From an uncultured Gemmatimonadales bacterium (GTDB lineage: Bacteria; Gemmatimonadota; Gemmatimonadetes; Gemmatimonadales; Gemmatimonadaceae): a stretch of DNA of 64,000 bases. The stretch is taken from assembly GCA_963793305.1 (NCBI GenBank), contig CAWBZV010000012.1, forward strand, positions 96,001 to 160,000, read 5' to 3'. This document shows positions 1-64,000 of the stretch, piece by piece. The notes under the pieces are model-generated. The model had not been told where the DNA came from and made no database searches. It saw only the letters and a list, made by a program, of their open reading frames with translations. The position numbers were made by a program, and so were the translations under genes. Position 1 is the first letter of the stretch. Each line of letters opens with the position of its first letter.

Positions 1-393
1 CTATCGCAAGGTTCTTTCGACGTAGCGCTCGAACAGCTCGCTGAGCGCCAGCTGGGGCGAATGCGTGATGCCCTCGTGCACGGCCGAGCATTGGACGACG
101 TCGGAGCGCGGCGCCGTGATCCAGTGAAATCGCTCGGATGGCGGCGTCAAGGCAACTGGTCCGCTGGTCGGATCACCGGCGCAAATCGCCCGGGCAGAGT
201 CCAAGTACCGCGCGAGGAGCTCAACGTCAACATCCCCGACGCGCTCTCGCAATGCGTCGACATCAGTCAGCGCACGGAGCTCCAGGAATTCTTCGGTGCG
301 GGCGTGGAGAACTATTCCAACAGGAACGAACTCGCCGGTGTACGGATGCGGCACAACCCGCAAGACGGCGAAATTGTACGCGACCCAACTCAT
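1..393 (-). CDS. DUF3037 domain-containing protein
   Basis: 130-aa MSWVAYNFAVLRVVPHPYTGEFVPVGIVL...PSERFHWITAPRSDVVQCSAVHEG matches the DUF3037 pattern. Its ATG (391-393) overlaps the stop of the upstream kinase. Confidence 0.85.
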   Translation of the reverse strand: MSWVAYNFAVLRVVPHPYTGEFVPVGIVLHARTEEFLELRALTDVDALRERVGDVDVELLARYLDSARAICAGDPTSGPVALTPPSERFHWITAPRSDVVQCSAVHEGITHSPQLALSELFERYVERTLR

Positions 394-1188
394 CGCCGCG
401 CCTTCAATGGCTTTGGCGGGATACCAACGGTGGCCTCGCGCGCGCGATCGATCTCGGCCACGAACTCTCGTGGCGATTCGAGACGTCGCACGAGATAGTC
501 GCGATAGCGCGAGCGCGGATCCGATAGCAGGTCGTCGGGAACCTGCGACAGGATGCCATCGATGGTCGCCGGCGTGAGGCGGGCAACCGCATCTCGGTCG
601 GCGTCTGCCATCGCGCTTGGCGAGGTCCGGCTGAGCAGCACGTGGTGTTGAATCAAGGGGAACGGCGTGCGCGTGCGCGCGTCGTCGACCGACTCCCAGT
701 CGTGGTGCGCGTACAGCGCCGAGCCGTGGTCGATCAGATACGGGCTGCGCCGCCGAGATGAGCAGATTCGGATTGCGATGCGTGCGATCGGGATTGGTGA
801 GATACGCATCGAGCCACACGATCCGAGCCGCGAGCGCTGGGCTGATCAGATCGCCGGCTGCGGTCGCGTCGAAGTTGAACGCACCGTCCAGATACACGGC
901 CCCGACATTGAGCCCGTGGCTCTTCTGCAGGATGTCCTGAATCTCGGGATCCGGCTCGCTCCGCCCGAACGGCGGCGGGACATCGACCAGTGCCAACTCC
1001 GGCGTGGGGAGCCCGAGCGCGACCGCGGTGAGCCCGGTGATGAGCTCGGCCACGAGTGCGCGCGTTCCATGTCCCGCGCCGCGGAATTTCACGACGTAGA
1101 GCGCGCCGTCCTCGGTCTCGACGACGGCGGGAAGCGATCCGCCCTCGCGCAGCGGCTGGACGTAACGGGTGGCGGTCAGGATGCGCAC
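390..1188 (-). CDS. HipA-like (HipA_2 family) kinase; one frameshift near 755
   Basis: LREGGSLP, VVKFRGAG and NPDRTHRNPNLL lie in one frame; YLIDHGSAL and the C-terminus lie in ORF 390..809. Removing one base in ATCT(C)GG restores LIWRRSPYLIDHG. GTG start at 1188. Confidence 0.8.
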
Positions 1189-1205
1189 GGCGAATAGATT
1201 ATAGC

Positions 1206-2340
<1,135 letters not shown>

Positions 2341-2344
2341 TGGA

Positions 2345-2831
2345 CTACTGTGTCAGACTGACGTGGCAGCTCGAGAGGCCGCGCTTCTCGAGGTACCGTT
2401 GGTGGTACTCTTCCGCCGGGTGGAAGGGCACGGCCGGCACGATCTGCGTGACGATCGGCCGACGGAACTTGTGCTCGGCCTCGAGCGCATCGCGTGACGC
2501 GATCGCGGCCGCATGCTGCGCCTCGTTATGATAGAAAATCGCTGACCGATACTGCGTGCCGACGTTCCGGCCCCTGCCGGTTCAGCGTCGTCGGGTCGTG
2601 GTTCTCCCAGAAAATCTTCAGCAGGTCATCGTACGAGGCCTTGGCCGGGTCGTAGGTGACCTCGACTGCCTCGGCATGACCCGTCCGGTCGGTGCACACA
2701 TCCTCGTACGTCGGGCTCGTGGTCTTGCCGCCCGTATAGCCCACCTGGGTGGAGAGTACGCCCGGCAATTGCCGGAACATTGCCTCGACACCCCAAAAAC
2801 AGCCAGCGGCGAACGTCGCCGTTTCGCTCAC
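2345..2831 (-). CDS. msrA: peptide-methionine (S)-S-oxide reductase; frameshift near 2564
   Basis: [30 protein letters not shown], then after the frameshift [11 protein letters not shown]...[11 protein letters not shown] to a TAG at 2345. Confidence 0.92.
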
Positions 2832-2882
2832 GTTGTTCTCCGGTTATGCGTCCTGCTGAATTATAGCCGGGGCTAGCCGAAG

Positions 2883-3525
2883 CTAGCGTTTGGGCGGCGT
2901 GAAGATCGCCGTCATGATCCGCCGCCACAGATAGCCGCCCCAGAGACAGATGGGCATATAGATGACCCCCATCTGGACGAGCCCGAACACGAATCGCAGG
3001 CTCAGGATTTGGGCGACGGAGAACCCGCCGACCAGACGGATGCTCCCGTCGATGGTGAGAATCACCCCGAGCGCCAGCCCAAAGCGTTCGGGGCGCTTCA
3101 GCCGGACGATCGTGAAGACGAGAAATCCCACGCATGCGGCGTCGAGCGCCACGAGCAGAAGCCGCTGAAGAGCTGTCGGCGGCGCCGGCGCGGGCCAGGC
3201 GATCCAACTCCACGCCGCGAGCCCGGCGCCGCCGGCAATCGAAGCGAGCGCGAGCAGCCACGGAAACCACCACGCGCTGCCGCTTCCGCGGTTCCTCGAC
3301 GACCGGCGCCGATACCTGCCCGCTGGCCCGCCGAATCCACGCCGGCGCGAACACCATCGCGGCAATACCGAGCGCGGCCATGAGGGTCAGCAGTACCAGC
3401 GCCGGGACGGGGCCGAGCAGGTGCGTGCGCCACGCATGGTAGACGGCGTACCCATAGAGATCGAACACCAGGCACGCGCCGACGAACGTCGCCACCCGGC
3501 GGCCAAACGGGGTCACGGTTTCCAC
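2883..3525 (-). CDS. hypothetical multi-pass membrane protein; probable frameshift near 3280
   Basis: Hydrophobic helices in the N-terminal part of ORF 2626..3525 continue as hydrophobic helices in ORF 2883..3365. Confidence 0.5.
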
Positions 3526-3569
3526 CCCGTTATATTGAGTACTTTATAACTCAAACCACAGAGCTGCCC

Positions 3570-4115
3570 GTGCGTCCTGGATGCTGCCTCGCTTCCCTCG
3601 CCGTGATCGTCGCTCCCGTCACCATGCACGCGCAAGACCTGTTGCACACTTACCTGCGCGATGAGTTCAGCCCGTTCGCGATGGCCAGCGTCACCATCGG
3701 CGCCGGCGTGGGAACGTTGCAGCGCTCGCCCAGCTGGTGGGATCGCGACGAAGGCTTCGGCTATCGCCTCGGGACCAACTTTGCCGCCCATACGGCGGAC
3801 GTCACCGTACGCGATGGGCTCGCGGCCGTGATGCATCAGGATCCGAGTTACGTCCGGTGTGGCTGTCGGAATGTGTTTGCTCGCGCGGGTCATGCGGTCG
3901 TCTCGTCGTTCCTCGCCCGCAATGACAACGGAAATTACGTGCTCGGTGTTCCACAGATCGCCGGCGCCTACGCCGGGGGCTACACGAGCGCCGCGTTCTA
4001 CGGACACACGTACGCAGGGTGGCAGGGCGGACTCAAGCTGGGCACCGAGGCCATCGGCGAGCACGCCGGCTTTAACCTGGTGAAAGAGTTCGTCTTCCCG
4101 CTGTTCAAGAAGTAA
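3570..4115 (+). CDS. hypothetical exported/membrane protein
   Basis: Signal-like N-terminus (AVIVAPVTMHAQD), HQDPSYVRCGC, C-terminal GFNLVKEF; coding-like composition. Confidence 0.6.
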   Translation: MRPGCCLASLAVIVAPVTMHAQDLLHTYLRDEFSPFAMASVTIGAGVGTLQRSPSWWDRDEGFGYRLGTNFAAHTADVTVRDGLAAVMHQDPSYVRCGCRNVFARAGHAVVSSFLARNDNGNYVLGVPQIAGAYAGGYTSAAFYGHTYAGWQGGLKLGTEAIGEHAGFNLVKEFVFPLFKK

Positions 4116-5487
4116 ACCGGAAGAACCGCTCGAAGACGCTCTTGGCGCCCGGCGTAAGCCGCTGCCGGCGCCAGGCGTCAGCCGCCTTCCGGAAGACCTC
4201 GGCCTGCGTCGGGTACGGGTGAACGGTCTTGCCGATCCCGCCGAGGCCGACCCGGTTCGTCATGGCGAGCGTGATCTCGCCGATCGACTCGCCGGCGTGC
4301 TCGGACACGAGCGTCGCACCGACGATACGGTCCGTCCCACGCCGGACGTGCACCCGCGCGAATCCCTCGGTCGCGTCGTCGATCACGGCCCGATCCACGG
4401 AGGCCATCGGCACCGTCACGGTGTCGATCGCCAGGCCCTTCTGCCGCGCCGTGGCGGCGGTTTCTCCAACGTGCGCGAGCTCGGGCGTCGTGTAGGTGCA
4501 CCACGGGATGATGCCGCGGCTCACCCGGCCCCCGCCGACGCCGAAGAAGAGAGCGTTGGGCACGACGAGGCGGGCTTGCCAGTCGGAGTTATGCGTGAAC
4601 TTGAGCGCCGACGAGACATCGCCGACCGCGTACACGTTCGGGTTCGTGGTTCGCAGCCAATCGTCGACGACGACACCGGTCAGCGCATGATATCGCACCC
4701 CGGCCACGTCGAGCCCGAAGCCTTCGACGTTCGGCGCTCGCCCGGCCGCGATCAATATCGCGTCGGTTTCAATTCGTACCTCGCCCGCGAGCTCGGCACC
4801 GATCGGCGCGACATATAAGGCCCCTCGCTCGGCGCGCACCGGCGTGACGCCGTACATGAACCGCACGCCGTCTCTCCGCATCGCGTCGGCCACGATCGCT
4901 GCGGCATCCGGATCATCCCGCGGCAAAATACGAGGCGCGAGATCGACGACGGTCACCTGCGTGCCGAATCGCGCGAAGACTTGCCCGAGCTCGCACCCGA
5001 TCGGTCCGGCGCCGACGATCACCAATCGATCCGGCTGCGTCGTCAGGTCGAATACGGTCTCGTTGGTGAGATAGCCGGACGCCTCCAGACCCACGATCGG
5101 CGGCACTGCCGCTCGCGCACCGGTCGCGATCACCGCTTTCGCGAACCGGAGCGTCGTGTCACCGACTTCAATGGTGTCGCGAGAGGTAAACCGTGCCGTG
5201 CCGTGGTAGACATCGACGCCGAGCGAGGTAAATCGCTCGGGGCTGTCGTTGACACTCAGCTTGGCACGGACCGCCCGCATCGCCTCCATCGCGGCCGGAA
5301 AGGCTCTGTGTGATCGCGCGGCATGGATCAACGATTTCGAGGGCACGCACCCGACATTCAGACAATCGCCGCCCATGCGATCGCGCTCGATCAGCGCCAC
5401 GCGCGCGCCCAGCCCCGCGGCGATCGCCGACGTGACGAGGCCGCCGCTGCCGGCGCCGATCACCACGAGATGATATCTAGATGACAT
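4105..5487 (-). CDS. FAD-dependent pyridine nucleotide-disulfide oxidoreductase (mercuric reductase/Lpd-like)
   Basis: VIGAGSGG, GGDCLNVGCVPSK, IVGAGPIGCE, YAVGD, HPYPTQAE. No C-terminal Cys-Cys. Confidence 0.88.
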   Translation of the reverse strand: MSSRYHLVVIGAGSGGLVTSAIAAGLGARVALIERDRMGGDCLNVGCVPSKSLIHAARSHRAFPAAMEAMRAVRAKLSVNDSPERFTSLGVDVYHGTARFTSRDTIEVGDTTLRFAKAVIATGARAAVPPIVGLEASGYLTNETVFDLTTQPDRLVIVGAGPIGCELGQVFARFGTQVTVVDLAPRILPRDDPDAAAIVADAMRRDGVRFMYGVTPVRAERGALYVAPIGAELAGEVRIETDAILIAAGRAPNVEGFGLDVAGVRYHALTGVVVDDWLRTTNPNVYAVGDVSSALKFTHNSDWQARLVVPNALFFGVGGGRVSRGIIPWCTYTTPELAHVGETAATARQKGLAIDTVTVPMASVDRAVIDDATEGFARVHVRRGTDRIVGATLVSEHAGESIGEITLAMTNRVGLGGIGKTVHPYPTQAEVFRKAADAWRRQRLTPGAKSVFERFFRFTS

Positions 5488-6145
5488 GGGCGAGCGCGCG
5501 GCGGGCAGCCCGCGTGATGAGCACCGTGACCGCGATCGTCGCGATCAGCCCGAGACTCAAGAACGCGATACTCGCCGGCCCACCGCGCGGCCGCGCGCCG
5601 CCGACGAGCGCGGCCACGTCGCCGCCGACCTTCCCATAGTACACGTAGAGCAACGTACCCGGAATGATGCCGATCATACCGAGTAAATAGTCGGCGAGCC
5701 GCACGTGCGTGAGGCCCAGCGCGTAGTTCAAGAGCGAGAACGGAAACACGGGCGACAGCCGGAGCAACGTGACGATCTTGAGCCCGTCGGCGCCGACGGC
5801 GCGATCGATCGCCGCGAACCGCGCGTTGTCCGCGAGACGACGCTCGACGAGTCCCCGCGCCGCGTAGCGCGCTATCAGAAACGACAGCGCGGCTCCGATC
5901 GAGGCACCGATCAGCGTGTAGATCGTCCCCCAGACGATCCCAAAGATCGCGCCCGCGGCCAGCGTGAGCAGCGAGGCCGGCACGAGGGCGATGCAGGCGA
6001 CGGCGTAGCCGGCGACGAAGGCGATCGGGCCCGCCGCGCCAAGCCGGTTCACCTGCTGGACGAATGGCGCGACACTGGCGCCGAGGAAGCGGCCGCCGAC
6101 GACCAAGGCGACGACCAGGAGGACGATGGCGATGCCGCGTTTCAT
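5477..6145 (-). CDS. TVP38/TMEM64 (VTT/SNARE-associated) membrane protein
   Basis: PASLLTLAAGAIFG, LLRLSPVFPFSLLNYALG, GIIPGTLLYVYYG; start MKRGIAIV at 6145. Confidence 0.88.
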   Translation of the reverse strand: MKRGIAIVLLVVALVVGGRFLGASVAPFVQQVNRLGAAGPIAFVAGYAVACIALVPASLLTLAAGAIFGIVWGTIYTLIGASIGAALSFLIARYAARGLVERRLADNARFAAIDRAVGADGLKIVTLLRLSPVFPFSLLNYALGLTHVRLADYLLGMIGIIPGTLLYVYYGKVGGDVAALVGGARPRGGPASIAFLSLGLIATIAVTVLITRAARRALAHVI

Positions 6146-6154
6146 ATTTAGAGT

Positions 6155-6583
6155 ATGAAAATTGGCCTGATAGCGTTGGTCGTGCTCGCGACCCTGCGTC
6201 TCCCTGAGACGGTCACCGTCTACAAGAGCCCGACCTGCCATTGTTGTTCCCAGTGGGTCGACCGCATGCGCACGGCGGGGTTCACGGTCGAGACGATTGA
6301 TGTCGACAACCCCGGCGCGCTGCAGACCATCAAGCGCGATCACGGCATCACGCCACAGCTCGGATCGTGCCATACGGCTGTCGTCGGCGGGTATGTCATC
6401 GAAGGACACGTCCCGCCGGAGCTCGTGAAGCGGCTTCTACACGATCACCCGGCAGGCGTCACGGGTCTGGCCGTTCCCGGTATGCCCAGCGGCTCGCCTG
6501 GAATGGAAATGGGTGGCCAAGTGGACCACTACGACGTGCTAGCGATCCGTTCCGGCGGTACGACGGTCTACGAGCATCGTTAG
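6155..6583 (+). CDS. DUF411 domain metal-binding exported protein
   Basis: VYKSPTCHCCSQWV, SCHTAVVGGYVIEGHVP, GLAVPGMPSGSPGME. Confidence 0.9.
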   Translation: MKIGLIALVVLATLRLPETVTVYKSPTCHCCSQWVDRMRTAGFTVETIDVDNPGALQTIKRDHGITPQLGSCHTAVVGGYVIEGHVPPELVKRLLHDHPAGVTGLAVPGMPSGSPGMEMGGQVDHYDVLAIRSGGTTVYEHR

Positions 6584-9255
6584 TCCGCGCGAATTGCTTC
6601 CAGCGGCGCCACGCGCGAGGCGCGCATCGCGGGCACGAACGCGGCCAACGCGGCGCTGACGCTGAGCACGACGGTCGCGAGACCGATCGATGGCGGATCG
6701 AAGAAGCTGATGCCGAAGAGTTGCCCGCGCATGAGTCGCGTGGCGGCGAGCGCAACGGGTAGCCCGATCACCATCCCGAATCCAGTCAGCAAGATGGCCT
6801 CGCGCAGCACCATGCGCTCGACCGCACTCGGCAAGGCGCCGAGGGCCATGCGCAGGCCGAACTCGCCGGTCCGCCGAGCGGTCGCGTAGGCCATCACCCC
6901 GTACAGCCCGAGGGCGGCGAGGATCAGCGTGAGGATCCCGAAGGCCGAGACGAGCGTCGCGACTAACCGATCCTTGGCGATCGAATCGCGAATGAGCTCG
7001 GTCAATGGATCGACGCTGTAGATCGCCAACGACGGATCGGCGGCGAGCAACGTCTGGCGCACCGGCAGCACGAGCCGCGCGGGATCCCCGGCCACGCGGA
7101 TCTCGAGTTTGAACCCGGTCGGGGCGGTCTTCTGCTGCACCATCGGCTCGTAGACGCGCCGCACCGGTGGCTCCCGCACGCCAGTCTGCTGGATATCGCT
7201 GACGATGCCGACGATCTCCCATGACGCGCTGTCCATCTGGATATGCCGTCCGATGGCCTCGCCATTCGGGAAGAAGTACCGCGCCGCCGTCTCGTTGACG
7301 ACTGCGACCTTTGGCGCGGTCTCGTTGTCGCGCGCCTCGATATCGCGCCCTTGCAGGATGTGCGCGCCGGTCGACCGGAAATAGTCGGCGCCGACCACGT
7401 CGGACGCGACAAGCGTGTCGCTATCGGCCCGCGCCGTGAACCCTTCCGCCTGCAGCGTCGATCCCGATTCCGTGCCGCTGAAGATCCCGTTCTCCGACGA
7501 GGAGACGGCGAGCACGCCCGGGATCTGCTTGACCCGTTCGGTGAGATCGCGGACCAAGGCGATGAGCCGCGGACCCTGAAAGCCGCTGCGCTCCGCATCG
7601 ATCTCGGCGAGCACGAGGTGGTCTCTCGCCACGCCGATGTCCGCGTTCGCCAGCGCCATCGTGCTGCGAGACAGCATGCCGGCGCCGACGAGCAGCAGCA
7701 TCGACAGCGCCACTTGCGCGATGACCAGCCACTTGCCGATGGCCAGCTTCCCGGATCCCGCGATGCCGCGTCCCTGCGTGCGGAGCGCCGACGCGACGTT
7801 GAGTCCCGTCGCTCGGAGCGCGGGAATGAGACCGAACAGGATCGCGGTCAGGAGCGACAACCCGACCGTGAACGCGAGGACGCGGCCATCGATGCGGACC
7901 GCTAGGGACAAGCCGCCGCCCACGACGCGGAGCAACGCCGCGCTGCCGGTCAGTGCCGCGATCAGGCCCAACGCGGAGCCGGCCACGGCGAGTATGACGC
8001 TCTCCGTGAGCAGCTGTTGCAAGAGGCGCCCGCGTCCGGCGCCGAGGGCGATGCGGACGCTGATCTCGCGGGCGCGGCCGGCGGCGCGGGCCAACAGCAG
8101 GTTGGCGATGTTGGCGCAGACGACGAGGAGGACGAGACCGACGGCCACCATCAGCGTGAGCAGGGCTTGGGCGTACGCGCTTCGATAGTACGAGAATCCC
8201 ATGGCGCCCGATTCGACCGGCACCGCGTGCTGGCCGAGGTTGCGCTCGACTCCGCCGCGATCGTCAGCCGTCGCGTTGTCGAGGAGCGATGTCTTGGCGA
8301 GCGCCTGGATCTCGGTGCGGGCTTGGGCGAGCGTCGCGCTGGGCGCGAGGCGGCCCATGATGAGCAGCCAGGAGATCGTGCGATCCTTGAGCCATTCGGT
8401 GTGGGCGACGACGATCGGGTGCATCTTCATCGGGATCCAGATATCCGTCGGCTGGCCGATCGCGTCACCGGCGAAATCGGATTGCGCGACGCCGATGATC
8501 GTGAGCGGTATGCCGTTGACCGTAATGGTGCGCCCAAGGACGTCGCGCGAGCCTCCGAATCGGCGGTGCCAGTATCCGTCGCTGATCACCACGGCGGGGT
8601 CATCTTCATTCGTGAACACCCGACCCGCGGCCGCGGTCACCTGGAGCACCGTAAAGAAGTTGCCGGTTACGAACCGACCGCGCGGGTGATCCGGCTCGGC
8701 GCCCTTCTCGACGAGCACATCCAGTCGCCCGCTGCGACCCGAGGCGTAAGCGCTCGATAAGACGTGATTCTGGTCGCGCAGATCCACGTACAGCGGGTAC
8801 GAGAACACATCCACCCGCGGTGTGCCTGTTGAGACGCCCTGCGTTCGGCTCGGATTGCCGATCGCGACGAGTTGCTCCGGGTGCGGGACCGGGAGCGGCC
8901 GCAGCATCAAGGCGTCGATCAGCGAGAAGATCGACGTGTTGGCACCGATCCCCAGCCCTAAGATCAGCAGGACGACGGCCGTGAAGCCGGCATTGTGCGC
9001 GAGCGTGCGCAGCGCGTAGGTCGCGTCCTGCCTGATGTTGCTCAGGACGTCGGCACGCTTGCGGTCTTGATCGATCGTCAGCATTTCCGTGCGCACGGCT
9101 CGTATGTCTCCGAATTGTGCCATCGCGCGGGCGTGAGCGTCATCCGGGCTCACGCCGGCCGCAATGAGTTTTTTTTCTCGTTCGGCGATGTGAAACGCGA
9201 TCTCTTCGTCGACGTCCCGTTCGGCGTGGGTGAGACGGAACGGGCGGCGGGTCAT
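6580..9255 (-). CDS. ADOP-family duplicated ABC permease (MacB/FtsX-like x2)
   Basis: DVDEEIAFH N-terminus, LGLGIGANTSIFS, CANIANLLLARA...REISVRIALGAGR, second repeat RTGEFGLRMALGA, RASRVAPLEAIR. ATGA overlap with the padR stop. Confidence 0.9.
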   Translation of the reverse strand: MTRRPFRLTHAERDVDEEIAFHIAEREKKLIAAGVSPDDAHARAMAQFGDIRAVRTEMLTIDQDRKRADVLSNIRQDATYALRTLAHNAGFTAVVLLILGLGIGANTSIFSLIDALMLRPLPVPHPEQLVAIGNPSRTQGVSTGTPRVDVFSYPLYVDLRDQNHVLSSAYASGRSGRLDVLVEKGAEPDHPRGRFVTGNFFTVLQVTAAAGRVFTNEDDPAVVISDGYWHRRFGGSRDVLGRTITVNGIPLTIIGVAQSDFAGDAIGQPTDIWIPMKMHPIVVAHTEWLKDRTISWLLIMGRLAPSATLAQARTEIQALAKTSLLDNATADDRGGVERNLGQHAVPVESGAMGFSYYRSAYAQALLTLMVAVGLVLLVVCANIANLLLARAAGRAREISVRIALGAGRGRLLQQLLTESVILAVAGSALGLIAALTGSAALLRVVGGGLSLAVRIDGRVLAFTVGLSLLTAILFGLIPALRATGLNVASALRTQGRGIAGSGKLAIGKWLVIAQVALSMLLLVGAGMLSRSTMALANADIGVARDHLVLAEIDAERSGFQGPRLIALVRDLTERVKQIPGVLAVSSSENGIFSGTESGSTLQAEGFTARADSDTLVASDVVGADYFRSTGAHILQGRDIEARDNETAPKVAVVNETAARYFFPNGEAIGRHIQMDSASWEIVGIVSDIQQTGVREPPVRRVYEPMVQQKTAPTGFKLEIRVAGDPARLVLPVRQTLLAADPSLAIYSVDPLTELIRDSIAKDRLVATLVSAFGILTLILAALGLYGVMAYATARRTGEFGLRMALGALPSAVERMVLREAILLTGFGMVIGLPVALAATRLMRGQLFGISFFDPPSIGLATVVLSVSAALAAFVPAMRASRVAPLEAIRAD

Positions 9256-9599
9256 GCGGGCAACGGAGCCGTGGCGCGCAGTGCCCGGCTCGCGGCCTCC
9301 ACGAACTCGTGCCACGCCGAGGTGCCCGCGACGAGCCGTTGGCGGCCGGCGGGGCTCAGGCGATAGAACTTCGCGTGGCGATTGTTATCTGAGAGACCCC
9401 AGTCGGCGTCCACGAGCCGCTGGCGCTCGAGGCGATGCAACGCCGGGTAGAGCGTGCCCTCCCCCACGAGCAGCGCGGCACTGGTGGCGGACTCGATCCA
9501 CTCCGCGACCGCATATCCATGCCGCGGGCCCCAGCTCAGGGCCTTCAGTATCAGAAGATCCAGCGTCCCGCGCGTGAGACTGACGTCGAGATCACCCAT
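9252..9599 (-). CDS. PadR family transcriptional regulator (acidobacterial type)
   Basis: RGTLDLLILKAL, HGYAV, EGTLYPALHRLE, WGLSDNNRHAKFYRL. Confidence 0.92.
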   Translation of the reverse strand: MGDLDVSLTRGTLDLLILKALSWGPRHGYAVAEWIESATSAALLVGEGTLYPALHRLERQRLVDADWGLSDNNRHAKFYRLSPAGRQRLVAGTSAWHEFVEAASRALRATAPLPA

Positions 9600-9679
9600 G
9601 CGCCGACGTTAAAGCGATCACCCATCGGCACGCAAGGGGTCAGGTACTACTAGGACATACGCAGTCGCGTCGAGTGCCG

Positions 9680-10217
9680 TCAGTACCCGCCGCCCGTGAA
9701 GACGGCCGTCTCGCCGCAGGCGCCACGGGTAGAGGCACGCGAGTCGCCGTGGCTCTGCCGGACGATGACGCCGCGCTCATCGTACTTGAGCGGGAACGAA
9801 TGCGCGTCGTACACCATGGTCGCCGCGGCCGTCCGATACCCGACGGCGAGGTCACCGAGCGGGTGTGGGACGCCACCGGCGGGCACGTCGGTCCGCTCGA
9901 CGGTGGTGAACTGCCGGTCGAATGCGCCACCGTGCTCGGTCTGACCGGGACTGTTCACGTACATACGTGAGGGATCGAACGCGAAGTCCTCGTTCGTGAG
10001 CACCGAGTCGATCCGGGCGACGACGAAGATCATGCCGGGACCGTTGTCCTCGGCGGCATACCCCGACGTCGTGCGCAAACGCCGAACAGACGCCAAGGGG
10101 TGTGTAGAAAATGGCGACGCGGGCGGGCGTCACTGCCTCGCTCTCGCGTGTGCCCGCGGACGCGCAGCCGACCAAGGCTGCGATGAGGGCGGCTTCTCCC
10201 CATCGTAACGATCGCAT
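9680..10217 (-). CDS. hypothetical lipoprotein; probable frameshift near 10075
   Basis: Lipobox-like AALVGC in ORF 9852..10223; protein-like sequence continues in ORF 9680..10096. Confidence 0.4.
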
Positions 10218-10326
10218 GGCCACATGATGGGCAAAACTCGCGTGTAACGGTAGTGTTACACAGTGCGAGACTATGACGTACCAGGCGGATCAGTAAAGCA
10301 TTCACTGGCGAATTATATTGATACCA

Positions 10327-12091
10327 ATGGAATCGCCAGAGATCCGCACGCCATCCCTCGGGGCCCCCGACCGGACACTCGCAATATCCGGCCTCGCGGT
10401 CGGCGTCGCGGTGCTCGCCGCCCTCGCCGCCCAATTCCTGACGCGCCTCATCGGGTTCATCACGAATCTCGCGTTCTACCACCACTTCTCGACCACGTTC
10501 AGCTCACCGGCCGACAACCACTTGGGACTCGGCGTCATCTTCGTCCCAATCATCGGCGCCCTGATCGTCGGCCTCATGGCCCGGTTCGGTTCCGAGGCCA
10601 TCCGGGGCCACGGCATCCCGGAAGCGATGGAGCAGGTCCTCCTCAACGAGAGCCGGATCCCGCCTCGCATCACGTTTCTCAAACCCGTCTCCGCCGCCGT
10701 CGCCATCGGCACCGGCGGCCCGTTCGGAGCCGAAGGCCCCATCATCGCCACGGGCGGTGCGCTCGGCTCTCTCATTGGACAGATCCGCCACACGACGGCC
10801 ATCGAGCGCAAAACGCTGCTCGCCGCCGGCGCGGCCGCCGGTATGGCCGCGACGTTCGGCACGCCGGTCTCCGCCGTCTTGCTCGCCATCGAGCTCCTGC
10901 TGTTCGAGTACAGCCCGCGATCGCTCATCCCGGTGGCGCTTGCCTCGGTCACGGCGACCGGCATCCGCGCGGCCTTCATGGGATGGACGCCCATTTTCGC
11001 GATGCCCACCGTGTCGCCGCCCAGTGGAATCGACCTGGCGGTCTATGTGGCACTTGGCTTCGTCATCGGCCTGGCCTCCGTCGGCATTACCCGGGCGCTG
11101 TATGCCATCGAGGACCTGTTCGAGCGGCTGCCCGTCCACTGGATGTGGTGGCCCGCGATCGGCGCCGTCGCCGTCGGCGTTGTCGGCTACTTCGCGCCCC
11201 ACACCCTGGGCGTCGGCTACGACAACATCGATCACATCTTGAGCGGGTCGATCGTGGGGACGGCCCTGATACTCCTCGTCGTCGGCAAGCTGATCTCCTG
11301 GGAGATCGCGCTGGCCAGCGGGACCTCCGGGGGAACCCTCGCGCCGCTCATGACCATCGGCGGCGGACTGGGCGCCCTCGCCGGCGCCTTGGTGCACGTC
11401 GACCCGCGCATGTCGGCCCTCGTCGGCATGGCCGCGATGTTCGCCGGCGCGTCGCATGCCATCCTCGCCTCGGCCGTCTTCGCGTTCGAAGCGACGCGGC
11501 AACCGAATGGCTTGCTGCCGGTGCTCGCCGGATGCGCCACCGCATACCTCGTGTCACTCCGGCTCATGCCGCACTCGATCATGACCGAGAAATTGGCGCG
11601 ACGCGGGACCCGCATCCGACCCGAGATGCACGCCGATCACCTCGACCGCATCCTCGTCCGCGACATCGCGTCGACATCGCCCGTGACGCTACGGGCGGCC
11701 GACGGCGTCGAGGACGTCCGCGATTGGATGGTCGGCCGCGCGGCGGGCTCATCCCACCAGGGGTTCGCCGTCCTGAACGCCAAGGGCGAGATCGTCGGCG
11801 TCGTCACCCGACGCGATCTGCTCGATCTCGAGTTGCCGCTCACCGCGCTCGTCTCCGACCTCATCCGCCGGGCGCCCGTCGTCATCTTCGACGACAACTC
11901 GGCCCGGGAGGCCGCCGATCACATGGTTCGCGAGGAACGTCGGACGCCTCCCCGTCGTCACCCGGGCTGCCCCGCGAACCGTTATCGGCATGGTGTCGCG
12001 CAGCGACCTGCTCGGCGCAACGGGAGCGCGGTCAGACCTTGAAGCGACTCGCGACGGTGCGAAGACGGTGCGCGCTGTCGGCCAGGTGTGA
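10327..12091 (+). CDS. ClC family chloride channel/antiporter with CBS pair; frameshift near 11937
   Basis: [28 protein letters not shown] domains. The corrected frame reads EDVGRLPVV...MVSRSDLL to a TGA at 12091. Confidence 0.88.
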
Positions 12092-13735
12092 CGCCGTAGC
12101 CGCCACTTCCTGAGCCGTAGCCGCCGTCTGCTCGGCGGCCGCCGCGGCGCCCTCGGCGCGTGCGCCCTGCTCGTCCGCCTGCTTGGCGGTCGACTGCACA
12201 CGCGTGATGAGCTGCTCGACGGCCTGACGACTCGTGTCCGCCGCGGAGCCGACGGCGACCGCGATGGCGGCGGTGCCGTCGACCGCGCCGTCGATCGCGG
12301 CCAGGGCGTCGGCGGTGGCCTTGGACACGCGGCCGACATCGCCCAGCTCGGCGACGCTGGTGCGGTAGTTCTTCGACGCCGTGGCGAACTGAACGCGCAT
12401 GCCGTTCACGATGCGGGCGGCCTCACTCGCGGCCGCCGAGCTCTGCGTCGCGAGCTGGCGGACTTCGTTGGCGACGACGCCGAACCCGCGGCCATGATCG
12501 CCGGCGCGCGCGGCCTCGATGGCGGCATTGAGCGCCAGGAGATTCGACTGCTCGGCAATCTCCCGTACGCGATCGACAAATAGCTGCACGGTCTCGGCCG
12601 TGGACCGCAACCCATCAACGCTGTCACCCGACATGTTGATGACCGTCTGCGCGCGCTCGAACGTCTTGACGGCTTCGCCCAGCCCGTCACGGATGCGCGT
12701 GGCCCCCGAGCGCACCCGCTCGCCCATGCTCTTGGCCCGCACCGCCGCGTCATTCAACCCGGCCGTGGACCGCGTGACGTCCTCAATGGCCATCCCCAAT
12801 GCGGCCAGCGCCTCGCGTTGCGCGGTCACGCCGCTCGCGACCTGCTGCACCGCATCGCTGATCTCACCGGTCGACGCCGCGGTCGCCGACGATGCGGCCG
12901 TCAACGATGACGCCGAGTCGGCGACCTCCTGCGCCTCTTGCTGCACCTCCGCGATCGCCTTCCGCAGCCGCGAGGCCGTTTCGGCGAACGCCGCCGCGAA
13001 CTGCGCGTATTCCGTGTCCAGCCCGTCGGGGCGGATCGTCGTCCGGAGATCCCCGTCACCCAAACTGCGCGCCGCAGTGGTCAGCGCATCGAGCGGATGC
13101 GTGACCGCTCGCACCGTCGCCCGCGTGAACACGACGGTCGTGACGAGTCCAATCACGAGCAGCAGCAGCAGGCCGGCGCGCCAGCCAGTGACGAGCCCTT
13201 CGACGTGGTTGAGCGTGGTCGAGGTCCGAAAGTCCTGCGCGCGGGAGATGACGGCCGCTTCATCGAACAGCGTGTCCACCGCGCGCGTGGCCATGGAGGC
13301 TTCCCGGAAGGCATCCGCGGGCCGCCCGATATCCCGATACGCACGCGCGACCGCAAATCGTACCTCGAGATCGCCTTGCAGATCGGCGAGCCGCTCCAGC
13401 GTGACGCGCTCGTCGGTGCCGAGCGACGCGGTCTGCATGAGGGCATCGTGCTCGGTTGCCGCCTGCGCGCTCAGCGTATCCAGGCGCTCGCTCCGCAACG
13501 AGTCGTCGGCATTGGCGGTGGATGCCATGAGACCCGCTTGCGACAGCGCCACGAACCGGAGCGTCGCGTCGCGCACGCGCGAGAGTCGTCCGGTCACCTC
13601 CGTGGCCTGGTGCACGCTCTTGCGAAGATCCGAATGCACGACCTCCAAGGCCGTGATGCCAAGGCCGCCGCACGCGAGCAGCGTGAGCGTGACGGAGCCG
13701 AAGCCCAGGCGGAGCCGATCGCGGACGGCACTCAC
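12032..13735 (-). CDS. methyl-accepting chemotaxis protein (two TM helices, HAMP, MCP signal domain)
   Basis: [62 protein letters not shown] overlap with the upstream gene. Confidence 0.92.
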
Positions 13736-14844
13736 GGATGCACGACGCCGATCGCCACGGGCTTCTCGACGGGATCGCCGCTCGACCCGTTGAAGCGGAT
13801 CGTCCCGCTCGCGCCGTCGAGCTCCGGCGCATGCGCGACCCAACTGCGCACGCGAGAGCGATCGGGCCCAACGGCGAATACGGCTTCGGCGATCAGCGTG
13901 GCCGCGTCATACGCGAGCGCCGCTTTCTGATCCGCGACGAGGCCGAATGTCTTCTGGTACTCATCCGCGAACGACTGTGCCACCCTCCCTGACTGCGGGT
14001 CGTAGAACGCGGTGAATCTCAGCCCGGCGAACTCCCGCGCGGTGACTGGATCTGATCCAAAGCTGGCCAGGTCATCGCTGCCGAGGAACTTGGCCCGGCT
14101 CCCGGCCTTGCGTATCGCCCGCAGGATATCCACGGCCTCGTTTGCGCCGCCGGCAATGACCACGGCATCGACGGCGCGCTGCGTCATGCGAATGGCGTAG
14201 GCGTCATACTCGGCAATGCCACGCAAGTACGGATCACGCTCGATAACCGGGACGTGGTGCGCCGTGAGCTCATTCATGAACGCCACCGTGTAGCCGCGTC
14301 CAAAGAGATCGTCGCGATAGATGATCGCCACGCGCTTGGCGTGCAGGGACTCTGCGGCAAACCGAGCCAGGGCACGGGCCGCATCGTCATCCGTCGGACA
14401 GACGCGGAACACCCAACTCGTGGTTTTCGTGACGCGAGGATTGGTGGCCGTGGGCGTGATGTCGATCAGCGCATGGCGACCGTTATGCTCCGCGTCAGCA
14501 TAGATCGGCGCGGCCGCGATCGTTGCGGCGCTGCCAGTATGGCCGACGACGCCGATGATCTTGGGGTCGTCGCGAAACGACGCCGCAATGAGCACATCGC
14601 TCGCACCCTTCGACGGCAACCGGACCGCGAGGGGGAGGGCGCCGTGGGGGCGCATCGCATTCAGCTTGTCGAGCGCCAGCTTGACGCCGTTCGCGTAACC
14701 CCGCGTATCGATTCCGCTATCGGTGCTGAACGCGACGCCAACATACAGGCTATCAGCGCCCCCGTTGAGCGTAGCGGCGGGAGCGCTGGAACATGCGGCC
14801 ATTACTGTTGTCAGGAGAACGACCCCGAGCGGCCGTGCTGGCAT
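13732..14844 (-). CDS. LivJ/LivK-like branched-chain amino acid substrate-binding lipoprotein
   Basis: Lipobox [50 protein letters not shown]. Confidence 0.88.
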
Positions 14845-14923
14845 GCCCGAAAGACGGCACCATCCTTATAGAGGTCACTATAAAGAAAGGAACTCGCTTG
14901 GGCTCGCTCGGCCTAATAAGTCG

Positions 14924-15538
14924 GTGCAGAAGACCCTAGGGCTGTTTCTGCTGGCCGGAACCGCGCTGCTCGGCGTGGGTGCGCTGTTACATCCAATGCT
15001 GACCGGGGATGCCGGGGCCGAGCTGACGACGATCGCCGCATCGCCCCACTTCCGGGCCATTCACCTGGCGATGCTCGCCGGATCGGCGCTGATCATCGCC
15101 GGGGTGTGGGTCCGTGCCCTTGCCTCCGGTCCAGGCGAAGCTCTTCGCTTTGGGATCGCGTTCGGCCTCATCGATCTCGGGCTCGCCCTCAACGCGTACG
15201 ACATCTCATTTATGGCAAGGGCCGGGACGCGACTGGCGGCAGCGTACGCCACAGGCAGTGGGACCGCCGCTCCTCTGTTCGATTCTATACACGACGTTGG
15301 TTTGACTTATGCACTGTTCGGTAACGTGATCGTTGCCTTGGGAGCGCTCGTGCTAGGCGTTGCCGAGTGGCAGACACGCAGGATATCCGCGGCGCTCGCG
15401 TTGGTCGCCGCGGCCGGTGGGCTCATCGGGGTGGCCTGTCCCGAAACGAGCCTCCTCATCCTCGCCCCTATCGCGCTACTCTCGGCCTGGCAGGTCGTGA
15501 CCGGCCTCGCGGCGCTCAATATCTTACATACAAGATGA
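14924..15538 (+). CDS. hypothetical multi-pass membrane protein
   Basis: About six hydrophobic segments; stop overlaps the glycosyltransferase ATG. Confidence 0.6.
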   Translation: MQKTLGLFLLAGTALLGVGALLHPMLTGDAGAELTTIAASPHFRAIHLAMLAGSALIIAGVWVRALASGPGEALRFGIAFGLIDLGLALNAYDISFMARAGTRLAAAYATGSGTAAPLFDSIHDVGLTYALFGNVIVALGALVLGVAEWQTRRISAALALVAAAGGLIGVACPETSLLILAPIALLSAWQVVTGLAALNILHTR

Positions 15539-16692
15539 TAGAGATAGATCTGAGGCTCGCGCTGTTTTGCGACAGCTATCTGCCGCAGCTCAATGGCGTG
15601 TCGCTGCTGCTCGAACGGCTCGTGGACGCCGTTCGCGATCGCGGCGGCGCGGTCCGCGTCTTCACGACCACGGATCCGCACGCGACCTACGATCCCGAGA
15701 TCCGCCGGTGGCCGAGCGTACCCCTGTGGCTCTATCCGGAGCATCGCCTCGCGTTGCCGACACCCGCGAGCATCAAGCGCGAGCTCAATGCGTGGCGGCC
15801 GACGATCGTGCACGCCGCGAGCCCGTTTGGACTCGGCCTCGCCGCCCGCCGTGGAGCGCGCGCGCTTGGCATTCCATTCGTGTCATCGTATCACACGAGT
15901 TGGAGCGCCTACACCAAGTTCTACGGCCTCGGATTCTTGAGCAACTTCGCGTGGCGGTATCTCCGCTGGTTCCACAACAGCGGGGATCGGACGTACGCGC
16001 CGACCGAAGCCACGCGCCAGGAGCTCGAGCTCCATGGCGTGCGCCGCACGGCGATCTGGTCTCGCGGCGTCGACACCGTGCGCTTCACTCCGTCCGCCCG
16101 CTCGGCCGCCCTGCGTGCGCGCTTCGGCGCGAGCGACAACACGGTCGTGTGTGCATACGTCGGCCGGCTCGGCGCCGAGAAGGGCCTGGCGGTTGCCATG
16201 GAAGGCATGCACCGCGTGGTCGCGCGCGCTGGCGCGAACGTCGTCTGTGCGATCGCGGGCGATGGGCCCTACGAGGCCGAGTGTCGTCGGCTCGCGCCAC
16301 CGGGGACGATTTTCATGGGACGCCTCTGCGGGCGCGAGCTCACCGAATTCTACGCGTCGTCCGATGTGTTCATCTTCCCGTCGGCGACCGACACGTTCGG
16401 CAATGTCATCCTCGAGGCGATGGCGTCCGGGTTGCCCGTGGTTGGTGCCGATGTGGGGCCCACCCGTGAGCTGTTGTCGAACACCCGCGGACTGACCTTC
16501 CCCCAGGGCAACGCCGAGATGTTCGGCGACCAGGTGCTGGCGTTGGTCCTCGATCGCGCGCGGCGCGTGGTGCTGGCGCGCGAGGCGCTCGCGTTCGCGC
16601 GCACGCGGACGTGGGATGCGATCTTCGATGAGCTCTTTGCCGACTACGCCCGCTTGAGCGGCAGCGCGCCGGCCGCGGTGGCAGTGGCCTAG
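15535..16692 (+). CDS. glycosyltransferase family 4 (GT-B, PimB/MgtA-like)
   Basis: DSYLPQLNGVS, SSYHT, WSRGVD, YVGRLGAEKG, FPSATDTFGNVILEAMASGLPVV. Confidence 0.92.
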   Translation: MIEIDLRLALFCDSYLPQLNGVSLLLERLVDAVRDRGGAVRVFTTTDPHATYDPEIRRWPSVPLWLYPEHRLALPTPASIKRELNAWRPTIVHAASPFGLGLAARRGARALGIPFVSSYHTSWSAYTKFYGLGFLSNFAWRYLRWFHNSGDRTYAPTEATRQELELHGVRRTAIWSRGVDTVRFTPSARSAALRARFGASDNTVVCAYVGRLGAEKGLAVAMEGMHRVVARAGANVVCAIAGDGPYEAECRRLAPPGTIFMGRLCGRELTEFYASSDVFIFPSATDTFGNVILEAMASGLPVVGADVGPTRELLSNTRGLTFPQGNAEMFGDQVLALVLDRARRVVLAREALAFARTRTWDAIFDELFADYARLSGSAPAAVAVA

Positions 16693-16695
16693 GAC

Positions 16696-17361
16696 CTAGG
16701 CTGCCTGGTCCGCCTCGGCCAGAATCGCCGCGGCGACTTCGAGAATATCCCGGCCGTCTTCGTCGGCTTCCTCTTCCATCAATTTCAGGGCATCGGCCGG
16801 CGTGAGACGCGTGCGCGCGACGATCTGTGCCACGGCGCGCTCGACAACGATCTCGCGCGACTCGGGCTCGGTCGGCTCGACGGTGACATCCACCAGCGGG
16901 AGATCGTTGTCCGGGATTTCCCGGACGGTGTCGACCGCCTCATCGACTGCATCGACTGCGTCGTCGGCAACGACGGCATCATCGGCCATCGCTCGCGCGG
17001 TGGCGACGATCTCTTGGACATCCGCATCGAGATCGCCATCGACGGTGCTGGCGGAGATGAGCGCCACCGGCCCCCAGTTGGGCCGCGCGGCGCGGTCGGC
17101 GAGCGCCGGATGTGTCGAGAGCACGAGGGCAGCGGTGCCGGCACGCGCGCGCGTCACGCTGATCGCGCCGTGCACACCCGCGCCGTCGCTCAAGTGCACA
17201 TCGAAGAGGACGGCATCGGGCTCGGTCGTCGACACCGCGTCGACCGCCTCGCGAATCGTCGTGACCTGCGCGACAACGTCATAGCCCAGCGCGGCGAGGC
17301 GCTGGGACATGGCACGCGTACGAATCATGGCGGACTGCGCGACGACAACCCGTAACGACAC
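16696..17361 (-). CDS. degenerate REC plus ANTAR-like protein
   Basis: REC-like N-terminus (LGYDVVAQ...PDAVLFDVHL); C-terminal IVVERAVAQIV...DALKLM...ILEVAAAIL follows ANTAR spacing. AGGAGG SD upstream. Confidence 0.6.
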   Translation of the reverse strand: MSLRVVVAQSAMIRTRAMSQRLAALGYDVVAQVTTIREAVDAVSTTEPDAVLFDVHLSDGAGVHGAISVTRARAGTAALVLSTHPALADRAARPNWGPVALISASTVDGDLDADVQEIVATARAMADDAVVADDAVDAVDEAVDTVREIPDNDLPLVDVTVEPTEPESREIVVERAVAQIVARTRLTPADALKLMEEEADEDGRDILEVAAAILAEADQAA

Positions 17362-17467
17362 TGATCCTCCTAAGATCGTGCCACAACTTAGTCAGTCAGA
17401 AAGTCGCAGGCCGTGACTGACATCACTATGACGATTGAAAGGCCCGAAAGTCTTGCGGCGTTGGCTC

Positions 17468-18995
17468 TTAAATGCTGTTCGTCGGAGGGGCCAGGGCGTC
17501 GAGCGCCTTCTCGTCATTGCGCTCCATCGCGACTTCGGCGTCGAGATTGATACGGTCTTCGTCGAGTGTCGCGAATCCGACGGTCTTGCCGGCCCGATAG
17601 ACCACCGCCGCCTGATGCGCCGCGAGGTCGCCGGCGATGGTGACGTGCTGCCAGGGCAACGAGAAGCCGAGATAGCGGATCGTCATGTCGTAGTGCTGGC
17701 TCCAGAAGAACGGAACCATATCGCATCGTTGCGCGAGGCCCAGCACGTTCTCCGCCGCGATCTGGCCTTGTCGCTCGGCGACGACCCAGTGCTCGATACG
17801 AAGCCGATGCCCCGTGTGCGGATCGGGCCACCGCGCAATGTCGCCGGCGGCCCAGACACCCGCGCGGCTCGTCTCCAGGTACTCATTCACCAGGACGCCA
17901 TTGTCGACGGCGAGACCCGCGGCTTGCGCGAGTGCGATGCGCGGCTTGACGCCGATGCCGGCGATCACGAGATCGGCGTCGATCGTCGAGCCATCGCGGA
18001 GTGTCACCGTGCCCGGCTCGATGCGCGCGACCTCGGCGCCCATGTGGAAGCGCACGCCGTGCTGCTCGTGCAGCGAGCGGATCATGCCCGAGACGCGTGG
18101 GTCGAGAACGCGCTCGAGTGGGCGGTTCTCCATCGACACCACGTCGACCGCCACCCCTCTCGTGCGAAGCGATGCGGCAACTTCGAGACCGATAAAGCTT
18201 GACCCAATCACCACCGCCCCCTTCGCATGCTCGGCTCTGGCGATGATCGCGTTGGCATCGGCGAACGAACGCAGCACGAGCGCGCCCGGCACGTTGAGGT
18301 GATTCGGCTCGCTGCCCATTGCCAAAATCAGCGCGTCGTATGGCACGGTATTGCCATCGTCCAACACCACGTGCTTGGTGTTCAGGTCGAGACTTTTCGC
18401 GCGGGTCCGCCGGATAACAATGCCATGCTCTGGATAGAATCCCTCTGGCCGCAACGGGATCCACTCGGGCTGCGCGCTGCCCGCCAGGTAGTCTTTTGAT
18501 AAGTTCGGGCGGTCGACCGGCGCCGATGGATCTTCATCGATCATCGTGATCGGGCCGACATAGCCGCGACGGCGGAGCATCTCGGCGGCGGCTGTGCCTG
18601 CGGCGCCCGCGCCGATTATGACAACACTGCGGGGCGCGACCGGGCCTCGATTGGTCGGCGCGAGCGGGTCCGGATCGTTTTTCTTGGCACCGACATACAC
18701 GCGATCTCCACGGCGCTCGACGGACCAGCACGGGAGCGGATTGAGCGCGGGTGCGCGGAGCGCCTCGCCGGTCTCGAGATCGAAGCACGCGTGATGCCAC
18801 GGACAGCGCACGGTACTGCCGACGATCGAGACCCTCGGCGAGTGGCCCGCTGTAGTGCGTGCATGCCGCGCCTACGGCGAACGCTTCGTTGCCCACTCGC
18901 ACGACGAGGACGTCGTCGCCGTCGGCCTTGCCGAGGACGGAGGCTCCGTCAGCCAGGTCCGCCCATGAGATCCCGTCTTTGCGCAGATCTGTCAT
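17468..18995 (-). CDS. Rieske [2Fe-2S] plus FAD-dependent reductase (AIF-like); frameshift near 18828
   Basis: CTHYSGPL...RCPWHHACF, IIGAGAAG, RPNLSKDYL, GSSFIGLE, WAAGDIA, RIEHW, PFFWSQHY. Confidence 0.9.
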
Positions 18996-19813
18996 CTCAC
19001 AATCACCAGAAGAGCGATGGCAGTAAGTAACAGAACGATGGCTCCGATGGTAATAAGCCGGCGCCGGGAGGATCGAGCTGGGACGGGCGCCGAGTGGACG
19101 CCGTATGGCAGGCTGCCGCGGCGCAACGAGTCCGCGAGCATCCCAATGCCGGGATCCGGGGCGGCCCCGAGGGCATCGGCGACGCGGCCATCGTACGAGT
19201 TGGCGAGGTCGATAGCCGCGGCCCGCTCCCCGCTGCCCGCGAGGGCAAGCATGAGCCCGGTCGTCGCCCGGGCGCTCAGCGGATCTGCCTCGACGAGCCG
19301 CTGCCACCAAGCGATCGACTCCGCCGGTTTCCCCTGAGCCTCGGCCTCGATCGCCAACTGTTCCAGGACTTCGGCGTAGATCCGCGCGCACCGGACCCGC
19401 TCATCCTCGACCCATCGGACGAAGGCCGGCGCCCGGTCGACAGTCAGTCCGTGCAGGAACGGCCCGTTATAGAGGGCGATGGCGTCCCGCCAGGCCTTAG
19501 CCTCGACCGACCGGTCGAACTCCGGGAGGTCCAAGCTGAGGCAGGCAGGGTTGAGGGACAGGGTCGTCGCCGTGGCCACGATGGCGTCCGGCCCAAGTGT
19601 CCTCCTGGCAGCCGACAACGCCTGATCGAGCGAGTTCCGCCCGCCCTGCCGGTCGGGCCAGAAGTTCTCGATCAGGCGCTCCCGGCTTGTCCCGGCAGGG
19701 CCTTGGGCACCGAGAAACACGAGGAGCGCCAGTTGACGGCGCTGTATCGACGGATCTTGGACCGGAGCTCCGTCTCGCCAGAGCGCCAGGCCTCCGAACG
19801 TGATTAGACGCAC
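18992..19813 (-). CDS. SARP-family regulator (wHTH plus BTAD) with C-terminal TM helix
   Basis: RLITFGGLAL, SRERLIENFWPD, ALYNGPFLHG, FVRWVEDER, DPLSARATTGLM; hydrophobic C-terminus. Confidence 0.85.
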   Translation of the reverse strand: MRLITFGGLALWRDGAPVQDPSIQRRQLALLVFLGAQGPAGTSRERLIENFWPDRQGGRNSLDQALSAARRTLGPDAIVATATTLSLNPACLSLDLPEFDRSVEAKAWRDAIALYNGPFLHGLTVDRAPAFVRWVEDERVRCARIYAEVLEQLAIEAEAQGKPAESIAWWQRLVEADPLSARATTGLMLALAGSGERAAAIDLANSYDGRVADALGAAPDPGIGMLADSLRRGSLPYGVHSAPVPARSSRRRLITIGAIVLLLTAIALLVIVR

Positions 19814-19821
19814 CTAACGCA

Positions 19822-19850
19822 AATTCAGGTTGAATTCAGAACCGTTTGAG
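19822..19850 (+). promoter_or_regulatory. phased heptamer direct repeats, candidate SARP binding site
   Basis: AATTCAG at 19822 and 19833 (11-nt period) and a weaker GTTTGAG at 19844, between the SARP gene and the divergent gene. Confidence 0.45.
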
Positions 19851-19883
19851 CAGCCTTTGGGCTGCTAATCCTAAAGTCATCAC

Positions 19884-20359
19884 ATGTCAGACGAAACGGT
19901 CATCACTGGGAAAGTGGTATGGGCCACGGACGGATCAGGCGTTCCGGGCGCCATCCTCTCGATCTACACGCTCATTCCCGCGGGACTCGTTGGCCGCACC
20001 GAGGCCAACGAGCATGGCGATTACTGGATGAAGGCCGAATGCATTGGACTCGGGCGTTCGACCTCTACGTCGTTGTGCTGAATAGCCGTGGGGAGCTTCT
20101 GCAGGTGGTGCGCGAAGGCTCACGCTGGCTCACCGGGAGCCGAACGCGGTTGGACGTGACGGTCACCGGGCGGTGGCGTTCGTCGGGTCCTCGGCGAACC
20201 GGCCAGCAGCAGCAGGCCGCGGAAAACGCCGGCGACGTCGTGCCGACTACGAAGTTGCTCGTGCCAACGCCGTATTGGCCGAAGAAGGGACCACCCGAGT
20301 TTCTCGGGGGCGGTCGTGGAGTCCGCCGCCGGATCTCTAACGGAGACAGGCAATCATGA
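19884..20359 (+). CDS. hypothetical protein with carboxypeptidase-regulatory/transthyretin-like beta domain; frameshift near 20052
   Basis: ITGKVV...GSGVPGA...TEANEHGDY continues as FDLYVVVLNSRGELL in the next frame. Confidence 0.45.
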
Positions 20360-20808
20360 GCGCTCGGATCATCATTGGGCTGGCCGCCAATGAGCGGGCA
20401 GCCGGCCAGATCCAGGATGCGGCGGTGCTGTCGGGTGAGCTCACGGCGTGCTCGCGCGTCGAGGAGCTGGTGGAGTCGGTGACGAGTACGCCGAACGTCG
20501 TCGCCGTAATCACCGAGTTGTGGGACGTCGATGGCCATCCAATGGCGCCGGCGGTGCGCCGGCTGCGTCATTGGCGCGCCACGTTGCCGGTCATCGCGTT
20601 CTGTCGGCTCACGCCGCGCACGGCGCGGGAGATCGTGACGATGGCGGCGGCGGGGGTCTCAGCCATCGCCATTCGGGATCACGAAGATCTCGGCGATCTC
20701 TTGCGGAGCGTGATCGACCCGAAGCTTTACCAGCGGCGATCGGTTTCCAGCATGGTGCGGACGGCCAATGCATCGACCGCCGGGGAGAACAAATATCCCT
20801 GGCCGTAG
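20356..20808 (+). CDS. hypothetical receiver-like domain protein
   Basis: VVAVITELWD, LPVIAFC, AAAGVSAI pattern of an atypical REC fold; ATGA overlap with the upstream gene. Confidence 0.5.
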   Translation: MSARIIIGLAANERAAGQIQDAAVLSGELTACSRVEELVESVTSTPNVVAVITELWDVDGHPMAPAVRRLRHWRATLPVIAFCRLTPRTAREIVTMAAAGVSAIAIRDHEDLGDLLRSVIDPKLYQRRSVSSMVRTANASTAGENKYPWP

Positions 20809-22527
20809 GTGCAGCCGAGTGCACGCAATGCGGTGAGGTGCGCCTCGGTCGATACGCCCTCGGCGATCACCTGTAATCCAATGTGGTCGGCCAGTGCGTG
20901 GATCGTGCGGACGAGTTGCGCGAATCGCTGTTCGCGGTCCATGGCCGAGACGAAGGTGCGGTCGATTTTGACGGCGTTGAGAGGGAGGCGGTCGAGCACA
21001 CCGAGCGACGAGTAGCCCATCCCGAAATCGTCCAGGTGTACTTGTACCCCAAGCGATTTCAATGAGCGGAGCCGCTCGATCGCCACCTCCGGCTGTTCAA
21101 TGAGGACGCTTTCCGTGAGCTCCAGATGGAGCCAGGTCGGGTCGACCTTGTGCTGCTGGAGCGCGGCCGCGACGACCTGCACGAAGTCCGCTCGCACGAG
21201 TTGGCGCACGGATACGTTGACCGCCATCGTGAGTGGCGGACGCTCGGGGAACATCTCGTGCCACATGCGAAGCTGGCGGCAGGCTTCGGTCAGCACCCAT
21301 GCGCCGAGGCTGACGATCAGACCCGTTGACTCCGCGACGCCGATAAACGTCGCCGGCGCGATCAGGCCTCGATCCGCGTGTCTCCATCTGACCAGCGCTT
21401 CAAATCCCACGATGCGCCCGTCGGCCAGTGCGATGATCGGCTGGTAGTGCAGCTCGAACGACTGCTTCTCGACGGCCCGCCGGAGATCGGTCTCCAGGCG
21501 CAAGCGTTCGAGCGCGTCGGCGTGCATGGCGGGGTCGAACACGGCAAATCGTGCTCGGCCCGCGGCCTTGGCGCGCCCCATCGCGAGGTCGGCGCTGCGC
21601 AACAGAATGCTCGGGGCGTGTGCTGCCGTTGTCGCTCAGGGCGATGCCGAAGCTGGCCGAGGTAAAGACCTCGTAGCCACTGATGTCAATCGCCGAGGTC
21701 AGCGCCTCCAGTGCGCGCTCCGCCACGCGCGCGGCGTCGGCGGGGGAGTCGATGCGCTCCAACAGGAACGCGAACTCATCGCCGCCGAGTCGCGCGACGG
21801 TGTCCTCGGACCGCGAGCAACCCGAGAGGCGCCGGGCGACGGCGACCAGGAGCTCATCGCCGGCCGTGTGACCGAGGCTGTCGTTGACGACGCGGAAGTT
21901 GTCGAGATCGAGGAGCACGACCGCAAATGAGCCGGCGCGACGTTCAGAACGGCGAGCGGCGCGGTCGAGTCGCTCCATGAAGAGCAGGCGGTTGGGAAGG
22001 CCGGTCAGTGCGTCGTGCAGCGCCTCGTGGCGTTGGCGACGCTCGACGCGTTCCCGGCGCGCAAGGCGGCGGCGGAGCGCCAAATCCGTGGCGGCCGCGG
22101 CCGCGTGCTCGGTGAGCACCGCGATGTCCGACGCGCTCCACTCGCGTGGGACGGCATCGACGACGCAGAAGATGCCAATCGGGTGTCCATCGTCGGCCGC
22201 GAGCGGCACGACCGCGTATGCGCCCACGTTTGGGCCGAGCTGTTTGCCCTCCTTGGTATCGTCGACGATGACCGGCGTGCCATCGTCGAGCGCGCGGTCG
22301 CAGACGCCTGAGCGAAACAGGAGGCCAGGATCATGCGCCAGCCAGTCCGGGGGCTCGACGCCACCAACAAAGCACCGGCGGTCATCGCCCACCAGCGCCA
22401 GCACAGCCGCGGGGGCTCTGAGAGCAGTCGCCGCCAGCCGCGCCGCGCGCTCCAGCGAGGCCGCGAGCGTACCGTCGAGTGGCGCGAAAGGCTGCGACGT
22501 TGGCTCGCGCTGGGGAGGGGCGGACAT
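20727..22527 (-). CDS. GAF-GGDEF-EAL diguanylate cyclase/phosphodiesterase; frameshift near 21606
   Basis: HDALTGLPNR, DLDNFRVVNDSLGH, ARLGGDEF; then LHYQPI, GFEALVRW, ELTES, LDDFGMGYSSL, KIDR, IAEGV, GQGYLF. Confidence 0.92.
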
Positions 22528-22643
22528 ACTATCCAAGGACGTGACCGTCGCCGTTCACGTCACGGCAAAAGCTCCCTACGCAGCGCTTCGCGACTGCTTA
22601 AAGCTAGCTCGAGATGTGTACGGTGGCCGCGGAGCGGCCCTGT

Positions 22644-23090
22644 TTACTTCGTGGCGGCGAGGCGCTCGAGGAGCGACTCGAGATCCTCGCGCTCTTTGGC
22701 GTTGAACGCGTCGACGACCGCGCGCTCCTCGGCGTCGAGGAGTCGTGCTGCCTCGCCGTGGCGGTCGGCACCTAAAGACGTCAGCTGCGCCCGCACGCTC
22801 CGACGATCGCTGGGGTCCTGCGACCGGACGACGAGGCCGTCGGCTTCGAGGCGATCAATGAGCGCCGTCATATTGGATTTGACACACGCATTGCGCGCAG
22901 CAAGCTCGCCGAGCGGCAGAGGAGCTCCCGCCTGCACCAAGTGGTCCAGCACATGGAACTTGGGCAGCGAGAGCCCGAGGGTCGCCAGCACGGATTCGAG
23001 CTTTGCCTCGCACGCATCCGCCGCGCGGAAGAGCGCCGGCGTCAGACCCTGCCGACGCTCGCAGGGTCCCGCCTCTTCCTTATAGTCCAC
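22644..23090 (-). CDS. MarR family transcriptional regulator
   Basis: GLSLPKFHVL, SNMTALIDRLEADGLVVRSQDPSDRRS, LTSLG. Confidence 0.9.
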   Translation of the reverse strand: MDYKEEAGPCERRQGLTPALFRAADACEAKLESVLATLGLSLPKFHVLDHLVQAGAPLPLGELAARNACVKSNMTALIDRLEADGLVVRSQDPSDRRSVRAQLTSLGADRHGEAARLLDAEERAVVDAFNAKEREDLESLLERLAATK

Positions 23091-23110
23091 CTATGAACAG
23101 TACCCGCTCC

Positions 23111-23431
23111 CTACCACGTCGTCAACCGGGGACGGCAACAAGCTCCGCGGAAGATCCAACTCACGATCATGCCGAGGATGACAATGGGCAGCACCAGGAG
23201 CAGCGCGATTTTCAAGAACGCGAGCACCAGCGCGCACACAACGGCAAAGACGACGAGCAATAAGAGCGGGATGCCGACCACCGCGAGGAGTATGAGTAAG
23301 AGCGGCACGCCGAGTACTGCCGCGACGATCGCGATGGGAAGACCGAACCCGAGAACCAAGATTGCGCCGACTGGGACGAGCACCACGATGGCGAACACGC
23401 CCCACAGGAACATCCTCAAGAGCCCACCCAT
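23111..23431 (-). CDS. small hydrophobic membrane protein
   Basis: 106 aa, almost entirely hydrophobic; AAGGAGG SD upstream. Confidence 0.65.
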   Translation of the reverse strand: MGGLLRMFLWGVFAIVVLVPVGAILVLGFGLPIAIVAAVLGVPLLLILLAVVGIPLLLLVVFAVVCALVLAFLKIALLLVLPIVILGMIVSWIFRGACCRPRLTTW

Positions 23432-23457
23432 GACACAGCCTCCTTGACGGCATCTGG

Positions 23458-23483
23458 TACGTCGGCGAGCATTACAAAGTTTC
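23458..23483 (-). promoter_or_regulatory. SigW-like ECF promoter (GAAAC-N17-CGTA)
   Basis: Minus strand GAAAC tttgtaatgctcgccga CGTA, ending 26 nt upstream of the ATG at 23431. Confidence 0.55.
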
Positions 23484-23503
23484 GCCCGAATGGGTACCGA
23501 AAG

Positions 23504-24716
23504 ATGGGTCCGACCGGCACGGCAACGCTTCCTCTGCACTACGGGCGGGTACCCGCCTGGCTCTCCAGTCGCATGGCCAGCCTCGGCCGTATCATCACCC
23601 AGGCGGTCATCCTGCACTATGGGCGCGATGAGTACCTGCGCCGGCTGGCCCACCCGGGATGGTTCCAGGCATTCGGGGCCGTCATGGGCATGGACTGGCA
23701 CTCGTCGGGCATCACGACGTCCGTGCTCGGCGCCCTCAAGCGCGGTCTCGCCCCAGTCGAGGGCGAGCTCGGGCTGCACGTGTGTGGCGGGCGTGGGAAC
23801 GAATCGCGAAAAACGCCGGCCGAGCTGCTCTGGCTCTCTCCGATCGCCTCGGTCTCGATGGGGAGTTCGCTCGTTCGTACGAGCCGACTCGTCGCCAAGG
23901 TCGACAGCGCGGCGATTCAAGACGGCTACGATATCTATCTCCACGGGTTCATCGTCGCGGACGATGGGAAGTGGGCGGTCGTGCAACAAGGCATGTGTGG
24001 TGCTCGCAAAGAAGCGCGTCGCTATCACTGGCTCAGCGAGCGTCTCACCGATTTCGTGGATTCGCCGCACGCGGCCATCGACGGGCTTCCTGCTTCGACG
24101 GCGATCGTCAATCTCACGGATCATCGCGCGTGCGCTGCGCGCAACGCGCAAATTGCCCTCGTGCACGACGGCCCCGACCGCGTCGTACGGGAGCTGTCGA
24201 AATTGCGGCCGACGGAGACTCTCGAGTTGCCATTTCATCACGACGTGAGAGCCGAGGACGTTCGTGCTCCGGCGCTTACGAGGTGCAATTACGGCGGCTC
24301 ATGAGAGAGGTCCCAAAGACTTTGCGGATCTGCTACTCACGCCCGGCGTGGGACCGCGGACGGTGTTCTCCCTTGCCCTCGTTGCCGAAGTCGTGCACGG
24401 CGCGCCGTCGCGATTCTCGGACCCGGCGCGATACTCGCTGGCGCATGGCGGCAAGGACGGACACCCGTACCCGGTGCCGCTCCGGATCTACGACGAGACG
24501 ATTCGCGTGATGAAAGACGCCGTCACCAAGGCCAAGCTCGGCGTCTCAGATCGCCTGTTCGCGATTCAACGACTGGACGCCGAGGTACGCCGGCTCGAGC
24601 GATCCGCAGGTACGATCGACTTCAATGCGTTTATTGAAGCCGAGTGGGAGCGAGGCGAACGGACCCCACGCGAGTATCCCACGCGAATGACATCACGCCC
24701 TTTGAGTCGACGTTGA
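23504..24716 (+). CDS. DUF763 domain-containing protein; frameshift near 24260 plus a compensated pair near 23830-23865
   Basis: LPLHYGRVPAWL, WFQAFGAVMGMDWHSSGITT, KVDSAAIQDGY, RRYHW, TPGVGPRT, SLAHGGKDGHPYPV. Confidence 0.88.
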
Positions 24717-25776
24717 TCGTAAATTGTTCGACCGGAGCACCGGAGCTCATGCTCATCGGGATGCGCGCGAGATCGGCTGTCGAGTCGTAGTCCGTCCCCC
24801 ACTCGTGGGTTTTCTTGCTGACCACGAGCGTCCACGCATCAGCCGTTGGCAAAGAGAAGAGGGTATACTCGCCAGCGGGAACCTTCGTGGCCCCGATCAT
24901 CGCGTCGCGATCGATCTTGAACCCGGTCGCCGCATTGGCGCCAGTGCGCCAGATGGCGTTGTAGGGCACCACGCCTCCAAAGATCGTGCGTCCGCGTTTG
25001 GACGGACGGCCGTAGTCGACGACGACGTGCATGGGCCCAACCGTTGATTCGACCTCGTCGCGCGGCGACATGTAGCCGAGTCCCCTGCCCGCGCTGTCGC
25101 GGGCGACGAACGCTGTCGCGTAGGCATCGATGTCGGGCGGCGGCACGCGCGTCACGATCGCCTGCAACGTCGCACCCGGCGACGTGGCGTCGAGCAACTC
25201 GCCCGCCGAGTCGATGTGCGCGCGAATGGTACCCACTGAGGTGGAGATCAGCACAGTATCCGGAGCCGTCTGCTTGGCGGTGCCGCCGAACGTGAGGTCC
25301 AAATAGAACGCAGCGACCGGCACGGGCTGGCCATGCGCGGCGATCGCGCGCTGGATGGGTGATTCGTACTCGGCGAAGGCCGGCTCATAGACCGGGACGC
25401 TGCCCGGCAGGTTCGGCATGGTGCGCATGTGGCGCGACGGCCCGCCGCCGAAGCGCATGATGTGGACCGAGTCGCCGCGGAAGTCGGCGTCGTAGCGATA
25501 CGTCTTCTTCGCGCCGGGCTTGGCGGACTCATAGAGCTGGATCGAGTACAGCGTCACCGCGCCATCGGGCGTCGTGTCGATGACGTACGATTGCCGCGAG
25601 GTTCCGGGACTCCGGAACAAGAACTCCCCGACGATCGAGTCCCGCGTGCGCGTGAAACGCTCGACGCCGATCGTGTCGTTGCCGAGGCGCGTGACGAATC
25701 CGCCGTGCTCGGGCGGGTCGGGCCGTGCGCACCCCATCGCGGCCATGAACAGAAGCGCGTAGCGGCGTCGCCACAT
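24631..25776 (-). CDS. DUF2911 domain-containing lipoprotein (copy 2)
   Basis: Lipobox-like AMGC, FVTRLGNDTIGVERF, SPRD, DYGRPSKRGRTIFGGVVPY, WRTGANAAT, VPAGEYTLF. Confidence 0.85.
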   Translation of the reverse strand: MWRRRYALLFMAAMGCARPDPPEHGGFVTRLGNDTIGVERFTRTRDSIVGEFLFRSPGTSRQSYVIDTTPDGAVTLYSIQLYESAKPGAKKTYRYDADFRGDSVHIMRFGGGPSRHMRTMPNLPGSVPVYEPAFAEYESPIQRAIAAHGQPVPVAAFYLDLTFGGTAKQTAPDTVLISTSVGTIRAHIDSAGELLDATSPGATLQAIVTRVPPPDIDAYATAFVARDSAGRGLGYMSPRDEVESTVGPMHVVVDYGRPSKRGRTIFGGVVPYNAIWRTGANAATGFKIDRDAMIGATKVPAGEYTLFSLPTADAWTLVVSKKTHEWGTDYDSTADLARIPMSMSSGAPVEQFTINVDSKGVMSFAWDTRVGSVRLAPTRLQ

Positions 25777-26894
25777 GGACACGTCCAATGCGTGTGTCCC
25801 AAGCAAACGAGAGACCGTCGGTATCGAACCCAATCGTGAATTGCTCGACCGGGGCTCCGGAGCTCACGGTCATCGGGATGCGTGCCAAGATCCGCGGTCG
25901 AGTCGTAGTCGGTGCCCCACTCTTTGGTCTTCTTACTGACGATCAGCGTCCACGCATCGGCGGTGGGGACCGAGAACAGCGTGTACTCGCCGGCCGGGAC
26001 TTTCGTGTCGCCGATCGTGAGATCGCGGTCGGTGACGAGCGTGGTCGCCGCGTTCGCCCCGGTCCGCCAGACGGTGTTGTACGGGATGACCCCGCCAAAG
26101 ATCGCGCGTCCCCGCTTGGACGGCCGACCATAGTCGACGAGCACGTGCGCCCCGCCAACCGTTGCCCGCACCGTGTCGCGCGGCGACAGCGTGCCCAGTG
26201 ACTTACCTTGCCCATCGCGCGCGGCGAAGAGCAGCACCCATTTGTCGAGATCGGGATACGGGATTCGTGTGACCGTCGCCTGCAACGTCCCGCCGGGGTC
26301 CGTCGCGTACATGATCTCGCCAGTCGCGTCAGTCTCGACGCGGATCGTATCGGTCGGCGTCCGGATCAGCACGAGTCCGGGCTTGGCGCGGATGACGGTG
26401 CCAGTGTCCGGCCCGTCGCCGACGAACCACCAGGAGAAGTCGACCGGCTTGCCCGCGGCCGCGAACGCGCGGCTCACCACGATCTCGTGCAATCCGTACG
26501 CCGGCTCGAGGAGCGGCACGGCACCGCGCCGCACCCAGGCAGCCTGCGTCCGCGTCGCGTCGCCGCGCTTGACCGTCACCAATACGGAGTCGCCGCGCAA
26601 CTGGGCATCGTACCGGACGCGAACGGGCGAATCCGCGCCTCCGGCCGTGTAGACCACCGCGGTATACGACGCGACGTTGCCATCGCGCCCCATGCGCGCG
26701 ACATACGCATAGCGCGTCGTTTTTGGACTGCGGCCGATCATCTCGCCCGTGATCGAATCGCGGGTACGGACGAAACGCTCGACCGCGATCGTGTCGCTGC
26801 CGAGCCGGGTGACGAACCCGCCACGCTCGGGGCCATCCTGCGCGCCGGCGCTCGTCGCGAGAACCACGAGCGCCGCACCCGCCAGTATTCTCAT
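25762..26894 (-). CDS. DUF2911 domain-containing exported protein (copy 1); frameshift near 25888, 3' end approximate
   Basis: Signal peptide, FVTRLGSDTIAVERF, SPRD, DYGRPSKRGRAIFGG, WRTGANAAT; C-terminus ARIPMTV...FAWDTR in the next frame. Confidence 0.8.
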
Positions 26895-26949
26895 ACGATG
26901 ACATTGGGGCGCCTATGACGCGACCGCAAGACACTAATATTTTCTTGAC

Positions 26950-28009
26950 ATGCTGAACGACGCAGTCTGCCTCGCCGACCTCGAGCCCCTCGCTCGGCGC
27001 GTGATGACGCCGATGGCCTTCGAGTACGTCTCTGGTGGCGCCGGGGACGAGCGCACGCTCGCCTGGAATACCGAGGCATGGACACGCATACGCCTGCGAC
27101 CGCGCGTGCTCACCGACGTCTCGACGCTCGACACATTGGTGCGCCTGCTCGGCGACACGCTGTCATTGCCGCTACTGCTGGCGCCGGCGGCGTATCATCG
27201 CCTGTTCCATCCCGAGGGTGAGCTGGCGACCGCACGCGGTGCGGCCGCAGCGAACGTGCCATATGTCGTGAGCACGTGCACGACGACGTCGCTTGAGGAG
27301 ATCGCGGCGGCCGCTCCGAATGGCGTGCGGTGGCTGCAGATCTATATCGCCGCCGACCGGAACCGCACGCGGGATCTCGTGCACGCGGCCGAGGCAACGG
27401 GCGTACGCGCGTTGTGTCTGACGGTCGACACGCCGGTCGCGGGCACGCGCAACCGCGAGCAACGGACGGGCTTCGCGCTGCCCGCCACGTGCGTCACACC
27501 GTATATGCGCCACGTCGCGGGTCCCGATGGTCCAGGGTTACCCTTCGTCGCGATCACATGGCGCGATGTCGAGTGGCTGCGCGCACAGACGCGCCTGCCC
27601 GTGCTGCTCAAGGGCATCCTGACGGGCGAGGACGCCGCCCTGGGCGTCGACAGCGGCGCCGCCGGCATTGTCGTGTCGAATCACGGCGCGCGCAATCTCG
27701 ACACCGTGCCGGCGTCTATCGATGCCTTACCCGAGGTCGTCGAAGCCGTCACGAGGGCGCGTCCCGGTACTCCTCGACGGCGGCGTCCGACGCGGCACCG
27801 ACATCGTCAAGGCGCTCGCGCTCGGCGCGACCGCCACCATGATCGGCCGACCGTACCTCTATGGCCTCGCGCTCGGCGGCGCCGAGGGGATCGAGCACGT
27901 CGTGCGAATCTTACGCGCCGAGCTGGAGAGCGCACTTTCTCTCATCGGCCGGCCAACGGCGTCGACGCTCGACCGCTCCGCGATGTGGGATACGACGGCG
28001 TCTCGTTAG
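26950..28009 (+). CDS. FMN-dependent alpha-hydroxy acid oxidase/dehydrogenase; frameshift near 27754
   Basis: [37 protein letters not shown], then [26 protein letters not shown]. Confidence 0.92.
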
Positions 28010-28455
28010 TCAGGGACGCGCATCCAGTGTCAGGAGCTGCCCCGTTTCCCCGAATGCCAGCAGGGGCTCATCGCACGTCACGAGGTGTGCGGACAACGCA
28101 CGCGCCGTAGCCGCAATGAACCGATCTGCCGGATCGCGGGTCGTCAGATCCGTCAAACCGGTGCTGTCGAGCGCGATCGGCACCGTGAGCGCCACAACGC
28201 GTGCGCCTGGCGCATGCCGAGCGGCGGCAATCCAACTCGCGACATCGCGTGACAGCGTCAACCGTCCTTTCTTGACGAGCATGGCGACCTCCCACGCGGA
28301 GATGCTCGCCACGTATAACAGGCCGGCCTGCGCCGCGCGCTCTATCTCGGCCACCACTCCCGGTTTCTCATCCGGCTCACCAAGCCCTCGACCGCCCACA
28401 CCCAGACGTGCGTATCGAGTACGAGACGGCGAATGCGACGGACGCTAGCCGGCAT
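28010..28455 (-). CDS. vapC: VapC PIN-domain toxin; frameshift near 28366
   Basis: LVLDTHVWVW, SISAWEVAML, RDPADRFIAATA, LVTCD. Confidence 0.88.
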
Positions 28456-28684
28456 CGTCCTCGGTTGCGTCCCACGGCTCGTCAATGGGACTGACGAGAT
28501 CGCCCACAAAGGTCGCGGTGCCAGCCAGTCGGCCAATGAAATGCGGCTGCACCGTCAACGCAGGAACCAGGCGCACAACCGCGCGGCCACGCTTGGTCAC
28601 CGTGATCGGTTCACCGGTTGCCGCGACCTGATCCATCAACTTGAGGCACTTGGCTTTGAACGTGCCGGCGGGTATTCGCTTCAT
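28445..28684 (-). CDS. Phd/YefM family antitoxin
   Basis: MKRIPAGTFKAKCLKLMDQVAATGEPITVTKRGRAVVRLVP; overlaps the vapC start. Confidence 0.9.
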   Translation of the reverse strand: MKRIPAGTFKAKCLKLMDQVAATGEPITVTKRGRAVVRLVPALTVQPHFIGRLAGTATFVGDLVSPIDEPWDATEDDAG

Positions 28685-28706
28685 GGTCATAAAGATATGA
28701 CCATGA
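28681..28706. promoter_or_regulatory. toxin-antitoxin operator palindrome
   Basis: Perfect 11-4-11 inverted repeat TCATGGTCATA-aaga-TATGACCATGA over the -10 box and antitoxin start. Confidence 0.75.
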
Positions 28707-28742
28707 GAGCCATCGCGCAACCCTAGCTCGCGATCCGCAACA

Positions 28743-30035
28743 TTACGTCTCCCTGAGATACCCCCACGACAACAGCTTGTCGTGATCCTCGGCCCATCGG
28801 TCACCGACATCCATCCGATAGTACATATCGGGGATGAGGATGTTTTTGATCCGATTGTACGCCTGCTGCTGCGCCTGTCGCATGGTCGGCCCCAAGCCGA
28901 CGACCACGAGAACAACGCCGGACGTGCCGGCGACGAGCCACTGGCCGTTCACCTGCTTGACATCCTCGATGTGCACTTCCTCGGGCGTCGCCTTCTTGAA
29001 GACGATGACGGCGTCCTTCGACACCGCCTGAAACGTGCCCACGTCGTCGAACGGAAACGGAGAGACGACGATGCGGACGCCGAGCTGAAATCCCGATTTC
29101 ACGCGCAGCTTCGTCGCGGTACCGGCGGCCAGGTCGTACAGAAACTGGCCAATCGGCGTGAGCATCGCTTCTTGCTGGATCTGGATCGTTGGATAGCCGA
29201 AGCGAGACGTGAACTCCAACGGATAGATCCCGTTGCCGTTCACGATGCAGTTCAAGTCGATGTACCCGACGTACCCCTCTTCAGCGAGGCGACGTTCCAT
29301 TCGGGCGAGGGTCGACGTGAAGATCTTGTTGGGCCCACTCCAGAACATCGATGTCCCCATCTCACCCGTGGACGGCCCGATGTTGCCCGGAAACAGCTTC
29401 TTGTGCTCGAAATTGACGTTGATCGGCGTGACGAACTGCTTGCCGTTGAAAAACCCGCCGACCGCGACTTCCACGCCGACCACGCGGCGCTGCAGCTGAA
29501 ACACTTTGATCTCGGCCGAGAACGCGCGCTTATACGCCTCCAGCACGCGAATGACGTCGCCGCCATCCTCTTCCTCGCCAACGAACAGCCGGCGCTTCAC
29601 GTTCTGCGCCTCGCCACTCGGCTTGATCACGTACTCGTCCGGATTCTGCCGGACGAACTCGATCGCCTTGTCGAAGTCGTCGAATTCCTGATACCGCAGG
29701 ATATTCACGCCGGCCTTGCGAAGCTCCTCCTGGCCGAACGACCGGTCATCCTCCAGGCGATCCGTGTAGGCGGTCCCGCCCACGACGAGCTTCCCTTGGT
29801 TCCGCAGCTCTTCGGCCTTGGCCCCTTGGCCGAGCGTATCGTCGAACACAATGACGTCGGCCCAGTCCACATCGGCCCGCCAGTCGAGCGTCTTGGGCAC
29901 GAACCCATCGGCGATGTCCCGCTCGTTCTCGGCTTCGATGAAGAATTTGACCGCGTGGCCCTCTTTCTGGACTTGCCACGCAATGTCGCCGATTAGGCCG
30001 CCGATCGAGACGAAGAGGAAGTTTTTCGGTTCCAC
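28743..30035 (-). CDS. PurD-like (phosphoribosylamine-glycine ligase-related) ATP-grasp ligase
   Basis: DRLEDDRSFGQ, YVIKPSG, NFEHKKLFPGNIGPSTGEMG, LEFTSRFGYP, YYRMDVG. Lacks the GxGGREH start of canonical PurD. Confidence 0.8.
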   Translation of the reverse strand: MEPKNFLFVSIGGLIGDIAWQVQKEGHAVKFFIEAENERDIADGFVPKTLDWRADVDWADVIVFDDTLGQGAKAEELRNQGKLVVGGTAYTDRLEDDRSFGQEELRKAGVNILRYQEFDDFDKAIEFVRQNPDEYVIKPSGEAQNVKRRLFVGEEEDGGDVIRVLEAYKRAFSAEIKVFQLQRRVVGVEVAVGGFFNGKQFVTPINVNFEHKKLFPGNIGPSTGEMGTSMFWSGPNKIFTSTLARMERRLAEEGYVGYIDLNCIVNGNGIYPLEFTSRFGYPTIQIQQEAMLTPIGQFLYDLAAGTATKLRVKSGFQLGVRIVVSPFPFDDVGTFQAVSKDAVIVFKKATPEEVHIEDVKQVNGQWLVAGTSGVVLVVVGLGPTMRQAQQQAYNRIKNILIPDMYYRMDVGDRWAEDHDKLLSWGYLRET

Positions 30036-30057
30036 GCCTAAACCCTATATTAGGAAC

Positions 30058-31194
30058 ATGGCGACCACCTTTCTCAACACCGAACTGTTACCTGTCCGGG
30101 CGATGAGGACCTTGCCGGGACGGTACTTCTCCTCGCCGGCGATCCTGGCCGAGGAGGTCGACAAGATCTTCACGCAGCGGTGGCTGTGCGTGGGACGAGC
30201 GGATCGGATCGCCAATCCGGGTGAGTACTTCCTCCAGCCCGTCGGGCAGGAGAGCATCATCGTCGTCCGGGATCGCGCGGGCGGGATACACGCTCACTAT
30301 AACGTGTGCCGCCATCGCGGCACGCACATGATCGAGGCCGAGAAGGGGCGACTGGGCGAGACCATCCAGTGTCCCTATCACGCCTGGACGTATGCCCTCG
30401 ACGGGCGGCTCATCGGGTGCCCCTCGGCCGACGCTATCGACGGGTTTCGCAAATCCGACTACCCCCTGCATGGCGTCGCGACGCACGTTTGGGAAGGGTT
30501 CTTGTTTATCAATCTCTCGCGCCATCCGGAACCCTTCGAAGACGCCTATGCGCCAATGTTAGGGAGATTTTCGAGTTTCAATCTTCCGAACCTCAAGGTC
30601 GCGCAGCAGATCGATTACGACGTGAAGGCGAACTGGAAGCTGATCGTCGAGAACTATCAAGAGTGCTATCACTGCGCGCCGATCCACCCGGCCTTGGCCA
30701 AGCTCACTCCGCCGACGAGCGGCGAGATCGATTTGTACGAAGGGCCGTTTATTGGCGGATACATGGTGCTCAATGAAGAGCACGAGACCATGTCAATGAC
30801 CGGGCGCGCGTGTGGCGTGCCGGTGGCCGCGGATCTGCCGGCGATCGAGTATCCACGGATCTACTACTACTCGCTGTTCCCGAATGCGCTTCTCAGCGTG
30901 CACCATGACTACGTCATGTTGCATACGCTCTGGCCGCAAAGCGTCGATCGGACGTTGATTCACTGCTACTGGCTATTCAACGAGAAGTCGTTGAACAACG
31001 CCCAACTTGATCCGACCGATGGGATCAGATTCTGGGACATGACCAACAAAGAAGACTGGCACATCTGCGAGCAGAGCCAGCTCGGGGTCGTGTCGCGCGT
31101 GTATCAGCCCGGCCCGTACTCGAAGCGGGAGAACTGCTCAGCGGCCTTCGACGCCGAGGTGCTCCGCTCGCTGGGTCACACGCCGGAACACTGA
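30058..31194 (+). CDS. Rieske non-heme iron oxygenase alpha subunit (GbcA/choline monooxygenase-like)
   Basis: NVCRHRG...CPYHAWTY, NWKLIVENYQECYHCAPIHP, EDWHICEQSQLG, YQPGPYS. Confidence 0.9.
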   Translation: MATTFLNTELLPVRAMRTLPGRYFSSPAILAEEVDKIFTQRWLCVGRADRIANPGEYFLQPVGQESIIVVRDRAGGIHAHYNVCRHRGTHMIEAEKGRLGETIQCPYHAWTYALDGRLIGCPSADAIDGFRKSDYPLHGVATHVWEGFLFINLSRHPEPFEDAYAPMLGRFSSFNLPNLKVAQQIDYDVKANWKLIVENYQECYHCAPIHPALAKLTPPTSGEIDLYEGPFIGGYMVLNEEHETMSMTGRACGVPVAADLPAIEYPRIYYYSLFPNALLSVHHDYVMLHTLWPQSVDRTLIHCYWLFNEKSLNNAQLDPTDGIRFWDMTNKEDWHICEQSQLGVVSRVYQPGPYSKRENCSAAFDAEVLRSLGHTPEH

Positions 31195-32581
31195 CACGGC
31201 GTAGATCGCGCCACCGATCAGCGCGACCAGGACCGAGAACCCGACGAGCTTCGCGAGATAGAGGGTCGGGTTCTTCTCATCCGCGCCCGGCACACCGGCG
31301 AGCACCAGCGAGATCGCGGTCGTCGTAAACCCGATGATGCCGCAGGCGATCGCCACGGGCTTGCCGCCGGGCACCCGGCGCACGTGTGGCATCGCCGGGT
31401 CGCGCTGCACGCGGATGAGTGAGGCGAACAGGTACAGGTATGGGATGAAGTAGATGATGATCGAGGCGCTTAAGAAAAGATTGTAGGCGCTCGCCACGGT
31501 CGTTCCCGCTTGCCCCGCCACCGTGACCAGCACCGCGACGCCGGCCTGGATCAACATGGCGATGTGTGGCGTGCGCCACTTGGGGTGCAGCCGGCCGAAC
31601 GCGGGCGGGAGCACGCCATCGACCGCGGCCGCGTACGGCAACCGCGCGCTCGCCGCGAACCACCCGCCGATCTGCCCGAGCACGCCGACGATGAGAAAGC
31701 CGACCGCGATCGGTACGAGCCACGCCGCATGGATCCGCACGGCCGCGCTGGTGATAGCTTGCGGAACACCCTGGAGCGCGGTGACCTCCCCCATCGGGAG
31801 CGCGACCAGCACGGCGACCGTGCCGGCGATGAAGAGCGCCGCGATGCTGACGCCGGCGCCAAGCAAGGCGCGGGGGATCGTACGCGGATTGTCGTCGAGC
31901 TCCTCGCCCATAATCGAGGCGCTCTCGACCCCCGCGAACCCGAACGCGATCGTCGACCAGAAGATCATGTCGCGCAGGTGCGTGCTCGGCACGAAGGACT
32001 TCGGCGTGAACGGCGTGGCCGAGCCGAACCGGGAGCAGGCCACGGCGGCGACGCCGAGCAGAATGAGCAGCGGCACCCACATGCCGATCGCGCCGGCGTT
32101 CTGCAGCCACTTGCCAATGTTGAGTCCGACGAGGTTGAGCGCGACGCAGAGCGTGAGCCCAACTAGCGACACCGCGATCGTGTATCGGGGATCACTCGCC
32201 AGAATGCTGCGCGCTCGGACCAATCAGGAACGGGATGAGGCCGGCGACGAAGTACAGGAGCAGCGGGTAGTACGGGATGTTGCAGCACCAGTAGCACCAT
32301 CCGGTCAAAAACCCGGTGAACCGACCGAACGACCGGCACGTCCAGACGTAGATGCCGCCCTGGTCCGGATACCGGGACGACAGCTCGAGGACCGCGAAGC
32401 AGAGCGGAACGTAGAAGAAGAGACACGCGCCGATCCAGATAACGACGGCGCTCGGACCCGCGACCGCGGCCTTTTGGACCCACTGGACGTTGAGGCTGAC
32501 GACGACGTAGAACAACATGAGGTCGCGCCAACCCATGGTGCGACGCAGCTTAGGGGCGGTCGGCTCAGTCGGCGGTGTCAG
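31138..32581 (-). CDS. APC family amino acid/amine permease; frameshift near 32204, start approximate
   Basis: LRRTMGWRDL, ELSSRYPDQGGIYVW, FAGVESASIMGEE, ARLPYAAAVDGVLP, LHPKWRTPH. Confidence 0.88.
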
Positions 32582-34154
32582 CGAGCAACTCGAAGGCCGC
32601 GTTGCGGCCATTGATACCCATCACGCTCCCACCCGGGTACGTGCCGGCGCCGCACAAGAACACGCCGGGCATTGGGGTGCGCGCGGAGAGGCGGCGGTCC
32701 CACATGTACTCCGGGAGAATCTCGCCCTGGAAAATGTGGCCACCCGTGAGCCCAACACGCTTCTCAATGTCCGGCGGCCCCAGAATTTCCATGTCTATTA
32801 TGGCCCGCGGGAGATTCGAGGTGTATCGCGCGATCGACTCCACCACCCGGTCGCCGACCTGGCAGCGCCTCGAATCCCATGTCCCGTCGGCGAACTCGTG
32901 CGGCACAAACTGCGAGAAGACACTCAGCGTCTCGACCCCTTCCGGCGCAACGCTGTGATCATACACGGTGTGCAGATAGAGCTCGGTCCACAGACGCTCG
33001 GGCAGAACACCAGCGTTGGCCTGACGGTGGCCATCGATCCATTCTTGCTTGGTGAGCGGCGTGTTGATCTGCCCGGTGTGGTGCGGTTCGCGCGTGCCCG
33101 GACGCGCACGGAAGTTGGGTAACTCGGTCAGCGTCATGTTGACCTTGACCGTTACCCCTTTGACTGGCACGCGTTCAACATCCTGGCGCCATTCGGGATC
33201 AGCGGCCGAGCCGAGCAAACGCAACGTGGTGCGCGGGTCGGCGTTCGATACGACGAACGGCGCGTAGATACGATCACCCGAATCGAGCTCCACACCTTCG
33301 CCCGGAATGATGCGCGCCACCGGTGTGCCCGTGGTAACGGTCGCTCCGAGTTTTTGCGCGACATCGCAGAGCAGAAATGAGACCGTGCCCATACCACCAG
33401 TCACGTACCCCCACGTGCCAGGATCGCCGAACATACTTCCCGACGCGTGGTGATACAGAACCGAAGCAGTCCCGGGAGCAGTTGGGCTGGCGTTCGTGCC
33501 GATCACGCCCTGGCCGAGGTAGGCCATCTGCAGACGTTCGTCGGTCAGGTACCGCTCGACGTACTCGCACATCGACCAGTCGAACAGCAGCCCACGAGCC
33601 TCGTTGTCGTCGCCGAGACGATCCTCTATTGCCTCGCGCGAGGGAGCAGGCCCAATCCAGAGATCTCCGGGCCCGGCAGGACGCAGGGCATCGCGTAAGC
33701 GGGATTTGACGTCGATCATCGCCCGCCAGCCATCGACATCTCGCGGCGCGAACCGGCGCACTTCGGCTTCGCACTGATCATCGTCGTTCCAGAGCTGCAC
33801 GCTCGAGCCGTCCTCGAACGGCACGAACATCCCACCGACCGCCGGCTGCCAGGTAAAGCCATGCTCGACGAGTTGGAGCTCGTCGATCACCAGTTGGTGC
33901 AGCAGCCCGCAGACGTACGCGCACGGCGAGAACCGCACGCCGGGGAACGGCTCGTCCATCGTCGCCGCCCCACCGACGCGCTCGCGAGCCTCCAGCACCA
34001 AAACACGACGGCCGGCGCGCGCCAGATACGCCGCGCACGCCAGCCCGTTGTGTCCTGCTCCCACGATAATGACATCCCACTGTTTTCTTGCCAGGGCCGC
34101 AACGGGCTCAGGAAGCCCGATGCGACCCAGTACTTCGGCCGTCGCCGATGGCAC
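32565..34154 (-). CDS. phytoene dehydrogenase-like NAD(P)/FAD oxidoreductase (PYROXD2-like)
   Basis: IVGAGHNGLACAAYLA, WGYVTGGMG, VSNADP, GLTGGHIFQGE, LCGAGTYPGGSVMGINGRNAA. TAGTG overlap with susD. Confidence 0.88.
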   Translation of the reverse strand: MPSATAEVLGRIGLPEPVAALARKQWDVIIVGAGHNGLACAAYLARAGRRVLVLEARERVGGAATMDEPFPGVRFSPCAYVCGLLHQLVIDELQLVEHGFTWQPAVGGMFVPFEDGSSVQLWNDDDQCEAEVRRFAPRDVDGWRAMIDVKSRLRDALRPAGPGDLWIGPAPSREAIEDRLGDDNEARGLLFDWSMCEYVERYLTDERLQMAYLGQGVIGTNASPTAPGTASVLYHHASGSMFGDPGTWGYVTGGMGTVSFLLCDVAQKLGATVTTGTPVARIIPGEGVELDSGDRIYAPFVVSNADPRTTLRLLGSAADPEWRQDVERVPVKGVTVKVNMTLTELPNFRARPGTREPHHTGQINTPLTKQEWIDGHRQANAGVLPERLWTELYLHTVYDHSVAPEGVETLSVFSQFVPHEFADGTWDSRRCQVGDRVVESIARYTSNLPRAIIDMEILGPPDIEKRVGLTGGHIFQGEILPEYMWDRRLSARTPMPGVFLCGAGTYPGGSVMGINGRNAAFELLADTAD

Positions 34155-35605
34155 TACTGCGCCACGAGCGGCGGCGTGCAAGTGCTGCCCAATCCACGCG
34201 CCTGGCATTCGCTTTCCGGGACGGGCATGACCGACGGGACATGACCGCCCGTCAGCGGCGGTGGGTTCGCCGGAATGGTGCTCAGGAGGAGGCCATAGCG
34301 CCGCGCGTCGATCCAACGCGTCCCCTGCTCCCACATGAGCGAATACCGGCGCTCGTACAGCAGGTCCGTCAGCAACGAATCCGCCGACAACCCGGGGGCC
34401 AGCGGCGCGAGGTTGCCGGAACCCTGCCGTGTCGCATTGAGGTCACTGGTCGCCGCGCCGAGTTGACCTAATCCCAATTCCGCCTCGGCTCTCAACAAGA
34501 CCAGTTCTTCGTCGCGAATGATCGGAATCTCGTGCGCCGGATCCGCCTGGCCGTTGGTGAAGTAGATGCTGTACTTGAGCGTCCCGTGGATCGGGAATCC
34601 CGACAGGATCTGCGTGATCGACGCGTCGACGATCTTCGCTCCCACGCGCGCGTCGGGCGTTGCGCTCCCCACCTGCGACTCGGCATCCGTCTGCTGCTCT
34701 GGCAGCGCGAAGTAGAGCGTGCCGTTGAGGGGGTCGGAGAGGCCGTTCTGGACGTTACCCGGGTTGGATGAGAAGTCGAAGTAGACCCCGTTCTGGAAGC
34801 TCGCCGCGCTGGTGTCCGCGAAGTGGGTGACGGTGAAGAGCGAGTCCAGCAGCGCCATCGCATTGGCGTAGCAGGTGGCCTTCGCGCCCTTGCACCCGTT
34901 CACGTCGGTCGCCCGGAACACCCAGGCTTTGGCCGCGAGGGCCTGGGTGAACTGCGCGAACGTCTGCGGCGTGCTGGCGGCCGCATAGCCCTGAGGCACG
35001 GAGAATGGGAATGCGGCGCCCAATGCCAGCTTGGTGCGGGCGTCAGCCAAGAGACCGATGATCGCCCGGTAGACGCTGTCCTCGCCGACGAACGGTGCCG
35101 GCGGTCCCGAGGGGTCGAGGTCGACATTGACGGCGGCGCCGAGTTGCGCCCGCGTTTGCACAAGGTAGAACAACGCCAGTGCCTTTTGCGTCTCGCCGAA
35201 CGCGATGGACGAGGCTTTCTCTCCAGCGCTCATGTCCGGCGAGTTCGGGATCGCATCGATATACAGGTTGTCCTGACGGATCTCGATGTATGGATTGCCC
35301 CATTGCGACCCGCCGAACTGCGTGTTCGAGAGCGGGCCGTAGTACGGCTCCTGATAGTCGGGCTGGTTGTTGCCGGAGAGGTTGACGCCCTCGCGTCCCA
35401 TCGAACCCAGGCGCCAGACGTACGATTCCATGTCGACGCGGGCCTGGGCGAATATCCCGGTCGCGGCGACGGCCATGTTCGCTCTCGTCGGGTTCCCGTA
35501 GATGGACGACGTGGTCGGCGCGTTCGGATCGGTGACGTGGAAGTCGTAGCAGGCGATGCTCGCCAGTGCCGTCGCCGACAGCGTGAGCAGTGTGATGGTC
35601 TTCAT
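34154..35605 (-). CDS. susD: RagB/SusD family lipoprotein
   Basis: Lipobox SIAC, IPIIRDEELVLLRAEA, DLNATR, LLYERRYSLMWEQGTRWIDARRYG. Confidence 0.9.
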   Translation of the reverse strand: MKTITLLTLSATALASIACYDFHVTDPNAPTTSSIYGNPTRANMAVAATGIFAQARVDMESYVWRLGSMGREGVNLSGNNQPDYQEPYYGPLSNTQFGGSQWGNPYIEIRQDNLYIDAIPNSPDMSAGEKASSIAFGETQKALALFYLVQTRAQLGAAVNVDLDPSGPPAPFVGEDSVYRAIIGLLADARTKLALGAAFPFSVPQGYAAASTPQTFAQFTQALAAKAWVFRATDVNGCKGAKATCYANAMALLDSLFTVTHFADTSAASFQNGVYFDFSSNPGNVQNGLSDPLNGTLYFALPEQQTDAESQVGSATPDARVGAKIVDASITQILSGFPIHGTLKYSIYFTNGQADPAHEIPIIRDEELVLLRAEAELGLGQLGAATSDLNATRQGSGNLAPLAPGLSADSLLTDLLYERRYSLMWEQGTRWIDARRYGLLLSTIPANPPPLTGGHVPSVMPVPESECQARGLGSTCTPPLVAQ

Positions 35606-35607
35606 CG

Positions 35608-38571
35608 TCAGAACCCCGCCGAAATGGTGAAGAAGAACTGACGGGACGGCGGGTACGGGGCGAGATCGACGCCCCGGAACGGCGACTGGCCGAAGTTGCT
35701 GACCTCCGGATCGTATCCATAGTACTTCGTGATCAGGATCAAATTGCGTCCTGACGCGCTCAGCTGCACGCCGTGCGAGCCGAACAGGTAGCGGCTGTAG
35801 TGGAGCGGCACATCGTACTGGAGCTTGACCTCGCGCAGCTTGAGGAACGTCGTGCTCTGCACGTACGGCGTGGCGATACCGTCGGAGCACGCGGTGAGCA
35901 GCGCCTGGCCGTAGCTCCCGTGGTCCACCAGGCCATTGCAGCCGTAGAGCGACAGCGTCTGATTCTCGATGATGCCGCCCTTCTGCCAGTCCCAGAGTCC
36001 GGTCAGGGTGAAGCGTCCGAGTGTGAACGTGCTGCCGAACGACCAGTCGTAATCGGGGTTCACCTGACCCAACGATGAGACGATGAAGTTGCCGTTGTTG
36101 TCGATGCCGGTCTGACCGATGATCTGCGTGATCGGCCGGCCCTGCTGGACCTCGAGCTGGCCATAGGCGAGTCCGAATCCGGATCCGACGGGCGTGAAGC
36201 TCGTCACGCCAGCCGGCAGCGCGAGGACGGTATTGTGCAGCGTGCGGAACGCCGTGTTGAATGTCCACGTGAAGTCCCGCAGCTGAATCGGGATCAACGT
36301 GGCCCCGATCTCGACGCCCTCGTTCTGGAACGTGCCACCATTGGCGAGGATCTCATTGTACCCGGTCGACGGCGCCGGCGTCCGTGGCAGGAACAGGTCA
36401 TACGTCCGGCGGTGGAAGTACGTGACTTCGAGATCGACCCGCGACGACCAGCCGGTCAGATCGAAGCCTCCCTCGAACTCGCGCGTCCGCTCGGGGCGAA
36501 GGCCAGGCGCGGCAAAGACCGACTGCCCGTTGAGGGCGACTCCGGGGAGACCACCGTACGCGACATTATCGACCAGCGTCGTATACTTCTCGCCGAAGAT
36601 CGGCTGGTTGCCGGTCTCGCCGTAGTCACCGCGCAGCTTGAGCTCCGTGCCGCGGATCAGCAAATCCCGGAACCGGTAGGCGGCCGCGATCTTCGGGTAG
36701 ATGAAATACTTGTTGATCAACGCGTTGGCCGACGTGCGCTCGGCGCGCAGGCCGCCTTCGATGTTCAGCCGTTCGTCGAACAGGTTGAGGTCCTCCTGTC
36801 CGTAAAACGACAGGGTGCGCTCGACGGTGTTGAACTCGAACGGGACGACGACCGATCCCGCGTCGATGTTCGTCTGCGTGCCGACCAGGTTCGAGGTGAA
36901 CGTCTGCGCGCGGTCGAGTTGCCGATCCTCGTACGTCATGCCGACCGCCGTCGTCGCCTTGAGGAGGCTCGAGGTCGTGTTGTAGGTGTGGATGGCGTTC
37001 AGGTTCCAGTTGTACTGCCGGCTCTCGGCCTGTCCCTGCACGGCCACGCCCGGTGTCGCCTGATTCGCCTCGAGATACACGTTGGCTGGCAGGGTGACGC
37101 TGGTCCCTTGGTCGAAGAAGTCCATGCCGCCCTGAGCGACCAGCTGGATCGAGTTGTTGTCGTTCTTGAACGCGTTGTAGCTGGTCTTGGCCGAGCCGAC
37201 GAACCGGTTCGTGAGGGCCGTGTTGGTCCCGAGCGACATGGTCTGCAGGGGATTCGAGCCCTTATAGGTGATGAGGGGTTGCGGCCACGCATTGTTCGAG
37301 AACCCGAGGGGCTCGAAGCTCGGGATGTAGGAGATGGCGTATGGGACGCTGGCGCCGTTGTTGTCGTTGTTGTTGAACCCGCGATCTTCGCGCGTGTGCG
37401 TGAAGGCCGTCGAGAGCGAGCCTTCGAACCCCTTCGCGAGATGCTGATTGATGTTGAGGCGGAGGGACTGGCGGTCGGCGGCCGTGCCCTGCTCGATGCC
37501 GCCCTCCTGCGCGAGCGAGCCGGACGCGAAGTACTGCGTGTTGTCATTGCCACCGCTCAGATCGAGCAGCGTCGTGCTCTGCAACGGCGTCCGGCCGGCG
37601 ACCTCGTTCAAGTGGTCGTAGACCGGCAACACCCCGTTTCTCGCGTAGCCATTGATGGTCGCGCTGTCCGAGCCGCTGGAAGCGAAATTGCCCAGGGCCT
37701 GGCTCAGCGTCCATGGCTCATTCGCCGGCCCACGGAGGAGATGCGCGAACCCGGTCTGCTGCGAGACGTTGATCCGGAGCTTCCCGGCCTTCCCGCGCTT
37801 CGTCGTGATGATCACGACGCCATTCGACGCCTTCGATCCGTAGATCGACGACGCGGCGGCGCTCTTGAGCACCTCGATCGACTCGATGTCCGCCGGATTG
37901 ATGTCGGCAATCCGGTTCGCCGCGTCGTCTTGACGCGGGCCTGTCGAGTTGAGGCCACCGCTTCCCGTCGCCTGGAACAAACCGGTCGGAATCGTCTCGT
38001 TGCTATAAATGACACCGTCAACGACGAACAGCGCATCCGTGTTGCCGGTCGCGGTATTGACGCCGCGGATTTGCACCTGCAGGCCGCCGCCGGGCGCTCC
38101 CGAGTTCGACTGAATCGAGGCACCAGGGACCTTCCCCTGCAACGCCGCATCGACGGTCTGCGCCGGGGCGCGCGTGAGATCGGCCGCGGACACCAGATCC
38201 GTCGCCGTCGTCACGTTGGCTTTTGTCGTAGTCGTCGCAGCACCGGTGACGACGACCTCACTGAGCTTGGTCGCCTCCTCGACCATCGAGACCGCGACGG
38301 TGCTGTCACCGGCCGCGACATTGACATTCTTCGGCTGGAAGCCGATCGCGCGGACTATCAGTGTTAGTGGACCGGCGGGCGCCGTGAGGCGGAATCTGCC
38401 GCCGGCATCGGCCTGCGCCCGCGCCGTACCGCCCTGCACGCCGACCTGCGCGAACGAGATCGGTTGTCGGTCAGCCTCTCGAACGACCGTACCGTTGATG
38501 TGCCGCTCCTGCGCTTGGACCTGCGCCGAGAGAGCGGCGAATACCGCTATCCAGACAATACGAAATTTCAT
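35608..38571 (-). CDS. susC: SusC/RagA family TonB-dependent transporter
   Basis: Signal peptide, LSEVVVTG, ALQGKVPG, DINPADIESIEVLKSAAASSIYGSKASNGVVIITTKRG, LRPERTREFE, YDPEV, C-terminal F. Confidence 0.93.
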   Translation of the reverse strand: MKFRIVWIAVFAALSAQVQAQERHINGTVVREADRQPISFAQVGVQGGTARAQADAGGRFRLTAPAGPLTLIVRAIGFQPKNVNVAAGDSTVAVSMVEEATKLSEVVVTGAATTTTKANVTTATDLVSAADLTRAPAQTVDAALQGKVPGASIQSNSGAPGGGLQVQIRGVNTATGNTDALFVVDGVIYSNETIPTGLFQATGSGGLNSTGPRQDDAANRIADINPADIESIEVLKSAAASSIYGSKASNGVVIITTKRGKAGKLRINVSQQTGFAHLLRGPANEPWTLSQALGNFASSGSDSATINGYARNGVLPVYDHLNEVAGRTPLQSTTLLDLSGGNDNTQYFASGSLAQEGGIEQGTAADRQSLRLNINQHLAKGFEGSLSTAFTHTREDRGFNNNDNNGASVPYAISYIPSFEPLGFSNNAWPQPLITYKGSNPLQTMSLGTNTALTNRFVGSAKTSYNAFKNDNNSIQLVAQGGMDFFDQGTSVTLPANVYLEANQATPGVAVQGQAESRQYNWNLNAIHTYNTTSSLLKATTAVGMTYEDRQLDRAQTFTSNLVGTQTNIDAGSVVVPFEFNTVERTLSFYGQEDLNLFDERLNIEGGLRAERTSANALINKYFIYPKIAAAYRFRDLLIRGTELKLRGDYGETGNQPIFGEKYTTLVDNVAYGGLPGVALNGQSVFAAPGLRPERTREFEGGFDLTGWSSRVDLEVTYFHRRTYDLFLPRTPAPSTGYNEILANGGTFQNEGVEIGATLIPIQLRDFTWTFNTAFRTLHNTVLALPAGVTSFTPVGSGFGLAYGQLEVQQGRPITQIIGQTGIDNNGNFIVSSLGQVNPDYDWSFGSTFTLGRFTLTGLWDWQKGGIIENQTLSLYGCNGLVDHGSYGQALLTACSDGIATPYVQSTTFLKLREVKLQYDVPLHYSRYLFGSHGVQLSASGRNLILITKYYGYDPEVSNFGQSPFRGVDLAPYPPSRQFFFTISAGF

Positions 38572-38702
38572 GGCCACTCCAGGGAGAGAGTCGGCTACAT
38601 GCGTGGTGGGACAGTGTATCGTCAATAGCCGGTATTAATGCCCGGCTTTAGCGATCGGTCAAGGAGTGGCAAGGGGACGCTTACGACCATACGTTCCCGG
38701 GA

Positions 38703-40037
38703 GTGGAACGCGTATCGCTGACCCTGATCGCCTGCACCCTATGTCTCGCTTGCAGCAGGGGCGCGGTGCATCCGTCGGCCCCTGCCGATGGAGTCGCTCG
38801 TGTCGTGCCCGCCGGGGGCGCCCCAGGGCTGAGCGTAGCGGATGTGCCTCGCTCGATCTCGGCCCGCGTCGCGACGCACGTTCACGAGTTCGGCGGCGCC
38901 TACATCGATGGGCACGGCGCTCTCACCGTGTATCTGACCAACCTCTCGAGCGAGCCGTCGGCCAGACGGGCGTTGACCAACGAGCTGTTGGCGAGCGGAC
39001 GCGAGGCCCCGGGCATGCGTATACGCGCCGCCAAATACACGTATGCCGATCTGTGGCGATGGAAGAACGCGCTGCGGCCGCTCCTGACCGGCGCCGGTGT
39101 CGCCATGCTCGCCGTCGACGAGAGAACGAACCGCGTGCGCATCGAGACGAGTGACAACACGGTCGCGCTCGCCACGAGATGGGTCCAGCGCCTCGGCGTA
39201 CCCCTCGCCGCCGTCGAAGTCGTGGTGACGGCGCGCATCGTCGAAGCGGGCTCCGTCGACGGAGGTCAGCGGCCCGCCATTGGGGGGCTTCGCATCGCTG
39301 GGTTCTTCGAGCAGACGGGCATCACGTATACGATCATCTGCTCCTATGGACTGAATGTTCGCGACTTCGCTGATACGGTGCACCACTATATGGTGGTCGC
39401 GTCGCACTGCGTGCAACACTCGCCGCCCGTCGGTGGATATATCGGGGCGAACGTGTACCAGCCGGATACGGTCGCGCTTCACGCCAATCTCATCGGCGCG
39501 GTCTTCGCGAATCCCTTATTCCTGAGCGGTAGCGCGTGCCCCGCGGGCGCGTTCTGCCGGGCGAGCGACGCGGCGCTGGTGCGAATCGCTCCAGGAGTGA
39601 CAACCACGCTCGGCGCCGTCGCCCGACCCTTAGGCCGCGTGTTCCTCCCGCAGATCTATGGTCCGACGACCATCGATCCGAGTCAGCCGACCTTTCAGCT
39701 CTCCGGCTATAGCGAGGCGCTCGTGGGCGACACCGTCGACAAGGTCGGCAGCGCCACTGGCTGGACCGGGGGCGTCGTGACCGCCGTCTGCGCGGACGTC
39801 AACATCGGTGGCTACATCAGAATGTGTAGCGGTGTCGTCAGCGGCGGCGCGGGGCTCGGCGACAGCGGCGCGCCGGTCATGTACAAGAACGCGCGCCAGC
39901 GGTACTACGTCGAGGGTTTGGTGTTCGGGCTCACCGACAATGGGCCGGACGGCGTGTCCGGACATCAGTACTACTTCAGTCCGTGGCAGTCGGTCAGCGA
40001 CGATCTCGCCGGGTTCGCCGGACTCGGAGTACGATAA
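38703..40037 (+). CDS. secreted chymotrypsin-like (S1, alpha-lytic-type) serine protease with pro-region
   Basis: Lipobox-like CLAC; triad motifs VASHC, SDAALV, GDSGAP; KVGSATGWTGG. Confidence 0.8.
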   Translation: MERVSLTLIACTLCLACSRGAVHPSAPADGVARVVPAGGAPGLSVADVPRSISARVATHVHEFGGAYIDGHGALTVYLTNLSSEPSARRALTNELLASGREAPGMRIRAAKYTYADLWRWKNALRPLLTGAGVAMLAVDERTNRVRIETSDNTVALATRWVQRLGVPLAAVEVVVTARIVEAGSVDGGQRPAIGGLRIAGFFEQTGITYTIICSYGLNVRDFADTVHHYMVVASHCVQHSPPVGGYIGANVYQPDTVALHANLIGAVFANPLFLSGSACPAGAFCRASDAALVRIAPGVTTTLGAVARPLGRVFLPQIYGPTTIDPSQPTFQLSGYSEALVGDTVDKVGSATGWTGGVVTAVCADVNIGGYIRMCSGVVSGGAGLGDSGAPVMYKNARQRYYVEGLVFGLTDNGPDGVSGHQYYFSPWQSVSDDLAGFAGLGVR

Positions 40038-40038
40038 C

Positions 40039-41394
40039 TCAGTGGTTCGGCGCCAGGCGTGCGAGCGCCGCGTCCAGGATACCCGGTTTCCGATCGTCCC
40101 ACTCCGCGTATTCCTTGCGCGTGACGGCCGCGCGCACGAGCGTCCCGCCGAGATAGCGTACGGGCTCGGGCGGAAAGGCGCCCATCGATTGGTCGACAAT
40201 GCCCGACTCACTCCACTCGTCGCGGAGTCCGAGCACCAGGCTGGCGAGGATGCGCCCTCCGAGGTAGCTGGGCCCGACACCGTGGCCACTCCAGCCGACG
40301 CCGTGCACGATGTGCGACCGGCCGCCGAGCCGGCCGATCAGCGGGAGCGCCGTCGGCGTGCGCTCGACGGCGCCAGACCAATCATGCGTGATCCGAACCC
40401 CACTGAGCGCGGGATACGTCCGAGCGAAGTCACGCGCCACTTCCATTGCTCGCCACGGGTCGCGATCGAACGCTCGACCGATCGCGGCGCCAAAGGCGAG
40501 CGCGCCACCACCCTTGCCGAACACGATCCGCCCTTCGCGCGTGGTCCGATAGTAGTGCACACGTAATTGCGAGTCGGTGATCGCCGAGCCATCGGTCCAG
40601 CCGATGCCAGCGAGGCGCTCAGGGATCGGCTCGGTGGCGACGATGTCGCTCGACACGACGACCATACGCCGCGCGAGCTCGCGCACGCTGCTCGCCCACG
40701 CGCCGGTCGCCAAGACTACGCGATCCGCTCGCACCTCTAGCCCGCCGTCCGTCCGCATCACCACGGGCGTGTCCCGGGTAAACGTCGCCACGCGCGTGCG
40801 CTCGTATATGCGAACACCGCGTGCCAGCGCCGCCCGCATGAGCCCTCTCGCGAGCGCCGCGGGGTGTACCGTGGCGTTACTCGCCTCGATGATGCCAGAG
40901 CGATGCACGGTCGAGCCCGTGCGAGCCATGTCCGCCTGCGCGAAGGGCGCGACACCGAGGCGGTCACACGTGCGCAGAACCGTGTCCCACGCGCCCTCCT
41001 GCGCGCGGTTCGTCGCCGACCAGACCCAGCCCCCGCGCACGACATGCGCGTCGATCGGCTCCGCCGCGCAAAATGCCGCGATACTTTCGATGGCGCGCTC
41101 GGACGCCGTCGCCAGACGAACGGCCTCGGCGTCGCCGCACAACGCCACGAGCGTATCGATCTTCGGCCACCACGTCAGGACAAACCCGCCGTTCCGCCCC
41201 GAGGCGCCGCCACCGCAGATGCCTTGCTCGACGATAGCGACGTCGCACGCAGGCTGGAGCTGCTTGATATGAATGGCGGTCCACAGCCCCACATACCCGC
41301 CGCCAATGATCGCGACATCGGCGCGCGTCGACTCGCGCAGCGGTTCCGCCGTCGACCCGTCCGGCAGCGCCTGCTCCAGCCACAAGATTGCCAT
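40039..41394 (-). CDS. DAO-family FAD oxidoreductase (PuuB/OrdL-like)
   Basis: DVAIIGGGYVGLWTA, GASGRNGG, VHPAALARGL, WSGAVE, GWSGHGVG, PPEPVRYLG. Confidence 0.88.
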   Translation of the reverse strand: MAILWLEQALPDGSTAEPLRESTRADVAIIGGGYVGLWTAIHIKQLQPACDVAIVEQGICGGGASGRNGGFVLTWWPKIDTLVALCGDAEAVRLATASERAIESIAAFCAAEPIDAHVVRGGWVWSATNRAQEGAWDTVLRTCDRLGVAPFAQADMARTGSTVHRSGIIEASNATVHPAALARGLMRAALARGVRIYERTRVATFTRDTPVVMRTDGGLEVRADRVVLATGAWASSVRELARRMVVVSSDIVATEPIPERLAGIGWTDGSAITDSQLRVHYYRTTREGRIVFGKGGGALAFGAAIGRAFDRDPWRAMEVARDFARTYPALSGVRITHDWSGAVERTPTALPLIGRLGGRSHIVHGVGWSGHGVGPSYLGGRILASLVLGLRDEWSESGIVDQSMGAFPPEPVRYLGGTLVRAAVTRKEYAEWDDRKPGILDAALARLAPNH

Positions 41395-41449
41395 CAGGGA
41401 CTACGGCCTACGGCCGCTCGGTTGCGTGGCGAGCTCGCCTGCGGCTCGG

Positions 41450-41481
41450 TTGACATAGGGCTAGGGGGTAGGGGTATATTT
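41450..41481 (+). promoter_or_regulatory. cop operon promoter with G-tract CsoR-type operator
   Basis: TTGACA (41450) -19 nt- TATATT (41475); the spacer is TAGGGCTAGGGGGTAGGGG. Confidence 0.6.
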
Positions 41482-41485
41482 AAGC

Positions 41486-41701
41486 ATGCGAGAGATCACC
41501 CTACGAATCGGCGGCATGAGCTGCAGTCATTGCCAGCAGGCGGTACGGGGCGCGCTGGCGGGCATCCCGAGTGTCGAGGTCGACACCGTCACCATCGGCT
41601 CGGCCACCGTGCGGCTCGACCCGGCCAAGACGAGCGTTGACCGGCTCGTCGCGGCGATCGATGACGTTGGCTACGAAGTGTTGGAACCCGTACCGTGGTG
41701 A
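41486..41701 (+). CDS. copZ: copper chaperone (HMA domain)
   Basis: [18 protein letters not shown]; 71 aa, directly upstream of a P1B ATPase. Confidence 0.9.
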
Positions 41702-43777
41702 CAGTGACGTTTCCGGTCTCCGGGATGACGTGCGCGGCCTGCTCGGCGCGCGTCGAGCGCGCGCTCGTGCGCGAGCACGGCGTCGATACGGCCCACGTCA
41801 ATCTGCTCCTGGAGAACGCGACCGTCGAGTACGACCCCGCGAGCACGGACCCGAAGCGATTGCTCGACGCCGTCCGGAAGACCGGCTACGGCGCCGCGCT
41901 GCCGGTCGACGACCAGGCGGCGGTCACGCGCAAGGCCGCCGTCAGCCTTGTGCTTGCGGCGGCCGCCATGCTGATCCATTGGCGCCCCGGCTTACTGGCG
42001 ATGGCGCTCATTACCATGCTCTGGGCCGGACGCGACATCTACGTGCGCGCCTGGGGCGCGGCACGGCATGGATCAGCGGACATGAACACGCTGATCGCCA
42101 TCGGGACCGGCGCGGCCTTGTTGTATTCGCTGTTTGGCCCCGAGGTGTACTACGAGGCCGTCATCGTCATCATCGCGTTCGTGCTCACGGGGAACGCCAT
42201 CGAGGCGCGGGCGAAAGCACGGACGACCTCGGCCCTCCGGGCACTGGCCGACCTGGCGCCGAAGACCGCCCGCATCCTCCGCGGCGCGGAGGCGGTCGAT
42301 GTGCCCATCGACGAGGTACGCTCCGGGGATATCATCCTCGTTCGGCCCGGTGAGCGAATGCCGGTCGATGGCGAGATCGTGAGCGGGCAGACCGCGGTCG
42401 ACGAGTCGATGATGACGGGTGAGTCGATCCCGGTGTCGAAAGCAACCGGCGATCGTGTCATCGGCGGTACGGTGAACGGCACGGGAGCCGTCCGGTACCG
42501 GGCGTCAACACTGGGCACCGACAGCGTGCTCGCGCGCATCATTGCGCTCGTCAAGTCCGCGCAGGCGAGCCGCGCACCCATGCAGCGGCTGGCCGATCGC
42601 GTCAGCGCCATCTTCGTGCCGACCGTCATCGGCATCGCGCTGGTCACGTTCATCATCTGGGCGTTGGTCGGCCCAATGACCCACGCATTGACGGCGGCCG
42701 TCGCCGTCTTGATCATCGCCTGTCCCTGCGCCATGGGGCTCGCGGTGCCGGCGGCCATGATGGTCTCGACCGGGCGCGGCGCCGAGCTCGGCGTGCTAAT
42801 CAAAGGCGGCGAGGCGCTTCAGCGCGCGGCGGACGTTCGACACGGTGGTCTTCGACAAGACCGGGACGATTACGGCCGGCCAGATCACCGTCACCGACAT
42901 CATCGGCCTCGATGCCACATCGCTCGCCCTCGCTGCCTCTCTCGAGTCAGCGAGCGAGCATCCATTGGCAGCCGCGATCGTTCAGCATAGCGCTACGCTC
43001 AATGGCGCCGGGCTTCGCCTCGGCATACCAACCGAGTTCGCTTCACGCACCGGTCGCGGCGTGATCGGGAACGTTGACGGCCATCTCGTCGCGGTCGGCA
43101 ACGCGGCGATGATGGCCGAATACGCCGGACATGAGGACGATAGCGCGTTCGCGCGAAGCGCGGCGCGCTATGCGGCCGAGGGAAAGACCGTGGTGTATGT
43201 CGCGATCGATGGCGCGATGGCCGGCCTGATCGCGGTTACCGACCCGGTGAAGTCGACGGCGAAAGAAGCCGTGGCGGAGTTACGGGGGCTCGGGGCTGAG
43301 GTCGTGTTATTGACCGGAGATACCGAGTCGACCGCACGAGCCGTAGCCGGGGATGTCGGAATAGATCGGGTGATCGCCGGCGTGCTGCCAGAGGGCAAAG
43401 TGCAGGCGATCGAATCGCTGCAGGCCCAGGGCCGCATCGTCGCGATGGTGGGCGACGGAATCAACGATGCCCCGGCGCTGGCCCGCGCGGACGTTGGCGT
43501 AGCGATGGGCACCGGCACCGATGTCGCCGCCGACGCGGCGGATGTCGTGCTGATGCGCGGCGACCCGCGGGCCGTGGCGCAGGCTATACGGCTCGCCCGC
43601 GCGACCATGCGCGTGATGAAGCAGAACTTGTTCTGGGCATTCGTCTACAACGCCATCGGCATCCCCATCGCCGCGAGCGGCTTGCTCAACCCCATGCTGG
43701 CCAGCGCGGCGATGGCGGCCAGCTCGATCAGCGTGGTCTCCAACAGCCTGCGGCTCCGCCGCGTGAGGGTCGACTGA
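41695..43777 (+). CDS. copA: Cu(I)-translocating P1B-type ATPase; frameshift near 42836
   Basis: [46 protein letters not shown] and MAASS TM ligands. Confidence 0.93.
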
Positions 43778-44073
43778 TGCCACCAAAGAAGGCCGTCGCG
43801 GTATCGCCGGGCACGACCGAACGCACGCTCAAACGCCTCCGTCGGATCGAGGGCCAGGTCCGCGGGCTCCAGAAGATGGTTGCCGGGGAACGCTACTGCG
43901 CCGACATCATGACGCAGATTTCCTCGGTGCAAGAGGCACTACGCGCGGTGGGCCGCGAGCTGATGCGCAATCATCTCGAGCATTGCGCCACGACTGCGAT
44001 TCGGGGAACGCCCGATGAGGCGTCGGCCATGTACGACGAGCTCATGGACCTGATCTATACGCACAATCGTTAG
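43777..44073 (+). CDS. csoR: copper-sensing repressor
   Basis: RLRRIEGQVRGLQKM, RYCADI, HLEHC (C-H-C ligand set). Confidence 0.9.
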   Translation: MPPKKAVAVSPGTTERTLKRLRRIEGQVRGLQKMVAGERYCADIMTQISSVQEALRAVGRELMRNHLEHCATTAIRGTPDEASAMYDELMDLIYTHNR

Positions 44074-45773
44074 TGGTGTTCGTAGGCGCCAAGGATGTGG
44101 GCGCGGCTGATCAACCCAACCAACCGCCCGTCCTGCACCACCGGGATGGCCGGCGCGCCGCGGATGCCCATGCGCCGCATGGCGCTGCGCAGCGAATCGT
44201 TCGGCCCCACGGTCTCCGTGGCTTGCGCGATGTCCGCGCCACGCACGAGCATCCCCAGCGCGCTCGCGGTCGTAGCGAGCCGGCCAAGGTCCGCGATCGT
44301 CACGATGCCCACCACATGTCGCTCGGCGTCGATCACCGGAAACACGGATTGGGTGCGGTTGTCGAGGTGGCTGATGACATCCGCGAGCGGCTCCTCTTCC
44401 GCGATCACCGTGGGATCAGGGTCGTACACGTCGCGAACGGTCAGTGATTCGACGTCGTGCTCGATGGACTCGCCGCGACGGCGGAGCCACCCACTGTAGA
44501 GCGAATCCGGCTCCAGGCGCCGCGCCACGAAGTGCGTGACGACGACCGTCAACATGAGCGGCAGCACGATCGCGGGGTCATTCGTCATCTCGAACACGAG
44601 CAAGATGCCGGTGATCGGCGCATCGGTCGCGCCGGCGATCATGGCGCCCATTCCCACGACGGCGTACGCCTCCGGGTGCAGTCCCAGTGCCGGAAAGAAT
44701 TGCGCGAGGAGCACACCGACCCCACCGCCGGTCGCCGCGCCGACGTAGAGCGATGGCGTGAACACCCCGCCGGAGCCGCCTCCGTTCAACGTGATCGATG
44801 TCGCGACGATCCCGCCGGCGGCGAGCGCCAGCAGCGTGTACCACGGGAGCCGGCCGAACATTTCGACGTGCATCGCGAGGTGGCCATACCCGACGAGCAA
44901 CCCACCCGACAACCACACGAGCGCACCGACGATCACGCCGGCGATCCAGGGTACGAGCCAGAGGGGAAGGCGCCTCCGGAGGCCCTTGAACACGGCATCG
45001 GCGGCGAAGTACACCCGGACGAAGGCCACTGCGACGAGCGCCATCACCACGCCGAGGAGCGGAAAGAACACGACGACTTCGAGGGGTGATTCGTACCCAT
45101 ACTGGGTCGGGACCGGAAACGCGGGATGATTGCCGAAGACCGCGCGCGAGACGACGGCCGCCACGACGCTGGCCACGACGACGGGCGAGAACGACCCCAC
45201 ACTGAGCGAGCCGAGGATTTCCTCGAGCGCGAAGAACGCGCCGGCGAGCGGCGCATTGAACGCGGCGCTGATGGCCGCCCCGCAGGCGCACGCCACGAAC
45301 ACGCGCACGCGATCCGCGCTGAACTCGAACATCCGACCGAGCATGGAGCCGATGGCCGCGCCGAGGACCACGACGGGGCCCTCGCTCCCGGCCGAGGCGC
45401 CAGAGCCGATCGTCACCGCACTGGCCACGGTCCGCGCGATCGCGGGTCGTCCGGGCACCACGCCCCCGTGTTTCACGACAGCGATCTGCACGTCGGGCAC
45501 GTTCGCGCCGTCGTGCGACCGCCCCAGGCGCCGCATGATGTACCACGCCACGAAGAGACCGGCGCCCGTGATCAGCGGCCGATAGAGCAGCGCGCCGATC
45601 CTGGTCAGGATGCCGGCGGTCGACGAGTAGAACGCGAAGTACGACAGGTCGATCGCCCGGTAGAACGCGACGACCCCCAGCGCCGAGAGCACGCCGATGA
45701 TCACCGAGAAGCCGAGCAGGATCGTATGTTCGCTGAGCTCGCGCTTATTGAACCAGTCGACGAAACGGCGCAT
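44070..45773 (-). CDS. ClC family chloride channel/antiporter with CBS pair
   Basis: GANVP, SAGSEGP, AFNAPLAG, GGSGGVFTP, FEMT, SLYSGWL, CBS domains. Confidence 0.9.
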   Translation of the reverse strand: MRRFVDWFNKRELSEHTILLGFSVIIGVLSALGVVAFYRAIDLSYFAFYSSTAGILTRIGALLYRPLITGAGLFVAWYIMRRLGRSHDGANVPDVQIAVVKHGGVVPGRPAIARTVASAVTIGSGASAGSEGPVVVLGAAIGSMLGRMFEFSADRVRVFVACACGAAISAAFNAPLAGAFFALEEILGSLSVGSFSPVVVASVVAAVVSRAVFGNHPAFPVPTQYGYESPLEVVVFFPLLGVVMALVAVAFVRVYFAADAVFKGLRRRLPLWLVPWIAGVIVGALVWLSGGLLVGYGHLAMHVEMFGRLPWYTLLALAAGGIVATSITLNGGGSGGVFTPSLYVGAATGGGVGVLLAQFFPALGLHPEAYAVVGMGAMIAGATDAPITGILLVFEMTNDPAIVLPLMLTVVVTHFVARRLEPDSLYSGWLRRRGESIEHDVESLTVRDVYDPDPTVIAEEEPLADVISHLDNRTQSVFPVIDAERHVVGIVTIADLGRLATTASALGMLVRGADIAQATETVGPNDSLRSAMRRMGIRGAPAIPVVQDGRLVGLISRAHILGAYEHH

Positions 45774-45786
45774 TTACGGAAAATGT

Positions 45787-45798
45787 ATCGGTACCGAT
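45787..45798. promoter_or_regulatory. palindromic operator between divergent clc and marR
   Basis: Perfect 12-bp palindrome ATCGGTACCGAT in a 38-bp intergenic gap, flanked by ATGTATC repeats. Confidence 0.6.
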
Positions 45799-45811
45799 GT
45801 ATCTTCACCGC

Positions 45812-46291
45812 ATGAACCGGACGGTTGGAGCCGACGTCCGGGCGACGCTCGATGCCATCCGCCGCCTCGTGCAGGGCATCCGGTCGCCGTCCCGGCGGGA
45901 TGCGGCAGCGGCCGGGCTCACGGCGGCCGAGCTGTTCGTCCTGCACGCGTTGCGCGACGCGCCGGCCCACTCGCTGAATGAGCTCGCCTCGCGCACCTAC
46001 ACGGATCAGAGTACGGCGTCGCCGGTCGTGGAGCGGATGCGGCGCCGGGGACTCGTGCGACGCGAACGGTCGGCCGAGGACGCGCGCCGCGTCGTGATCG
46101 CGCTGACGCCGGCCGGTCGGACTGCCGTCGAGCGCGCGCCCGAGGCGCCGCAGAGCGCTATGATCGCCGCGCTGTCGCGGCTGTCCGTGCGCGACCGGCG
46201 CGCCCTGGCGCGCGGACTCACGCGGCTCGTCATGGAGATGGGCCTGAGCCACGAGAAGGCTGGCATGCTCTTCGAGGACGCGGCGGGCTAG
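45812..46291 (+). CDS. MarR family transcriptional regulator
   Basis: GLTAAELFVL, SLNELA, DQSTASPVVERM, EDARRVVIALTPAG. Confidence 0.88.
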   Translation: MNRTVGADVRATLDAIRRLVQGIRSPSRRDAAAAGLTAAELFVLHALRDAPAHSLNELASRTYTDQSTASPVVERMRRRGLVRRERSAEDARRVVIALTPAGRTAVERAPEAPQSAMIAALSRLSVRDRRALARGLTRLVMEMGLSHEKAGMLFEDAAG

Positions 46292-47655
46292 TGTATTTCC
46301 AACGTTTCTTCGAACCCAAGCTCGCCAGTGCGACCTATCTCGTCGGCTGCCAGAAGTCCGGTGAGGCCATCGTCATCGACGCCAACCGCGACATTGATCA
46401 ATACGTCGACGCCGCGGCCGCCGTCGGGCTCACCATCGCGTATACGACCGAAACCCACATTCATGCCGACTTCGTCTCCGGCACTCGCGCGCTCGCGGCC
46501 CGCACTGGAGCGCAGGTCCTCCTGCCACTGGCCGACGGTGAGCGCATCATGCTGGGGAACGTCCGACTGGACGTCGTGCACACGCCTGGTCATACGCCGG
46601 AGCACGTGATCTTTATCGTGACAGATGCTGGCGCCTCCCGGCCATGGGGCGTGCTGACGGGAGATTTTGTGTTCGTGGGCGATGTGGGCCGGCCTGATCT
46701 TCTCGAGCGAGCAGTCAAAGTTCAGGGAACAGCCGAGAGCAGCGCGCGGGACCTGTTTGCGTCATTGCAACGGTTCCGGGAGCTACCGGCTGACCTGCAG
46801 ATCTGGCCTGGACACGGCGCCGGATCAGCCTGCGGCAAAGCCCTGGGCGCGATGCCATCGACGACACTTGGCTACGAGCTCGCCACCAATTGGGCGCTCA
46901 AGGTCAGCGATGAAGCGACGTTTGTGCGCGAGGTCCTGAAGGGCCAGCCGGAGCCACCGCGCTATTTCGCGATCATGAAGCGCGTCAATCGCGTCGGAGC
47001 CGACCGCGAATCGACCGTCGCACGTCCACCGCGGATGCCCGATGCCGCGCTTGGCCCTTTGCTCGATGCGAACGCCACAATCGTCGATCTGCGCCGCGCG
47101 GATGCCTTTGCGGCCGCGCACGTCCCAGGCACGATCAACATCCCCCTCACGCGCTCGTTCCCGACGTGGGCAGGCTCGGTGCTCGCCTATGACGCCGACG
47201 TTTATCTGATCGGCGACGACGAGCGCGCGACGATCGAGGCCACGCACGACCTCTCGCTCATCGGCCTCGATCGGGTCGCCGGCCGATGGACGCGCCAGGT
47301 GATCGACCGCTGGCGCGAAGCCGGCGGGGCGATCGGCACGGTTGCGCAGGTTGACGCGCGCACGCTCGCCGACGCGCAGCGCACGGGCACCGTCGCCGTC
47401 CTCGATGTCCGGGACGAGAGCGAGTGGGACGAAGGCCATCTCGCCGAGGCGATCCACCTGCCGCTCGCGACGCTGGCATCGCGGCTCGGCGACATTCCGC
47501 GCGGCCGACCGATCGTCGTCCACTGCCAGGCTGGGTCACGCTCGGCGATCGCCGCGAGTCTCTTGACCGCGTCCGGGATTCCGGACGTGCGCAACCTGAC
47601 CGGCGGCATCGCCGCGTGGCCTGGCCCCCTAGTGCACGGCCGGAGCGATACCTGA
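46291..47655 (+). CDS. MBL-fold persulfide dioxygenase with tandem rhodanese domains (CstB-like)
   Basis: ETHIHADFVSG, TPGHTPEH, TGDFVFVGDVGRPDL, PGHGAGSACG, VHCQAGSRS. Confidence 0.9.
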   Translation: MYFQRFFEPKLASATYLVGCQKSGEAIVIDANRDIDQYVDAAAAVGLTIAYTTETHIHADFVSGTRALAARTGAQVLLPLADGERIMLGNVRLDVVHTPGHTPEHVIFIVTDAGASRPWGVLTGDFVFVGDVGRPDLLERAVKVQGTAESSARDLFASLQRFRELPADLQIWPGHGAGSACGKALGAMPSTTLGYELATNWALKVSDEATFVREVLKGQPEPPRYFAIMKRVNRVGADRESTVARPPRMPDAALGPLLDANATIVDLRRADAFAAAHVPGTINIPLTRSFPTWAGSVLAYDADVYLIGDDERATIEATHDLSLIGLDRVAGRWTRQVIDRWREAGGAIGTVAQVDARTLADAQRTGTVAVLDVRDESEWDEGHLAEAIHLPLATLASRLGDIPRGRPIVVHCQAGSRSAIAASLLTASGIPDVRNLTGGIAAWPGPLVHGRSDT

Positions 47656-48696
47656 CGCGATGAGATCGAGGACGGCGATCGCTTCGTCGTCCGAGGTCTC
47701 CGGTGCGTCGAGGGACGAGGTCGCGACGACGACGAGTTGTTGATCAGGGACGATATAGATGTATTGCCCCCGGAATCCCCAGGCCAACCATACCGTGTGA
47801 CCCTGGACGTTCGTCAGCCACCACAGATAACCATAGTTCAGGCCAGTGACCACTCCGTACTGGTTCTCGATCGCCTGGTGCACTTTGAGCGACGTGTTGA
47901 GCCAATCGGACGGGACAATTTGCGCTCCCGCGGTCTGGCCATTCTGAAGCACGAGCTGGCCGATCTTCGCCAAGTCTCGCGTGCGGAGTTGGAGCCCAGC
48001 GGCGGCGTTATTGTAGCCGCGGTTGTCCGTCTCCCACGCCAGCGTGTTGATGCCGAGCGGCCCCAATAGGTGCGTGAGCGCGTACTCCTGCTCGGTTACG
48101 CCAGTGGCTACACTCAGCCCCACGCCGAGCAAATGGACCGCAGCCGAGTTGTACGTGTATGTCGTGCCTGGCGTGTTCACAATCGGCCGACCCAGGAGAT
48201 AGTCGATCTGGTCCGGCGCGAGCGCCCAGAGGTTATAGTCGTTGGCGGTCCATTCATTCCACTGCCACCCACCGGTCATGGTCAGCAAGTTGTCGACCGT
48301 AATCGCGGCCTCGTCGGATCGCATCGTCGCGATGCGTGGCGGAACGAGTTGGTCGAGGCGCTCGGATACGCCGGGAAGGTCACCACGATTGATCGCGATG
48401 CCAACGAGCATTGATGTGATGCTCTTCGTGACCGAGCGAACGTCGCTCAGGCTATCCACCGTCACTGGCGAGTGATAGTACTCGGCGATCAGAAAACCGT
48501 TTCTCGCCACGAGCAGCGTGCGAAGACCGAGGGTGTTCGGCGCCTGCGCGAAGGCGCCGGCTAGCGCGGCGCTGTCGATGTGCTGGGATGAGGCGGAAGC
48601 GGTACGCCAGCCGCCCGTGAGATCGATGGGCGCGGGGCGCGGCGCCGTTGCGTCGCTACAGGCGCCGAGCAGTGCGACGAACGCGCAGGGAGACAC
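47629..48696 (-). CDS. serine hydrolase, beta-lactamase class C/NylB-like lipoprotein; start uncertain (48696 or 48741)
   Basis: LGAC lipobox, RSVTKS (SxxK), LLTMTGG, YTYNS, YGYLWW, AWGFRGQ. Confidence 0.88.
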   Translation of the reverse strand: MSPCAFVALLGACSDATAPRPAPIDLTGGWRTASASSQHIDSAALAGAFAQAPNTLGLRTLLVARNGFLIAEYYHSPVTVDSLSDVRSVTKSITSMLVGIAINRGDLPGVSERLDQLVPPRIATMRSDEAAITVDNLLTMTGGWQWNEWTANDYNLWALAPDQIDYLLGRPIVNTPGTTYTYNSAAVHLLGVGLSVATGVTEQEYALTHLLGPLGINTLAWETDNRGYNNAAAGLQLRTRDLAKIGQLVLQNGQTAGAQIVPSDWLNTSLKVHQAIENQYGVVTGLNYGYLWWLTNVQGHTVWLAWGFRGQYIYIVPDQQLVVVATSSLDAPETSDDEAIAVLDLIASGIAPAVH

Positions 48697-51457
48697 CCAG
48701 CACGATCGCAACGACCAGGATGACGAGCGAGATGGAGACATGGCGCGCTCTCGGAGGTATTGCGGCGATTCGAACGGTCGGATCGCCGACCACGGTGAAC
48801 GCTGCCCACTCGCTCGGCCGCGCGCCAGAGGCCCGGCGCTCGAGTTTGGCGGCGTGGAGTGCATCGGCCACCGGGAGCCCACGGGCGAGGCCTGAATAGA
48901 ACGCCCGGATGAACGGCACGGTCGTCTCGTCCCTGATGCGCCATTCGGTGGCGATCACGCTTCTGGCGCCGGCTTCCAGAAAAGGCGCGGTAAGCCCCTG
49001 CACGCCCTCGCCATCGACCACGACGCCGCCGGCCGAACGACAGGCCGAGAGCACGATCAGGTCCGCGTGGAGTCGGAGGTCCGCGACATCGGACGGCGTC
49101 ACGATGCCAGACTCGCCGCCGCCCGGCGAGAGCACGAGCGCGGTCCGATCGGCGCTCCGGTCATCCACAATCGCGTGCGTCGCGAAATGCAACACGGTGA
49201 ACGAGTCGAGTGGCGTGTGCTCCAGATAGGCAGCGCTCGCCGAGTCGCCGAGGCGCACGGTGGCGATCCTCGCGAAGCTCGCGGCCATTCGCGCCTCCTG
49301 GCCCGACTCGCGAAGCCGTGGCAAGCCGGTCGCGACAACCGCCGAACGGTACACGGCTGCTGCACTCGAATGTGAGAACGCGGGATCACCGAACGCGAGG
49401 ACTCGCAGGGCGCGGCTCGCCTCGGACCTCCGTCGGAGAGCCAAGAGTACGCCCGCCGAGGGAACGACACTGACAATCGCGCGTTCGACAAGCACATGGC
49501 CGTCAGTGCCGATCAACGCATCGAACGGGAGCCGGTGCAATGGACCATCTGGCACGATGATGATTCGCGGCGCCGCGACGTGGATCAACTCGGCGCCGAG
49601 CGCTCGGGCCAGGTCGCGCGGATCCTGGCCTGCTTCCAGCAGCGCGACAAACCTGGCGATGGGCGCGGCGAGCGAATCTGCGCTTGGGGCGCCGTAAGCC
49701 CGAATGGTGTCCCTGCTTACGACAAATACCGTAGTCGGCGCGCCCCGGGCTCCAGTCACGAACTCGACGAGAACCGTATTCGAATCCAAGAGGGCCGCCA
49801 CCTTGTCGAGGGTAACGCTGTACGCGGTCGCCGCAGGCGCCGCGTGATTCGCGCCCAGTGCCGACAGCTCTTCGATGCGATCGGCCAGGTCGCGGGCCCG
49901 CCGGCGTTCGGCCAGCGCAAATGCCGACGGTGCCATGCCGCCCAGCGCCAACGCGTGGATGACCGTCGCAATGTGCATGTCGCGATCATTCACCTCCTGC
50001 GGCCCGGCCTGAAACACGAGCAGCCGGAGATCGCGATCCGTCAGCGTCGCTCGCCACGCGACGATCTCGTCCTCCGCCGCCGCGAGCTCGCGCTCGGCGT
50101 CGCCGAGTCGGCTGGCGGCCACATAAGCTTCCGCGCGAAGCACGCGGCCCTCGTACCGCATCATGTGCTCCGACGTATCGCGCGTCGCGATATACCGGTC
50201 GAGCAACGCCACGGCCCGCGCCGGCTGACTGTCGGCGAGCGCGATCAATGCCCGCTCGCGGTCGACGCCGACCGCCCACTCCGGATGTCGGTCAGCCTTC
50301 GCCAATACCACCGCGGAATCGAGATCGCGAGTCGCTTGGGCCTTCGCGCCAGCGCGGAGATCGATCGACGCGAGCCCGCGCTCGAAGTCGAAGACTTGTG
50401 ACGTGTCGCCGAGCTTGGTATTGAATGCGGCTTCGCCCTCATAGATCGTGCGGGCCCGACGGAGATCGCCGGCGGCAGTCGCCAGGTCCCCCTCATAGGC
50501 GAGGACCGTGTGCACGTTGCCGGAGTCGCCGATCGCGCGGTATGTCGCGAGCGCGGTGTCGAGGTACGTGGCCGCCGATGGGTAGTCGTTGAGCTCGAGC
50601 GCCGCGATCCCAAGCACGGTCGACGCGCCCGCGATCACCAGGCCGTTGCCCGAGGCGAGTCCCTCGAACCGGGCGGCCACCGCCCATTTGCGCATTGTCC
50701 CGACGTCCCCGTTCTCGTGATAGATCTCGGAGTGCCGGATCATCGTCACGCCCAGCTCGGAGCGATCATGCGCGGCCCGCTGCAGCTCCTCGACGCGCTC
50801 GAGCGTGCGCTCGTTCGAGTCGGGGTCAGCGCCGATCTTGTACACGAGCGCCAACGCGCGCCACGCCCGCGCTTCGGCCCGCGGCAAGTGCGCCGCACGC
50901 GCGAGGTCTACCGCCCGCCGAGTCAGCGCTCGGGCGTCTCTGCGGCTCAGGATCGCCGCCAATGTCGCGCGGCGAAACGCGACCTCGGCTCGGAGATCCA
51001 TCTCGCCAGGGGGCAACAGTCGCTCGGCCGAGTCCAAGAGCGTAAAGCCGACCGGGATTCCCTCGGCCGCCGCACGCATCATCGAGAGGCCAACGAGCGC
51101 CTCGGCTTTCGCTAGCGGATCATGCGCCGCGCCGCGCTCCGCGCGCGCGAACGCCGACTCGGCTACCGGTACGATGTCGCGGTCTACCCCCTCCCAGCCG
51201 CGCCCAAGATCGGCGTACACTCCGCCAAGCGCCGCGTAGAGGCTATCGGCCAGGGCATAGTGGTACGTCAGGCGAGCGATCGTCGCGAGCCCAAGCGTAG
51301 CGGCGGGGCCTTGCCAGCGAGCCGCAACCTGGGACGCGCTGTCCCCTTCGACAGCCTGAACGGCAGCGCGGACGACGCCGCGCGGGTCGGCGAGCTGGAC
51401 GAGCAGAGCCAGGCAAGCGGTCACCGCCATGAGCGCTAACGTAATGCGCCCTATCAC
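48656..51457 (-). CDS. TPR-CHAT (caspase-like clan CD) protease with signal peptide and C-terminal TM anchor
   Basis: Helical repeat N-terminal region, IVPDGPLHRLPFDAL, LHFATHA (His), VLSACRS (Cys), GEGVQGL, WAAFTVVG, then ISLVILVVAIVLGVSLRVRR. Confidence 0.9.
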   Translation of the reverse strand: MIGRITLALMAVTACLALLVQLADPRGVVRAAVQAVEGDSASQVAARWQGPAATLGLATIARLTYHYALADSLYAALGGVYADLGRGWEGVDRDIVPVAESAFARAERGAAHDPLAKAEALVGLSMMRAAAEGIPVGFTLLDSAERLLPPGEMDLRAEVAFRRATLAAILSRRDARALTRRAVDLARAAHLPRAEARAWRALALVYKIGADPDSNERTLERVEELQRAAHDRSELGVTMIRHSEIYHENGDVGTMRKWAVAARFEGLASGNGLVIAGASTVLGIAALELNDYPSAATYLDTALATYRAIGDSGNVHTVLAYEGDLATAAGDLRRARTIYEGEAAFNTKLGDTSQVFDFERGLASIDLRAGAKAQATRDLDSAVVLAKADRHPEWAVGVDRERALIALADSQPARAVALLDRYIATRDTSEHMMRYEGRVLRAEAYVAASRLGDAERELAAAEDEIVAWRATLTDRDLRLLVFQAGPQEVNDRDMHIATVIHALALGGMAPSAFALAERRRARDLADRIEELSALGANHAAPAATAYSVTLDKVAALLDSNTVLVEFVTGARGAPTTVFVVSRDTIRAYGAPSADSLAAPIARFVALLEAGQDPRDLARALGAELIHVAAPRIIIVPDGPLHRLPFDALIGTDGHVLVERAIVSVVPSAGVLLALRRRSEASRALRVLAFGDPAFSHSSAAAVYRSAVVATGLPRLRESGQEARMAASFARIATVRLGDSASAAYLEHTPLDSFTVLHFATHAIVDDRSADRTALVLSPGGGESGIVTPSDVADLRLHADLIVLSACRSAGGVVVDGEGVQGLTAPFLEAGARSVIATEWRIRDETTVPFIRAFYSGLARGLPVADALHAAKLERRASGARPSEWAAFTVVGDPTVRIAAIPPRARHVSISLVILVVAIVLGVSLRVRRTARRL

Positions 51458-51492
51458 CCATACGCCCCTACCACTTGTATACTGCTATTCAC

Positions 51493-52017
51493 GTGGCCGA
51501 TCCTCTCTCGCGGGCGCTCGACGACGTGGTGTCACGTGCCGCCGCCGCTGTTCGGCAAGCGGGGTGGCGGTTCGGTCTCTCTCCGGATGAGGTCGACGAG
51601 GTCTTTCAGGACGTCCGCATCCGCCTCTGGAACGCCCGAGGCAGTGAGCAGATTTCCGAGACCAGCACGTCGTATGTGTACAAGACAGCGGCAAGCGCGG
51701 CGCTGGATTTGATACGCAGGCGTCGCGGAGGACTGCCGACGGATTCCCTCGACGTGGTGGATGCGCCCGCTCCGGCGCATGATCCGGAGCAGTCGCTCGC
51801 GGCGATGGAGTTGGGACGTGCCGTCAATGCCGCGGTCGACACCATCCCGGTGACCCGCCGCCCGGTGGTGCGCATGTATCTGATGGGCTACCCGCGGGAG
51901 GAGATCGCTGCGCTTATGGGATGGACCGAGGCCAAAACACGCAATCTTCTCTATCGCGGCCTGGCCGACCTGCGCCAAGCCCTGACCGCCCGCGGCATTG
52001 GGCCGCGTACCGCATGA
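51493..52017 (+). CDS. ECF RNA polymerase sigma factor
   Basis: DEVFQDVRIRLW, YVYKTAASAALDLIRR, GYPREEIAALMGWTEAKTRNLLYRG. Confidence 0.9.
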   Translation: MADPLSRALDDVVSRAAAAVRQAGWRFGLSPDEVDEVFQDVRIRLWNARGSEQISETSTSYVYKTAASAALDLIRRRRGGLPTDSLDVVDAPAPAHDPEQSLAAMELGRAVNAAVDTIPVTRRPVVRMYLMGYPREEIAALMGWTEAKTRNLLYRGLADLRQALTARGIGPRTA

Positions 52018-52613
52018 CCGACATGACCGACTCCGAGCTGCGCGATATCTACACGCGCTCCCTCACCTCGCGCGCGCCATCGCGCGCTACATGCCCATCG
52101 CCCGAAGCGATCGAAGCGCTCGTCGCCGGGACCGGCAGCGAAGCATCGCGGCTGACGACGCTCGACCACGTGATGTCGTGCGCGGCCTGCACTCAGGAGT
52201 TCGAGCTCCTGCGCGCGATTCACGCGGCCGAGCGCGTCAATGCGGGCGTCGCTCGGCCTCGCCGCTCGATAGCGCCTTGGCTCGCCGCGGCGGTCGTCGT
52301 GATCGCGGCCGGTGCACTGACGCTCACGCAGCTCCAGCGTTCGGGCTCGAACCCCACGCGCGGCGCATCGTCGGCCGACATCGCACTCGTCGGGGCGGTC
52401 AGTGGGTCGCTTGTCTGGCACGCGATTCCCGACGCGGTACGGTATAACGTCGAGATCGTCGACGCGTCGGGCGCGACCATCTTTCATGCTCGCGTTGCCG
52501 ACACCACGACGGCGATACCAGGGACGTTGCCGAATGCTCCGGTCAGCTGGTGGGTCCGAGCGACACTGCGTGACGGCAGCGAGCGTCGCTCGGCGATTAT
52601 CCCACTCCGCTAA
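52014..52613 (+). CDS. zinc-finger (ZAS/zf-HC2) membrane anti-sigma factor
   Basis: CPSPE...DHVMSCAAC (HxxxCxxC), TM helix WLAAAVVVIAAGALTL, beta-rich extracytoplasmic domain. ATGA overlap with the sigma gene. Confidence 0.82.
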   Translation: MTDMTDSELRDIYTRSLTSRAPSRATCPSPEAIEALVAGTGSEASRLTTLDHVMSCAACTQEFELLRAIHAAERVNAGVARPRRSIAPWLAAAVVVIAAGALTLTQLQRSGSNPTRGASSADIALVGAVSGSLVWHAIPDAVRYNVEIVDASGATIFHARVADTTTAIPGTLPNAPVSWWVRATLRDGSERRSAIIPLR

Positions 52614-53194
52614 AAGAGGCCGACGGCGAGTCCGAACGTTACGGGGACGACGTTGATCTGCTTCGCGCTCTTAATGAAGCCACCGTCCTTCGTGTAGACG
52701 TTCTGGACGCGGCCTTCCGCGAACGCGCTCACTCGGCCGACGACGATGGCCAGCCCCGCGCCCGCATCAATACCAAAATTAATCTTCGAGGCGGTCGACG
52801 CGGTCGAGGTGTCAGTTACCCCACGAATATCGAACGCACCAACGCCCGCGGTGAGATAGGGACGGACCGGCCCGTGAAGCAGATTGATCTGCAAGCCGCC
52901 GACGCCACTCAGGATCTCGCGGGTGCCAGGCGTCGTGGTCAGCGCGGACTGATTGTTGTAGTCGAACTTTTGATATCCGAAGTTGAACCGCAGCGCGAGA
53001 AATCCGGGCAGCTGGACGAGCGCGTAGGCTTGTCCGTTGATTCCGGTCTTGACGGTGTTGCCGCCATTGCCGGTGGGGATCGTTGCTCCGCCACCGACGC
53101 CGAGACTCAGGATGTAGTTGTTCTGGAGCTGTTGTTGTGCGGCGCCACGAGTGGCACAGAGGATCGTGGCGCCAACGAGCAGTAGCCGGCGCAT
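52610..53194 (-). CDS. small outer-membrane beta-barrel protein
   Basis: Signal peptide, alternating strands, VRPYLTAGVG, FGIDAGAG, C-terminal F. Confidence 0.8.
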   Translation of the reverse strand: MRRLLLVGATILCATRGAAQQQLQNNYILSLGVGGGATIPTGNGGNTVKTGINGQAYALVQLPGFLALRFNFGYQKFDYNNQSALTTTPGTREILSGVGGLQINLLHGPVRPYLTAGVGAFDIRGVTDTSTASTASKINFGIDAGAGLAIVVGRVSAFAEGRVQNVYTKDGGFIKSAKQINVVPVTFGLAVGLF

Positions 53195-53233
53195 GAGAGG
53201 TCTCCTTGGTTGTCTTGGAAACGTCTCATGCGC
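53189..53233 (-). promoter_or_regulatory. mRNA hairpin covering the SD and start codon of the beta-barrel gene
   Basis: GCGCATGAGA-C-GTTTCC / 11-nt loop / GGAGAC-C-TCTCATGCGC: 16 pairs (one G-U) and one mismatch. Confidence 0.5.
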
Positions 53234-53243
53234 GTTACGATTC

Positions 53244-54777
53244 TCACCGCTGCTGCAGCATCTTCACCGCGGCGTACGCGTTCACGATGCCGCCGGTTCG
53301 CGACAACGACCCGAACGCCACCTTCTCGCCGTTGGCGGCGCCCGGTCGCACGACCTGCTGGCTCGTGTAGCGCGTGGCGGATTCGAGGATGATGCGCTTG
53401 AGATCCGCCGCGGTGAGGTCGGGATAGTAGGATAGCAAGAACGCCGCGAGCCCCGTCACCACCGGGGAGGCCATGCTCGTGCCGCTGTCTTTCTCGTACT
53501 TATCGCCGGGCACCGTCGAAAGAATGTCGACGCCAGGCGCGAAGACGTCGACTTGGTCGCGCCCATAGTTGCTGAATGAGGCCGCGAGCGTGTCGCCGCC
53601 TTGCCATGACGAGGCGCCGACCTCGATCCAGTTTCGCGCGTGCCCGCTATCGGCATACGCGGGCGTCGGGAAGTTCGGGTACGAGGTCAAGTCCTTCCCG
53701 TCGTTCCCCGCGGCGTGCACCATGAGGACGTTGTGCGCGTCGGCGTATCGCACCGCCTCGTCGACCGCGAACTTCTCGGGCGAGTACCCTTTGCCGAAGC
53801 TCATGTTGATCACGCGCGCGCCGTGATCGACCGCGAACCGGATCGCGTTCGCGATATCCTTGTCGCGCTCGTCGCCGTCCGGTACCGCGCGGACCATCAT
53901 GATGCGCACGGCCGATGAGTCGATGCTATGGACGATACCCGAGACGTGGGAACCGTGCTTCGCATCGGGACCCATGACGTTCGAGTTCCCGTAGTTCGAC
54001 TGGTGCACATCGGCATAGTTGTCGCCGACGATCGAGCGGGGGTCGTAGTCGGTATTGAGCTCGTAGTCGAGCCGCGCCTGGATCTCGCTCAGCGCATCGG
54101 CGATGACCTCTGGCGTCGCGCCCCGTTGCATCAGCACGAGATAGAGCTGCTTCGAGCGGGCGGTCGCGCTGTCGGTCGGGTCGAGCGCTTTGACGCTCTC
54201 TTGGGTGAGCGGGGCGGAGCCGAGTGCGCTGTGGAGCACGGCGGTCGCCCGCTCGAGCGCCTGCGGAGACGTCGCGAATCCGCTCGACCTGCTGCGCGGC
54301 GTCCGCCCGGCGCTTGGTGAGGTCTGCGTCCATTGACGCGCACTGCGCCGCGTACTGCGCGGGTATCGTGTGCTTGCGGCATCGGACGACGAGTCGTGTC
54401 TGCTCGTACGTGTCCCAGTGGACATCGCGGCCGTCCGGGCCACCTTGATAATCCCAACCGAACCGGAGGTTGTCGCCCATCCAGAGAATGGGCCGGAGGT
54501 CCTTGTGCGCGGTATCGACGCCGCCGTCGATGACCGCCACGAGCACAGTCTTTGGTGTCTTCCCCACCAGCAATTCGCGGCGCGCCTTGCCGACGCTGAT
54601 TCCCGGCACATGATCGGCCGACTCATCCATCAGCTGCCAGCCGTCGGGCGCCGAGGTGAGACCCGATGCGGGTGCGACACTCGGCGCCGGCGTGGCGGAC
54701 GGAGCGGGCGTGACGGGAGCGGCAGACGGCCGACAGGCCGCCGCGATCAGAATGACCAGCAGAAATCGACGGGGCAT
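53244..54777 (-). CDS. S8 subtilisin-like serine peptidase lipoprotein; frameshift near 54265
   Basis: IAAAC lipobox, VAVIDGGVD, HGSHVSG, HAAGND, ASFSNYG, SGTSMASP. Confidence 0.9.
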
Positions 54778-54802
54778 AGTGCCCCAAATATACCCCAGGG
54801 CT

Positions 54803-56323
54803 TTAGGGGCAGCTCAACACGATGTGCCCTCCTCGCCCGTCGATCTCGGTTTCCTCGATCGGCAGCACGGTCGTGTGGAAGTCCGTCGGCGCGGTGCCCG
54901 TGCTCGTTTTCACGCTGGCGACGCCCGCCGCATCCGGACCCGAGGTCGCTTGCCACGTCGTGTCGGCGACTGCCGCCATGCCGTACATGCGAATCGAGAT
55001 CATCCGGTCGCCGCTGGCTTCGATCGCGGTCGAGATGCGCTGCTCTTTGAGGAGCGCGTTTCTCACGTCGAGGTAATCCGCCGGCACGGTCAGCGGCGTC
55101 GCGTATCCGCCGGCCTGTTGATGGACCATGTTGATGAGATTCATGGCGTTGCCGTACGCGCCCAGGCCGAGCTGAATCTGTGCGTCGATCAACGTCAGCT
55201 CCTCGTTGCGCACGATCGGTATGGGCGTCGAGACCGACGGGTAATAGTTATAGATATACGGCGAGGCGACCGGCGCGAACGTCGCCTGTTGGACCGCATT
55301 CGGATTGACGGCGAACTTGGCCTTCCAGCGCAAGTCGTTGGCGGTATCCACATCGGCGACCAAATCCCACAGGACGGCAGATGTGCCGATGATGCCGTTG
55401 ACGAAATTGGTCAGGTCGCCGGACTGCGCGCTGAAAACGTGGTAGACGCCGTAGGCGTCGTTCGTCGAAAATCCGCCAGGGGTCGGCGACGTGATGGCCG
55501 AAGGGTTGAACAGCGCCGATGCTTTGAGCGCACTGTCTGCCCGGGTGAGCGCCGCGACATCCGGTGTGCCCGCCGTGTTCGGCGTCGGCCCGGCACCATT
55601 CTGACGCGCGATCGCGTACGCCAGCTGCAGTCCCGCCTTTCCGGCCAACGCGCGGTTGAACGCGGCGAACGCACCGCCCGTGGTGCTCGGACCCGCGCTC
55701 AAGCCCACCGCACCGAATCCGCTGGGCAGTGCAATGGGAAGCGAGATGGCGCCCGCGGTATTCAAATCCCCGTTCGCCGAATCCAACAACGCGACGATGT
55801 ACTGCCAGACATCCCGGTTGCAGTAGATCGCCTGCGGTGACGACGCACCGGCCGAGTACAGTGAGACGCCCACGGTGTCGTGCGTCTCGGCGATCATCAT
55901 GAACTGCAGGGCTTTGATCGTCCGCACGACGCCGCGGATCGCCGACGCCTGCGCGCTGGGGTACGCGGGTGCGACATTCGGGATCGACGCGAGGATTTCG
56001 TTGGCGAGCTTGATGTTGCCGTACTCCTGATCCCACTCCCACTGCGACCAGAAGAAGTCGTTGAACGCGATCGGTGTCAGTCCGAGACCTTCGGTGATCC
56101 ACCGCGGCTCGGTGTTGGTGAAGTTCCCCGCATCGCGCCCGAACGCGCTCGAGGCGAAGATATAGTTCCCGACATCGATCCGGGCGGCGAAGAAGAGCCC
56201 GGTCACGACGTTCTGTATGCCCGTCGGCGTGTTGGCGACCGAAGTCGGGCCCGAGAGGTCGGGCACGTTCGTGTCTTTGCACGCGGCCAGCACGGCGAGC
56301 AGGAGAAGGAAGCGGCTCCTCAT
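54803..56323 (-). CDS. susD: RagB/SusD family lipoprotein
   Basis: LAAC lipobox, PIPIVRNEELTLIDAQ, LLKEQRIS...GDRMISIRMYG; follows susC. Confidence 0.85.
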   Translation of the reverse strand: MRSRFLLLLAVLAACKDTNVPDLSGPTSVANTPTGIQNVVTGLFFAARIDVGNYIFASSAFGRDAGNFTNTEPRWITEGLGLTPIAFNDFFWSQWEWDQEYGNIKLANEILASIPNVAPAYPSAQASAIRGVVRTIKALQFMMIAETHDTVGVSLYSAGASSPQAIYCNRDVWQYIVALLDSANGDLNTAGAISLPIALPSGFGAVGLSAGPSTTGGAFAAFNRALAGKAGLQLAYAIARQNGAGPTPNTAGTPDVAALTRADSALKASALFNPSAITSPTPGGFSTNDAYGVYHVFSAQSGDLTNFVNGIIGTSAVLWDLVADVDTANDLRWKAKFAVNPNAVQQATFAPVASPYIYNYYPSVSTPIPIVRNEELTLIDAQIQLGLGAYGNAMNLINMVHQQAGGYATPLTVPADYLDVRNALLKEQRISTAIEASGDRMISIRMYGMAAVADTTWQATSGPDAAGVASVKTSTGTAPTDFHTTVLPIEETEIDGRGGHIVLSCP

Positions 56324-56325
56324 GG

Positions 56326-59300
56326 TTAGAATCCCAGATCGAGGGAGATGAAATAGCTGCGCGCCGGCGGGTACGGGGTGACATCTTGGCCGCGCTGCAC
56401 TTGTTGGTTGCCGACGAAGTTCACCTCGGGATCGAGCCCGGTGTACTTGGTCCACATGAGCAGGTTGCGACCGGTGAGCGAAATCGTGGCGTTGCGCAAC
56501 CAGCCGCGCGACAGCCCGACGAGCTGCGACGGCAGCTGATAGCTCAACGTGAGCTCGCGCAGCTTGAGGTAGCCGGCCGGTTCGGCGTATGGGGTGAGAC
56601 CGTTGTTGGCCGCGATCGTGCGGCGCGCGCTCAAGGCCGTGTCGGCCAAGGTGCCGGGGCTTATGTCGAAGAGGTTATCGGTAAAGTTGCCCGCCAGTCC
56701 GCCATAGCTCCATTCGAGCACGCCCGAGGCGTGAAGCGGGCCCCAGGAGAATTGGTTCGAGAAGTTCATCACGAAGTTCGGCTGTGCATCGCCGACCTGG
56801 ATCGGCTGACCATCCGGGCCGTTGGAGTTGCCGACGATCTGCGTGACCGAGCGTCCGACCTGAACCCGGTACGTCCCGAGCGATCCCCCACCGCCGTTGT
56901 TCAGGATGAAGGCCGGCACCGGCAGCGAGTTCACCACGCTGTAGTTCCGGTAGAAGCTGGTCGTCGTGATCCATTGGAAGCCGTTCTTGAACTGGATCGG
57001 CGTCGCGGTGAGCAGGAGCTCGATGCCCTGGTTGGTGAACTCGCCGCCGTTGATCCATTGCTCGTTGCCCCCGAGTGACGGCGAGATCGCATCCTGCAAC
57101 AGCAGGTCGGTCAACCGCTTCTGGTAGATCGTGGCGCTGAATTGGGCGCGCGAATTCAAGAACGTCGCATCGAACCCGAGCTCTTCTTCGACCTCCCGCT
57201 CCGGCCGCACCACGGAATCGCCGAGGACGAGATTCTCGTACGCACCAATGGCTCCACTCGAGACGCCGATATTGAACGGCGTGTACTTCACGAGATAGTT
57301 CGGCTGCGTGCCGGACTGACCGTACGCCGCGCGGACCTTGAGCTCGTTCAAAAATCCGACGAACTGCGGAATGCGATAGGAGCCGGAGAACCGCGTGTAC
57401 GGGTAGAACTTGCCGATGTCTCCGTCGTTGGTGGTCCGCTCGGCCGTCACGCCAGCGGTCAACGCCAGGCGCTCGCCGAGTGTCAGAACCTGTTCCTGGA
57501 CGTACAGCGATTGGTCCTTCGCTTCGGTCGCGTTGTCTTGCAGCGTCTGCACGGCGCCGAGTTGCGGGTTGTTCGCGCCGGCGAGCAACGCTTGCCCGGC
57601 GGTCAACGGGTTGTCCAGGCTGCGGATCTCGCGTACGAATCCGAACGAGGTCGTGGCGTCCAGGAATGACAGCCCGGTGTAGTGGTGGATCAGGTTGAGC
57701 GAGTAGTTGTAGTACGTCGTCCGACCGAATTGATCCTGGGCGACGCCCGGGAGTCCCGAGGGAATCCTTTGCTCGACCTGCAGATCCGGCGGCGCGTAGA
57801 ACTTGTCGCTCTGCGTGGTCAGGTCCGCGCCACCCTGGAACTCGAGCCGCACGCTTTGGCTCGACGACCGATAGGGCGTCCAGTCGACGTTGCCGCCGCC
57901 GATGAACCGGTTCACCTCTTCTGGCGTCTGAATCTCCCAGGCGTCCGCGAACGGATTCGCCGGACCGTACGGATTCGTGGGCCACGCCAGGTTGCTCTGG
58001 CGGTCGAGCAACACGAACTGCGGTGTGTAGGAGAATACGTCGTATGGACTGATGCCGATATTATCGTTGCCGGTCACCCCGCGCCGGGTCGTCGAGTTCG
58101 CGTACGTCAGGTTCGCCGTCACCGACAGGTTGTCGGACACGTGCTGCGTGACGTTCGAGCGAACGGTCTGCTTGTTGTATCCGGTGTTGAGCTGAATGCC
58201 GTTGTCGTATTTCGTCAGTCCGGACAGGAAGTACTGCGTCTTCCCTGACGTGCCGCTGACGCTCAGATCCGTCTCGTAGGACGCTTGCGGGTTGCCGAAC
58301 AGCTGATCCTGATAGTCCTGCGGTCCGGCGTAGTACTTCCGGACCGTATCCGTCGACTGACCGTACGTGTTGGCCCAATTGAGCGCCGACTGGAGGGTCG
58401 GGAATTGGGTGAGATCGTACGTATTCGCGAGCTCGAAGTGACCGAGCCTCTGGGAGAAATTCCACTGCGGTTTACCCGGCGCGCCTTTCTTCGTCGTGAT
58501 CACCACGACGCCGGATGAGGCCTTCGAGCCATAGATCGCCGAGGCGCTCGCGCCTTTGAGGATCTCGATGCTCTCGATGTCGTCGGGATTGAGATCGGCG
58601 ATCCGGTTCGGGCTGTTGTCCTGGCTGTTGCTGCCGACGCCGCCATTCGCCTGGCTGATCGTGTTGAGTCCGCTGTTCAGCGTCTCGTTGTTCACCATGA
58701 CGCCGTCGACGACGTAGAGTGGATTCGAGTTCGCGTAGATCGACGTGACGCCGCGCACCTGGATCTGCATCCCGCCGCCCGGCGCGCCGCCGTTGTTCTG
58801 TTGGATGACCGCGCCCGGGACCTTGCCCTGGATGGCATTCTCGACCGTCGGCGCTGGAACCCTCGACACCTCATCGGCCGAGATGACCGTGACGGCGTTG
58901 GCCGAGTTCGCCGACGAGATGGTCGTCGCCACGCCCGTGACCACCTCGGCCTCGAGCTTGAGGACGTCCTTCGTCATCGTGATCGTGATATCGGTCTGAT
59001 CGCTCGCCAGCGAGTCGACGGCCTGGCGATAGCCGATGCGGCGCACGGTGACGCTCTTGGCGTTGTCCGGCAGTCGGAGCGCGAATGCGCCGCTGTCGTT
59101 GGTGAGCGTGCCGACATTCGTGCCGGTGACGAGCACCTGGGCATTGACGACCGGCTCTCGGGAGTCGGCGTCGAGCACCCGGCCCGTCAGGCGACGCGGC
59201 GGTGGCGGTTGCGGCGGACGGCGAATCAGTGCGATCTGGTCGCCGGGCAAGACCTCGACATCGACTTGGGTCTCGTGCAGCACCTCGGTGAGCGCGGCGA

Positions 59301-59580
59301 CGACGGAGATGCCGTCGGCTTCCAACGAGACCCGGGACTCGCTCGGGAGCTCGTTCGGGCTGTAGGCGATGTGCAGGCCGGCTTGGCTGGCGATCGCGTC
59401 GAGGACTTCCGGGATCGCGACATCCTGCAGATGGATGCTGACCCGTCGTCGCATCATGGCGACGTTGCGCGCGTCGACGCGTCGGCCGTCGGCGCGCATG
59501 AAGAAGAGCAAGGCCGATTGTTGGGCGTGGGCCAGGGACGGCAAGAACGACAGGGACAGAACGAACGACAGTCGACGCAT
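56326..59580 (-). CDS. susC: SusC/RagA TonB-dependent transducer with N-terminal STN signalling domain
   Basis: N-terminal RVSIHLQDVAIPEVLDAIASQAGLHIAYS (STN-like), DLNPDDIESIEILKGASASAIYGSKASSGVVVITTKKG, YTGLDPEV, C-terminal F. Confidence 0.93.
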   Translation of the reverse strand: MRRLSFVLSLSFLPSLAHAQQSALLFFMRADGRRVDARNVAMMRRRVSIHLQDVAIPEVLDAIASQAGLHIAYSPNELPSESRVSLEADGISVVAALTEVLHETQVDVEVLPGDQIALIRRPPQPPPPRRLTGRVLDADSREPVVNAQVLVTGTNVGTLTNDSGAFALRLPDNAKSVTVRRIGYRQAVDSLASDQTDITITMTKDVLKLEAEVVTGVATTISSANSANAVTVISADEVSRVPAPTVENAIQGKVPGAVIQQNNGGAPGGGMQIQVRGVTSIYANSNPLYVVDGVMVNNETLNSGLNTISQANGGVGSNSQDNSPNRIADLNPDDIESIEILKGASASAIYGSKASSGVVVITTKKGAPGKPQWNFSQRLGHFELANTYDLTQFPTLQSALNWANTYGQSTDTVRKYYAGPQDYQDQLFGNPQASYETDLSVSGTSGKTQYFLSGLTKYDNGIQLNTGYNKQTVRSNVTQHVSDNLSVTANLTYANSTTRRGVTGNDNIGISPYDVFSYTPQFVLLDRQSNLAWPTNPYGPANPFADAWEIQTPEEVNRFIGGGNVDWTPYRSSSQSVRLEFQGGADLTTQSDKFYAPPDLQVEQRIPSGLPGVAQDQFGRTTYYNYSLNLIHHYTGLSFLDATTSFGFVREIRSLDNPLTAGQALLAGANNPQLGAVQTLQDNATEAKDQSLYVQEQVLTLGERLALTAGVTAERTTNDGDIGKFYPYTRFSGSYRIPQFVGFLNELKVRAAYGQSGTQPNYLVKYTPFNIGVSSGAIGAYENLVLGDSVVRPEREVEEELGFDATFLNSRAQFSATIYQKRLTDLLLQDAISPSLGGNEQWINGGEFTNQGIELLLTATPIQFKNGFQWITTTSFYRNYSVVNSLPVPAFILNNGGGGSLGTYRVQVGRSVTQIVGNSNGPDGQPIQVGDAQPNFVMNFSNQFSWGPLHASGVLEWSYGGLAGNFTDNLFDISPGTLADTALSARRTIAANNGLTPYAEPAGYLKLRELTLSYQLPSQLVGLSRGWLRNATISLTGRNLLMWTKYTGLDPEVNFVGNQQVQRGQDVTPYPPARSYFISLDLGF

Positions 59581-60596
59581 TAGTGCTCCTTGGAACGTCG
59601 GACGAGGATCACCGTGCGCCCGCTCCAGCGAACGCGGGCGCCCAACGTGGCCGCGACGATGTGCAGGACCTCATCGACCGGCTCGTCGCGGAACGAGGCC
59701 GTGAGGGGGACCGCGGCGAGCGTGGAGTCGCCGAGTCGGAGGTCTACGTCGTACCAGCGCGCGAGTGCGCGGACGGCTTCGCGCGCCGGCGTGTTGTGCA
59801 GCTCGAGCCGACCGGTGGTCCACGCGCCAATGTTTTCGACTCCGCGATCAACGGCGGCCTCGCCCAATGGCGTCACCGTGGCCGCGTCGCCTCCGGCCAG
59901 CGCGATCGGCTGCGCGTTCGCTGCGCTGACGGCGACTTGTCCTTCGTCGACCGCAACGCGGACCGAGCTGTCTTCGGGATACGCGCGAACGTCGAACCGC
60001 GTGCCGAGATCCGTCGCGATGGCACGCCCGGCACGTACGACGAACGGCGCGCGCGCATCGTGGACCACGGTGAAGAACGCCTCACCATTGAGCGTCGCCG
60101 ATCGGCCATCCACCGTCAGCCGGCTCGCCGGGGCCAGCACGACTTGCGTGCCGTCATCGAGCCTGAGAGTCGCACGCTGGCCTCGCGCCGTCAGAAATAC
60201 ACGTGGCGCTTCGCGCCTACGCGACCGTGTGCCTGTTGCCAGGCCGAGACCGATCGCGATCACCAGTCCCGCGGCAATCGCGGCTAGTGGCCAACGCTCA
60301 GACCAACGACCCGGCCAACGATCAGCGGATCGCAACCGGACCGCCGGCGCTGATCGTCGGCGTCCCCAGCCAAGTCGCTGTTGAGCCCGGGCGAGGCTCG
60401 CGGCGGCATCGAAGTGCGGCTGCGCGAAGTGCGGCGCACTGAGTTGACGCGTCGCCACCGCGATGCGCGCGATCTGATCGAACAGCCGCCGGCGGTCGGG
60501 ATCGGAGCCGATCCATTGCTCGACGGCCGCGCGATCGGCGTCTGACCCCTTGCCGACCGCGACGCGCTCCAACAGGACCCAATCCGGCTCGCTCAC
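59580..60596 (-). CDS. fecR: FecR family anti-sigma factor
   Basis: TARGQRATLRLDDGTQVVLAPASRL, LNGEAFFTV, DLGTRFDV, AWTTGRL, LARWYDV. Confidence 0.9.
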   Translation of the reverse strand: MSEPDWVLLERVAVGKGSDADRAAVEQWIGSDPDRRRLFDQIARIAVATRQLSAPHFAQPHFDAAASLARAQQRLGWGRRRSAPAVRLRSADRWPGRWSERWPLAAIAAGLVIAIGLGLATGTRSRRREAPRVFLTARGQRATLRLDDGTQVVLAPASRLTVDGRSATLNGEAFFTVVHDARAPFVVRAGRAIATDLGTRFDVRAYPEDSSVRVAVDEGQVAVSAANAQPIALAGGDAATVTPLGEAAVDRGVENIGAWTTGRLELHNTPAREAVRALARWYDVDLRLGDSTLAAVPLTASFRDEPVDEVLHIVAATLGARVRWSGRTVILVRRSKEH

Positions 60597-60627
60597 GCCT
60601 CAACAACAACCAGCGGCGCCGAACCCC

Positions 60628-61233
60628 CTACATGTCAAATGCGATCAGCGCGGATCTCAATGCCTTGAGCCCGCGCGTCAGCAATGCCTCGACGCCTTTT
60701 TGCGTGATGCTCATGGCCTCGGCGATCTCGGGACACGTCAGGCCATACTTCCACCGCAGGACACAGGCATGGCGACACCGTGGCGCCAAGTCGGCGAGCG
60801 CTCGGGCCAGCGCGGAGTTGAAGTCGGCGGCTTCGGCGTGGTGCTCGGGCGTCGGGCCTAAGTCTTCCGCCGGAGACAACTCGGCGGCTCGCGCTTCGAC
60901 GCGTTGCCGTTTGAGATGGTTGAGCGCGCGATTTCTGGCCGCGCCAAACAGATAGCGCCGGACGCCGCCGTTCGTCGGACGCCACGTGGCGCGGCGCTCC
61001 CAGATCCGACATAACAGATCCTGGACAATATCCTCACCCTGCGCTGCGTTGCCGACGATCGTCGCGACGAATGCGCAGAGGGGGGCATAGAACGCGAGGT
61101 ACAGCGCGTCGAACGCCCGACTGTCACCCTGACGGATTCGCGTGACCCATTCATCCGTCGCGGGCTCCGCGAATTCCGTAGCGACCGGCGGAGGCGGTCG
61201 GTCGAGCAACCCCGGGTACATCACGACCGACAT
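60628..61233 (-). CDS. FecI-like ECF sigma factor (start 61233 or 61221)
   Basis: GDSRAFDALY, EDIVQDLLCRIW, YLFGAARNRALNHLK, GLTCPEIAEAMSITQKGVEALLTRGLK. Confidence 0.9.
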   Translation of the reverse strand: MSVVMYPGLLDRPPPPVATEFAEPATDEWVTRIRQGDSRAFDALYLAFYAPLCAFVATIVGNAAQGEDIVQDLLCRIWERRATWRPTNGGVRRYLFGAARNRALNHLKRQRVEARAAELSPAEDLGPTPEHHAEAADFNSALARALADLAPRCRHACVLRWKYGLTCPEIAEAMSITQKGVEALLTRGLKALRSALIAFDM

Positions 61234-61256
61234 GATTGTCGGGGTCGTGTGTTTTA

Positions 61257-62787
61257 TCAAGCAGGCAGTTTCGATCGCGGCAGTGCTAATGTGAACACCG
61301 ACCCGGTGCCGACTTCGCTCACCGCCGTGAGCTCGCCGCCCATGGTTCGCGCGAGCTCGCGGCTGATCGCCAAGCCGAGCCCCGTGCCTTGGCCGACGGT
61401 CGTTCGATCGCTGCCGAGCTGAACGAAGGGCTCGAAGACCGCTTCGAGTCGCTCCAGTGGAATCCCGGCTCCCGTATCGGAGACCGTGATCGAGACCGTC
61501 TGCGCCTCGATGTGCCAGCCGAGCGTGACACGACCACCGCGCGCCGTAAACTTGGTGGCGTTGCTCAGAAGGTTGAGCAAGATCTGCTGCACCTTGTCCC
61601 GATCGGCGTGCACGGCGGCGGGCTCGCCGCCGAGTGCGGGCAGCTCGAGCGTCAGGGTCTTGCCGAGCATCTGCGGGAGCACGAGCGCGCGGAACGTCAT
61701 CCAACACGCCTTGGACGTCGAAGTCCGTGATCGCCAGCGGCACGCGACCCGCCTGGACTTTGGCGAAGTCCAACACGGCGTTGATCAGGCCGAGGAGCAG
61801 CTCTTGCGCGCGCTTGATCCGACGGAGCGCCTCGGATTGTCTCGGCTCGAGCGGACCATAGATGCCGTCGGCGATGAGTTGCGTGAAGCCGCCGATCGCG
61901 TTGAGCGGTGTCCGCAGCTCGTGGCTCATCGTCGCCAGAAACTCGCTCTTCGCGCGGTTGGCCGACTCGGCCTGGGCCCGCGCGCGCTCGGCGTCCGCCC
62001 GCGCCCATTCGAGCGCCGCTTCGGCGGCTTTCCGATCGGTGATATCGCGCAACACGACAACCGAGCCGAGTGGTGCGACCGGTGTCGTCGCGCCCTCGGC
62101 CCGGTCCGCACGAATGCGGGCGAGGCGAACGTCCACGGACACGCGTCGCGCTCCCGGTCCGCGCAGCACCATGTCCGCTTGCGACACGACGGAGTGTCCG
62201 CCCAGGACCTGTTTGAGTCGCTCTTCGAGCGGCAAGCCGTCGCTATCGGGAATGACGTCGGCCACGTCACCGAGCAGATGACCCACCGCGCTCGCCGACG
62301 TCCAGCCGGTGAGCTCTTCCGCCGCGCGATTCAAGAACGTGATCGAACCCCGTGCATCCGTCGTGATCACCGCGTCGCTGATACTCCGCAGCGCCGTCGA
62401 CGCCCATGTCTGGCTCGCCTTGAGCGCGCGCTCCGCGTGATGCAGTCGCACGGCGGTGCCAATGGTCGCATCGAGACGCTCGTCGCTGGGTCCCGTGAGC
62501 ATGACGACGGGGACATCGACTCCGAGCCGGCGCAGCTCCCGGAGCATCTCCAGACCACCCTGCCCCGAGAGCTCCTGGTCGAGCAACACGCAGTCGAACG
62601 CGCGCGAGCGGAGCATCGCGACGGCTCCGTCTGTGCCGGGCATTTGCTCCACGTGGCCCGTGAGCGTCATGTCGCTGAGCGCTCGCTGGCTGATGAGGAG
62701 AATCGAGAGCGCGCGCTCGCCTGGTGTGGACTGCGTCTCGCCAACCCACACATGTCCGCGCCCAGTCGTCGTCACGTCACGAGCCAT
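61257..62787 (-). CDS. REC-PAS-histidine kinase; frameshift near 61695
   Basis: FDCVLLD, PAS SISDAVITTD...NRAAEELTGW, FLATMSHELRTPLNAI; then NLLSNATKFT, DTGAGI, GTGLGLAI in ORF 61257..61700. Confidence 0.9.
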
Positions 62788-62864
62788 ACGAGCACAGCTA
62801 TGCAAGAGCCGAACCCCAGGCCCCAAGGGGTGGTCCCAAGCGTCCTAAACCGTAGACTTTCGTC

Positions 62865-64000
62865 GTGAGACAAATGCGTCAAATTGTCGGCCCGGCGGTG
62901 CTCGTCATCGCGGGCGGTGTTGTCGCCTTCGCGTCGCAGTCAATATCGGCGCGAATCCTCACCGCGTGCCTTTTGACAGCCGGTGCGGCGCTCGCCGTAC
63001 ACGTTGCGGTCACATTGACTCGCGAGCTCGAGCGCCGCTCGGCCGAACAGGAAGCAACGAACGCGCAAATGCGCGAGGCGGCGACGACGGCGGAGCAGGC
63101 GCGGGTCGCGCTCACGGCCGAACGGCGATTCTTGCGGCAAGTAATCGATATCAATCCGAACTTCGTGTTCGCGAAGGACCGCCAGGGGCGTTTCACGCTC
63201 GTGAATCAGGCCATCGCGGATGTCTATGGAACATTGATCGATCAGCTCCTCGGCAAATCCGACGCCGAATTCAACAGCAACGAGGACGAGGTCGAATTTT
63301 TCCGTCGCATTGACCGACAGGTGATCGAGTCCGGTCGGCCGCTCCTCATCCCCGAGGAGCGTATTACGGACGCATCGGGTTCGGTGCGGTGGCTTCAGAC
63401 CGTGAAATGCCCGATCATCGGCGATAGTGGCCGGGCCGAGCAGGTGCTCGGCGTTTCCACTGATATCACCGAGCGGAAGCGCATGGAGGTAGAGCTGCGC
63501 GCCGAGGGCGTGCGCGTACGAGCGATGCAGCGCGTGACCGCGGGGCTCGCTGCCGCGGCGTCACCGGCGGAGGTCGCGCACATTGTCGCATCCGAAGGCG
63601 CGAGCGTCGTGGGGGCACAGGCCGGAGCGGTTGGTATCGTGACCGCCGACCGGCGCTCGTTCGAGCTGCTCGCCATGACTGGCGTGAGCGAGGCCACGTT
63701 CCGCGAGTGGCGCGTCTTTCCGAATACGCCAGGGTTGCCGTATCCGGACGTTGTCACGACCGGCGACCCGATCTTCATTACGAATCGAGCGGATTACGAG
63801 GCGAGATTTCCGGCGTTGGCCGCGACGTTGTCGGCGCACCCGACGCTCTCGGCATTCGCGGTGCTGCCGCTGACGATCGAAGGGCATGTGATGGGTGGGC
63901 TCTCCTTCGATTTCACCGCCCCGCGTGAGTTCGACGAGAACGACCGCGCGCTACTGACGACGCTCGCGCGGCAGTGCGCACAGGCCATCGAGCGGGCGCG
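62865..64000 (+). CDS. membrane-anchored PAS-GAF sensor protein, 3' end outside the window
   Basis: Not in the ORF track. Manual translation gives two TM helices, PAS (VIDINPNFVFAKDRQGRFTLVN...GVSTDITERK) and GAF (AVLPLTIEGHVMGGLSF...LARQCAQAIERA), open to the window end. Confidence 0.85.
   Translation, partial: MRQMRQIVGPAVLVIAGGVVAFASQSISARILTACLLTAGAALAVHVAVTLTRELERRSAEQEATNAQMREAATTAEQARVALTAERRFLRQVIDINPNFVFAKDRQGRFTLVNQAIADVYGTLIDQLLGKSDAEFNSNEDEVEFFRRIDRQVIESGRPLLIPEERITDASGSVRWLQTVKCPIIGDSGRAEQVLGVSTDITERKRMEVELRAEGVRVRAMQRVTAGLAAAASPAEVAHIVASEGASVVGAQAGAVGIVTADRRSFELLAMTGVSEATFREWRVFPNTPGLPYPDVVTTGDPIFITNRADYEARFPALAATLSAHPTLSAFAVLPLTIEGHVMGGLSFDFTAPREFDENDRALLTTLARQCAQAIERA

Follow-up and report, generated by a model that had tools for sequence, protein, structure and literature searches.

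An ECF sigma factor module of Gemmatimonadota with a predicted exported TPR-CHAT protein as the candidate site-1 protease of its anti-sigma factor

The locus described here lies within a 64,000-nucleotide stretch of DNA (the window) on contig C12 of an uncultured Gemmatimonadales bacterium, the genome of which (G000) is 5.7 Mb in size and 92% complete. It consists of a gene for a TPR-CHAT protein and, head to head with it, two genes encoding an ECF sigma factor and its zinc anti-sigma factor (Table 1). No further member of the sigma factor's family was found in G000, and the closest relatives of the sigma factor (best 80 of 200) are titled Gemmatimonadaceae. The longest CHAT reading frame reaches position 51457 (48656-51457; 933 aa), and the residue numbers used below follow it. 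However, the frame upstream of the ATG at 51430 is shifted by one base in two relatives (L200 and L201), and hence this ATG is the likely start. The layout given in the initial annotation stands; the length of 933 aa and the intergenic gap of 35 bp claimed there are probably to be replaced by 924 aa and by 62 bp to the GTG of the sigma gene. The sigma and anti-sigma genes were rightly considered to be translationally coupled; the stop codon of the former overlaps the ATG of the latter (ATGA, 52014-52017).

Table 1. Positions of genes, domains, and sequence elements within the window.
Feature	Position	Strand	Remarks
Beta-lactamase-fold lipoprotein (PF00144)	47629..48696	-	Overlaps CHAT end; a neighbour, module membership unsupported
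TPR-CHAT protease, predicted exported	48656..51430	-	Likely start ATG 51430; 924 aa
C-terminal TM helix of CHAT protein, then Arg-rich tail	48686..48742	-	Residues 906-924; by hydropathy
CHAT domain	48782..49609	-	His761 at 49175-49177; Cys806 at 49040-49042
Invariant Asp843 and Glu721, within CHAT domain	48929-48931 (Asp843)	-	
Short hydrophobic, signal-peptide-like N-terminus of CHAT protein	51389..51430	-	By eye and hydropathy
TACGTT, possible -10 of CHAT gene	51438..51443	-	Leaderless type (inferred)
TATACT, -10-like element of sigma gene	51478..51483	+	Housekeeping, near-leaderless (inferred); 9 nt before sigma start
ECF sigma factor	51493..52017	+	Start GTG 51493
Anti-sigma factor	52014..52613	+	199 aa; CHCC zinc domain, TM, linker, FN3-like ectodomain
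Arg116 codon in anti-sigma linker	52359..52361	+	Predicted P1, NPTR/GASS
Secreted outer-membrane beta-barrel-type protein	52610..53194	-	Predicted output; homologue in L208 is OMP_b-brl
TGAGAA-N17-CGT, then AGGAGA ribosome-binding site	53221..53246	-	Predicted promoter of window sigma

Residues 617-892 of the reading frame at 48656-51457 (minus strand) match the CHAT family PF12770 (E 1e-57; 196 bits against a cut-off of 24), and the His/Cys dyad reported for it at the outset is indeed intact: His761 and Cys806 align with the dyads of DdvA and Csx29, and they are 45 positions apart, the same spacing as that of H862 and C907 in DdvA. A search of the PDB with the single sequence (P0001) gave no matches, and profiles were needed; the ESM Atlas returned only unnamed clusters, all below 0.9. 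The best Foldseek matches of an AlphaFold model of the domain (pLDDT 89.6) are Csx29 (E 6e-12), DdvA (3e-11), and separase; the modelled fold is caspase-like (clan CD), and the protein is a putative protease. The TPR match is weak in the window's own protein (E 0.006), with TPR families matching 29 of 44 aligned CHAT relatives scanned, and the TPR region of approximately 580 residues is conserved in the family. Cys806, Asp843, and Glu721 are present in all 124 CHAT proteins compared and the catalytic His in 101 of them; within the group of the window's protein, the non-tandem CHATs, all 70 members have retained the His, the Cys, and Asp843. Elsewhere in G000, an orphan TPR-CHAT gene, its product 40% identical and with no sigma gene nearby (C3:108569-111529), could act in trans on the window's anti-sigma factor, and C3:1138217-1143985 holds a second, distant TPR-CHAT/anti-sigma/ECF module with one intervening gene and an anti-sigma factor devoid of the zinc motif.

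The anti-sigma factor is a single-pass zinc protein, as first described, with the ligands C27, H52, C56, and C59 and one TM at residues 86-104 (52269-52325). Loci L164-L170, all of one genus, place the same sigma family beside a soluble zinc anti-sigma factor of 81-88 aa that has no TM, with no adjacent CHAT gene, and a second sigma factor is paired with a short soluble zinc anti-sigma factor in both L072 and L089. The signal segment and the C-terminal TM that had been ascribed to the CHAT protein were both recognized by hydropathy. Signal-like or lipoprotein N-termini were likewise seen, by eye and hydropathy, in most CHAT relatives, and many CHATs of the tandem, His-containing clade carry a lipobox. 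The C-terminal TM with its basic tail, presumably an inner-membrane anchor that leaves the enzyme outside, is clade-specific, being present in 47 of 70 non-tandem CHATs vs. none of 54 tandem or fused ones. In four loci (L060, L102, L136, and L149), the anti-sigma zinc domain, TM, linker, FN3 domain, and TPR-CHAT region are encoded in one frame, from which we infer that the CHAT domain and the anti-sigma ectodomain reside on the same side of the membrane. Together with the N-termini, this would place the CHAT protein facing the periplasm.

Conservation of the three-gene neighbourhood, which the initial annotation had proposed as a check, was assessed with an anti-sigma profile search over 301 Gemmatimonadota genomes, from which the loci of 100 strong matches beyond those already in the comparison were fetched (the anti-sigma-selected set). 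Thirty-five zinc anti-sigma factors among the matches listed, in which only the N-terminal part was covered, served as controls, with 533 weaker matches lying outside that listing; a sigma-selected set was formed from the best 80 among 200 relatives of the sigma factor in the genome collection. One unpublished genome (G012) was among those searched; it was left out of the fetched loci, and no claim is built on its sequence. A search for representatives was swamped by surface proteins with FN3 repeats. A CHAT gene was found within about 6-7 kb in 88 of the 100 anti-sigma-selected loci and in none of the 35 controls. For the 72 sigma-selected loci that encode a full anti-sigma factor, the number is 57. 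These values are to be read with the understanding that the search profiles were seeded from CHAT-adjacent genes, that the two locus sets overlap, and that kin are not independent. Restricting the sets to loci with 4.5 kb or more on both sides gives 57/61, 34/38, and, for the controls, 0/23. At the level of genomes, 37 of the 301 contain the sigma family and 28 the CHAT TPR region, with 27 in common. Of the ten with sigma only, one has a CHAT missed at the threshold used, seven (one genus) encode an anti-sigma factor of 81-88 aa that lacks TM, linker, and ectodomain, and two have no anti-sigma of the family adjoining the sigma gene; where the locus itself lacks CHAT, a close CHAT was found at another place in the genome in all five cases tested. 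Hence, the sigma, anti-sigma, and CHAT genes are real genes conserved together across Gemmatimonadota. Their orientation varies (64 convergent, 51 tandem downstream, 3 tandem upstream, 3 divergent, and 3 fused among 124 loci), so that the head-to-head layout of the window, at 3/124, is rare. A Ser/Thr kinase considered as a further module component was rejected, given that it showed no clear enrichment (14/100 and 22/80 vs. 5/35 controls).

The linker between the TM and the FN3-like domain of the anti-sigma factor contains a single near-invariant residue. Arg116 is found in 170 of 172 full-length anti-sigma factors and, following de novo alignment, in 100 of 101 representatives below 50% identity, the linker being otherwise variable; in the same representatives, the zinc ligands are less conserved (87-90 of 101). 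The residue is positioned 8-23 residues after the TM (median, 14), and among the 101 representatives Asp or Glu occupies P4 in 47% and Gly P1' in 57%. The dipeptide RG occurs in 60/101 linkers compared to 31 in shuffles (maximum of 46 in 1000) and 5/28 controls, and when shuffled linkers of 60 sequences were realigned 12 times, the best Arg column held at most 31/60 as opposed to 60/60 in the real alignment. Cleavage after Arg has precedent in related enzymes: HetF cuts PatU3 between Arg117 and Ser118 (PMC9457339), and separase cuts after ExxR. Csx29 enzymes, on the other hand, cut after Met or Leu, and Arg specificity is thus not family-wide. In separase, the Asp that binds the P1 Arg is located eight residues after a Trp (D2151; human D2070, which is Cys+41), and this position maps to K670 of Csx29. 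It is not conserved as Asp in the 124 CHATs, where the Trp+8 column holds mainly Ala (57) and Val (39). The invariant Asp843 was considered as the equivalent of D2151 and rejected, as residue counting places it at Trp+4; it aligns with another Asp of separase and with one of DdvA, and the residue is Ser in one Csx29. With Ala or Val at Trp+8 and the invariant Asp at Trp+4, an acidic S1 pocket is at most putative. The conservation of Arg116 suggests that the CHAT protein likely cuts the anti-sigma factor after this residue.

Given the same-side topology, the co-occurrence, and the candidate cut site, we consider it reasonably probable, as the initial annotation had suggested and these features partly support, that the CHAT protein serves as the dedicated site-1 protease of the anti-sigma factor. 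Sigma and anti-sigma factor would be produced from a housekeeping-type promoter, to judge from the -10 elements: an element of this kind, 9 nt ahead of the sigma gene, is present in 60 of 79 sigma loci, where 2.8 would be expected (a generic scan for sigma-70 promoters and terminators performed at chance level). By analogy with DdvA, the CHCC domain would hold the sigma factor. The CHAT protein would then be activated by a signal from the envelope, with the TPRs or the FN3 ectodomain as the probable sensor, this being the weakest step of the scheme. Cleavage after Arg116 would remove the FN3 cap and leave approximately 12 residues outside the membrane, following which an RseP-type protease, as shown for truncated DdvA, would cleave the TM; G000 has M50 peptidases, one of them with the split match typical of RseP. 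The freed sigma factor is predicted to transcribe from GTGAGAA-N17-CGT promoters.

A different role for the same contact must be weighed, that the CHAT protein binds the linker Arg without cutting it and so shields the anti-sigma factor from another site-1 protease until a signal arrives, in the manner of the securin pseudosubstrate or an RseB-type guard. It is favoured by a group of enzymes, likewise a point against the site-1 protease reading, in which the catalytic His is lost while the Cys, the Asp, and the Arg of the partner are retained (23 of 124 CHATs, three of the fusions among them; loci L090, L092-L094, L097-L099, L102-L105, L108, L110, L111, L116, L119, L127, L128, L133, L136, L149, L156, and L163). 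These His-less enzymes form one sister clade that does not include the window's protein (SH-aLRT 93 in a quick tree of 74 rows, with the convergent clade subsampled to 18). The His motif is missing from all four fusions, a further point in favour of a non-cutting guard, as is the finding that the TPR-CHAT region of DdvA acts as a steric block against RseP. Conversely, the window's own clade has both His and Cys in 70/70. Moreover, L199 has suffered an internal CHAT deletion of approximately 2.5 kb, remnants of both ends persisting at 2920-3010 between the beta-lactamase and sigma genes, and yet it retains an intact sigma factor, anti-sigma factor, and linker Arg with no adjacent CHAT, although a CHAT paralogue remains elsewhere. 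The retention of the Arg in L199 counts against the site-1 protease reading as well.

The partners of the His-less enzymes provide another argument. With duplicates removed, a His directly precedes the linker Arg in 15 of 22 of them compared to 0 of 95 others, a contrast for which a P value is not meaningful because it reflects a single evolutionary event. This P2 His may rescue the His-less enzymes, and the pattern fits placement of the linker in the active site, possibly with substrate-assisted catalysis, a concept derived from engineered subtilisin; it also fits a non-cutting guard. A simulation study has argued that the His of clan CD enzymes does not transfer protons (PMC10088814), which likewise counts against a guard. 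On balance, a guard that binds without cutting appears unlikely. Extending the site-1 protease reading to the family, exported caspase-like proteases could be widespread private site-1 proteases, each devoted to one anti-sigma factor and one Arg site, with the anti-sigma factor supplying the P2 His in the His-less clade; this generalization is tentative, and we regard it as rather doubtful. If true, the P2 His would represent natural substrate-assisted catalysis that locks a protease to a single substrate.

The same sequence evidence also fits constitutive cleavage at Arg116 in which the fragments stay associated and a signal merely pulls off the FN3 cap. Self-cleaving anti-sigma factors with retained fragments are cited in PMC11506125, and the small size of the cap would suit a removable plug, but the long, conserved TPR region suggests that the enzyme is gated, and DdvA is stable at full length in cells; constitutive cleavage is accordingly judged improbable.

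The site-1 protease reading leads to the question of output. The motif (G)TGAGAA-N17-CGT was found by reading upstream of the genes flanking the sigma loci and, counted in the same loci in which it was first noticed, it has, at a spacing of 17, 58 sites spread over 42 of the 80 sigma loci, vs. 1-5 sites at each of ten other spacings between 12 and 22. For 42 of the 58 sites, a start is no more than 300 nt away, and the genes concerned are signal-like in 34 cases; seven sites are inside the sigma gene itself and nine elsewhere. Of 13 sites at controls, 11 are in six of the seven loci with short anti-sigma factors, which carry the same sigma family, and the motif thus tracks the sigma factor rather than CHAT. 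The single exact site of the window, just before the beta-barrel gene, is by itself at chance level (25/100 shuffles), but L199 and L200 share it, and homologues in L206, L208, L211, and L212 are likewise preceded by it. A copy with one mismatch is present within the sigma coding sequence (51645-51672, plus strand), where the motif is exact in seven sigma-selected loci; it may serve anti-sigma feedback or reflect mere codon constraint. Across G000, the 30 sites in total do not exceed those at other spacings, while 11 are intergenic and near a start compared to 1-3 at four other spacings. Among the genes following them, some doubtless by chance, are those for Hcp, a kinase, an S9 peptidase, and lipoproteins of the NHL, Bor, and carboxypeptidase-regulatory-like types. 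The exact motif lies approximately 55 nt before the type VI secretion Hcp gene (C5:985735-986296, minus strand), which may be chance, and another site (C3:100564) is 8 kb from the orphan CHAT gene. The output of the freed sigma factor is thus predicted to be mostly genes for secreted proteins and lipoproteins, including that at 52610-53194. As predicted output, this gene replaces the beta-lactamase-like gene earlier suggested, upstream of which no promoter motif was found; a search with the latter against 4191 neighbouring ORFs of 172 module loci identified it only in L199 and L200, and it is additionally beside the module in L006, all very close relatives.

That neighbours of the module mostly encode secreted proteins would also suit a CHAT protein that matures the cargo of a secreted regulon while a general protease cuts the anti-sigma factor, and an A[RK]-type motif in 6 of 14 downstream lipoproteins of the tandem, His-containing clade (0.8 expected) points the same way; yet with RG present in no more than 3 of the 41 N-termini of cargo predicted for the window's sigma family (11 expected), so that cleavage at RG is not supported there, with no motif preceding the window's CHAT gene, and with fusions that link CHAT to the anti-sigma factor and not to cargo, this role is very unlikely. 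For the tandem clade itself, CHAT-processed lipoproteins are possible. The tandem modules of L112, L113, L115, L129, L135, L144, L151, L152, and L158 adjoin an unnamed lipoprotein family in which A[RK]G/A often follows the lipobox.

Beyond the beta-barrel gene, an S8 subtilase gene (53244-54777, minus strand) is split over two frames and intact in L200. Similar apparent frame breaks affect a heavy-metal ATPase (41695-43777) and a PAS kinase that continues into an ECF sigma factor (60628-62826), and all three suggest indel errors of the assembly. Upstream of the subtilase, an ECF sigma factor, FecR, a TonB-dependent SusC-like receptor, and a SusD/RagB-like lipoprotein (54803-61200, minus strand) constitute an ordinary cell-surface signalling unit.

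Type III-E Csx29/Csx30, the model originally put forward for the module, shares with it a fold match and a TPR-CHAT protein set against a separate sigma inhibitor, there with CASP-sigma (PMC10028731). Unlike the window's protein, Csx29 is cytoplasmic, depends on Cas7-11 and RNA for its activation, and has its cut sites after Met or Leu (PMC10028731; the comparison with Craspase further rests on PMC9729208 and bioRxiv 2023.06.23.546230). The Csx29 profile NF041237 scores 12.6 on the window's CHAT against a cut-off of 300, no direct-repeat array was found within the window and no cas1 in the 92% complete genome, and among six local proteins the only matches to defence profiles were those of the CHAT and subtilase domains. 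HetF/PatU3 of Anabaena resembles the module as a CRISPR-free, membrane-bound CHAT with a dedicated substrate and one Arg cut. It differs in that the TPRs of HetF are periplasmic with a TM between them and the CHAT domain, and PatU3 is not described in the accessible portion of that account as a TM anti-sigma factor (PMC9457339); the profile NF045509 scores 12.4 against a cut-off of 1200. In ECF54, too, an ECF sigma factor has a CHAT/TPR neighbour that is conserved and not part of a CRISPR locus, but in the available text this group is restricted to Actinobacteria, has no anti-sigma factor, and recognizes GTATCAG/CTCC (PMC7826278), whereas the present module has an anti-sigma factor, another motif, and occurs in Gemmatimonadota. 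TGAGAA was not found in the examined part of the ECF group supplement.

The nearest known system is DdvA/DdvS of Myxococcus xanthus (PDB 8rot, 8rw5, and 8rlz), of which the module is a split form rather than an analogue of Craspase. They share an ECF sigma factor, one TM, a TPR-CHAT that is periplasmic (predicted for the module), a CHCC zinc domain (the anti-sigma profile matches 8rlz, E 0.002), and the proposed route of site-1 protease followed by RseP; 8rot is the best sequence match of the CHAT profile (E 2e-16). The CHAT of the window differs in being encoded apart from the anti-sigma factor (fused in four relatives), with a predicted signal peptide and C-terminal anchor of its own, and the anti-sigma factor in ending with a small FN3 domain and in its single near-invariant linker Arg. 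DdvA/DdvS controls a CBASS/CRISPR island; for the module no such island was found, with cas1 searched across the genome and repeat arrays and defence profiles searched locally, and its predicted targets are secreted proteins. DdvA-like fusions were reported only in Myxococcota and one Comamonas, in the accessible text of PMC11506125, the authors of which already hypothesized a site-1 protease role for CHAT. Cleavage by RseP was shown with truncated DdvA, whereas full-length DdvA is stable in cells, and dyad mutants behaved like wild type with no cleavage induced (PMC11506125; PMC6061681); with neither signal nor site known, the role could not be tested. The literature searched, mostly non-subscription, yielded no account of an exported, stand-alone CHAT that cuts a TM anti-sigma factor. 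New here are the near-invariant Arg116, the predicted promoter GTGAGAA-N17-CGT, and the His-less clade with its P2 His. Confirmation would place the anti-sigma factor among the few defined substrates known for caspase-like proteases of bacteria and would add a predicted regulon for a phylum that has received little study. The split form makes the unproven proposal for DdvA, that a CHAT domain serves an ECF switch as its site-1 protease, testable, offering a separate enzyme, a 199-aa substrate with one predicted scissile bond (Arg116-Gly117), a predicted reporter promoter, and natural variants in the soluble anti-sigma factor, the His-less enzyme, the fusions, and the deletion.
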